From the NCBI RefSeq assembly GCF_000009705.1, contig NC_003273.1, forward strand, positions 23,415-55,414: a stretch of 32,000 bases of DNA, written 5' to 3'. The position numbers and the translations under genes were made by a program. Under the pieces are notes generated by a model. That model was not told where the DNA came from. It was given only the letters and a program-made list of their open reading frames with translations, and made no database searches. The DNA is from Nostoc sp. PCC 7120 = FACHB-418 (GTDB taxonomy: Bacteria > Cyanobacteriota > Cyanobacteriia > Cyanobacteriales > Nostocaceae). This document shows, one piece after another, positions 1-32,000 of this stretch. How positions within the stretch are numbered: position 1 is the stretch's first letter; the number at the start of each line of letters is the position of its first letter.

Positions 1-573
1 AATTGTGGAAAGATAGGTTTTCAGTTAATTGAACAAGTAAATCCTGATGTTGTGTTAGTTGATTTACTATTACCCGATATGAGTGGTTTAGAACTTACTC
101 GTTCAATTAAAAGAAAGACTAATAGTAAAGTTGTCATTTTTACTAATGAGACTCATTCAGACTTTATTAACTCGGCTTTTCGTCATGGTGCTGATTCTTA
201 TATGCTCAAGAGTGCTGATGTAGAATTGATTGAACTAGCCATCAAGAGAGCTTACTTTTATGAATGTCTACTTGACCCAAAGCTGGCTAAAAAACTGTTA
301 GAAAGCCTTTATCAAAATAGATATATTGACCCCACCTTCGTTGATAAAAACTTGATAGATCCGCCTACCGAGCGCCAAATACAAGTCCTGCGTTTACTGG
401 CTCAGGGTTTAGTTTTTCAAGATATTGCCAAAGAAATGTTTCTGTCTGTTAGTACGGTCAAACAATATGCCAGTGATTTGTACAGTAAATGGCACGTCAA
501 GAACCGTTATGAGGCGATAAAAAGAGGGGCGATGCTTGGTTATATCGACTATAACTTGATTGTGAATGAATGA
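1..573 (+). CDS. NarL/LuxR-type response regulator, 5' end off-window
   Basis: The frame is open from base 1. Receiver-domain segment (VLVDLLLPDMSGLEL) is followed by a C-terminal LuxR HTH (TERQIQVLRLLAQGL..IAKEMFLSVSTVKQY). Confidence 0.8.
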   Translation, partial: NCGKIGFQLIEQVNPDVVLVDLLLPDMSGLELTRSIKRKTNSKVVIFTNETHSDFINSAFRHGADSYMLKSADVELIELAIKRAYFYECLLDPKLAKKLLESLYQNRYIDPTFVDKNLIDPPTERQIQVLRLLAQGLVFQDIAKEMFLSVSTVKQYASDLYSKWHVKNRYEAIKRGAMLGYIDYNLIVNE

Positions 574-751
574 TGTATTGGGCATCACCCCATTGAATTT
601 AACCCGTGGACAGTGCTATGAACTGATCAACCAATTGCGAACTGAACTGAACCAAACGGAGATCATAGAACGCCTCTGGCAGTGTAACAAGGGCGGTTCA
701 GCCGCTTGTCAGGAAGCTTATGCACAGTTCAAGGAGATTACACAGCAGTAG
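566..751 (+). CDS. small hypothetical protein (61 aa)
   Basis: ORF overlaps the upstream regulator stop by 8 nt. No recognisable motif. Confidence 0.3.
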   Translation: MNDVLGITPLNLTRGQCYELINQLRTELNQTEIIERLWQCNKGGSAACQEAYAQFKEITQQ

Positions 752-791
752 TATAACTTCATCACTTATTAGTCTCTACGCAGGTGTTCAG

Positions 792-1634
792 ATGAATCCA
801 AGTAATAATCATTTTGAAAATTTCCAAAATGAGGAGAGAAGTACAATCCAAATAATTCAACTTGCTGGTGGTGAAGAAGATGAAGAGACGTATTGGAATT
901 ATGTTTGGATTTTACGTGCGCGTGGTGGCAATGAAGAATTTGTAGCCGCGTCAAAATTATGTGAAAGTCCTAGCCCAAAAGAAAGAACTTTAGGGGTTGA
1001 TATATTAGCAATGTTAGGAATGCCACAAAGAACTTTTCCGCAACAAAGTGTAGATATTCTTTTAAAATTATTATCAAGCGAAAGCAACAGCAATGTGCTG
1101 TCTACAATTGGATTTGCCTTTGGATATCTAAAAGATTCGAGAGGTGTTTTACCATTAATTAATCTGAAAAATCATCCCGATGTAGATGTGAGGATGGGCG
1201 TGGTTTTTGGTTTAATTTCCCAATCAAATGAATTGGCAATTCAAGCATTAATTGATTTATCTAGTGATGAATGTGAAGATATTAGAAATTGGGCAACTTT
1301 TGGTTTGGGTTCCCAAATAGAAACTGATACGCCAGCTATTCGAGATGCTTTATTTGCTCGCGTAATTTCCGAAACAGGACAAGAGGACACTATCGCTGAA
1401 ATTCGTGGAGAAGCATTACTGGGTTTAGCACTGAGAAAAGATGAGCGGGTAATTAATCCGCTCATCGCAGAACTTGAAAGCGGGTGCGTGGGTAGGCTGG
1501 CTGTAGAAGCGGCAAAAGAAATAGGAGATGCAAGACTTTATTCAGCGTTGATTAACTTACAACAGTGGTGGGATGTAGATATTAAGTTATTACTTGAGGC
1601 AATATCTAGCTGTAACTCTAACCCAAGTTGCTAG
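792..1634 (+). CDS. HEAT-repeat (PBS-lyase-like) protein
   Basis: First ATG of the 720..1634 ORF (MNPSNN). Repeated helical units with the D/E-x-x-V/I-R-x-x-A-x-x-x-L-G pattern (DVDVRMGVVFGL, DIRNWATFGLG, EIRGEALLGLA). Confidence 0.6.
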   Translation: MNPSNNHFENFQNEERSTIQIIQLAGGEEDEETYWNYVWILRARGGNEEFVAASKLCESPSPKERTLGVDILAMLGMPQRTFPQQSVDILLKLLSSESNSNVLSTIGFAFGYLKDSRGVLPLINLKNHPDVDVRMGVVFGLISQSNELAIQALIDLSSDECEDIRNWATFGLGSQIETDTPAIRDALFARVISETGQEDTIAEIRGEALLGLALRKDERVINPLIAELESGCVGRLAVEAAKEIGDARLYSALINLQQWWDVDIKLLLEAISSCNSNPSC

Positions 1635-1659
1635 TCAGGTAAAAAGAAGAGGCAAATTT

Positions 1660-1743
1660 ATGAGTCAATCTTGGGATGAGGGTTGTAGCGTTTGTGGTGT
1701 CGGGCTGAATGATAAGTATGCTTTAAGCGGGTGTCATTGCTGA
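1660..1743 (+). CDS. 27-aa Cys-rich micro-ORF (MSQSWDEGCSVCGVGLNDKYALSGCHC)
   Basis: ATG preceded by GAAGAGG 8 nt upstream. CxxC...CxC spacing. Too short for the supplied ORF track. Confidence 0.3.
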   Translation: MSQSWDEGCSVCGVGLNDKYALSGCHC

Positions 1744-1974
1744 GGGAAGAATAAGCTTTTTGGTCGCTTAGATTGTGATTGTGGGAAAATCCCGTCCATA
1801 CCTCCCTCAACCCCACATAACCTGAATAGAGTTATATTCAATTATTCAACGAAACTGTCTAGTTTGCCGCTAGTATCAGCGACGCTATATCTACGCCTTA
1901 TAGTATCTCTTGATTACTTACCCGCATTATAGTACATTAGTTCTAGTCAATACCTCCTTAGCTGACCAAAAATC

Positions 1975-2006
1975 AAACCCCGCTTTCTTGGTGGGGTTTA
2001 TTTTTG
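1975..2006 (+). terminator. intrinsic terminator-like hairpin
   Basis: aaacccc..ggggttt stem followed by atttttg. Confidence 0.5.
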
Positions 2007-2094
2007 CTCACGCACACTAACAAATCTGTTGTCACAGCAGCACTCATCATGCGGCCGTTTAAGATGAAATCAGACCGCGATTAAAAAAACAATT

Positions 2095-3105
2095 ATGGCA
2101 TCTGCCTCACCCACGCCGAATCAGTCTACTAATATTGAGTTGCCGCTTGTCCAACCTCAACAGGAAAAAACTTTCTTGTCAACAGAGCTTTCAAAAACTG
2201 AGGTAGAGGTAGAGCCAGCAATACAAGCCCCAACGGATGATGAGCAAGTCAATCCTGAGACCGCATCACAAGTAGATGCTATTGAAGCAACAGGAGCGAT
2301 ATTTCAAGCGGTTGGCGTAATTACAGGAGAGGTAAATTTAAAGTCAGAGGGCATTAGCACTGTAACTATTGGTCGAAATCAATACCCGCTTTTGTACATT
2401 GGGCAGAAACTGAGAGTATTTCAGGCTCTCAAGAAAGAAATAGAAGCAACTGGCAATCGGACTTTTAGGCTGGTTGTTTATCCCAAGGCAATTCATTTCC
2501 CCAAAAAAGAGCAACCGCATCAAATTGCTTTTCAGTTAGTAGGCTTTGATAGAGGGCGATTCCAAGATGTAGTCTCAGGAGATTTAGAAGACCTAGAGTT
2601 TAAATTTTCAGGACTGTGGCAGTTTATCCCAGTCTGCCCAACTCCGTGCATCTCTGTGTTCCGCAACTTTACAACAGAAAGACTGGAATATATTAAGCAA
2701 GCCGAACCAGCGCGGAAGGTGAAATTCATGAAGTCCAGCCATTTACCGTTGCTGTGGAAGGATGCACCTGTTCGTCCCTTTAGATTTAATCCCAAAGTCC
2801 CGAAAGAACAGCTAGGACATCCAGTATTTGTCACCCTGAAGGCGAAATTTCTACCAGGGCGTAATGTATGGGGTTTTGTGGCCCTCACCGCACCACCACA
2901 AGAAACTGCACCCAAATTTCTCAAAGCCTCTAAACAAGATAAAGCCACAGTCCAGCAACAGTCTAAAAAGAATAAACACCAGGGACAGCGACCATTGAAA
3001 AAAGACCATCAAAGCGGCAATGGAGAGCCAAGCAATCCTCCATCTAAGCCAATACTCAAAAAAAAGCCGCTCCCAAGTGAGGGAGAAACTGAAAATCAAG
3101 CTTGA
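2095..3105 (+). CDS. hypothetical protein (336 aa) with low-complexity Lys/Pro/Gln-rich C-terminus
   Basis: Long ATG-initiated ORF. No motif I can name. Confidence 0.6.
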   Translation: MASASPTPNQSTNIELPLVQPQQEKTFLSTELSKTEVEVEPAIQAPTDDEQVNPETASQVDAIEATGAIFQAVGVITGEVNLKSEGISTVTIGRNQYPLLYIGQKLRVFQALKKEIEATGNRTFRLVVYPKAIHFPKKEQPHQIAFQLVGFDRGRFQDVVSGDLEDLEFKFSGLWQFIPVCPTPCISVFRNFTTERLEYIKQAEPARKVKFMKSSHLPLLWKDAPVRPFRFNPKVPKEQLGHPVFVTLKAKFLPGRNVWGFVALTAPPQETAPKFLKASKQDKATVQQQSKKNKHQGQRPLKKDHQSGNGEPSNPPSKPILKKKPLPSEGETENQA

Positions 3106-3454
3106 GCTAAAAATGATTGGCACTCTCATGTTTTTAAATAATGAAAGTGCCAAAAAGTTTTATCTGAAGGGTCTTTATAATGGCTGACCCCGTTTGAATT
3201 GAGAAATGTTAAGTTCCATTTAGATGCTCATCGAATTAATGGCGTTTTAGATTATTTAATAATTTCTTTAGATTTGTATCTCGAATTTCATTTGTTCTCT
3301 AACTAAGGAAAGATGATTTAACTTGATAGACCCATCTGGAGATGAATAGAAACAAGCAGACTCAAGCATTACAATGCTAACAATCGATACAAGCTCTACT
3401 GCTGGTGAAAGAGAGCTTTGGTGTCTAATAGGAGCGAAAATTTGAGGTTGGGCA

Positions 3455-4168
3455 ATGAATAAAATCCGCGTAGTTTTAATTGAAGATCATGACCTGACAC
3501 GAATTGGTCTACGTGCTACTTTGCAAAAATTAGATGGCATTGAAGTCATTGGTGATGCTAGAGATGCTGCCTCTGGTCTGAAGTTGCTTAAATCTACTCA
3601 ACCAGATATTGCGATTGTCGATGTGGGCTTGCCTGATATGAGCGGCATTGAGTTGACTCAACACTTTTTCAACTCAATGGACGCACAACAAACCCCTCAA
3701 ACCAAGATTTTAATTATGACCATGCAGGATAGTGAAGATACTGTTCTAGCAGCCTTCGCGGCGGGAGCAGATTCTTACTGCATGAAAGATGCCAGTACTG
3801 ATAAATTAGTAGAGGCTTTGCATCTGACTGTTAATGGTAATTCCTGGATTGACCCAGTAATCGCTCGGATCGTTTTACAGCAGACCCAAAAAGCTACAAC
3901 TGCTGCCAACGCTCGACCAGACACGGTAGCGATTAATGGCTTGTCACCAGAATATAGCCACATTGTAGAAACATATCCGCTCACTCGAAGAGAATTAGAT
4001 GTCTTAAAGCTGATTGTAGATGGATGCTCTAACGCTGTGATTGCCGAAAAACTCTACGTTTCCGTAGGTACAGTTAAGACTCACGTTCGCAATATTCTCA
4101 ATAAGTTATGTGTTAGTGACCGGACTCAGATAGCAGTTCGTGCTTTACGAGCCGGATTAGTTGCTTAA
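3455..4168 (+). CDS. NarL/FixJ-family response regulator
   Basis: Full receiver domain (VLIEDHDL..DIAIVDVGLPDMSGIEL..K) plus LuxR HTH (LTRRELDVLKLIVDGCSNAVIAEKLYVSVGTVKTHVRNIL). Confidence 0.9.
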   Translation: MNKIRVVLIEDHDLTRIGLRATLQKLDGIEVIGDARDAASGLKLLKSTQPDIAIVDVGLPDMSGIELTQHFFNSMDAQQTPQTKILIMTMQDSEDTVLAAFAAGADSYCMKDASTDKLVEALHLTVNGNSWIDPVIARIVLQQTQKATTAANARPDTVAINGLSPEYSHIVETYPLTRRELDVLKLIVDGCSNAVIAEKLYVSVGTVKTHVRNILNKLCVSDRTQIAVRALRAGLVA

Positions 4169-4329
4169 GTACCTTTCTACAATTTATTATCGATACAACT
4201 TTGCCAAGAGCCAAAAACCGAGGGCAAAATTTGTTTATGGAGCAGATACACTGAATTTCTTCTCGTATCTCTTGATTACTGACCCACTTTATAGTACATT
4301 TGTACACACACGAGAGAACTATTAATCAC

Positions 4330-4357
4330 AACCCCTAGTGAGCTATGGGGTTTTTTC
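4330..4357 (+). terminator. intrinsic terminator-like hairpin
   Basis: acccc..ggggt stem followed by a T6 run, downstream of the response regulator. Confidence 0.5.
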
Positions 4358-4532
4358 TTGGGAATATTTGATATATTCCTAATTTTTAATGTAGCTACTT
4401 TTCCACTCAACAGCAATTAAGCAAGTAAAAAAAATTAATACTTGTGCATCTGTTTGATATAGGAGTAGAGAATTTCGCGTTCGCCTTGTATCACGGTTCA
4501 ACATAAATTGATAAGCTACATTTTTCAATCGC

Positions 4533-4832
4533 TCAGAACAAAGACAGTTGCCCCGGCGATACATTCCCCCTGCGTCGGTTATGAAAACTGAGGTGACAAG
4601 CCGTACATAACGCGCATAAGTTTGACCGACGATTATCCTCCGGCACAAAATTAGAGTGATGCACTGTCAACGTTAATGCCATTCTTTGGGAACGGGTCAG
4701 ATTGGATGTATCATCACCGGGACGAATACATTGCAACCCACACTTAGAACATCGCCAGTTCACTTCTTGTTTGACAACGAGTGCGATATCTGACCAGTTT
4801 TGAGGATAACGTTCTCTTGATTTCTTAGGCAT
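4533..4832 (-). CDS. small HNH endonuclease
   Basis: WRCSKCG ... VHH ... NL.ALCTACH..FH motif set. ATG at 4832 preferred over the TTG at 4865. Confidence 0.75.
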   Translation of the reverse strand: MPKKSRERYPQNWSDIALVVKQEVNWRCSKCGLQCIRPGDDTSNLTRSQRMALTLTVHHSNFVPEDNRRSNLCALCTACHLSFHNRRRGNVSPGQLSLF

Positions 4833-4925
4833 GGACTGGTTGAAAAACTGTGGAACGCAACTCAAGAGTAATAACGAACTTACTTAAGAAGATAACTAAA
4901 AATCAGCGATTAATACTTGGAGAGG

Positions 4926-5192
4926 TTATAGGTCAGCATATTGGGCATCTAATTCTGCCATTTCACATTCGAGTTCCCAAGCTAACTGTTCAAAGTCTGG
5001 TACATCTTCTTCTAATTCGCGTGAGTAGCTGCTTGGTTCCACCCTAATTATTTCTGTTTCTGGTTTGACCTCAGCAATGTGGTTCATTCGAGAACACATG
5101 GGCATTCCCGCTTCTGCGCCTACTTTTTTGTAAGTATATTTTACTTCTAGAAATTGAAATAAATCTCCAATCGCTAAATCTGAAAATTTCAT
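4926..5192 (-). CDS. hypothetical acidic protein (88 aa)
   Basis: ATG ORF. No motif. Confidence 0.45.
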   Translation of the reverse strand: MKFSDLAIGDLFQFLEVKYTYKKVGAEAGMPMCSRMNHIAEVKPETEIIRVEPSSYSRELEEDVPDFEQLAWELECEMAELDAQYADL

Positions 5193-5438
5193 TCTTTAAA
5201 GTCCCTCAACATCTTGTGAACAAGTTTATCAGTTTAATTTGCCTACTACTTGAATTATTCTCATCAGCACTGTTTTGGGATGAAATAGCTAATAGATTAA
5301 TTCATTCAATTGCTGAATAATAATCAACTCAATCAGGCTTGGGTGCATTTATAAATTAATCTCTCTAGCCAACTTCCCCTATAACTTTATTTAGAAGTAA
5401 TTATATTGACTCAAGGAAGTTAAACGCGCTCCCGCACG

Positions 5439-6020
5439 CTACCTCACCGGATGGTAAAGTCCACTTTCTGGGTTATACCTCCAACCCAAACCACTGGGGT
5501 CACGTCCCCTACTCCAGCTAATAAACTCCTCTGGTCTTTTGGCATTCACTCGGATACGCTCTAGAGTTTCTACATCTACCCCCAAACGCTTTGCTAAATT
5601 TTGTAGAGTATAAGTATCTATCTTTACCTCACCCTGACCCTGGTAGTAGCGAGAGGATGCTTGTCTAGGTTTACTTTTACTATTGAGGTAGATAATCAGT
5701 TGATTATACGCCGTCTCTAGTTGCTCCACGCGTAAGCTGATAGCCGTCAGTTCCTCTTTCAACTCATCGGTAGAACCTGAAGAGTGCCGTGATTCTAGTT
5801 GGGCTACCCGTTGCTCTAATTGCTGTATTGACGTAAAAGTATCGATATCAGCAGTGCTATCTAATTTGTTTACTAATTCTTGGATTCCTTGCAGTACATC
5901 GTTTGTACGCCCTTGCCTGTGCAACCGTGACAACTCCCTTACAGCGTCTTTTAACGCAACGGGGACGCGGAGCATCTCGCTGGGCGGCGGTTTCTTGCTT
6001 TGAGTTTTCTTAGAGGGCAT
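5439..6020 (-). CDS. hypothetical coiled-coil protein with C-terminal HTH-like segment
   Basis: Heptad-like Q/E/L-rich centre. C-terminal segment LQNLAKRLGVDVETLERIR. Confidence 0.55.
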   Translation of the reverse strand: MPSKKTQSKKPPPSEMLRVPVALKDAVRELSRLHRQGRTNDVLQGIQELVNKLDSTADIDTFTSIQQLEQRVAQLESRHSSGSTDELKEELTAISLRVEQLETAYNQLIIYLNSKSKPRQASSRYYQGQGEVKIDTYTLQNLAKRLGVDVETLERIRVNAKRPEEFISWSRGRDPSGLGWRYNPESGLYHPVR

Positions 6021-6075
6021 GGTGATATCAGTCTAGATATCGCTATTGTAGGACTGAAAGAGCTAATAGATTAAT

Positions 6076-6294
6076 TCATTCAACTGGTGAATAATAATCA
6101 ACTTCTGTCCGTTCTAACTCCTTTAAAAAGCCAGTTAATGCAAATGGACATTTACAACCTAGTTCTTTTTCAAGAGAATCAGCATTTAACTGGTATTCTT
6201 GACACAGAATATCAAATATATCTTCAGTAGTTAATTCTAGATTTTCATCCAGTTCCCAAAGTCATACTTCGACCCAGCTTGCTAATTCATACAT
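6076..6294 (-). pseudogene. 72-codon reading frame with an in-frame TGA at codon 11
   Basis: Manual translation gives MYELASWVEV-TGA-LWELDENLELTTEDIFDILCQEYQLNADSLEKELGCKCPFALTGFLKELERTEVDYYSPVE-TGA. It starts 12 nt after the stop of the 6306..6578 gene. Confidence 0.3.
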
Positions 6295-6305
6295 GAGTAC
6301 ACCTA

Positions 6306-6578
6306 CTACTGCTCAAACCAGTTCAAGTTAGGACTTGCTCCGTGTTTTCGTCGGTCAGCCTCAGCACAAGCTTTGCTATAAACTTCATCCCAACCACGAA
6401 GAAAATCCTTTTCATAAGATGCTAAGTCTTTGTATGGTATATTACTTTCTCGCTCCACAGCCAATACTACCTCTTCAAAGGTTTGGAAGTATCCAGGCTC
6501 AATTGAAATTGCCTCGAAAAACCGCAACCAATTGTTTTTAAACTCGTGACGCAATAGCTGTAATGCTTCTGGGTTCAT
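6306..6578 (-). CDS. hypothetical protein (90 aa)
   Basis: ATG ORF. No motif. Confidence 0.5.
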   Translation of the reverse strand: MNPEALQLLRHEFKNNWLRFFEAISIEPGYFQTFEEVVLAVERESNIPYKDLASYEKDFLRGWDEVYSKACAEADRRKHGASPNLNWFEQ

Positions 6579-6646
6579 CCTCTTACCTCGTTAACAATTA
6601 CCAGATGAGCTTGAGCAGGCAAAAAATAGTAATGCGTTAGTTGATT

Positions 6647-7300
6647 TTAAATAACAGTCTTTTCTTGTTGCTGAGAAACTGAACTAAAAAACAGTTTTGG
6701 CAACAAAAGCCCAGAACGATTTTTGTAGTCATCAAACTCAGAGTAACGAGATAGAGATTTGTCCTTCTTCAACATATTTGGAATAAATATTGTGCTGATA
6801 AAACCTCCGAGAATCAAAAATGGAAGCCAGTGTTGAGTCAGCATGGCGAAGGCAGTATAAATAAATATTTCCCCCAGATAATTGGTGTTGCGGCAACGAG
6901 CAAAGAACCCTTCTGTTATTAAGCCCTTCTGATACTTCAGGGTATAGTATTTCTGGGCATCGCTTACAAAGTGTAGAAACACACCAAAGATATTTAAAGA
7001 AATAGCTACTGCTACTAATGGTAGTGGTGGTACTGTGCCACTACTAATAAGAATAAAAGGTGCTATCCAGTATAGATTCACCACAATAAAGATGAAAATC
7101 CCCTGTGGAACAGAAACTGGTTGCTCCCATTGTTTATCTGGGAATATGCGGTCTTTTAATAGCCACAGAAATCCATAAGTACCGTGAAGTGCTAAATACA
7201 CCCAAGCTCCTATAGTGAAATTCTGGTAAACAAACATCAGGAGCAGTATGAAAAAGAAGGTTAGTCCTTTACTGAGATTGATGGCATACTTGGTTTTCAT
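6647..7300 (-). CDS. polytopic membrane protein, DUF1295 / isoprenylcysteine-methyltransferase-like
   Basis: Multiple hydrophobic spans. HFVSDAQK...GLITEGFFARCRNTNYLGEIFIY resembles the DUF1295/ICMT signature (..RHPNYxGE..). Confidence 0.7.
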   Translation of the reverse strand: MKTKYAINLSKGLTFFFILLLMFVYQNFTIGAWVYLALHGTYGFLWLLKDRIFPDKQWEQPVSVPQGIFIFIVVNLYWIAPFILISSGTVPPLPLVAVAISLNIFGVFLHFVSDAQKYYTLKYQKGLITEGFFARCRNTNYLGEIFIYTAFAMLTQHWLPFLILGGFISTIFIPNMLKKDKSLSRYSEFDDYKNRSGLLLPKLFFSSVSQQQEKTVI

Positions 7301-7315
7301 GATCTGAATAAAAAT

Positions 7316-7567
7316 ATGGCATTTGTATACCTATATGAGCATAGCAATTACGAAGGACGGTGGATGGAAATCCCGGCAGGTGGAGCAAGCTTTCAACCTA
7401 TAAATCGACAAGAATTCGGAGTGAGTTCTATAAAAATTCCTTCAGGATTTGTAGTGGAACTGTCCAATTCTCAAGGAAGCGAATTATATAAAGAAAGCAC
7501 TCCCTATGTAGGAGATGCGATGAACGATCGTGTCGAAGGAATTGCAATTACCCAAATATATACTTAA
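7316..7567 (+). CDS. single-domain beta/gamma-crystallin-like protein
   Basis: YEHSNYEG matches the Y/F-x4-Y/F-x-G Greek-key signature, with a downstream Ser (VSSIKIP). Confidence 0.5.
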   Translation: MAFVYLYEHSNYEGRWMEIPAGGASFQPINRQEFGVSSIKIPSGFVVELSNSQGSELYKESTPYVGDAMNDRVEGIAITQIYT

Positions 7568-7635
7568 CGCAGAGGTCTGTTAAGTATACAGTAATTGTTT
7601 AAAAGTACTCACATTCCAAGCATCGGCTGATTTAT

Positions 7636-7818
7636 ATGGCTCCTAAATTTCGTCGCCGTGGAATTGCGCTATCACTTTTTGAAGAAGCCTTTGCATGGGG
7701 GCGCGTCAGGGGCTGTACAGAAGTTGATTTGAACGTCTTGCAAAATTCACCCGCAAAAGTGCTTTATGAAAGCTTGGGATTTGAAGTATTTGAGATTGAG
7801 ATGCGGCGAAAATTGTAG
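7636..7818 (+). pseudogene. C-terminal remnant of a GNAT acetyltransferase
   Basis: Contains only the acetyl-CoA motif A region (RRRGIALSLFEEA) and the C-terminus. The upstream frame is closed by TAA at 7600. Confidence 0.6.
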
Positions 7819-8117
7819 GTAATAAATACTTGCTTAAACTAGGCGTAGATATAGCGTAGCTGACACCAGGGGGAAGATAGTCTGGAAACTATGCTATATC
7901 TACGTTATAGCTTTTTGAGATTGAACTAGAATTTCTGCATGAATACACTGATACTTTTTACTCAATAATTGCTTCTTGCCTACCAAAGAGTGAGCGTATT
8001 TCTTTAAAACCGATATTTCACCCACAGTCCACATTATCCTTTAAGTGACACAAAGCACAACTCTGATAAAATCAGGATTTGACTTAAATATCAAAAAACC
8101 TACTTTGAATAATTAAA

Positions 8118-8834
8118 ATGAGCAAGCTGCCAACTCTTTCTCAAACTGTCAATACTGTTGTCACCAGTATGACAGCATTTATTGTTTTAGCTACAGTTAC
8201 TACAACACCTGCTGTTGCTGCTTTATTCAACTTCAAATTTGATGGCACATTAACTGGTTCTGACCCATTTGGCACTGCGGCAACAGTTTTCGGACTCAAG
8301 GGTAGTTTTGTTATAGATGCTGACGTTGCTAACTCATCTACTACTCCAATTGCCGGCAGATATAATGGAGCTATTAAAGATTTAAAGCTCACATTCGCTA
8401 GTACACCTACTCGTAATGCAGTAACGTTGAGTACAGCGAATTTTACAAGCGGAACTAATCGTAATCAAATATTTGTAGGCCCAAGGGGGACAAGAGAAGA
8501 GTTGCAATTTTTAGTTGGCAATGTTGGCTCTGCGCCTCCTTTTTTCTTACCTGACTCTTTTGGAATCATCTTTACTAACACTGACTTACCTTTAACTACT
8601 CAACTCAAAGAAGTTTTGATTCCAGCAAGCAGTACATTTACGGGTCAATTTAAGTTAACTTTGTCTGATGACCAAATTGCCACTCCTAACAATGATTTTT
8701 CCGGCTCATTGACTATCACTCCTGTCAGTGTCCCAGAGCCTAAAACAAACACTGCATTAGTTTTATTAAGTTTAGGATTTACCTACTACTGCTGGTTGAA
8801 GCAATTACGACCTATTAATCCCAAAACTTTGTAA
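8118..8834 (+). CDS. secreted PEP-CTERM sorting-domain protein
   Basis: N-terminal signal-like hydrophobic stretch. C-terminal VPEP + hydrophobic span + basic tail (VPEPKTNTALVLLSLGFTYYCWLKQLR). Confidence 0.8.
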   Translation: MSKLPTLSQTVNTVVTSMTAFIVLATVTTTPAVAALFNFKFDGTLTGSDPFGTAATVFGLKGSFVIDADVANSSTTPIAGRYNGAIKDLKLTFASTPTRNAVTLSTANFTSGTNRNQIFVGPRGTREELQFLVGNVGSAPPFFLPDSFGIIFTNTDLPLTTQLKEVLIPASSTFTGQFKLTLSDDQIATPNNDFSGSLTITPVSVPEPKTNTALVLLSLGFTYYCWLKQLRPINPKTL

Positions 8835-8949
8835 TAGTCAATAATGAAATAATATTTTCAAAGTGTGTTCCTTATTGAATTGCAAAACTAAAAAAAGCAG
8901 TGTACCACATTTAGCTATTATTAGTTTTTAAAGAATTAATTACTAACTC

Positions 8950-9603
8950 ATGATAGAAACCATCACTCAGTCTCAAGAAACGGCAATCCTAGAGAGCTTT
9001 CTAGAATTGGTGAAATCTCCTTATGGAAATTTTGCGTCCATTGGTAAGCTTTCTCATGTTCTCAACGATCCAGATACGCTCCAAAAAGTTGTGGCAGTTC
9101 TGAGCCTAACCCCCCAAGGTAAACAGGCTTTTGAAGACCGCCCCATGCTAGGAAAAATCGATTTAGAGCAACTGCATCAATTACCGAACTATACACTGGG
9201 TTATATGTATGCAGATCACATGATTAGAAATCAATTAACGCCTCCACCTGTTAACGAAAATGTCAATCATCCATTTATGTTCCTAGCTGCTCATCTTGGC
9301 GAAACTCATGACATTTGGCACGTTGTTACAGGATGTGATACTGATAAGCCCGGTGAGGTTAAATTAGAAGCTTTTTATACCGCACAACTTATTCCAGACC
9401 GTTTATTTCTAGCTCTCCTTGCGAAGAATTTACTCAAAACCGCAATGTACGAAGTCGAACTCTGTGAGCAAATTCTAGATGGCTTGACGCAAGGTTGGAT
9501 GATGGGAAAAAGAGCAAAGCCTCTGTTTGGCATTGAATGGAACAAGTTGTGGGAAACACCCTTAGAAGAATTGCAGACTTCTTTGAACATTGTACCTATC
9601 TAA
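8950..9603 (+). CDS. Coq4-family protein
   Basis: THDIWHVVTGCDTDKPGE fits the Coq4 HDxxH-x(10-13)-E metal-binding motif. Confidence 0.7.
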   Translation: MIETITQSQETAILESFLELVKSPYGNFASIGKLSHVLNDPDTLQKVVAVLSLTPQGKQAFEDRPMLGKIDLEQLHQLPNYTLGYMYADHMIRNQLTPPPVNENVNHPFMFLAAHLGETHDIWHVVTGCDTDKPGEVKLEAFYTAQLIPDRLFLALLAKNLLKTAMYEVELCEQILDGLTQGWMMGKRAKPLFGIEWNKLWETPLEELQTSLNIVPI

Positions 9604-9701
9604 GTGCGCGTGTGGCGGTTGCTACAAGAATACTTTCAATACCTTGCCGCTTGTAGTGCTAAGAAAAGTGCCAAAACTTAGCACTACATATAGCTATTAA
9701 C

Positions 9702-9736
9702 AGCACCCATCTATTTGTTTTATTGGGTGCTTTTTA
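9702..9736 (+). terminator. intrinsic terminator
   Basis: agcaccca/tgggtgct stem followed by TTTTTAT. A second 11-bp hairpin (gtagtgctaag/cttagcactac) lies just upstream. Confidence 0.55.
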
Positions 9737-9870
9737 TCGAAAACATTAGGGCTGCTTAATGAAGTCCCTTTAACTTGTTGACTCCCTCTGGGATTCTAGT
9801 TGGGCTACCCGCTCTTGTAACTGTAGGTAAACTATTTTAATGAAACGCCGATAACAAATAGATTTCAATT

Positions 9871-10920
9871 TTACGGACGCTGCAACACTTGAATTGTTGT
9901 ATTCCGATTATCGGAATCGCTTGTAATTCCGACCAAGAGTTTGCCATCAGGACTGACAACGAAACGACTCATTTGCTGTTTGTCTAAAATTGCTTCTAGC
10001 TCGGCTGTTTGCAGATTCCACACCGTCAGCCACTTCTTGCTCTTACCAATAAGAACATTACGGCTCAGAGCAATGTTAGATGGGCTAAATATCTTACGAG
10101 AAAAGCTTTTGTTTGCCTTGATTGTTCCTGTTTTTAAATCTGATACTTGCAGATGGAAAGAGCGTTTTCCTGCTCGTTTGATACTAACCAGTGTCTGCCC
10201 ATCTAAACTGATGCGTGCTGAGTCCGAAGGTTGGAAAAAATTTTGTCGGACTTGTTGCTCGTTGGTTGCCGTATCCCACGCCACAAGTTTACTACTCGGT
10301 AAAGTCAAAAGTACCGTTTTACCATCTGGACTAATGTCATCGAAATGGGAATATGGCAATCTGGCTTTTTGCTCAAGAGTTTTGAGATCCCAGACTTTGA
10401 TCTCAGGAGAGTCACCACGATCAAGACTAATAATAGTCTTTCCGTCAGAGGAAATATCAACATGAGTAACATTGCCAGAATGACCTCTGAGTATCTTTTG
10501 AGGTTGATTTGAGGTAATATCCCAGATGCGAACTAGCCGATCGCCACTACCACTGACAACAGTTTTGCCATCAGGAGAGATTGCTAAAGCATTAATTGCA
10601 CCAGAATCACTCCGTAGTGTTTTTTTCAACTTTCCTGTTTGCAGTTCCCAGACTTTGATTGTTTTATCTTGACCACCACTGACTAGAGTTTGACCGTCCG
10701 CACCGAGCGCAATTGCAGAAACTGTAGGATGTCCCTCTATGGTGCGAACGACTCTTAAATTGCAGTAGGGAGATTTAATTGCATTATGGGAACAGTACCT
10801 CTCCCTGTATTGAAAAAAAGTGAAAAGTTCATCAGGATCGATACCGAGAAAACTTAAAGTAAGGCATACCAGAATCAATAAGGCTTTGAGTTGCCATTTA
10901 CCGGACTTGAAAATTTTCAT
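9871..10920 (-). CDS. WD40-repeat protein with N-terminal signal/anchor
   Basis: Repeated GH..V..xxxSxDGKTxxSxxxDxxxxxWD units. Confidence 0.85.
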   Translation of the reverse strand: MKIFKSGKWQLKALLILVCLTLSFLGIDPDELFTFFQYRERYCSHNAIKSPYCNLRVVRTIEGHPTVSAIALGADGQTLVSGGQDKTIKVWELQTGKLKKTLRSDSGAINALAISPDGKTVVSGSGDRLVRIWDITSNQPQKILRGHSGNVTHVDISSDGKTIISLDRGDSPEIKVWDLKTLEQKARLPYSHFDDISPDGKTVLLTLPSSKLVAWDTATNEQQVRQNFFQPSDSARISLDGQTLVSIKRAGKRSFHLQVSDLKTGTIKANKSFSRKIFSPSNIALSRNVLIGKSKKWLTVWNLQTAELEAILDKQQMSRFVVSPDGKLLVGITSDSDNRNTTIQVLQRP

Positions 10921-10935
10921 CTTAATTAATGTTTT

Positions 10936-11955
10936 TCACTCAGAATTCTTCAACATAAGAGTCAATAATTCCGACATTTCCCACAAATCTTTATTCCGGT
11001 TATCGTCATAAATCATCAGCGTCCTGGGGTCAGCATGACGGCTCAATTTCTGCACCTTTCTAATATTCCCATCAGTAGCATCAAGCGCCGCCGTAATCGC
11101 CGAATGCCTCACCCTGTGCGGTGACATCGGTTTCTTCACCCCCGCCTTTTTAAAAGCTGCCGACACGATTTTATAGATAGCATCCGTAGTCAATCTATGC
11201 CCAGAGTTATGAAAATCTAACGCCGTAAAAATCGGTAAATCGGGTTTCAAATCCCCTCGCGCAATTAACCAATCAGCAAGAGCCGCCGCCACATCTTTGG
11301 ACATATCCAAATATTCTTCATTCGTTCCCTTACCCTTACCCAAAACCCGCAACTTGCGACCATAAAAATCAAAGTCACCCACATTTAACTGACATATCTC
11401 CTGGCGACGCAAAGCTAAACCCCACAGCACTAAAAAAATTGCATAGTTGCGCTTACCAATCAAAGTCTCCCTATCAAATTGCTGTAACACCAGTGCTATC
11501 GTCTTGCTATCAACCCCCCGCGTATCCCGATAAGCCTTGACCTTTTCTCCTTCGACATCTTCCAGGGAATAGTTGCACACCCCCAGCTTGCGCCCCATCT
11601 TCGCCAAGGACTTAAGCGCCGCCAACCGCCGATTAATTGTTGCCTCCCGCACTCCAGAGGCTATCAATTTCGCCTTGTACTTCAGCACCACCATCACCGC
11701 TTGCTCTCGCTGCAAGTGCAGAAACTCCAACACACTATCACCAGTCGGCGGCAACAGAGTCATCTTCACAAAGAAATCCCTTAAATCTTTCTCGTAAGCA
11801 CGCCGAGTATTGGGGTTGCGTTTATCTGCCAACAGTTGGGCCAACACATCTGGGTCTTTGTCAAGTTGTGCATCAAAATATCGCGCGATCGGTGCATCTA
11901 AACACGCCTCTAACTCTACCTTGACTAATTCCCCCCAAACCGGCTCGTTAGGCAT
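10936..11955 (-). CDS. tyrosine recombinase / phage-type integrase
   Basis: Core-binding N-terminal domain plus catalytic residues in context (ALRRQEI, HRVRHSAIT, LSRHADPRTLMIYD). Confidence 0.9.
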   Translation of the reverse strand: MPNEPVWGELVKVELEACLDAPIARYFDAQLDKDPDVLAQLLADKRNPNTRRAYEKDLRDFFVKMTLLPPTGDSVLEFLHLQREQAVMVVLKYKAKLIASGVREATINRRLAALKSLAKMGRKLGVCNYSLEDVEGEKVKAYRDTRGVDSKTIALVLQQFDRETLIGKRNYAIFLVLWGLALRRQEICQLNVGDFDFYGRKLRVLGKGKGTNEEYLDMSKDVAAALADWLIARGDLKPDLPIFTALDFHNSGHRLTTDAIYKIVSAAFKKAGVKKPMSPHRVRHSAITAALDATDGNIRKVQKLSRHADPRTLMIYDDNRNKDLWEMSELLTLMLKNSE

Positions 11956-12278
11956 AATTGCTCACTACTGCGTTATTGATAATGTAGGTTTCCAATAACG
12001 TTCATCATACCTCGGTGGGAGGGGGCATAAATGTTTACATTCACCTCAGAGTAAAATATTCCTTGCGGAAGTAGGCAGGTGTTAATTGTAGTTATCAACG
12101 ACCGCATCCACTCAAAACAATCAGTGTTTCTTACAAATCAAAGCAGACGTGATCAGCGATTCCCTCGAAATTGATAAACTTATTGAATCTGCGGTGCGCT
12201 ATTACCACAAACGACACCCAGCAGTCTTAGATAGAATTTTTTGAGAAAATCGCTTTTATGAATATAAATGTAATGTGC

Positions 12279-12697
12279 CAATTAGGTATTGAGCCGAGAT
12301 ATGTGTAAAAAGCTGCAAGATGGTCTGGAAACTCTTACTATATATAGGTTTCAGCAATTTTCAAGTGAAATTGACACAAGGGTACAAATCTTGGGTATCT
12401 ATCGCTACAGAAACCGGAGTATTTATTAACTTTATTTACAGGTTTTACAACTTAGACAAAAAGCATCTTTCGCGGTGAATTGTCTGAAACTATTACAGGG
12501 TAAAGGTTATATTCATTTCAACCACACAGTATTTATAATTCTCTTTGGTAGACGAAAAGCAATTATTGACCCTCACGCTGCAAGTATGCGTGTCTCAAAT
12601 CAGGCGGAACTATTAAAAACGCTAAAAGCTATATGTAGCAAGCTTTTTCAGAGCATCTTGCTCAAAATTACACATATCTCGGCTCAATACCAATTAG
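12279..12697. repeat. about 70-bp inverted repeats flanking about 280 bp (MITE-like)
   Basis: ggtattgagccgagatatgtgtaa at 12285-12308 is perfectly inverted at 12669-12692. The arms extend inward at about 70 percent identity. Confidence 0.6.
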
Positions 12698-12909
12698 TTG
12701 CGGAAAGATTTAATATCCCTGTGCCTCTTCCTCCACTAGAGATCGGGAAAGAAATCTTAAATGAAAAATCCCTATCCGTAAGCTTAATTATTGGGGTAGC
12801 CTGGAGCAATGAGGACAAAGACTGGCGCTACTTGGTTGTTGATGAAGGATTCAACACCCCTCCTTTGTGGGTAAGCGCGGCGCAGATACAAGGCGAGATG
12901 TTTGCATAA
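12475..12909 (+). CDS. hypothetical protein (144 aa), doubtful
   Basis: GTG-initiated ORF that runs through the right arm of the inverted repeat. A good + strand terminator follows. Confidence 0.3.
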   Translation: MNCLKLLQGKGYIHFNHTVFIILFGRRKAIIDPHAASMRVSNQAELLKTLKAICSKLFQSILLKITHISAQYQLVAERFNIPVPLPPLEIGKEILNEKSLSVSLIIGVAWSNEDKDWRYLVVDEGFNTPPLWVSAAQIQGEMFA

Positions 12910-12994
12910 CAGACGTGTTAGTAACTTAAAGTTGGTTAGCCAACGAACATAAAAATTGAATGCCTCTTCTTGTAATTATGTAGTTTAAGTTTAA

Positions 12995-13028
12995 GCCCAG
13001 TTGTATAAAAGCAACTGGGCTTTATTTT
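12995..13028 (+). terminator. intrinsic terminator
   Basis: gcccagttg/caactgggc 9-bp stem followed by tttatttt. Confidence 0.6.
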
Positions 13029-13134
13029 GGCTGTTGATGTGATTGCTGAATATATTTACAACCAAATGGGGCATTTCACCACTATAGCCAAATAATTCTG
13101 GTTATGGTTTTAATTTATTAATCAGCTTTCTAGA

Positions 13135-13635
13135 TTATTTTTCATGAAACTTAGAGTGTAGTGCATGAGATGGGAAACCTTCTCGCACTAGCTGATGTTC
13201 ATTCATGTAGTCATTATCTAATATCCCATAACATTTAATTTTCTGTGCTATTTCTATAGCAAAATCATTATTGAAGACTACCCCAAAGTAGGTACTACCC
13301 TGAAAATTTTTTCCTATCCAAGTTGGGTCAATTACATCTCCATCATTATTGACTAGCCAAGCATGAGATACAGCTATAGAAACATCATCACTAATAGCAA
13401 ATCCCTCACAGTAATTAAGATTTGGGAAATTTATCAGTGCTTTTAAACAATTTTCAAAGCACGATTTTGGTTGACCTTTAAATGGAGATTTGACCTGTTT
13501 TTCAAAAGATTTTCCATTGGCTAATATCAGACTTTGGATGCTTTTATGGCGAAAATCAGAACGTCTGTTAAGTTCGTCAATTAAGTCTGCTTGCTCTTTT
13601 AATCTTGCCAGCAGTCGGTCTAAGTTACTGCTCAT
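13135..13635 (-). CDS. hypothetical protein, possible transglutaminase/papain-fold Cys-His-Asp core
   Basis: SCFENC ... SHAWLVNNDGDVIDPTW resembles the C...HAW...DPT arrangement of transglutaminase-like cysteine proteases. Confidence 0.45.
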   Translation of the reverse strand: MSSNLDRLLARLKEQADLIDELNRRSDFRHKSIQSLILANGKSFEKQVKSPFKGQPKSCFENCLKALINFPNLNYCEGFAISDDVSIAVSHAWLVNNDGDVIDPTWIGKNFQGSTYFGVVFNNDFAIEIAQKIKCYGILDNDYMNEHQLVREGFPSHALHSKFHEK

Positions 13636-13957
13636 TGTTTAAATACTTATTTGCTAGTTCTTTATTCAATTGGGGATTTCTGTTTTCGATAACTTGAATG
13701 AGGCTGACTAACCGATTAAACCAATATTCACGAATTGCGTCAATTTCTAGTCCTGCATAGTTTATTGATAACTTTTCATCTGGATTTGTAGAGATGGGTT
13801 TAGATACTGCCGCTTGATTAGCTTTTTTCATTTCTCTTGCACACAGTGCATATTCATTTTCTATCATCTTCTGGAACTCATGAGCAATACTTAGTTGTTC
13901 TGGAGTCATGTATTGCTGATTTTTAAACACATCGCTTATCACTTCATTATTAGTCAT
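13625..13957 (-). CDS. hypothetical protein (110 aa)
   Basis: ATG ORF overlapping the downstream gene by 11 nt. Confidence 0.5.
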   Translation of the reverse strand: MTNNEVISDVFKNQQYMTPEQLSIAHEFQKMIENEYALCAREMKKANQAAVSKPISTNPDEKLSINYAGLEIDAIREYWFNRLVSLIQVIENRNPQLNKELANKYLNNEQ

Positions 13958-14002
13958 AAAACTATAATATTTGCTGTTATAGGTTTTTAAACTTTTATAA
14001 CT

Positions 14003-14046
14003 TCCGATTCAAAAATGAAGCATCAGTTTCAGTTCCTCCATTTTTA
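14003..14046. repeat. copy 1 of an about 44-bp intergenic repeat
   Basis: taacttccgattcaaaaatgaagcatcagtttcagttcctccat compared with the copy at 14436-14480. Confidence 0.7.
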
Positions 14047-14098
14047 TTTTAAGCTCCATTATTATTTTATACTTGAAAATTAATTTGATTAAATTTAA

Positions 14099-14395
14099 CT
14101 AAATATTGAACCACCAATACTTATGAAGTCCTGTCATTTTTGAGCCAGCTACAGTGTGTTCATCAGCCCAAGTTAGTGTACTACCATCCCCACACTCGTA
14201 ACCATCCCCACCAAATTTGCTAACCCCCTCTTCTACTACCTGCATCATCACTTTAATAATCATTTTCTCACTTACAGAAATATTATAATGTTCTAAAAGC
14301 AGGGCTTTGATATCTTTAGTACAAACATGATCAAAAAATCTAGGCTTTTCTTGAAGAATATTAATAACTAATGTTTTTAGTTCTTCTGCTTTCAC
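14099..14395 (-). CDS. hypothetical protein (98 aa)
   Basis: GTG-initiated ORF. No motif. Confidence 0.45.
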   Translation of the reverse strand: MKAEELKTLVINILQEKPRFFDHVCTKDIKALLLEHYNISVSEKMIIKVMMQVVEEGVSKFGGDGYECGDGSTLTWADEHTVAGSKMTGLHKYWWFNI

Positions 14396-14435
14396 TGTTT
14401 TAAAATCCCTGTTAGTTTATTTTTTTTGACTTTTC

Positions 14436-14480
14436 CTAACTTCCGATTCAAAAGTGCAGCATCAGTTCAGGTTCACCATC
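14436..14480. repeat. copy 2 of the about 44-bp intergenic repeat
   Basis: taacttccgattcaaaagtgcagcatcagttcaggttcaccatc. Confidence 0.7.
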
Positions 14481-14502
14481 TTCATCTGGAATCCGTAAAA
14501 AA

Positions 14503-14718
14503 TCATTCTATAGGCTTTAGCCACCCAACACATTTTTTATAATAAAATTCTTTATCTTCACAGTTAGCAACTCTAACAGTATCATCTTGATGATGAGGAA
14601 CAGGAAAAGAACTATAATATCCTTCCTTGACTGAACCATTTTCTAATAAGAAAAAATAATTACCATGTTCTTCTGGTAGTCCTTGAATTAGTTCAAACTT
14701 AAATATTTTATTTGACAT
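14503..14718 (-). CDS. hypothetical protein (71 aa)
   Basis: ATG ORF. No motif. Confidence 0.4.
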   Translation of the reverse strand: MSNKIFKFELIQGLPEEHGNYFFLLENGSVKEGYYSSFPVPHHQDDTVRVANCEDKEFYYKKCVGWLKPIE

Positions 14719-14859
14719 TTAATTCTCCTTAAACAAATCGCTAAAATCCTTGTTCTTCTAATCGATAGTAATTGCGATTGAGTTGTTAGACCCAGCCCCC
14801 TGAATTATGATGCACCGATGTAGTGTCGATATTTTTTGTTGTGATGCAATCGCTGCCCT

Positions 14860-15354
14860 TTAATTAAGACGATTAGCAACAATCTCTATTAATTTTGCTA
14901 TTTCATCAGGGTTAGCATCCTCTGAAGGGATAATAGATATTAAAGATAGAGAATGGTTATCCAGAACTCTCTGCGTGTGAACTGGAAGATTAGCGTAAGT
15001 GTATCCGTTTAATTCTGTCTTAATTTCTAACCCGCTTAAAGCTAATTGATTACTGTAAAAATCTACAATTGCTTTTAACCTTTGTTTACCATCAATCACT
15101 TCGTATGTATGATATGACATCTCGTAGAGAACAATTGGCATTACAGGTAAATTAAGAATAAAAGATTCAATTAGCTGAGATTTTTTAACATCATCCCAAT
15201 CAAGATTAGATTGACTATCTGCATCAATCCTTATGTAATTAGGATTAGACCTAATATTTTCAACTAATCTTGGTAGCTTTACCCTATCTAATTCTTGAGA
15301 TAATCTGTTTAGACCAGATTCATATTTGGCGTTAATTTCATCGTTATTCATCAT
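14860..15354 (-). CDS. short stand-alone DUF262 (ParB/GmrSD N-terminal-like) protein
   Basis: VIDGKQRLKAIVDFY matches the DGQQR signature of DUF262. At 164 aa there is no C-terminal nuclease (DUF1524) domain. Confidence 0.65.
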   Translation of the reverse strand: MMNNDEINAKYESGLNRLSQELDRVKLPRLVENIRSNPNYIRIDADSQSNLDWDDVKKSQLIESFILNLPVMPIVLYEMSYHTYEVIDGKQRLKAIVDFYSNQLALSGLEIKTELNGYTYANLPVHTQRVLDNHSLSLISIIPSEDANPDEIAKLIEIVANRLN

Positions 15355-15480
15355 TGTGATTCTTTTCCACTAATTACTAAAATTGGTTCAATCTATACTA
15401 ATTTTCTTTGCTGTCTGCCTTTTACATAAGGTTGATTATGTAATAAACCCTTACACCAATTTGCTTTTATTATTCATAAG
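15355..15480. repeat. decayed duplicate of the 15889-16015 gene junction
   Basis: About 75 percent identity to the 3' end of the 283-aa gene plus the start of the wHTH gene. Most differences are C-to-T or G-to-A. Confidence 0.7.
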
Positions 15481-15498
15481 AAGTAGGATTAAGTATAA

Positions 15499-15906
15499 TT
15501 ATTCATTATCTATAAGCTTATAAATATATTCAGGCTCTAACCCTCTACCATTTCTAACAGGTGGTTTCTTAAGTTGAATCTTTTCAATTGTACGTTTTTT
15601 AGTCAATTGACTTAGCAATGAACTAATTGAGTTAGGATTCATGCCTGTATTTGATGCAATTTCAGCACGAGTGGCACTACCACCTAGTTTTCTAATAGCT
15701 CTAATAATCTTCTCTTGACTTCCAGGTTCATATTTTTTATCTTGATTTATTTCTATCCCAATAGTTGTTAAAACTTTATTAATTAATTGCTCTTTGATAT
15801 CATCATCAATCGATAAAGTTTCAATCTCACTTAATGTTTGGACTGCTAAATGAATTGCTTGTATCGTTTCTAAAGGTTCCATCTGCTGATTATGATTCTT
15901 TTCCAC
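15499..15906 (-). CDS. winged-helix DNA-binding protein (135 aa)
   Basis: IRAIRKLGGSATRAEIASNTGMNPNSISSLLSQLTKKRTI is wHTH-like. The GTG at 15906 overlaps the upstream gene; an alternative ATG lies at 15882. Confidence 0.55.
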   Translation of the reverse strand: MEKNHNQQMEPLETIQAIHLAVQTLSEIETLSIDDDIKEQLINKVLTTIGIEINQDKKYEPGSQEKIIRAIRKLGGSATRAEIASNTGMNPNSISSLLSQLTKKRTIEKIQLKKPPVRNGRGLEPEYIYKLIDNE

Positions 15907-16741
15907 CCATTACTAGAACTGGCTCAATCCAGACTAATTTTCTTTGCTGTGGACTTTCTGCGTCCGGTTGATTACTTAATAAGCCCCTGCGCCAATTGAC
16001 ACTTTTAGTATCATGTGTACGACTATTAACTTCAGTAATTTGCGTCCCTTCACGTTTAAGCTTATATCCTCGTCCAAGCCAAAGTGGTTGATAAAAATCT
16101 TGTGCTTGCGCTTTGCCAAAACCTTTATTTACCATGACTTTTTCGCTTGTTGTATCTATAAATTCAGGGCGACACTCCATAATCAAAATTAGTCGAAGGA
16201 TGATTGAGTGTAAATACTCATTAAATCCTTTAACTACCTTGGGATCTATATCTTGAGAATCAGTATAATAAAGTTTTTGTGCATCAAGTTTAAATCGGCG
16301 GCAAAAGGCACTAGACCCATCGGTGGCTGTCCAATAAAGGATGTCTGCTTCACTATCGTAATTCCAAAAAATAGCATCAACGCTATTATTTTCAGGAGAA
16401 AAAATTACACCTTTAGGTAGCATAAATATTCCCGTTCTCATTGCCCAGTTTATACTATCAATTTCGACGGTTAAAACTGATTGTAGCAACGCTTCTAATA
16501 AATCTTTGTTCACCCAATATGCTGGGCATTTGGCTTGACCGACTTTTAACAAGGTGTATAGGGTGATGTACCTCGATTCTGTGGGATTGATTCTTATTTG
16601 ATACAGTAGCTTTTGTTCCTCCACAGAGTAATAAATATCAGCAACAAAACTGCAAATTTTCTCATAGCTTTCATAACCGTCTACATGAACAACGGGACGA
16701 ATAACAATGTCTTTATACCAACCTTTGGGTTTTTTACTCAT
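15890..16741 (-). CDS. hypothetical protein (283 aa), coupled to the upstream HNH gene
   Basis: ATGA stop/start overlap with the 16738..17706 gene. No motif recognised. Confidence 0.65.
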   Translation of the reverse strand: MSKKPKGWYKDIVIRPVVHVDGYESYEKICSFVADIYYSVEEQKLLYQIRINPTESRYITLYTLLKVGQAKCPAYWVNKDLLEALLQSVLTVEIDSINWAMRTGIFMLPKGVIFSPENNSVDAIFWNYDSEADILYWTATDGSSAFCRRFKLDAQKLYYTDSQDIDPKVVKGFNEYLHSIILRLILIMECRPEFIDTTSEKVMVNKGFGKAQAQDFYQPLWLGRGYKLKREGTQITEVNSRTHDTKSVNWRRGLLSNQPDAESPQQRKLVWIEPVLVMGGKES

Positions 16742-17706
16742 GCAGCACGCCTTAAAAACTGATCACGATGCCATTGTAGAGAATCTCGCCTTGGATAATA
16801 CTGCTCTTGGGCAGGTAAGATTATGCGATCGCCGCTAAACTCCCTCATTGGTTTAGCGTTGGGTGATTCTTCCCGTAGGCTGTTAGAGACGATGATAGTG
16901 TAATCATCATCAATGCTGAACCAAAAACGGTCAAATGCCCAATGATGATTTTTGCACAGTGCCAGCCCATTATCGATGCGGTCATCGTAGAACTGCGAGA
17001 ATGGTTTGATGTGTGACCCATCTACAATGTTCTGTCCGAGTGAGTCAAGTATCTGCAATCCGCAGAATGCACAACGGTAGTTATAAGTTGAAACTACAAT
17101 TTTACGGAATGCACCATCTCGCACAATTACAGCTTGCTCATCTTCTAGTTCTTCTGGCTGATAAACTTTACCACCAGTGCGTTGCAACTGGTCTTGTAGT
17201 TCAGCAAAGGCGTTGACTTGCAATAACGGCTCTATATCCTCCTGTGTAAGCTCATTAAACCAGGAGTCAATCAAAACATGAGTTAGTACAGTTCTGTCTT
17301 GGTGATTTTGGAGCAGTAACCAGAGTTCATCATCAAGGTAGGCGTACTCTACTGTTTCTCTGATGGTGCTAGGAGTCCTAATTTTTATTTTGGCTTTCAT
17401 CCATCCCTCAAATCCCAGTTTCATTTGGTAATGCCAAAAGCGATCGCTGGTCAGGTGATAGAAAGGTAAACCTATATCTGGCTTACGTAGTGGCTCCAGG
17501 TGGCTCCATAGTTTAAGAAACGTGGCGATAAGTTCAGCATTGAAGGGGATTTGGTTTTTGGTGATCTGCCTCGTTGCTATCATTTCGATGACAGACAGCA
17601 GCAAAATGGGCTTATTTGGTGCGCCAGGGCTAACGTTTAAACCTATTTTGTTTGATGCGGATTTAGGAGAAAATTTCTTAACGTAGTAAGCTAAATCTTT
17701 ATTCAT
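16738..17706 (-). CDS. HNH_2-type nuclease with N-terminal putative DNA-sensing domain
   Basis: YNYRCAFCG...DGSHIKPF...NGLALCKNHHWAFD matches the HNH_2 pattern. The N-terminal NKPILLLSVIEMI...FYHLTSDRFWH resembles sensor domains fused to type IV restriction HNH enzymes. ATG at 17706 preferred over 17745. Confidence 0.8.
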   Translation of the reverse strand: MNKDLAYYVKKFSPKSASNKIGLNVSPGAPNKPILLLSVIEMIATRQITKNQIPFNAELIATFLKLWSHLEPLRKPDIGLPFYHLTSDRFWHYQMKLGFEGWMKAKIKIRTPSTIRETVEYAYLDDELWLLLQNHQDRTVLTHVLIDSWFNELTQEDIEPLLQVNAFAELQDQLQRTGGKVYQPEELEDEQAVIVRDGAFRKIVVSTYNYRCAFCGLQILDSLGQNIVDGSHIKPFSQFYDDRIDNGLALCKNHHWAFDRFWFSIDDDYTIIVSNSLREESPNAKPMREFSGDRIILPAQEQYYPRRDSLQWHRDQFLRRAA

Positions 17707-17714
17707 TTGCAGCC

Positions 17715-17972
17715 ATGCGCGAATATCGATGTACACGTAACGCATTATACTTACACGACTGCATAGGTCGAGATGACCTTAGAGAACGCCAAGGTCATTA
17801 TATTTGGGCAATCAACGAAGAAGCTGCATGGCAAGAAATGGCGCGGCGGTATCCAGATGAAACTGAGGCTGGGTTTACTGTGGAGGAGTGGGAAAGTTTT
17901 GATGTAAAGGTGGTAGAAGTGAAACGTGATCAGAATGGGAACATTATAGATGAAAACTCTGAATTGGATTGA
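17715..17972 (+). CDS. hypothetical protein (85 aa)
   Basis: ATG ORF divergent from the HNH_2 gene, with only 8 nt between the two starts. Confidence 0.45.
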   Translation: MREYRCTRNALYLHDCIGRDDLRERQGHYIWAINEEAAWQEMARRYPDETEAGFTVEEWESFDVKVVEVKRDQNGNIIDENSELD

Positions 17973-18405
17973 TAAATCTGCATGGGCAGACGGTGAATGG
18001 CAGCAAGAACCAGACCGAATTGAATGGGTTTATCTGGGATTCCCTTGTTTAATAGTCAGGCAAGACCCAGGTTTTTTGTGTGGCTATGTGGGTATTCCTC
18101 CAACTCATCCTTATTATGGTAAGGATGGCACAAACAACGAATTAAGGTGCATTCAAGTTCATGGAAAAATTACGTTTTCTGAAGCATCTCACCAAAGTAA
18201 TGACCCCAAAGCAGTTTGTCATCAACTATTACCAATAACTGATAATTATTGGTGGATAGGGTTTGACTGTACCCATAGCGAAGATATTTCTCCAATTATT
18301 GTGAATATTTTTAATTATAGGGATGCTACATATAAAAATTTAGAATTTGTCAAAAATCAAGTTGAATATTTGGCACAGCAATTAAGTACCTTGAAAACAG
18401 AATAG
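17950..18405 (+). CDS. hypothetical protein (151 aa)
   Basis: Overlaps the upstream ORF by 23 nt. Conserved-looking core GYVGIPPTHPYYG...VHGKITF...WWIGFDCTHSED. Confidence 0.6.
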   Translation: MKTLNWIDKSAWADGEWQQEPDRIEWVYLGFPCLIVRQDPGFLCGYVGIPPTHPYYGKDGTNNELRCIQVHGKITFSEASHQSNDPKAVCHQLLPITDNYWWIGFDCTHSEDISPIIVNIFNYRDATYKNLEFVKNQVEYLAQQLSTLKTE

Positions 18406-18408
18406 ATT

Positions 18409-19572
18409 ATGTCATCAGGCAGCATCATTATTAGCACAATTCTCAAACACGATACTAAAGTAACAAGCTACAAAATCGCCTTGTTACGTGCCATTAATGA
18501 TGTCGTCCTCAGCTTCCCTGATTTGCGGAAAACGAACGCGGATGTAGCTGTGCCTTTACGGGTACTGGCTCAGTTTTGGATTGCTTATTACTGGCCTTTT
18601 GTCAAACCAAGTGACCCTATTTTGCAAGGACAACGAGCAATAGTTAATGGTCAATTGCGAAATGATATCTTGTTTCGCCCTCAACTAGAGAAATTACGCT
18701 GTGAATGGGAATCAGGTGTTAGTGGAATCTTCAGCCCTAGCGATGGCTTTTACCTCATCAACGAGCTGAGAGTACCGCGAAAATATCAAGGCTACTCAAA
18801 ACCGTTACGTCAAGCCTATCAAGTTGCTCTCACAGCCATTAGTAAAGCAATTGAGCAGCCAGTTAAATATGCAGGGCTTGGTCACTGGAGTGTATTTGAT
18901 AAACCCTTAAGGTATGCAGAACAAAGCTATCAAGTTGTAGCAGTTCCTGGTACTAAAGCAGATGATAAATGCTTAATAATTAAAGCTGATCTGTGGCAAA
19001 CTTTTGGGGATATGTCATTGTGGATTGAAGCACTTTGCATTCATGAATGGTGTTTGTTCACAGAGAAATTACAACAGAAAAATCACTCAAAAGTGCATCG
19101 AGGTTGCATTTATGAGTTGTTAACAGATAGACCTGACAATCGCAGACCTTTAACTTGGGAACGTAACAATGTAGATTTACTGTTAATGGAAGGTACAGAG
19201 TTTGTTTGCCCTTGGACAAAAAAGCACATTTCTTATGGCATCAGGTACGATTTAGACCACCTTTTACCCGTATCTCTCTACCCCATCAATGAACTTTGGA
19301 ACTTAGTACCTGCTGACCCTAATTTCAATTCACACACCAAGCGCGATCGCTTACCTTCTCAGGCAAAATTGCAACAAGCTCAACCCTCTTTAGAGTTAGC
19401 TTACAGAAACTACAGCACATCTAGTTCACTGTCTCTAGCACTCCAAGAAGATGTGGCTGTCAGATTTGCTACTATCTTCGGTGATACTGCTTGTTTTCCT
19501 GGTGTACTATCAGCTGCTGTTGTTGATCTCATTGATGTTTTTGCTGAATCTCGTAACTTAGCTCGTTTTTGA
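18409..19572 (+). CDS. HNH nuclease (387 aa) with large unknown N-terminal domain
   Basis: The C-terminal DLDHLLPVSLYPINELWNLVPADPNFNSHTKRDRLP carries an HNH-like D-H...N...N pattern. The N-terminus has SYKIALLRAINDVV. Starts 3 nt after the upstream stop. Confidence 0.8.
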   Translation: MSSGSIIISTILKHDTKVTSYKIALLRAINDVVLSFPDLRKTNADVAVPLRVLAQFWIAYYWPFVKPSDPILQGQRAIVNGQLRNDILFRPQLEKLRCEWESGVSGIFSPSDGFYLINELRVPRKYQGYSKPLRQAYQVALTAISKAIEQPVKYAGLGHWSVFDKPLRYAEQSYQVVAVPGTKADDKCLIIKADLWQTFGDMSLWIEALCIHEWCLFTEKLQQKNHSKVHRGCIYELLTDRPDNRRPLTWERNNVDLLLMEGTEFVCPWTKKHISYGIRYDLDHLLPVSLYPINELWNLVPADPNFNSHTKRDRLPSQAKLQQAQPSLELAYRNYSTSSSLSLALQEDVAVRFATIFGDTACFPGVLSAAVVDLIDVFAESRNLARF

Positions 19573-19631
19573 CGATATGGCTATTACATTTTAAACTTTG
19601 GTTTTCAGAAGTAGTTCCTTGTCCAAAGAAA

Positions 19632-20039
19632 ATGATTAAGGAGTATGAGGTGATATTAAGAGAAAAAATTCAGCAACTCCTTGACTGCTATGATTCTTCT
19701 CAAACAGAATGCGATGGTATGACTCGCATCTGCCACACTGTGTTAACTAATCATGGCATTGAGCATCAACCCATGATTGGGGTTTTGATTCGGCAAAATC
19801 AAGAAATTGAGCCGCATTTTTGGATAGACCTAGCATCAGGTGAACGTATCGATTATCGAGCCAAAATGTGGCTTCAAGGAGAAAATATTCCTCATGGAAT
19901 CTTTTACCCTCAAGACTTTCCAGATGTCATCTACACTGGCGAACCAATAGAGTTAGAGGTTTTGTCTCCAGTAGTGTTTGAGATATTGACTCTTAAGATA
20001 GATTATGAAAAATTTCAGCAAGGTCAAGCACCTTACTAG
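19632..20039 (+). CDS. hypothetical protein (135 aa; could start at TTG 19569)
   Basis: ORF overlaps or abuts the HNH gene end. ECDGMTRICH...HFWIDLASGERIDY hints at a Cys-His-Asp fold. Confidence 0.45.
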   Translation: MIKEYEVILREKIQQLLDCYDSSQTECDGMTRICHTVLTNHGIEHQPMIGVLIRQNQEIEPHFWIDLASGERIDYRAKMWLQGENIPHGIFYPQDFPDVIYTGEPIELEVLSPVVFEILTLKIDYEKFQQGQAPY

Positions 20040-20265
20040 GTTTTTGTCCTGGTTCTACTGTCATAACATATAGCCCATACGGACAACCTTGTTCCCATTT
20101 ACAAGCATCGACCATATAGTAAGTGTTATCAATGTTGAACACGGCGATCGCTTTATTTCTTTTAGTCGCTATTTGACTTGCAACGTTAACAAGCTCTATA
20201 AAACTTTCAGGTGTCATTAAATATTGATAACTATGGTGAATTAAACAGGTTGTTCTTGCCACCAC
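19993..20265 (-). CDS. hypothetical protein (90 aa)
   Basis: ORF convergent with, and overlapping, the end of the + operon. Confidence 0.35.
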   Translation of the reverse strand: MVARTTCLIHHSYQYLMTPESFIELVNVASQIATKRNKAIAVFNIDNTYYMVDACKWEQGCPYGLYVMTVEPGQKPSKVLDLAEIFHNLS

Positions 20266-20675
20266 TTAGGGTTAATCAACTCTACTTGTGACACCTCATA
20301 ATGGCGGCAAGTTTCTAAGTCAACCCTAGCTGCCCTAATAGAACGCACAGCAATACTAGACAGAGAATACACCTTTAGGTCTGGAGTATCGGAATTTGAG
20401 AGTGTGGTTAACACTTCCATTGGAGTTAGACTGGCACTTAAAGCTACCACAAATGGTTGTAGGTTTAACCAATGTATTGCAGCACTGGTAGACCAAGTTG
20501 CTGATTGCTGTTCATGATGTTCTTTGTAGTTCAACTCAAAAGCATCACGGGCTTGCTTTTGGGTCGAATAAGTTAATAAACCGTTGTCATCAGGGTTGAG
20601 AGGTAAATATGCTCCCTCTGTAGTATTGAAGATGATGAAATAATTTTGCTCTGTTTCCATAAAATTATTCAACAA
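20241..20675 (-). CDS. hypothetical protein (144 aa)
   Basis: ORF overlapping the downstream ORF by 25 nt. No motif. Confidence 0.5.
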   Translation of the reverse strand: MLNNFMETEQNYFIIFNTTEGAYLPLNPDDNGLLTYSTQKQARDAFELNYKEHHEQQSATWSTSAAIHWLNLQPFVVALSASLTPMEVLTTLSNSDTPDLKVYSLSSIAVRSIRAARVDLETCRHYEVSQVELINPKWWQEQPV

Positions 20676-20766
20676 TAAATTTTAAATTTCGCATTATCTA
20701 CTATACTGAATTAAAAATTGTCATCTTACTATTAATTAGCAATATATATTGTACGCCTTATGTGAA

Positions 20767-21489
20767 TTAAGCCAGAGGATGCTGTTCAAAAGTAAGCACA
20801 TCAATACCAAAACGCTGACGCAAAAAAATGCGTAGAGTATGACTGGTGATTTTAGCGGTAACATGAACGCACAGAGCATCAACTTTCTTTCTCAGCAGAC
20901 GTTCCAAATTACGTCCGGTATTTTGTACCTCGTTAAAGACTCCTTCAATACGCTCACGCAGGCTGTTTAATAAACTCTCAAACGCTTTTGGCTGTTGTTG
21001 AAGTTGGTTGGCTCGTTTGGGAGTGAAAATTTGATTGCCGGTGATTTTGGAAATATCACTCTGCCATTCGCCACCAATAAATCCTTTATCTGCAAGGATA
21101 CGACAGCCATGAACACGGTCTAAAACTGATTCGGCTGCTAGACGTTCATCAGTACTAGCTGGCACTAAAGAGTAAACTAGGGGTATGCCGTTGAGGGTAC
21201 TGATGAGTACCAATTTGTAGCCAAAATAGTTCATTTTTCGACTGGCACACCACCCATAATCAGCACTGCCAGTAAAATCACTTTGGCGTTTGTCACGTTT
21301 GTAGCCAACTACTGGTACTGGTTTTGTGTCTAACAAAAGTGTGGTCTCAAAGATTGCCCCTAAGTCAACAACCCAGAAACGTCTTAGTTCTTCCAGCATT
21401 CCTTCCAAGCGTCTGGCTCTTCGGTTAAACTGGCTTTGGTCTAACAATTTCGGGAATAGGCTCAAATAGTTTGCTCTGACGAACCCTAA
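20767..21489 (-). pseudogene. IS982-family transposase, C-terminal fragment
   Basis: LGFVRANYLSLFPKLLDQSQFNRRARRL..LLLDTKPVPVVGYKR..YGWCASRKMNYFGYKLVLISTLNGIPLVYSLVPASTDER is typical IS982 DDE context. Confidence 0.8.
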
Positions 21490-21490
21490 A

Positions 21491-22007
21491 TGTAACGACC
21501 TGCAATGCTAATCGCTCAGACCTGCAATCATCACTGTTTTCAGCCAGGATTAATTGCAACTATAATTTCATTTGAACCAGGATTAAATGCAACTGAGCCA
21601 GGATTATTTGCAACCAACCTGCAATCATCGGTTTGAGCCAGGATTATCTGCAACTATAAAAGTAAAAAAAACGAACGGTTTTTTAACTGCGTCACCAGTA
21701 AGGCTTAGAGTTACTTTTACCGTTGGTTTTTAAGTAAAAAAACTCGGTAAAGAATTCAAAGTTAATTTATAAAATTCTCAAATGAGTTTTTTGACAAACT
21801 CCTGTCAAGGAGAGAAAACTTAGTCATAGTAAAGTGTTGAGCTTATTTGCAATTAATCCTGGTCGAAACGGATGATTGCAGGCTGGTTGCATTTAATCCT
21901 GGCTCAGTTGCAGTTAATCCTGGTTCAAATGAAATTATAGTTGCAATTAATCCTGGCTGAAAACAGTGATGATTGCAGGTCTGAGCGATTAGCATTGCAG
22001 GTCGCTA
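21491..22007. mobile_element. MITE-like non-autonomous element with about 165-bp inverted arms
   Basis: Arms at 21491-21660 and 21843-22007 are mutually inverted at about 90 percent identity. Each arm holds about 7 copies of two motifs, CCTGCAATCATC and CCAGGATTAWWTGCAAC. No ORF. Target duplication CCTAAA (21485-21490 and 24497-24502). Confidence 0.65.
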
Positions 22008-22604
22008 GTGTGATTCGTTCTGTCGAAACGAGTAGAAATATTCGGGGATGACAGGCAAGGGAAATATTCGGGAGAAATTCCGACAGAACCTTGACAACTC
22101 AATTTTTCGTGATGGTGAAATTCCATCCCTCCAAGTGCAGGAGTGAAAGCAAGTCCCCCATTTCAGCAAAAGTGGTTCTTTGTTGGGATGAAGCGGGGAA
22201 TCATGGCGGTAACTGCAAGCCTAATGTGGAATCCCGCCTAGCATAGCTGGTCATGGATAGTCAAACGAATCTCTTGATTGAATCATCGTTATGCAAAACA
22301 AGCCAAAAGGCTGACAGGCTTGTCCCAAAAGGGAAAAGATTAGTGGTTGGCTGATTAGCGACAGACCAATAAGCACTCACAATAAACTCGGTGAAGAGAG
22401 AGAGTCCTAAAACCAACGTCAAACGAAAAATTGGGAACGAAGTAACCCCCTAATGTACTCTCCAAAACTGGTCGAACTTTGGAGTAGGTAGCCAACCGGA
22501 AGTCATCAGGGGGAGGGATTGCCTCAGAAGCGAATGCCTCCTTGTAACGAGAAGGATATGCAGACGGAGGCACGGTGACTTGGATTGTAGAGGTGCAAGT
22601 AGCA

Positions 22605-24377
22605 ATGTATACATCTAAAACGAGTTTCAAGACTACGGTGGAATGGAATGCTATCCCCTGGCAAAAGCTAGAAAGGAAAGTATTTAAGTTACAAAAGCGC
22701 ATCTACAAAGCCTCGCAGCGTGGCGATGTCAAAGCAGTTCGTCAACTCCAAAAAACGTTGTTGCACTCCTGGTCAGCAAAGTGTTTAGCGGTTCGTCGGG
22801 TAACACAGGACAACCGAGGTAAGAAGACGGCAGGAGTGGATGGGCGGAAAAACCTCTCCCCAAAAGCACGTCTCATCTTAGTACAATCCATGAAGCTAGG
22901 TGATAAAGCCTCTCCCACCCGCAGGGTGTGGATTCCGAAACCTGGCTCATCAGGCGAAAAAAGACCCCTTTCTATACCCACTCTATACGACCGCGCCTTG
23001 CAATCGCTAGTAAAACTAGCCTTAGAACCCGAATGGGAAGCTCGCTTCGAGCCAAACTCGTTTGGTTTTCGACCTGGAAGAAACGCCCATGATGCAATGA
23101 AGGCAATATTCAACACTATTAAGTTCAAACCTAAATATGTTTTGGATGCTGATATTGCAAAATGTTTTGACAAAATTGATCATAATGTTCTGCTGTCAAA
23201 ATTAAATACATTCCCCACCATCAGCCGACAAATTCGTGCATGGTTAAAAGCGGGAGTGATTGATTTCTCCGAATATGCTTTGAGGGAGAAATCTGACCAC
23301 ACAACATCGATGGGTGTTCCACAAGGGGGTACAATTTCGCCGCTATTAGCGAATATAGCCCTCCACGGCATGGAAAACCGAATTAAACAAGTTGCTCTAA
23401 CCTTACCCGGATGTAAATCTGAGAATCGTCAAGCAATAAGCTTAATCAGATTTGCAGATGATTTTGTCATCCTGCACAAAGACCTCGCCGTTATCCAAAG
23501 ATGTCAGCAGATTATTAGTGAATGGTTAAGCGAGTTGGGGCTGGAATTGAAGCCAAGTAAAACCCGAATATCCCATACACTTAATATGTATGAAGGTAAG
23601 GTTGGTTTTGATTTTCTAGGTTTCACTGTTCGACAATTTCCTGTAGGAAAATATCACAGTGGTAAAAGCTCAAGTGGAAAATTACTTGGTTACAAAACTC
23701 TGATTACCCCAAGTAAAGCAAAGCTGAAGATACACGCGCAGAAGATAGGTAAATTGATTGATGAGCATAAGGCAGTACCACAATCTGATTTAATCGCTCA
23801 TTTGAATCCCGTCATCCGTGGATGGACAAACTACTACTCATGTGTCGTCAGTAAACGCATATTTAACCAGGCTGATACAACATTATTTAGTCAGCTAAAA
23901 GCATGGGCAGAACATCGTCACCCTAATAAATCTTCCCGATGGAGTTGTCAAAAGTATTGGCAAACCGTAGGGTCTGATAATTGGGTATTTAAACCCCATA
24001 ACCAGAAAATTCGCCTACTCAAGCACCGTGAAACTCGCATTGTGAGACACATACAGGTGAAAGGAAGCCGTAGCCCGTTTGATGGTGACTGGGTGTACTG
24101 GAGTTCCAGAATGGGTAAACATCCCGAAGCCCCAATCAGGGTGGCAACACTCCTGAAAATGCAGAAAGGAAAGTGTACTCACTGTGGACTGTTTTTTCAC
24201 CATGAAGATTTGATGGAAATCGACCATAAAATCCCCCGCTCTCAAGGCGGTAAGGATAGTTATGACAACCTTCAATTACTTCATGGACATTGCCATGATG
24301 CTAAAACGGCAGAAGATAAATGTGCTGTTACAGTTCCAGAGCTAGATGAGGATTATCTCAACCTTAATCCCTTTTAA
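22605..24377 (+). CDS. group II intron reverse transcriptase/maturase with HNH endonuclease domain
   Basis: WQKLERKVFKLQKRIYKA N-terminus, RT motifs including FADDFVIL, an X/maturase region (RGWTNYY), and a C-terminal CTHCG..DHKIPRSQGG..NLQLLHGHCH. Confidence 0.9.
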   Translation: MYTSKTSFKTTVEWNAIPWQKLERKVFKLQKRIYKASQRGDVKAVRQLQKTLLHSWSAKCLAVRRVTQDNRGKKTAGVDGRKNLSPKARLILVQSMKLGDKASPTRRVWIPKPGSSGEKRPLSIPTLYDRALQSLVKLALEPEWEARFEPNSFGFRPGRNAHDAMKAIFNTIKFKPKYVLDADIAKCFDKIDHNVLLSKLNTFPTISRQIRAWLKAGVIDFSEYALREKSDHTTSMGVPQGGTISPLLANIALHGMENRIKQVALTLPGCKSENRQAISLIRFADDFVILHKDLAVIQRCQQIISEWLSELGLELKPSKTRISHTLNMYEGKVGFDFLGFTVRQFPVGKYHSGKSSSGKLLGYKTLITPSKAKLKIHAQKIGKLIDEHKAVPQSDLIAHLNPVIRGWTNYYSCVVSKRIFNQADTTLFSQLKAWAEHRHPNKSSRWSCQKYWQTVGSDNWVFKPHNQKIRLLKHRETRIVRHIQVKGSRSPFDGDWVYWSSRMGKHPEAPIRVATLLKMQKGKCTHCGLFFHHEDLMEIDHKIPRSQGGKDSYDNLQLLHGHCHDAKTAEDKCAVTVPELDEDYLNLNPF

Positions 24378-24420
24378 CTCTGAACTTAGAGGTGTGCATG
24401 ATAAGCACCAAATCATTGAG

Positions 24421-24454
24421 GAGCCGTGTGAAATTAACGTTTCACGCACGGTTT
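24421..24454 (+). ncRNA. group II intron domain V
   Basis: GAGCCGTGTGAAATTAACGTTTCACGCACGGTTT is a 34-nt hairpin with the AGC triad and a 2-nt bulge geometry like the DV consensus. Confidence 0.8.
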
Positions 24455-24496
24455 TGTAGCCGAGTCAGGGAGGTGACTTTCTGGCTTAGGCATCCA

Positions 24497-24687
24497 CCTA
24501 AAAACTGCTGTTCTCCTGGGTATGGAAAAAAATCCATTGCTACCAACAAAGTTAACATCTCACTATCTGTGAATCTCGGCGATGGCCCTGGCAATAACGG
24601 TACATAACGGTAGCCTTTTTGCTGATACCAATCATCTACTAGCACAAAAATTGTCGTCAACAGGGTCGAACCGTCTACCATATTCAT
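24497..24687 (-). pseudogene. IS982-family transposase, N-terminal fragment
   Basis: MNMVDGSTLLTTIFVLVDDWYQ...FTDSEMLTLLVAMDFFPYPGEQQFLG joins in frame to the fragment at 21489 once the insertions are removed. Confidence 0.8.
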
Positions 24688-24776
24688 TGGGAGACCTCAA
24701 GCTTTGGTGTCGTTACCTTTATCTTGCGGTTTCCCCTTCTTTTTTACTACCCCAACTCACATAAGCCGTACTTTAT

Positions 24777-24856
24777 AACAAGTTAGCTGGTTGGCAACCC
24801 AACAAGTTGACAAGTCGGCTGGTTATCAACCTAACTTGCCATATTCATGACTTGCC
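24777..24856 (+). promoter_or_regulatory. iteron/centromere-like repeat cluster upstream of parA
   Basis: AAGTTAGCTGGTTGGCAAC and AAGTCGGCTGGTTATCAAC are direct repeats. There are also five CAAGTY/RACTTG hexamers in both orientations. Confidence 0.45.
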
Positions 24857-24892
24857 AGTAATCTCGTAAGCAAAATGCTTGGTTAAAATTCA

Positions 24893-25636
24893 ATGATTAT
24901 CGCATTGGCAAATCAGAAAGGAGGGGTAGCAAAAACTACTTCTACTATCTCTCTAGGAGGACTGCTGGCTCTTAAAGATACTGTCCTGGCTGTTGACCTT
25001 GACCCTCAAGGTAATCTGACTACAGGGCTGGGGGTGGAAGTGGCTGATGACCAAATTAGCTGCTACGACGTTATTACAGAGAAAGCAGAAGTCATCGATG
25101 GAGTAGTTTCTACTAAATTTGGACTTAGCTTATTGCCTGCTGACATCAACTTAGCTAAGGGAGAAACAGAAATGCTTATGAAGGTAGGTAACTTCTCCAT
25201 CCTTAAAGAGCGACTGACTCCCGTACTCAAGCAATTCCATCACATCTTAATTGACTGTCCACCTTCTTTGGGACTATTAACGGTTAATGCCTTAGCTGCT
25301 GCGGATGCAGTTCTTATCCCAGTACAGTGTCAATTTTTCGCTTTAAAAGGGTTGGCTGCACTGTTGGAAACAGTTGCAAGTGTTCAGAAACGTCTTAATC
25401 CCCAATTACAAATACTGGGAGTCTTGCCAACAATGGCTGAAAATACCGTCATGACTCAAGATGTCTTAGCCTCCTTAAATAAGAGACTACAAAACATTCG
25501 GATATTTGAACCTGTTCCAAAGTCAATCAAGTTTTCTGAGTCAAATTTAGCTGGTGAGCCAATTCACATCTATGCTAAAGACCCCAAGCTGGTGCAGCCT
25601 TACCAGATTATCGCTAATTTAATTGCTGCAATCTAA
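24893..25636 (+). CDS. parA: ParA/Soj-family partition ATPase
   Basis: Deviant Walker A at the N-terminus (ANQKGGVAKTT), DLDPQGN, and ILIDCPPSLG. Confidence 0.9.
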   Translation: MIIALANQKGGVAKTTSTISLGGLLALKDTVLAVDLDPQGNLTTGLGVEVADDQISCYDVITEKAEVIDGVVSTKFGLSLLPADINLAKGETEMLMKVGNFSILKERLTPVLKQFHHILIDCPPSLGLLTVNALAAADAVLIPVQCQFFALKGLAALLETVASVQKRLNPQLQILGVLPTMAENTVMTQDVLASLNKRLQNIRIFEPVPKSIKFSESNLAGEPIHIYAKDPKLVQPYQIIANLIAAI

Positions 25637-25641
25637 TTAAG

Positions 25642-26355
25642 GTGAAAAGACAGATGACAAAACGACGCGCCAGATTAAATGACGATAATGATCCGTTGTC
25701 TTCGACCGATAAAGTGTTAGCTGGGTTTGAGCAAATTAGCAAGTCAGCAAGTCAGCAAGATAAAGTGTCAACCAGCAGGGAAGCTGACAAGTCAACAAGT
25801 CAACAAGAGAAGTTACCAACTAGTCAACAATCTGACAAGTTAAACAGTAAGGAAGCTAACAAGTCAGCAAGTCAGCAAGACATATCACCAACCAATCAAC
25901 AATCTGACAAGTCAACCAGTCAGCAAGATGTAGCCTTAACTACCCAGGAAGCTGACAAGTCAGCAAGTCAACAAGACATATCACCAACCAATCAACAATC
26001 TGACAAGTCAACCAGTCAGCAAGATGTAGCCTTAACTACCCAGGAAGCTGACAAGTCAGCAAGTCAACAAGACATATCACCAACCAGTCAACAATCTGAC
26101 AAGTCAACCAGTCAGCAAGTTAATATAGAAAAAGTTTCATTGCGTAAATCTACGTTTCAAATTAGTGAAGATGTACTGCATCAGCTAGACAAACTGCACC
26201 TTACACTCCAGTTAGAGCTAGGAAAAGCTCATGCTCCTTATAAGGAAGTAATTGTAGAAGAAGCTTTAGTACAACTGTTAGAGTCGTTTAACTCTGATCG
26301 TGCAGCTTTGATAGAAGTATTGATGTCAAGGCAGAAAAGCCGTGACAAACTTTGA
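25642..26355 (+). CDS. repeat-rich partition partner, C-terminal ribbon-helix-helix-like segment
   Basis: Starts 6 nt after parA. The N-terminal two-thirds is S/Q/D/K repeats. The C-terminal KSTFQISEDVLHQLDKLHL resembles an RHH beta-strand and helix. Confidence 0.6.
   Translation: MKRQMTKRRARLNDDNDPLSSTDKVLAGFEQISKSASQQDKVSTSREADKSTSQQEKLPTSQQSDKLNSKEANKSASQQDISPTNQQSDKSTSQQDVALTTQEADKSASQQDISPTNQQSDKSTSQQDVALTTQEADKSASQQDISPTSQQSDKSTSQQVNIEKVSLRKSTFQISEDVLHQLDKLHLTLQLELGKAHAPYKEVIVEEALVQLLESFNSDRAALIEVLMSRQKSRDKL
25861..26119 (+). repeat. 2.7 copies of a 96-bp in-frame tandem repeat
   Basis: Units at 25861-25956, 25957-26052 and 26053-26119 are nearly identical (KSASQQDISPTNQQSDKSTSQQDVALTTQEAD). 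Degenerate copies run from about 25741. Confidence 0.9.
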
Positions 26356-26497
26356 AAGATGAGTTGGCGATCGCCTATTCTAATATTTCGGTTTGCAGAA
26401 GGCGATTGTCTACTAAACAAATCCACCAGGGAGGTACTGCCCCTCCTATGACTGTGTTATCAGCACAGCGCCTCACTTTTCGGCTTCAGGTGGAAGG

Positions 26498-26580
26498 CGG
26501 AAGATGGAGGAATCGAACCCCTGGGTGTTACCCCACCCCGGTTTTCAAGACCGGTTGCCGACCATTTAGCGGCATCTTCC
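26498..26580 (-). tRNA. tRNA-Ser(UGA)
   Basis: Acceptor GGAAGAT/ATCTTCC. Anticodon arm CCGGT-CTTGAAA-ACCGG. Long variable arm. T-loop TTCGATT. The D-arm junction is atypical. 3' flank is CCT. Confidence 0.7.
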
Positions 26581-26586
26581 TTAAGG

Positions 26587-26661
26587 GGTGTCAGACGGGA
26601 CTTGAACCCGTTATGACTGGTTCCACAAACCAGCGCCGCGACCGCTTTGGCTTCAGACACC
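26587..26661 (-). tRNA. tRNA-His(GUG)
   Basis: Extra G-1 opposite C73. Anticodon arm CTGGT-TTGTGGA-ACCAG. T arm ACGGG-TTCAAGT-CCCGT. One acceptor mismatch. Confidence 0.8.
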
Positions 26662-26666
26662 AAAAG

Positions 26667-26740
26667 TGGAATCAAGGGGATTTGAACCCCTAACCTCCCG
26701 CTTGCAAGGCGGACGCTCTAGCCAGTTGAGCTATGACCCC
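26667..26740 (-). tRNA. tRNA-Ala(UGC)
   Basis: GGGGTCA acceptor with G3:U70. Anticodon loop CTTGCAA. A73. Confidence 0.85.
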
Positions 26741-26746
26741 AGACAG

Positions 26747-26818
26747 CAGGAGTGAAGGGACTTGAACCCCTACAAATCGATTTAGAAGATCGATGCCCAT
26801 CCATTAGGCGACACTCCC
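26747..26818 (-). tRNA. tRNA-Arg(UCU)
   Basis: Anticodon arm TCGAT-CTTCTAA-ATCGA. T arm AGGGG-TTCAAGT-CCCTT. Confidence 0.85.
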
Positions 26819-26824
26819 ATAAAT

Positions 26825-26900
26825 TGGTAGCCCTGACAGGATTTGAACCCGCTACATCCTCTTTGTAAGAGAGGCACTCTACCAATTGAGTTACAGGGCT
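26825..26900 (-). tRNA. tRNA-Val(UAC), CCA encoded
   Basis: Acceptor AGCCCTG/CAGGGCT. Anticodon arm CCTCT-CTTACAA-AGAGG. Ends in ACCA. Confidence 0.9.
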
Positions 26901-26905
26901 AAAAG

Positions 26906-26976
26906 AGCGATCGACGAGACTCGAACTCGTACCGTGAGTTTGGAAGACTCTGATGCTGCCGTTACACCACGATCGC
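26906..26976 (-). tRNA. tRNA-Gly(UCC)
   Basis: Acceptor GCGATCG/CGATCGC (a HIP1 palindrome). Anticodon loop CTTCCAA. U73. Confidence 0.85.
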
Positions 26977-26984
26977 ATTATTCA

Positions 26985-27056
26985 AGCTGGTGACAGGAGT
27001 TGAACCCGCAACCGATCGCTTACAAGGCGATTGCTCTGCCGTTGAGCCACACCAGC
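26985..27056 (-). tRNA. tRNA-Thr(UGU)
   Basis: Acceptor GCTGGTG/CACCAGC. Anticodon arm ATCGC-CTTGTAA-GCGAT. Confidence 0.9.
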
Positions 27057-27059
27057 ATT

Positions 27060-27137
27060 TGGTAGCGGAGCCGGGATTTGAACCCGGTACGTGAAGGCTT
27101 ATGAGACCCCAGAGCGCACCATAGCTCTATCTCCGCG
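27060..27137 (-). tRNA. tRNA-Met(CAU), initiator-like acceptor, CCA encoded
   Basis: The 5' CGCGG start gives a C1-U72 mismatch, then A73 and CCA. Anticodon loop CTCATAA. Extra nucleotides at the 8-9 or variable region. Confidence 0.65.
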
Positions 27138-27139
27138 AG

Positions 27140-27213
27140 TACCCCTGACAGGATTTGAACCTGTAGAAAACCCGTTTTAAGCAGGTCATGTCTGCCAATT
27201 GCATCACAGGGGT
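27140..27213 (-). tRNA. tRNA with Leu anticodon UAA but a short variable arm
   Basis: Acceptor ACCCCTG/CAGGGGT, A73. Leu-like D region TGATGCAATTGGCAGACAT. Anticodon arm ACCTG-CTTAAAA-CGGGT. Only a 5-nt variable loop. Confidence 0.7.
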
Positions 27214-27219
27214 AAAATT

Positions 27220-27295
27220 TGGTGGGGTATACAGGAGTCGAACCTGTCTAAGTCGGATTAAAAGTCCGATGCACTTGCCGCTATGCCAATACCCC
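27220..27295 (-). tRNA. tRNA-Lys(UUU), CCA encoded
   Basis: Acceptor GGGGTAT/ATACCCC. Anticodon arm TCGGA-CTTTTAA-TCCGA. Confidence 0.9.
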
Positions 27296-27336
27296 ATACA
27301 CAAGGGCGTTATTTATCCGCTCTGCCAACGACCCAA
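27296..27336 (-). pseudogene. possible tRNA 5'-half remnant
   Basis: GGGTCGTTGGCAGAGCGGATAAAT... has an acceptor/D-arm-like start but no T arm or 3' acceptor strand. Confidence 0.2.
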
Positions 27337-27337
27337 T

Positions 27338-27415
27338 TGGTACTCCCGACAGGAGTTGAAAGAGTAAAAATTTCGTCCCTCAAACGGAAGCGTTTACCAA
27401 TTTCGCCACGGGAGC
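27338..27415 (-). tRNA. tRNA-like, Leu anticodon GAG, short variable arm, disrupted T stem (probable pseudogene)
   Basis: Acceptor GCTCCCG/CGGGAGT, then A and CCA. Anticodon loop TTGAGGG. The 5' T-stem strand ACTCT cannot pair with CCTGT. Confidence 0.45.
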
Positions 27416-27435
27416 ATAGTTAGGCAATTGCCCAG

Positions 27436-27509
27436 TACCCTTGACAGGAGTTGAACCTGCAACAAACCCGGTCTAAGCGGGCTACGTCTGCCAATTGCGT
27501 CACAAGGGC
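27436..27509 (-). tRNA. tRNA with Leu anticodon UAG but a short variable arm
   Basis: Paralogue of 27140-27213. Acceptor GCCCTTG/CAAGGGT, A73. Anticodon arm GCCCG-CTTAGAC-CGGGT. 5-nt variable loop. Confidence 0.7.
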
Positions 27510-27512
27510 AAA

Positions 27513-27589
27513 TGGTCGGGATGGTAGGATTTGAACCTACGACTCCTTGTCCCCAAAACAAGGCTTCTAGACCACTGAATTACATCCCG
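27513..27589 (-). tRNA. tRNA-Pro(UGG), CCA encoded
   Basis: Acceptor CGGGATG/CATCCCG. Anticodon arm CTTGT-TTTGGGG-ACAAG (G37). Confidence 0.9.
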
Positions 27590-27597
27590 ATATTACT

Positions 27598-27675
27598 TGG
27601 TACTCCTGATGGGATTTGAACCCATACACAGACTGTTTTTGAAACAGCCGCCTCTGCCAATTGGGCTACAGGAGT
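27598..27675 (-). tRNA. tRNA with Leu anticodon CAA but a short variable arm, CCA encoded
   Basis: Acceptor ACTCCTG/CAGGAGT, A73. D region GCCCAATTGGCAGAGGC. Anticodon arm GCTGT-TTCAAAA-ACAGT. 5-6 nt variable loop. Confidence 0.7.
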
Positions 27676-27703
27676 ATAATTTGTCTGCTTTATCAAAGCA
27701 GAA

Positions 27704-27778
27704 CTGGGAAGGCAGGAATCGAACCCGCGAGATCCTGAGCCAAAATCAGGTGGCTTTGCCAACGTCGCCTACTTCCCA
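27704..27778 (-). tRNA. tRNA-Gln(UUG)
   Basis: U1:A72 and G73. Anticodon arm CCTGA-TTTTGGC-TCAGG. Confidence 0.85.
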
Positions 27779-27783
27779 ATAAA

Positions 27784-27860
27784 TGGCTGCCGAGGTAGGG
27801 TTTGAACCTACAAACTCCTGTTTCAGAGACAGGTGACTCTACCAATTCGTCTACTCGGCA
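27784..27860 (-). tRNA. tRNA-Gln(CUG), CCA encoded
   Basis: U1:A72 and G73. Anticodon arm CCTGT-CTCTGAA-ACAGG. Confidence 0.85.
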
Positions 27861-27865
27861 ATTAA

Positions 27866-27940
<75 letters not shown>

Positions 27941-27949
27941 ATGTGCCAG

Positions 27950-28023
27950 TCCCCCAGATCCGGATTGAACGGATGACCTCCTGTTCTTCAAACAGGCGCT
28001 ACTACCAACTGAGCTACCAGGGG
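27950..28023 (-). tRNA. tRNA-Phe(GAA)
   Basis: Anticodon arm CCTGT-TTGAAGA-ACAGG. T arm ATCCG-TTCAATC-CGGAT. A73. Confidence 0.9.
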
Positions 28024-28028
28024 ATAGG

Positions 28029-28102
28029 CGAGAACGGAGGGACTTGAACCCCCAACCTTCAGGTTCGTAATCTGAGATGCAATCCAGTTACACCACGTTC
28101 TC
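28029..28102 (-). tRNA. tRNA-Arg(ACG)
   Basis: Acceptor GAGAACG/CGTTCTC. Anticodon loop TTACGAA. 3' flank is CCT. Confidence 0.85.
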
Positions 28103-28108
28103 ATAAGG

Positions 28109-28196
28109 CGGAGAGAGAGGGAGTTGAACCCACAGTGAGATGATGAATCTCACGACTGTTTAGCAAACAGCTTGCCCTGCCAATAGCAATCTCTCC
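28109..28196 (-). tRNA. tRNA-Ser(GCU)
   Basis: Acceptor GGAGAGA/TCTCTCC. Anticodon arm GCTGT-TTGCTAA-ACAGT. Long variable arm CGTGAGATTCATCATCTCACTG. Confidence 0.85.
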
Positions 28197-28200
28197 ATAA

Positions 28201-28285
28201 TGGGCCGAGTAGGATTTGAACCTACGAAGCACAGAGGCATCCGTTTTACAGACGGCTTCCTTCAACCGGACTTGGATACCGACCC
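28201..28285 (-). tRNA. tRNA-Tyr(GUA)
   Basis: Anticodon loop CTGTAAA. Long variable arm. T arm GTAGG-TTCAAAT-CCTAC. A73. Confidence 0.85.
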
Positions 28286-28324
28286 AAATCAATGTCCACT
28301 TGATAGAAATACATCTACAAGGGA

Positions 28325-28405
28325 TGGAGTGAAGGGGAATCGAACCCCTATCCAGCAAGCGTCCGTTTGTTGGTTTCGTTGCTGTCGATCACCATTCGTC
28401 ACCCC
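28325..28405 (-). tRNA. tRNA-like gene of undetermined identity (canonical acceptor/T arm, aberrant core)
   Basis: Acceptor GGGGTGA/TCACTCC with G3:U70 and A73. T arm AGGGG-TTCGATT-CCCCT. The centre folds as a shifted D hairpin plus an about 10-bp extended arm with loop AACAAAC. Confidence 0.4.
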
Positions 28406-28411
28406 ATGAGG

Positions 28412-28485
28412 CAGTGCAGACGGGACTCGAACCCGCTAATTACACGCTTGAAAGACGTGCCGCTCGACCACTTCGCTTCTGCACC
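28412..28485 (-). tRNA. tRNA-Glu(UUC)
   Basis: Acceptor GGTGCAG/CTGCACT. Anticodon arm CACGT-CTTTCAA-GCGTG. 3' flank is CCT. Confidence 0.8.
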
Positions 28486-28515
28486 ATGTATGCCGTGTAA
28501 GTTGAAAAGCTGTTG

Positions 28516-28586
<71 letters not shown>

Positions 28587-28591
28587 ACATT

Positions 28592-28669
28592 TGGAAGCCT
28601 CGACGGGAGTTGCACCCGCTCCTCCGTGCTTGAGAGGCACAGCGACTTATCTTATTTGTCCACAAGGCT
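28592..28669 (-). tRNA. tRNA-like, anticodon CUC (Glu), atypical D and T loops, CCA encoded
   Basis: Acceptor AGCCTTG/CGAGGCT, then T and CCA. Anticodon arm TGTGC-CTCTCAA-GCACG. The D loop lacks GG and the T loop is TGCAACT instead of TTC. Confidence 0.5.
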
Positions 28670-28672
28670 ACA

Positions 28673-28749
28673 CGGGGATGATGGGATTTGAACCCACGGT
28701 ATGAAAGCTCGACAGGCGACTGCTTTAAACCGGACTAAGCTACACCCCC
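28673..28749 (-). tRNA. tRNA-Asp(GUC)-like with weak anticodon stem
   Basis: Acceptor GGGGGTG/CATCCCC, G73. D arm GCTT/AAGC. Anticodon loop CTGTCGA. The anticodon stem has only 2-3 pairs. Confidence 0.55.
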
Positions 28750-28835
28750 ACGTTGGGTGGCAATTATTTAGTTTTCATGGTTCTGAGGTGTTTGCTCTAT
28801 GCCTTGTTGAGAGGCTGTAGTGCTTCACTACATAT

Positions 28836-28864
28836 ATACTACATAATGTATTACAAGGTGTCAA
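28836..28864 (-). promoter_or_regulatory. candidate sigma70-type promoter for the tRNA array
   Basis: On the minus strand: TTGACA (28864-28859), a 17-nt spacer, then TAGTAT (28841-28836). It lies about 90 nt upstream of the first tRNA. Confidence 0.4.
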
Positions 28865-28951
28865 GGGCATACTACAAAGTTTTTTTTGAGAAGTGAGAGG
28901 ACAGTGTGATTTAATCGCGGTATTGCCCTCTCTGATTGAGTTTGAAGTCAA

Positions 28952-29488
28952 TTACTCAGATTCACTCAGGCGTTGTGCGTTCCAGAATTGTTCAGCAAAT
29001 GCAACTGCTGGGTGAATCGGGGCTTTGGGCCTGTTTTTCAGTACCATTCCCGCTTCATGCGGCAAGCGATCGCTCTTGGTTGAGTTGCATTTTTCACACG
29101 CTGTGACAACGTTGTCCCAGGTATGCTGTCCACCCTTTGAGCGGGGAATTACATGGTCAAGCGTTAAATGCTTGGTGCTACCGCAGTATTGACAGGTGTG
29201 ATTGTCTCGTCTCAAAACTTCACGACGGTTTACAGGCGGTACTTTCCAATGACGTTCGGGATTGCCAACGGTTAAGCGGATGTGTTCAGGTACTTGTAGT
29301 ACAACACTGGGAGAACGTACTTCCCACTGTTTTGTAGTACCAAAATTCAACGATTCAGCCTGACCCGTGACTAACAGCACGATTGCTCGTTTGATATTGA
29401 TGCGTGCTAATGGTAAGTAGTTTTTGGAGAATACTACGACTGAATTTTGTAGTATTTGGGATTGCTGAAAAGGTGGTTGAGCTTCCAT
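28952..29488 (-). CDS. HNH endonuclease (178 aa, McrA-like)
   Basis: HTCQYCGSTKHLTLDHVIPRSKGGQHTWDNVVTACEKCNSTK. Confidence 0.85.
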   Translation of the reverse strand: MEAQPPFQQSQILQNSVVVFSKNYLPLARINIKRAIVLLVTGQAESLNFGTTKQWEVRSPSVVLQVPEHIRLTVGNPERHWKVPPVNRREVLRRDNHTCQYCGSTKHLTLDHVIPRSKGGQHTWDNVVTACEKCNSTKSDRLPHEAGMVLKNRPKAPIHPAVAFAEQFWNAQRLSESE

Positions 29489-29504
29489 CAGTTAATTAAC
29501 TCCT

Positions 29505-29543
29505 AAAAAATAACCCCCGCCTCTGGTGAAAAGAAGCGGGGGT
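29505..29543 (-). terminator. intrinsic terminator
   Basis: ACCCCCGC/GCGGGGGT 8-bp stem followed on the minus strand by TATTTTTT. Confidence 0.6.
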
Positions 29544-29565
29544 CAGTTAGTTGATACTCTCTGCA

Positions 29566-29784
29566 CTATGTTGGTGCTATGAGACATTTGCACCTCCCGC
29601 TAAGGATAAGTTGATCTCGATTCAGCCAAGAGGCTAACGCTCCAAAAATGCCAACACTTATAGATTTCTCGCCAATGAACAGATACATTCCCTCAAACGC
29701 AAACAGCGCGATTGCTCTGCCTAAATCCCGATAGGGTTGGCAATGCACCGCGTTATTAATGCTTGAAGATAACTTGCTGATCAT
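29566..29784 (-). CDS. hypothetical small hydrophobic protein (72 aa)
   Basis: ATG ORF ending 23 nt before the minus-strand terminator. Confidence 0.3.
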   Translation of the reverse strand: MISKLSSSINNAVHCQPYRDLGRAIALFAFEGMYLFIGEKSISVGIFGALASWLNRDQLILSGRCKCLIAPT

Positions 29785-30168
29785 GGAACTTTGTAGTATT
29801 TGTAATTAAGATACTTTTAATAATACATCTTGTATTATATGTTTGTCTACTACAGATTTTAGAAGATATAAAAGGGCAACAAATTTTCCGAAATAGTAAA
29901 GCTTGGGGTGCAGTAAATATCAGAGTGCTGAATTATAAATAAGTTCTATAAATAACTAGGGGAATATAACCCCATTAAAGCCCAGTCATAAAAGCTGGGT
30001 TTTTGAGTGTGAGAGCGATCGCCACCCTTGAGCAGATAGAAAAATGCTTTCAAAAAGTCGAAAGTAAGAAACGTCTTGACTTAATTTCTTAGTTTGATGG
30101 TTACAGCCTGCGTATATCAATGCTTCTGGTCGCCACTGTTGTTCACCTTTGTTGCAAGGTCGGGGCTA

Positions 30169-30825
30169 TTAACAGTAGAGACTACACGATTTATCAATTT
30201 GGTGTAATGCCCTAGACGGTTTCTGTGATTGGGTTTTAGGGTTGGTCTTCACCCGAAAATTTGCCCAGATAATCAAGCCATGAATTTGGCAGTCCAAATC
30301 TTGTAGCCATGCAGCTAATTCATGATTGCTGTTATATAACAAGGTATAGTCTTGGTTATCTTGAACGAAAGTTAAACCAGTTTGTGAATTTTCGATGCGC
30401 GTTTCAAGATGGCGGTTAAAACGTTCATCTAATAATTTCAGTAACCGTGTTACATGAGCTTGTCCTACTTTTAAACTTAATATACTGGCATTTTCCCGTT
30501 GCATGATTTGCTCAAACTGAGCTGTGTTACTAAATGTTCGCCGTCCGAGAGTACCTTGAGTTGGTAAAAAAAGTGCCGCCAACCCATCCTTCAAATCCTG
30601 CTGGTTGAGGGCAAAATAATTCCAATCACCATAAGCGTACTGAATTAATATACCGTTACGACTGGGTAACACCAGCCTGGAATGCCAACCGTAGTCTGTG
30701 ACATAAATCGTGATCGCCTCGACAGGAGCGGTCGGGGGTACGATGCTTGTGGGAGATAACATCCAGACTAACAAGATAGAGGCAATTATCAGTGAAGCTA
30801 ATTTTGCAGTGCGGTATAAACCCAT
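30169..30825 (-). CDS. DUF2459-like (TIGR02117-like) protein with N-terminal anchor
   Basis: Signal/anchor segment, then IYVTDYGWHSRLVLP ... YAYGDWNYF, reminiscent of the GWH(T/S)xxxLP ... GWGD pattern. Confidence 0.5.
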   Translation of the reverse strand: MGLYRTAKLASLIIASILLVWMLSPTSIVPPTAPVEAITIYVTDYGWHSRLVLPSRNGILIQYAYGDWNYFALNQQDLKDGLAALFLPTQGTLGRRTFSNTAQFEQIMQRENASILSLKVGQAHVTRLLKLLDERFNRHLETRIENSQTGLTFVQDNQDYTLLYNSNHELAAWLQDLDCQIHGLIIWANFRVKTNPKTQSQKPSRALHQIDKSCSLYC

Positions 30826-31131
30826 AGCTAATATTAAATTCTGATAATTAGTAACCTGTCAAAGAATACAGGGAGTACGGACTCGGAAGTAGGGTAATGG
30901 GGAGATATCGACAATTAGCAGTGTCAGTTAGATTGTTGACGCTAACAACGCCAGCTAACTACCGCAGTGCATCGGACTGAGCAAGGAAGTTGCTCAGTTG
31001 CGGTTATCAATAGCAGACATTACACGAAATGGCTCAATTGTGGAATAGTTATTTCCTAGCGTGGCAAAACTTACTAGAGCGCGCGGAAATCCTGTAATCT
31101 TGACCTTGTAGCGAAATAATGGCGCAAAAAC

Positions 31132-31920
31132 TTGGCAAGAAAAAGTTTAAAACCAGAGGCAACATCGTTTGAAGTACTTGATTGTGTTCAAAAAAAATGC
31201 CCATCGTGCGGTCAAGCAATGTGGAATGAATACAATAATCCTCGACATATAAGAACGTTAAATGGGGTAGTAGAACTACAGCTAAAAATTCGGCGATGTC
31301 AAAATAAGTCATGTATGCGGTATAAAAAAGCATATCGACCAGAGCAAGAAGGGTCACTCGCTCTACCACAGAACGAATTTGGTTTGGATGTAATTGCTTA
31401 TATAGGAGCATTACGCTATCAAGAACATAGAAGTGTTCCACAAATACACACTCACCTTGAATTAAAGGGTATATGTATCAGTCAACGAACGGTCACGCAC
31501 CTAATTGACAGATATGACGAGTTACTTTCTTTATGGCTAAAAGACCATAAAAGGTTAAAAACAATAGTGGCTAATCAAGGACGGGTGATATTAGCCATTG
31601 ATGGGATGCAGCCAGAAATTGGACATGAGGTATTATGGGTAATTCGAGATTGCTTATCAGGAGAAATCTTACTAGCTAAAACCTTATTATCATCAAGAAA
31701 TGAAGATTTAGTGGCGTTATTATTAGAAGTAACTAATACTTTGGATGTACCAATTGATGGAGTTGTTAGTGATGGGCAACAATCAATTCGCAAAGCTGTT
31801 AGGTTAGCATTACCTAGAATTGCTCACGGTTTATGTCATTACCATTACCTGAAGGAAGCAATTAAACCCATATATGAGGCGGATAGACATGCTCTCAAAG
31901 GAATTAAAGAAAAAAGTTAG
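31132..31920 (+). CDS. zinc-finger DDE transposase, interrupted at an A-run and continuing off-window
   Basis: N-terminal CPSCG...RRCQNKSC. DDE-like ILAIDGMQP and VVSDGQQSIRKAV. A stop follows GAAAAAAG, and the reading continues in another frame (LRGLRDIERSV...). Confidence 0.6.
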   Translation: MARKSLKPEATSFEVLDCVQKKCPSCGQAMWNEYNNPRHIRTLNGVVELQLKIRRCQNKSCMRYKKAYRPEQEGSLALPQNEFGLDVIAYIGALRYQEHRSVPQIHTHLELKGICISQRTVTHLIDRYDELLSLWLKDHKRLKTIVANQGRVILAIDGMQPEIGHEVLWVIRDCLSGEILLAKTLLSSRNEDLVALLLEVTNTLDVPIDGVVSDGQQSIRKAVRLALPRIAHGLCHYHYLKEAIKPIYEADRHALKGIKEKS

Positions 31921-32000
31921 AGGATTACGAGACATTGAACGTAGTGTTACCAATGAAACTCAGGAAATGGCAACTATTATCGAAGATTATTGCTCGGCAG

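Follow-up and report, generated by a model that had tools for sequence, protein, structure and literature searches.

A conserved, probably mosaic cargo block on a delta-type Anabaena plasmid includes a predicted phosphorothioate-dependent nuclease

The window, that is, the whole 32,000-nt stretch of DNA analysed here, is a delta-type plasmid of Anabaena PCC 7120/FACHB-709, and the genes of interest lie between positions 13135 and 20675. All ORF coordinates given in an earlier note on this DNA were reproduced, and Pfam returned the same domain calls (HNH_2 in the 335-aa ORF, GmrSD_N/DUF262 in the 164-aa ORF, wHTH-type matches in the 135-aa ORF and HNH_4 in the 387-aa ORF). The flanking genes were also as described: a tyrosine recombinase (10936–11955, minus strand; Phage_integrase, 3.4e-22) and a DDE transposase, an IS fragment (20767–21465, minus strand; DDE_Tnp_1, 1.9e-11). 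The earlier note took the region for an AT-richer island bounded by these two genes. We looked around the block for direct repeats flanking an integrated island and found none, and in our synteny comparison of 47 genome loci and 80 metagenome loci (presence counts are over 40 genome loci) the integrase, which lies outside the conserved unit, accompanied the block in two near-identical relatives only (L009 and L010). The transposase sits approximately where relatives carry Nif11-like and NsnB-like (DUF3696) genes. The higher AT content is seen from ~13000 to 16000 (GC 0.31–0.35) but not from 16500 to 20500, where GC is flank-like (0.39–0.43). The region keeps its synteny across a family of Nostocales plasmids and is not an island delimited by the integrase and the IS. 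The proposed mobile, recombining setting holds; gene content is mosaic across the genome and metagenome loci, and at a recombination breakpoint the L009 sequence changes from 98–100% identity on one side to 83–87% on the other. The block is almost always found on plasmid-sized contigs or annotated plasmids, and PLSDB types these plasmids as non-mobilizable.

The SBD-HNH gene (16738–17706, minus strand; 322 aa from Met14) encodes an N-terminal sulfur-binding domain (SBD) and a C-terminal HNH_2 domain with a Cys/His zinc site. Its ORF can be called up to 17745, but the Met14 start is backed by all aligned homologues and the extension is antisense read-through of the 85-aa gene; the 8-nt divergent gap reported earlier is therefore correct for the Met14 start and not for the longer ORF. 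The nuclease domain is matched by Pfam HNH_2 (2.5e-12) and a PADLOC HNH profile (8.7e-21), and the NCBIfam model NF045808 ‘PT-DNA_restrict’ aligns at 4e-38 with 131 bits, which is below its curated cut-off of 180 bits, so that the protein is not an equivalog. The N-terminus, previously called ‘sensor-like’, proved to be the sulfur-binding domain, given the NCBIfam match and the match of residues 18–160 to SBDHga (PDB 8H0L; E 3.3e-16). The sulfur-cavity residues of SBDHga, H25, K26, L75, P76 and H79 (PMC10602919), align to N, K, L, P and H, so four of the five are kept and the single difference is His to Asn. Across 10 homologues, K, L-P and the HNH and zinc residues do not vary. Since it carries this domain, the HNH_2 protein belongs with the SBD-HNH (phosphorothioate (PT)-dependent type IV restriction-like) enzymes, a characterised type IV class whose characterised members all cleave PT-DNA (PMC7461809), and from the homology and residue conservation we infer PT-dependent cleavage, predicting a PT-dependent type IV restriction endonuclease. 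The SBD would dock on Rp-phosphorothioate linkages via a hydrophobic cavity formed by N/K on one helix and L-P..H on another, and the HNH/zinc-finger domain would cleave the DNA close by, as SprMcrA and EcoWI do. Homologues of dndB, C, D and E are tabulated for Nostoc PCC 7120, Nostoc C052 and Tolypothrix PCC 7910 (PMC8569181 source data). In such hosts a simple PT-dependent restriction enzyme would be liable to cut the cell's own DNA, unless enzyme and modification have different specificities, the cell makes no PT, or something restrains the enzyme.

The neighbour most regularly linked to this SBD-HNH clade is p85 (17715–17972, plus strand), an acidic 85-aa protein (pI 4.56) encoded divergently from SBD-HNH across the 8-nt gap, a spacing at which each promoter must lie within the other gene. 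It has no match in Pfam, PADLOC, NCBIfam or PHROG, and all named members among its 462 homologues are cyanobacterial. It stands alongside SBD-HNH in 32 of the 40 genome loci, and in metagenome loci its presence follows the identity of SBD-HNH to the window protein (7/7 at ≥70%, 12/19 at 52–70% and 0/22 below 52%); SBD-HNH homologues at ≤50% identity stand alone. Divergent p85/SBD-HNH pairs occur in Fischerella and Lyngbya, 5 and 32 nt apart, in both cases without p283 or HNH387. An acidic protein of 79–85 aa, divergent and 5–32 nt away across cyanobacterial orders, is the tightest linkage in the block, and p85 is the only cross-order partner of this SBD-HNH clade. We suggest that p85 may regulate or inhibit the nuclease. 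The gene pairs do recur in other genomes, since they co-occur within Nostocales; across orders only p85/SBD-HNH lasts, and not the linkages that the earlier note stressed.

Downstream of SBD-HNH, p283 (15890–16741, minus strand) begins within an ATGA overlap (16738–16741). SBD-HNH is present in 34 of the 40 p283 loci and the two are start/stop coupled in 19, and this strong Nostocales synteny could reflect functional coupling, not only shared ancestry. However, p283 is not nuclease-specific: besides 137 close homologues, its phage/plasmid superfamily comprises 1669 representative proteins at E≤1e-3, and members occur without any nuclease in Calothrix, Moorena and Granulicella plasmids. It has phage structural relatives, and p283-like genes occur in phages as well as adjacent to the relaxase/oriT region on a conjugative plasmid of Granulicella. 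Foldseek matched p283 to K7XS91 in BFVD (1.7e-11), and a fold search against the PDB gave no match. The alignment defines a C-terminal motif, HWRRGH..Q..G....K.IWIEP.LV, whose opening HWRRG is kept in 38 of 40 relatives. In the window it reads NWRRGLLSNQPDAESP, with 7 substitutions in the best-conserved motif that are common to none of these relatives.

HNH387 (18409–19572, plus strand) has a conserved N-domain of ~260 aa and a C-terminal HNH_4 domain (Pfam, 3.5e-5) with a Cas9-type beta-beta-alpha-metal motif (D283-H284...N298...N307). It has >1000 homologues, and its catalytic residues are invariant. In an AF2 model (pTM 0.83) the N-domain is mainly helical; a fold search against the PDB found no match at E<1, and a PDB profile search matched the Cas9 HNH segment only. 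HNH387 is present in just 12 of the 40 loci. At least 8 related genome loci, in which no HNH387 was detected, carry an unrelated 346-aa HNH_4 protein instead. The family spans several phyla, with solitary genes in Trichocoleus, Leptolyngbya, Hymenobacter and Deinococcus. As it stands alone, with no methyltransferase, it would be a modification-dependent or trigger-dependent single-protein nuclease, a self-contained enzyme whose novel large N-domain would probably select the substrate.

The remaining overlaps described earlier are present; they involve two sporadic insertions, p151 and the wHTH gene. The phage-related p151 (17950–18405, plus strand; phrog_2164, 4.9e-27) lies between p85 and HNH387, with a 23-nt overlap (17950–17972) and a 3-nt gap (18406–18408), respectively; of the 47 genome loci seeded with p283 (L007–L053), 8 have it at full length, and the C052 and Tolypothrix plasmids lack it. 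The 135-aa wHTH protein (15499–15906, minus strand; DUF7343 and HTH matches) overlaps p283 by 17 nt (15890–15906) and is found in about 6 loci only; a 109-nt stretch of the p283 3’ end is duplicated and flanks it. The decayed copy (15355–15461, minus strand; direct repeat D1, 79%; in-frame stops) joins the start of the DUF262 gene as p283 does in relatives (C052 and L009 junctions aligned), and is a scar of wHTH insertion or recombination. The DUF262-only protein that follows (14860–15354, minus strand; 164 aa; GmrSD_N 4.7e-16) has a DGKQR motif and is ParB-like and similar to the N-terminus of NsnA, matching positions 42–172 of the 385 in the PADLOC NsnA profile (2.3e-25). Described before as truncated, it was not shortened recently; this short form of 164 aa is conserved and full-length in 16 of the 40 loci, and in 12 of these it starts ≤25 nt from the p283 end.

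Four small conserved ORFs follow on the minus strand, o71 (14503–14718), o98 (14099–14395), o110 (13625–13957) and o166 (13135–13635), the last with an invariant Cys59...His91...Asp103; the earlier note counted five small proteins, and these four are all that we found at ≥70 aa. They are syntenic in many loci (o166 in 26/40, and also in Lyngbya and Planktothrix) and have no family matches in Pfam, PADLOC, NCBIfam or PHROG. A single minus-strand operon is unlikely because of gaps of 107–145 nt and a repeated 52-nt element upstream of two small genes. At the other end of the block, p156/135 aa (19569 or 19632 to 20039, plus strand), p90 (19993–20265, minus strand) and p144 (20241–20675, minus strand) are conserved and syntenic in relatives, and Pfam and PADLOC searches gave no match.

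We therefore favor, with a probability of roughly 60%, the reading that 13135–20675 is a mosaic cargo block recurring on delta-like Nostocales plasmids, with several independent nucleic-acid-conflict genes rather than one integrated system. The clearest member of the cluster can be recognised as an enzyme with a predicted ability to cleave phosphorothioate DNA, so the defence-type interpretation of the earlier note survives for at least this gene and not for one multi-gene system; p283, the DUF262-only protein, the wHTH gene, p151 and the small ORFs would be separable accessory cargo. Because PADLOC, Pfam and structural searches give no assignment for the HNH387 N-domain, p85 or p283, their proposed roles are our inference.

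Among the alternatives, the best surviving, which we nevertheless regard as unlikely, is that the block serves the plasmid as an establishment, competition or addiction region and not host immunity, with the small conserved ORFs and p283 as anti-defence or establishment factors of the phage/plasmid kind and the nucleases excluding rival (e.g., PT-modified) replicons or enforcing retention. The plasmid location, the phage and relaxase/oriT settings of p283-like genes, the PHROG match of p151, an L5 gp82-like gene in relatives and the many small acidic ORFs are consistent with this, but Pfam, PHROGs and NCBIfam reveal no known anti-restriction family (Ard, Klc, Ocr-like) and the PLSDB type is non-mobilizable. 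Moreover, both phage and plasmid DNA are targets of type IV enzymes, so the plasmid-serving reading shares ground with the mosaic-cargo explanation instead of replacing it. We find it more doubtful still that the block, or at least p85, SBD-HNH, p283 and HNH387, forms one undescribed defence system in which nucleases and partners act jointly. The Nostocales synteny and coupling of SBD-HNH with p283 and p85, the recurrence of the divergent SBD-HNH/HNH387 pair in a Planktothrix plasmid and the scarcity of named-system matches would fit, but HNH387 is patchy and exchangeable, in genomes further removed each component turns up separately, the window p283 has lost near-invariant motif residues, and two of the genes, p151 and wHTH, are insertions. 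Very improbable is the idea that SBD-HNH, possibly with p85, does not attack PT-DNA but takes the phosphorothioation of its host for a self mark or an activating signal, as the missing restriction arm of Nostocales dndBCDE with logic like SspE or DndFGH: dnd genes are enriched in Nostocales without dndFGH, the block’s hosts are tabulated with dndB-E homologues (PMC8569181) and the p85 linkage is confined to the cyanobacterial SBD-HNH clade, but the characterised enzymes attack PT-DNA, the gene is plasmid-borne and not adjoining dnd genes, direct evidence for PT in PCC 7120 DNA was not found, and every Nostocaceae row examined in PMC8569181 has dnd homologues, which makes their co-occurrence with the block uninformative.

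Compared with known systems, HNH387 shares the beta-beta-alpha-metal motif with Cas9/IscB-type HNH_4 and McrA-like HNH enzymes and aligns to the Cas9 HNH segment, but the match covers ~60 residues only, no PDB fold resembles the 260-aa N-domain, and Pfam detected no RuvC or guide-RNA features. The 164-aa protein shares DUF262 (GmrSD_N) and the DGxQR motif with GmrSD and SspE-type DUF262-DUF1524 enzymes, but as a conserved single-domain form it lacks the DUF1524/HNH nuclease half. It also corresponds to the ParB-DUF262 part of NsnA in Menshen (NsnA-NsnB-NsnC); in addition, a full-length NsnB-like ATPase with DUF3696 (2e-105) is present in 21 related plasmid loci, and local nucleases are swapped between relatives, like NsnC. 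However, the window has no NsnB, its DUF262 protein is without the ParBDB domain, the genes do not form one operon, and the HNH387 N-domain model is not a Rossmann-like inPIN; the Menshen domain survey names HNH twice only, for GmrSD and an EVE-HNH structure, not for NsnC effectors (PMC12065111). With the SBD-HNH enzymes (SprMcrA, EcoWI, Ksp11411I; structures 7CC9, 8H0L), the window protein shares the two-domain architecture, a size of ~320 aa, a homologous SBD (E 3e-16 to 8H0L) with the K / L-P / H cavity residues, and HNH_2 with the Cys/His zinc site. It differs from them in its sub-threshold NCBIfam score, the cavity His to Asn change, an activity that is predicted, and hosts tabulated with dndB-E homologues, and while the characterised enzymes are described as single proteins with such partners unmentioned (PMC7461809), it has a divergent acidic p85 of ~80 aa and often a coupled downstream p283.

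The ORF coordinates, overlaps and gaps of the two divergent gene groups were reproduced as the earlier note had given them, and Pfam recovered all of its domain calls: HNH_2 (residues 225-279) in a 335-aa minus-strand ORF (16738-17745), GmrSD_N/DUF262 in a 164-aa ORF (DUF262-164; 14860-15354, minus), wHTH-type matches in a 135-aa ORF (15499-15906, minus), HNH_4 (residues 267-316) in a 387-aa ORF (HNH387; 18409-19572, plus), a tyrosine recombinase in a 339-aa ORF (10936-11955) and a DDE transposase in a 232-aa ORF (20767-21465). The proposed 8-nt divergent gap holds if the HNH_2 gene starts at 17706, the Met14 equivalent, facing the ATG at 17715 of the gene for an acidic 85-aa protein (p85; 17715-17972, plus), but not for the extension to 17745. 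The start is most likely 17706 because the homologues of the HNH_2 protein all begin at the Met14-equivalent residue; the stretch up to 17745 is the antisense of the conserved 5' end of the p85 gene. The AT-richness ascribed to the whole region is real at ~13000-16000, but low GC is limited to that part of the block.

The HNH_2 protein, SBD-HNH (16738-17706, minus), carries a sulfur-binding domain (SBD): its residues 18-160 match SBDHga, a crystallised SBD (PDB 8H0L; phmmer, E 3.3e-16). The NCBIfam model NF045808 ("phosphorothioated DNA-binding restriction endonuclease", 'PT-DNA_restrict') covers residues 41-331 (E 4e-38) with a score of 131.2 bits, which is below the curated cut-off of 180, and we therefore regard the protein as a member of a diverged subfamily and not as an equivalog. 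PADLOC HNH and restriction-enzyme models also match, and the Pfam HNH_2 match stands at 2.5e-12. An SBD sulfur cavity comprises an HK/HR pair, a Y/L-P pair and a His on helix A4. In SBDHga these residues are H25, K26, L75, P76 and H79 (PMC10602919); at the aligned positions SBD-HNH has N, K, L, P and H, so that one of the five differs (His to Asn). In an alignment with ten homologues (58-80% identity), K32 and P81 of the cavity are invariant, Leu is found in six of the ten, the next position is kept as His or Tyr, and the canonical HK pair is present in one. H232, N246, H254/H255, C212, C215 and C251 are invariant among the same homologues, which thus keep the zinc site Cys-x-x-Cys...Cys-x-x-His-His as well as the HNH His and Asn. 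The SBD-HNH class has been characterised: its members are type IV restriction enzymes that depend on phosphorothioate (PT), each working as a single protein (PMC7461809). The architecture and key residues place the window protein in this family, and PT-dependent cleavage is predicted.

Nostocales keep the region as a syntenic block, mainly on annotated plasmids or plasmid-sized contigs, with the gene order p90, p156, HNH387, (p151), p85, then divergently SBD-HNH, p283, (wHTH), DUF262-164 and, further on, o71, o98, o110 and o166. Here p156 and p90, like p144, are ORFs at 19569-20675, p151 lies at 17950-18405 (plus), p283 is a 283-aa protein (15890-16741, minus) and the o-numbered genes are small minus-strand ORFs at 13135-14718. 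Neighbourhoods were collected by megablast of the region against plasmids, by a p283-seeded genome scan (47 loci) and by an SBD-HNH-seeded metagenome scan (80 loci), and all window proteins were searched by tblastn against the loci of the two scans. Among the 40 genome loci with a full-length p283, SBD-HNH lies within the flank in 34 and ends ≤25 nt from the p283 start in 19; p85 is present in 32, o166 in 26, the 164-aa DUF262 protein in 16 (starting ≤25 nt from the p283 end in 12) and HNH387 in 12. Full-length matches to p151 were found in 8/47 p283-seeded loci and to the wHTH protein in ~6. At least eight related genome loci contain a 346-aa HNH_4 protein where HNH387 was undetected; we rejected homology of the two because BLASTP matched the HNH motif only. 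In Nostoc parmelioides FACHB-3921 (contig48), the segment from p144 through SBD-HNH is 98-100% identical to the window and that from p283 onward 83-87%, so that the junction of SBD-HNH and p283 is a sharp breakpoint of recombination.

The linkage depends on how closely SBD-HNH is related to the window protein. Among metagenome loci with sufficient flank, p85 was present in 7/7 and p283 lay downstream in 5/5 at SBD-HNH identities of ≥70%, in 12/19 and 4/13 at 52-70%, and in 0/22 and 0/20 below 52%. Since the linkage of p85 and p283 decays as SBD-HNH diverges, SBD-HNH is in general autonomous, and one cyanobacterial clade of it has gained p85 as a regular companion. Divergent pairs of p85 and the HNH_2 gene occur in Lyngbya and Fischerella, 32 and 5 nt apart, respectively, and p283 and HNH387 are absent there. 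The start codons of the pair are just 5-32 nt apart, and therefore each promoter must sit inside the partner gene. Promoter and terminator pattern scans gave counts no higher than the shuffled expectation; a lone, suggestive 10/12 promoter-like site on the minus strand lies within p85 (17771-17744). p85 has 462 homologues, every named one of which is cyanobacterial, gave no family or PDB match, has a pI of 4.56 and keeps Cys6 and Cys16 invariant.

We predict that p85 is a regulator or inhibitor of SBD-HNH. In a bolder joint reading, p85 and SBD-HNH would form a new cyanobacteria-specific two-component PT-sensing module with p85 as inhibitor or controller, and HNH387 could separately stand for a new family of single-protein restriction enzymes whose reader fold is novel; we consider this whole reading doubtful, with a probability of roughly 15%. 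If it is true, a nuclease that senses PT could, under control by p85, persist alongside the dndBCDE genes that Nostocales almost universally have, and SBD-HNH could even be the long-missing restriction partner of cyanobacterial Dnd.

The hosts of the block raise a tension. The dnd genes are enriched and dndFGH absent in Nostocales, where the origin of dnd has been proposed and no PT-linked restriction partner is known (Jian et al. 2021, PMC8569181). Its source data list homologues of dndB-E, each in one or two copies, for Nostoc PCC 7120, Nostoc C052 and Tolypothrix PCC 7910, all hosts of the block, with the count columns assigned to dndA-dndH after the analogous header in the Fig. 1c sheet; the dnd counts are equal in all Nostocaceae rows examined there (PMC8569181). 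No dnd genes were found within the window, and predicted PT-dependent enzymes adjoin dnd clusters rarely (<3.6%; PMC7461809). Four resolutions of this tension are possible: differing sequence specificity, no PT in the hosts, control by p85, or a self-marking logic. A conserved plasmid-borne nuclease predicted to sense PT, with a lineage-specific small partner, in dnd-rich hosts either poses a paradox of self-targeting, which needs resolving via specificity, inhibition or absent PT, or hints at the way in which cyanobacteria use PT.

HNH387, the nuclease of the other half of the joint reading, has >1000 homologues, and ~60% identity is kept in cyanobacteria of other orders. The catalytic D283, H284, N298 and N307 do not vary, nor do many aromatic residues of the N-domain. 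Its AF2 model (pLDDT 78.5, pTM 0.83) has a mainly helical N-domain with four short strands. Foldseek of the model against the PDB returned nothing at E <1 and no PIN match, and the sequence profile matched only the Cas9 HNH segment in the PDB. A reading of the N-domain as a diverged SBD was rejected (hhalign probability 0.2). The domain is confidently modelled and has no PDB relative, and it may plausibly be a new fold for reading modifications or selecting targets. HNH387 is divergently paired with an HNH_2 gene on a Planktothrix plasmid and occurs alone in varied, partly defence-like surroundings in Trichocoleus, Leptolyngbya, a JGI contig, and Hymenobacter and Deinococcus plasmids. Because it is found alone, without an adjacent methyltransferase, we predict that HNH387 works as one protein whose nuclease activity requires a modification or trigger. 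No viral contig was found to encode HNH387, which argues against a phage homing endonuclease. A universal small upstream partner was also rejected, since p85 is unrelated to the small genes that lie upstream in Deinococcus, Hymenobacter and Leptolyngbya. On the Roseomonas mucosa plasmid p2-HV1 (locus L054, 5383-7113), a class I SAM-methyltransferase domain is fused to a distant HNH387-like region (26% identity, HNH_4 present) in a 576-aa protein whose gene adjoins HxsBC radical-SAM maturase genes.

p283 is a separable phage/plasmid accessory gene, because its relatives occur without a nuclease and with phage matches. It has 137 close cyanobacterial homologues. When 1.84 billion representatives were searched with a profile, 1669 relatives were found at E≤1e-3; these have a C-terminal motif in common, W.PNWIG..Y...H.SPR.HWRRGH.R.Q..G....K.IWIEP.LV. 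Relatives lack a nearby nuclease in Calothrix loci and on Moorena and Granulicella plasmids, and distant members match PHROGs of unknown function. The AF2 model (pLDDT 74) matches uncharacterised phage proteins in BFVD (best K7XS91, E 1.7e-11), nothing was found in the PDB at E <0.2 by fold search or at a meaningful level by profile search, and tblastn of one superfamily member (P0375) against a phage collection gave no match. PF26125 was considered as a name for the family and dropped, as no mention of it was found in the literature. In the window, the C-terminal motif (15890-15997) reads NWRRGLLSNQPDAESP, whereas HWRRG begins the motif in 38/40 relatives, mostly as HWRRGFLRNQPYGEGR. These seven changes fall in the best-conserved motif of the superfamily and the substitutions are found in 0/40 relatives, so this copy may be impaired, possibly with loss of function. 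A 109-nt direct repeat (15353-15461 and 15889-15997), whose first copy, still joined to the DUF262 start, is a decayed remnant of the p283 3'-end, records the insertion or recombination by which the wHTH gene came in.

A single long minus-strand operon is unlikely, since intergenic gaps of 107-145 nt occur and copies of a 52-nt element precede two genes. These copies (81% identical direct repeats, 13984-14035 and 14423-14474) lie ~27 nt upstream of the o110 and o98 starts on the minus strand, a position that suggests repeated regulatory elements belonging to the small genes themselves. Mobilisation of the island by the integrase found no support: no att-like flanking direct repeats of ≥16 nt were found around the block beyond chance-size pairs, dozens of related plasmids hold the block without an integrase, and the integrase stands beside it solely in two near-identical relatives (L009, the N. 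parmelioides contig, and L010). A WD40-repeat protein is encoded immediately next to the integrase (9871-10920, minus). In o166 (13135-13635, minus), Cys59, His91 and Asp103-Pro-Thr-Trp are invariant in 15 homologues, Planktothrix and Lyngbya included, with a spacing that resembles a papain/transglutaminase-like triad, but no profile or PDB sequence match supports this reading. o166 and p156 share C...H-x-W...D; we rejected them as paralogues because the hhalign probability of 0.9 covered merely 15 columns.

p283 and HNH387 are 100% identical to proteins of an Anabaena sp. FACHB-709 plasmid, and together with ParA, the group II reverse transcriptase and the tRNA array described below, this places the locus on a delta-type cyanobacterial plasmid. 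ARAGORN found an array of 24 tRNA genes (26585-28750, minus), 20 of which reach the Rfam gathering score. The published trn operon of the PCC 7120 delta plasmid has 26 genes and is normally silent and TrcR-repressed (PMC10272220); the array corresponds to this already known operon. Directly upstream, a 178-aa HNH/HNH_5 nuclease gene with PtuB-like PADLOC matches (28952-29488, minus) is probably the TrcR-regulated 'all8564 HNH endonuclease' of the same study (PMC10272220). At 22575-24377 (plus) lies an intact reverse transcriptase/maturase of the group II intron type, which carries an HNH domain at its C-terminus (RVT_N, RVT_1, GIIM, HNH), and the Rfam scan of the window found no intron RNA family at gathering score. 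ParA (AAA_31/CbiA) followed by a 237-aa protein without a family match (24893-26355, plus) is likely a plasmid partition pair. Between the DDE transposase and the reverse transcriptase, a 164-nt inverted repeat (21493-22007; 93% complementary, arms 187 nt apart) has four copies of the 21-nt unit TGAGCCAGGATTATTTGCAAC in each arm and could be iteron-like, centromere-like or MITE-like. A MULE-type transposase fragment is found near the window end (31132-31920, plus).

The observation behind the claim of a novel defence locus was thus essentially correct, and the claim itself is partly supported: one recognisable type IV-like enzyme is present, but the modules separate across orders and probably do not make one integrated system. 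The best description is that of a block of plasmid cargo undergoing recombination, which contains a type IV-like enzyme (a new cyanobacterial variant, with p85), a member of an uncharacterised stand-alone HNH nuclease family, a DUF262-only protein and several phage/plasmid accessory genes without an assigned function. Close synteny inside one plasmid lineage overstated the functional coupling, and sampling across orders split the modules.

Among known systems, GmrSD-type enzymes fuse DUF262 to a DUF1524 nuclease, whereas the window has GmrSD_N only. Menshen comprises NsnA, NsnB, a DUF3696 ABC-ATPase encoded in the same operon, and NsnC (PMC12065111). DUF262-164 matches the N-terminal ParB-DUF262 part of NsnA (PADLOC, 2.3e-25; positions 42-172 of the 385 in the profile) and retains the DGKQR motif, but is without the C-terminal ParBDB DNA-binding domain, and tblastn of an NsnB-like protein against the window gave no match; on both counts we reject Menshen membership of the window. 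A full-length NsnB-like ABC-ATPase with DUF3696 (PADLOC 2e-105) is found in 21 related loci, where it stands last in the plus-strand group, for example at 2654-3739 of locus L013, and a 111-aa ORF follows it. In the window, an IS element is located near this position. The NsnB-like gene does not adjoin the NsnA-like DUF262 gene in the related loci, and may represent an orphan or split Menshen-like arrangement. NsnC has an inPIN N-domain and a nuclease C-domain; HNH387 has the latter, but its modelled N-domain is mostly helical, and HNH387 as a whole seems unlike an inPIN-nuclease NsnC; the Menshen survey mentions HNH only for other systems, never for NsnC effectors (PMC12065111). As a nuclease inhibitor or controller, p85 would follow a logic comparable, by analogy, to that of colicin immunity proteins. 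The closest likeness is to the SBD-HNH type IV enzymes: the window protein differs from them in its NF045808 score under the cut-off and in the His to Asn change at one cavity position, and shares with them the SBD homology, the cavity K/L/P/H, and the HNH and zinc residues.

Follow-up and report, generated by a model that had tools for sequence, protein, structure and literature searches.

A group II intron in a miniature Tn552-like transposon in an IS982-family insertion sequence: selfish DNA stacked three deep on a Nostoc-type plasmid

On a plasmid of Nostoc type, an insertion sequence (IS) of the IS982 family is interrupted by a miniature Tn552-like transposon, which is itself split close to its right tip by a group II intron. 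This nesting of IS982 element, mini-transposon and tip-homing group II intron is very probably the best account of the locus, whose anatomy, boundaries, EBS/IBS pairings and recurrence elsewhere are directly observed in the window (the whole stretch of 32,000 nucleotides that was analysed) and in related loci. The locus is a well-documented, clean and fairly ordinary case of selfish DNA within selfish DNA; the kinds of element involved are already known, and it leaves the current understanding of the IS982, Tn552-like, MITE and group II intron classes unchanged.

Results

The outer layer consists of the following features.

20751-24771, minus strand: IS982-family insertion sequence (inverted repeat and comparison with a deleted copy)
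20751-20768 and 24754-24771: terminal inverted repeats of the IS (18 bp, 16 of 18 matching)
24497-24687, minus strand: IS982 transposase, N-terminal part (residues 1 to about 66, ending ...EQQFLG; open reading frame list and reconstruction)
20767-21490, minus strand: IS982 transposase, C-terminal part (FVRANYLSLFPK... to the stop; open reading frame list, reconstruction, Pfam and NCBIfam)

Excision of 21491-24502 (3,012 bp) restores a transposase reading frame of 302 aa, stop-free, in which the minus-strand join of 21490 with 24503 yields ...EQQFLGFVRANYLSLFPK... The rebuilt protein matches the NCBIfam model for IS982 (NF033520) at 172.6 bits, above the cut-off of 130, in one stretch (residues 40-282) that runs across the junction at residues 66/67, and it aligns gap-free at that junction with an IS982 transposase annotated in Nostoc sp. 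C052 (57% identity), the closest intact copy that was found. The claim of the original prediction that an IS982-family transposase frame continues across the insertion is hence upheld, and a homologue in which the joined sequences are contiguous does exist. The C-terminal part also matches the Pfam families DDE_Tnp_1 and DDE_Tnp_1_3. After subtraction of the insert, the IS measures about 1,005-1,009 bp, and a deleted Nostoc N6 copy (L005), used for comparison, sets its ends, ACG...CGT, at 20753 and 24769. The score above cut-off, the length of about 1 kb, the 18-bp terminal inverted repeats and the single DDE reading frame are all features of the IS982 family; the element departs from it in its modest identity to the C052 copy and in the lack of a recognisable target duplication of its own at its ends in the window. 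TATAC is the target duplication of the deleted Nostoc N6 relative. The parA gene of the plasmid (24893-25636) lies close to the element.

The sequence interrupting the transposase gene comprises, apart from the intron, a small element and the duplication that it made.

21485-21490, strandless: target duplication CCTAAA, left copy, made by the mini-transposon (fits the NNTANN of other copies)
24497-24502, strandless: target duplication CCTAAA, right copy (sequence inspection and frame reconstruction)
21491-22007, strandless: miniature non-coding Tn552-like element, all but its last two bases (arms and uninterrupted homologues)
24495-24496, strandless: terminal CA of the mini-element, cut off from the rest by the intron (empty tips and 3' junctions)

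The two parts of the mini-element total 519 bp, and it starts with TGTAACGACC. Its inverted arms (21493-21656 and 21844-22007) span 164 nt each and are 93% complementary; each contains four copies of CCAGGATTAATTGCAAC, eight in total where shuffled sequence gives 0.16, and three of the motif ACCTGCAAT. The only open reading frames in it are mirrored ones of 43-50 aa inside the arms. Small size, lack of coding capacity, terminal arms, a flanking duplication and ends held in common with autonomous elements (L006, L007 and L011) identify it as a MITE, as had been proposed, and the assignment can be refined to a derivative of a Tn552-like transposon. The two CCTAAA copies and the restored frame likewise bear out a clean insertion. 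Uninterrupted homologues are found in Nostoc ATCC 53789 and Fischerella (L001 and L002), and five copies of the element, uninterrupted ones among them, are flanked by 6-bp duplications (CCTAAA, GGTATC, CGTAAA, GGTACT and GCTATT) that follow the pattern NNTANN. Matching duplications are absent at L003, L009 and L011, a sign that rearrangement is a further means by which these sequences move.

An array of short repeats in the vicinity of parA might also be read as a cis-acting plasmid site, such as a centromere, a resolution site or iterons, and par and recombinase genes are found close to further copies as well. That the inverted-arm element is such a site and not a transposon is nevertheless so improbable as to be nearly negligible: it breaks the transposase frame precisely and with a 6-bp duplication, four further copies have duplications of their own, and the same ends bracket transposition genes. 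The target duplications contradict the cis-acting reading, which was rejected.

The autonomous parent of the mini-element is a transposon of 3.6-3.9 kb with the same multi-repeat ends of about 165 bp, present in plasmids of Calothrix, Nostoc and Anabaena (Calothrix PCC 6303, Nostoc UHCC 0870 and Anabaena cylindrica PCC 7122). In L006, L007 and L011, arms 85-89% identical to those of the window flank resolvase, DDE and ATPase genes, and the annotation of L007 and L011, with Pfam matches to Resolvase and AAA_22, gives the gene order as resolvase, DDE transposase (548 aa) and AAA ATPase (AAA_22). This order, which matches that of Tn552 in pMW2, together with the 6-bp NNTANN duplications, likens the parent to Tn552. 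Its resolvase is 52% identical to BinL of Tn552 and its DDE protein 30% identical to p480 over 140 aa (E 3.5e-8), with sub-threshold Pfam matches to rve and Mu-transposase, whereas its ATPase lacks significant similarity to p271 (E 0.76). Tn552 itself generates 6-bp repeats, and its inverted repeats are about 120 bp long (PMC3276174). Like the staphylococcal element (p480, p271, BinL), the cyanobacterial family thus combines this gene order with long multi-repeat inverted ends and 6-bp duplications, and its copies are situated near plasmid par and recombinase genes; it differs in lacking bla cargo, in the length of its arms and in its ATPase. Membership of the Tn5053/Tn402 (TniABQR) family, judged by a TniA-type transposase, TniQ and a 5-bp duplication, was rejected: the DDE protein shows no similarity to TniA of Tn402 (R751; E 0.59), there is no TniQ gene and the duplications are of 6 bp. 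The closest homologues of the parent, at 55-60% identity, belong to unnamed elements, labelled IS481 family and ExeA, of proteobacterial plasmids.

The tips of the transposon family read TGT...ACA, and the repeated motifs of its ends are presumably the sites bound by the transposase. Since the window holds no autonomous copy, the mini-element must have moved in trans, with an autonomous copy elsewhere supplying the DDE transposase and AAA ATPase.

The intron occupies the plus strand, antisense to the transposase gene.

22008-24494, plus strand: group II intron, 2,487 nt, GTGTG...GGCATC (empty tips and twintron calibration)
22213-22218, plus strand: EBS2 (CTGCAA), pairing with IBS2 TTGCAG at 21995-22000
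22356-22362, plus strand: EBS1 (TAGCGAC), pairing with IBS1 GTCGCTA at 22001-22007
22605-24377, plus strand: intron-encoded protein, 590 aa from ATG (Pfam, TIGR04416 and structure match)
24420-24455, plus strand: intron domain V (Rfam matches; helix kept in eight copies)
24459-24491, plus strand: intron domain VI, with bulged branch-point A at 24488 (folds and alignment fold)
24492-24494, plus strand: 3-nt tail AUC, following domain VI

The encoded protein, 600 aa long if counted from the GTG at 22575, contains RVT_N, RVT_1 (reverse transcriptase), GIIM (maturase) and HNH endonuclease domains with the active-site motif FADD, and scores 304.8 bits against TIGR04416 (cut-off 300). Among solved structures it is closest, over its full length, to 6ME0 chain C (E 2.4e-105), the reverse transcriptase of TeI4h, and an identical protein is already on record. 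At the RNA level, the 5' end GTGTG fits GUGYG, and covariance models locate domains V and VI at scores slightly below gathering, with RF00029 at 38.7 against 40 (E 3e-5) and RF04357, at domain V, at 49.4 bits against 53 (E 2.5e-9); a default Rfam scan reports nothing at threshold, and the Rfam models of domains I-IV give no match. An alignment fold of eight intron copies shows the domain V/VI helices to be conserved, with two compensatory pairs.

The original prediction had a 2.49-kb intron splitting the right terminus of the mini-element and ending in CAT at 24493, with CCA remaining beyond it. The split is confirmed; the end has to be placed at 24494 (...GGCATC) and the remainder becomes CA. 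With an intron ending in CATC and not CAT, the split terminus is GGTCGCTA-CA, which is a normal tip: GGTCG(C/T)TACA precedes the flank in each of some 20 uninterrupted tips, CTACA being present in every one, and eight 3' junctions of the intron with different flanks all read GGCAT-C-CA-NNTANN. Neither the EBS3-IBS3 nor the gamma-gamma' pairing of the intron was located, so that the 3' splice site is set by comparison and by domain VI geometry. A tail ending in UC departs from the AY that is the usual 3' end consensus of group II introns, and a tail of AU would agree with it; the Rfam alignment, furthermore, is indecisive at the last bases. The earlier boundary, with an intron ending in GGCAT that entered a variant tip GGTCGCTACCA, is nonetheless unlikely, given that CCA occurs in none of the approximately 20 empty tips and in every occupied one, and that the branch-point A would stand just 5 nt from the splice site instead of the 6 nt that separate it from an end at 24494. 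The inner intron of the L003 twintron, with unambiguous boundaries fixed by comparison with the window, likewise has a bulged A, 3-4 bp and a 3-nt A-Y-Y tail, in agreement with the end at 24494.

The two EBS segments form 13 of 13 possible pairs (7 with EBS1 and 6 with EBS2) with the 13 nt upstream of the intron, TTGCAG-GTCGCTA, an outcome reached by 0.2% of shuffles and, among random 13-mers taken from the window, by 0.3%. The L003 inner intron has TCCTGG at the position homologous to EBS1, and this matches the 5' exon of that intron, CCAGGA. The same intron is seen at the same tip in at least 10 other loci that differ in their flanks and in their element subfamily, and a search with an intron-internal 21-mer returned nine metagenome loci, four at this tip, three at a diverged tip family (TTTGCAGTTCGCTA), one degenerate and one unrelated. 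The occupied arms include the subfamilies GAGCGATTAGC (window, L135 and L141) and GGGGGATTTATA (L003, L004 and L124), empty copies exist for each main arm subfamily, and the hosts of the intron span the Nostocales and Planktothrix. The proposal that the intron targets the MITE terminus is supported by the complete pairing, the covariation of EBS1 and the occupation of one tip at many independent loci. Recurrence at 10 or more loci, set beside some 20 empty CTACA tips, argues that the intron homes to the transposon tip and, because the entire transposon family has this 13-mer as its conserved tip, that transposon tips are the homing site of its lineage. Target choice would rest on RNA-DNA base pairing of EBS2 and EBS1 with the 13 nt that immediately precede the insertion site.

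Not every copy need be a fresh homing event, since the EBS sequences of L003 (TAACGAC, CTACTA) and L137 no longer fit their exons. Such degraded EBS sequences, the several occupied loci without matching duplications, and the common 5' context of L004 and L124 under different 3' flanks would all be expected if the association of intron and tip went back to one old insertion, spread by inheritance or recombination between element copies and not by homing. This is very unlikely. The window copy has its perfect 13-bp EBS/IBS match together with an intact encoded protein, a related intron shows covariation of EBS1 and exon, and the hosts range over the Nostocales and Planktothrix; moreover, at least eight different 3' flanks, each with its own NNTANN, point to separate element insertions. 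Homing thus remains the favoured explanation, and the window intron is presumably active. It is presumably transcribed from within the element, and this might occur by read-through from an inward-facing promoter of the transposon.

Discussion

We infer that the IS, then the mini-element and then the intron is most likely the order in which the layers were acquired, as the original prediction had it. An IS982-family copy with an intact transposase gene would first have sat beside the plasmid parA; a 519-bp non-autonomous Tn552-like derivative would then have jumped into that gene, duplicating CCTAAA; and a chloroplast-like (IIB-type) group II intron would finally have retrohomed into the top strand of the right tip, entering between GGTCGCTA and CA. 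This order presupposes that transposition is no longer possible for an end interrupted 2 nt from its tip, and thus from the cleavage site. It had also been pointed out that splicing of an antisense intron cannot rescue the transposase, which is true yet beside the point, since the mini-element would be left in the gene in any case.

The CCTAAA duplication flanks the composite as a whole, and sequence alone is silent on whether the intron was already present at insertion. An intron that first entered the mini-element could thus have been carried into the IS982 gene within a 3-kb composite transposing as a unit, and the intron does sit at the same (right) end in the window and in L003. The terminal CA, however, stands apart from all repeat motifs by 2.5 kb of intron, and transposases of the Mu, Tn7 and Tn552 types cut beside a terminal binding site, a rule that presumably extends to the present family. 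The intron is furthermore found in different arm subfamilies and in a diverged end family, with empty copies of each main subfamily, and there are no near-identical composites, the mini-elements being about 86% and the introns 89-93% identical. Movement as a composite is hence highly improbable, and late entry of the intron is preferred.

Group II introns that home in mobile elements include RmInt1 in ISRm2011-2 and Ll.LtrB in a conjugative relaxase gene, and the homing sites of IIC-attC introns are integron attC sites. The window intron resembles all of these in exploiting a multicopy, horizontally spreading host in which insertion is free of cost to the cell, and differs in that it targets a DDE transposon at its non-coding tip, with 2 nt between the sites of insertion and cleavage, where insertion should disable that transposon end. 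A literature search for a DDE transposon tip as a group II intron target found no description. With chloroplast-like (IIB) cyanobacterial introns such as Thermosynechococcus TeI4h (6ME0), it shares the reverse transcriptase, maturase and HNH domains, target choice through EBS1 and EBS2, and an RNA that begins GUGYG and has domain V and a bulged A in domain VI; unlike in those introns, the homing site is not a gene but the last 13 nt of a transposon terminal inverted repeat, and the 3' tail is AUC.

Whether the lineage is a dedicated hunter of Tn552-like tips, diverged ends included, which it would recognise by their conserved last 13 nt on plasmids across the Nostocales and Planktothrix, with each homing freezing the host transposon or MITE, is an evenly balanced question. 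If so, each homing would place an intron 2 nt from the cleavage site and uncouple the tip from the repeats bound by the transposase, and the intron would be a parasite on a parasite that is still carried by the plasmid. The locus provides a fully resolved and datable stack of three elements, and draws attention both to a Tn552-like family with miniature derivatives that is poorly annotated in cyanobacterial plasmids, under labels such as "IS481 family" or "hypothetical protein", and to an equally poorly annotated intron lineage with a Tn552-like tip as natural homing site. Should homing hold true, the intron could serve as a marker for plasmid and transposon history in the Nostocales, and the intron and its tip would form a natural pair for probing how far IIB introns tolerate variable 3' exons, a use to which they are suited because downstream conservation is limited to CA and NNTANN.

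Twintrons are known among cyanobacteria from Trichodesmium (PMC4649490). At a related locus outside the window, the Calothrix NIES-4101 copy of the same intron similarly holds a second, related intron; it differs from the Trichodesmium case in that the outer intron lies in a transposon tip, giving the order mini-element, intron, intron.

Structure of the interrupted insertion sequence

The original prediction held that an IS982-family transposase frame had been broken by a clean insertion flanked by a CCTAAA duplication. Its coordinates proved exact when checked on the sequence, and the corresponding features are as follows:

20751-20768 and 24754-24771, terminal inverted repeats of the insertion sequence (IS; inverted-repeat analysis)
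24687 to 24497, minus strand, N-terminal ORF of the IS982 transposase (MNMVDG...EQQFLG; ORF list)
21490 to the stop codon at 20767, minus strand, C-terminal ORF of the IS982 transposase (FVRANYLSLFPK...; ORF list)
21485-21490 and 24497-24502, CCTAAA target duplication

In silico removal of 21491-24502 rejoins the two ORFs into an uninterrupted 302-aa protein, bearing out the predicted insertion. The rebuilt transposase scores 172.6 bits against NCBIfam NF033520 (IS982 family transposase; cut-off 130), in a single stretch (residues 40-282) that crosses the join at residues 66/67. Furthermore, an intact annotated IS982 transposase from Nostoc sp. C052 spans residues 1-301 in one piece (tblastn against plasmids) and is contiguous across the join, which it matches without gaps (GEQQFLGFVRANYLSLFPKLLDQSQFNRR versus GETQFLGFIRGNYFEWFPNLLDQSQFNRR; BLASTP). 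The refuting condition set with the original prediction, a lack of intact homologues contiguous at this join, is thus contradicted. Judging from a Nostoc N6 relative with an internal deletion, the IS truly ends at ACG...CGT (20753 and 24769), and its size without the insert is about 1 kb. The nearest plasmid for the empty-site search, from Nostoc sp. MS1, matches solely to the right of the IS; plasmid comparisons yielded neither a target duplication nor an empty target site. A derivative of the same IS982-type IS with an internal deletion (~600 bp, TATAC flanks) is present in the Nostoc N6 plasmid pNPM1 (L005, 2001-2604), and the IS therefore has a miniature form of its own.

The mini-element and its parent transposon

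The DNA inserted in the transposase gene had been described as a MITE. Its two 164-nt arms (in 21491-22007) are 93% complementary, and each contains four copies of a CCAGGATTAATTGCAAC repeat (eight matches in the window versus 0.16 expected) and three ACCTGCAAT motifs. Uninterrupted copies occur in Nostoc ATCC 53789 and Fischerella NIES-4106 (megablast against plasmids), five copies show 6-bp duplications (CCTAAA, GGTATC, CGTAAA, GGTACT, GCTATT), with TA at positions 3-4 in nearly all element flanks, and megablast matches to the arm alone correspond to both ends of gene-bearing elements of 3.6-3.9 kb. Given these intact copies, duplications and shared ends, the inverted-arm element is, on comparative grounds, a genuine non-autonomous transposon, in agreement with its description as a MITE. 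The duplications and the shared transposon ends rule out a plasmid cis-acting site. Both strands of the arms contain mirrored ORFs (MLIAQTCNHHCFQPGLIATIISFEPGL..., 43-50 aa; 21505-21636, plus; 21843-21995, minus), which simply result from the inverted repeat, and one such ORF carries a hypothetical-protein annotation in Fischerella (L002, 2864-3106).

The gene-bearing elements constitute the autonomous parent of the mini-element, and encode a serine resolvase, a 548-aa DDE protein and an AAA_22 ATPase; no autonomous copy was found in the 32-kb window. Three were delimited in other loci:

L007, 16310-20163, Calothrix PCC 6303
L006, 4628-8254, Nostoc UHCC 0870
L011, 6363-10158, Anabaena cylindrica PCC 7122

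The gene order of the parent is that of Tn552 in pMW2, its resolvase is 52% identical to BinL, and the core of its DDE protein shares 30% identity with p480 across 140 aa (E 3.5e-8). The parent family also has the 6-bp repeats and long inverted ends reported for Tn552 (PMC3276174), and transposon copies cluster near par, resolvase and integrase genes, which is reminiscent of the way Tn552 favours plasmid res sites (PMC3276174). The parent ATPase, however, has no significant similarity to p271. Pfam searches with the DDE protein returned nothing at E <0.001, the rve and Mu-transposase C-terminal matches being sub-threshold, and no PDB homologue was detected by sequence. Because of the dissimilar ATPase and the sub-threshold Pfam DDE domain, the parent is best labeled Tn552-like, and is not assigned as a member of the Tn552 family. 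Membership in Tn5053/Tn402 was rejected, as the DDE protein shows no similarity to Tn402 TniA. Homologues of the parent DDE protein and AAA ATPase with 55-60% identity (query L007, 16522-19703) are encoded in Salmonella (virulence-type), Klebsiella, Pseudomonas and Ralstonia plasmids, where they are labeled solely "IS481 family transposase" and "ExeA family protein". Judging from these matches, the parent transposon family appears to be widespread and unnamed.

Identity and boundaries of the group II intron

The following intron features were located in the window:

22008 onward, intron 5' end (GTGTGATTCG)
22575/22605-24377, intron-encoded ORF (RVT_N, RVT_1, GIIM and HNH domains)
24420-24491, intron domains V and VI

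The intron-encoded protein lies above the TIGR04416 cut-off and shows a full-length match to the TeI4h reverse transcriptase (PDB 6ME0; E 2.4e-105). An identical protein with the same neighbours is found in L144 (CP183477.1, GCA_048568275.1) and in four JGI metagenome contigs; in the source genome, exact look-up returned the same locus only and no second copy. A default Rfam scan of the window reported tRNAs and no group II model. Domains V and VI, with scores slightly under their gathering scores, were seen in a permissive scan, in which the domain I-IV models still found no match. Eight copies preserve the helices of domains V and VI, and two compensatory pairs are seen among them.

Three comparisons bear on the 3' boundary. 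Among the matches listed, every intron-free tip (seven in plasmids, thirteen in genome contigs) reads GGTCG(C/T)TACA and none of them has CCA. Every 3' junction (the window, L003, L004, L006, L010, L011, L124 and L135) reads GGCAT-C-CA, followed by a differing NNTANN flank. A twintron in Calothrix NIES-4101 (L003) provides a third comparison. The boundaries of its inner intron (4587-7105) are exact by comparison with the unbroken outer intron in the window, and at its 3' end a bulged A is followed by 4 bp and then the 3-nt tail ACU. Counting the C as part of the outer intron is the only way to give that intron the corresponding arrangement (bulged A, 3 bp, AUC). Because these three comparisons agree, the intron end is moved from 24493 to 24494, giving an intron of 2,487 nt (22008-24494) and a split tip, GGTCGCTA/CA, that differs from the left tip by one mismatch. 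The claim that the intron splits the mini-element terminus hence stands, with its end one nucleotide further on, after CATC instead of CAT, and a remaining tip of CA instead of CCA. The revised boundary predicts a ligated-exon junction GGTCGCTA-CACCTAAA, and the original one GGTCGCTA-CCACCTAAA. In the twintron itself (Calothrix sp. NIES-4101 plasmid4; L003, 3518-8521), this intron again occupies the same tip of a mini-element and is interrupted within its reverse transcriptase gene, at intron position 1070/1071, by a related 2,519-nt intron (65% identity), in a mini-element > intron > intron nesting.

Targeting and recurrence at the transposon tip

Two exon-binding sequences (EBS) were identified in the intron:

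22213-22218, EBS2, CTGCAA, exact complement of TTGCAG before the insertion site
22356-22362, EBS1, TAGCGAC, exact complement of GTCGCTA before the insertion site

Together, and in the expected order, their complements cover 13/13 nt upstream of the insertion site, a pairing equalled in 0.2% of domain I shuffles and by 13/4,570 random 13-mers of the window. The EBS1 assignment is fixed by covariation with the exon, since TCCTGG, which stands at the aligned position in the L003 inner intron, complements the 5' exon of that intron (...CCAGGA). Occupied tips also include the variant GTCGTTA (L009, L138 and L140), which can, as predicted from base pairing, pair with EBS1 through a G-U wobble.

The same intron or its fragments occupy this tip in plasmids of Calothrix NIES-4101, Nostoc C057, Nostoc UHCC 0870 and Anabaena cylindrica 7122, in two Planktothrix agardhii plasmids and, as the same intron, in Nostoc KVJ20. 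An exon-independent metagenome scan with the first 21 nt of the intron yielded nine loci: four at this tip, three at a diverged but clearly related end (TTTGCAGTTCGCTA, with TTTGCAG repeats), one degenerate and one unrelated. At L133 (1571-1661), L134 (120-210) and L137 (235-325), the intron 5' end abuts diverged ends (...TTTGCAGTTCGCTA or ...TTCCTTA) with TTTGCAG/TTTGCGG repeats, and the EBS positions of L137 hold sequences that misfit the exon. The 14-mer ATTGCAGGTCGCTA proved too short a pattern for a 596-Gb genome collection, with at least 123 matches; among the matches listed, 108 were chance-like and 14 were usable cyanobacterial tips, and occupancy rates are hence rough.

Perfect pairing and recurrence at the same tip in plasmids and metagenomes uphold the proposal that the intron targets the mini-element tip. 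Since occupied elements span different arm subfamilies and empty copies are known for both main ones, the distribution argues for repeated homing over a single inherited composite. Some copies have lost the fit between EBS and exon, and at several loci matching duplications are absent, which indicates that decay and recombination have also acted on these copies. L004 (Nostoc sp. C057, 2980-5560) and L124 (Nostoc sp. KVJ20, 1-2740) have the truncated mini-element and the sequence upstream of the intron in common, with unlike flanks after it (CA-TCTAAC vs CA-GCTATC), a pattern that suggests rearrangement across intron copies. Truncated intron 3' pieces, each ending in C-CA-NNTANN, are also found 90-600 bp beyond the ends of transposon copies, autonomous or fragmentary (L006, 8850-8950; L011, 5001-6273; L010, 4602-5130).

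Nested mobile elements, and group II introns inside other mobile elements, are well known. A literature search in a limited library returned no description of a Tn552-like tip as an intron target, nor of this cyanobacterial transposon family.

Probable order of insertion

The CCTAAA duplication encloses mini-element and intron together, and 2.5 kb of intron lie between the terminal CA and every repeat motif. In transposition of the Mu, Tn7 and Tn552 type, such separation should abolish use of the end. Because the intron-split end should, by this analogy, no longer be usable by the transposase, the order originally read from the nesting (IS first, mini-element second, intron third) is the most likely one, as an inference from related systems. 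The intron reads outward through the tip. Both arms contain mirrored promoter-like sites (TTTTCA-18-TATAAT), and read-through into the intron from the inward-facing site of the left arm is only a guess, since a promoter/terminator scan found such sites no more often than in shuffled sequence.

Other features of the window

A ParA gene lies immediately right of the IS (24893-26355 region), and after it comes a 237-aa protein that consists mostly of SQQ/KST-type repeats and may be a partner or centromere-binding protein. A dense array of 24 tRNA genes for most amino acids (26585-28750, minus strand; 20/24 at the Rfam gathering score) follows a pattern known from Nostocales plasmids. The segments 10936-11955, 14860-15354, 16738-19572 and 28952-29488 contain a tyrosine recombinase gene, a GmrSD_N fragment and three genes for HNH endonucleases, including an adjacent pair conserved in several Nostoc plasmids.
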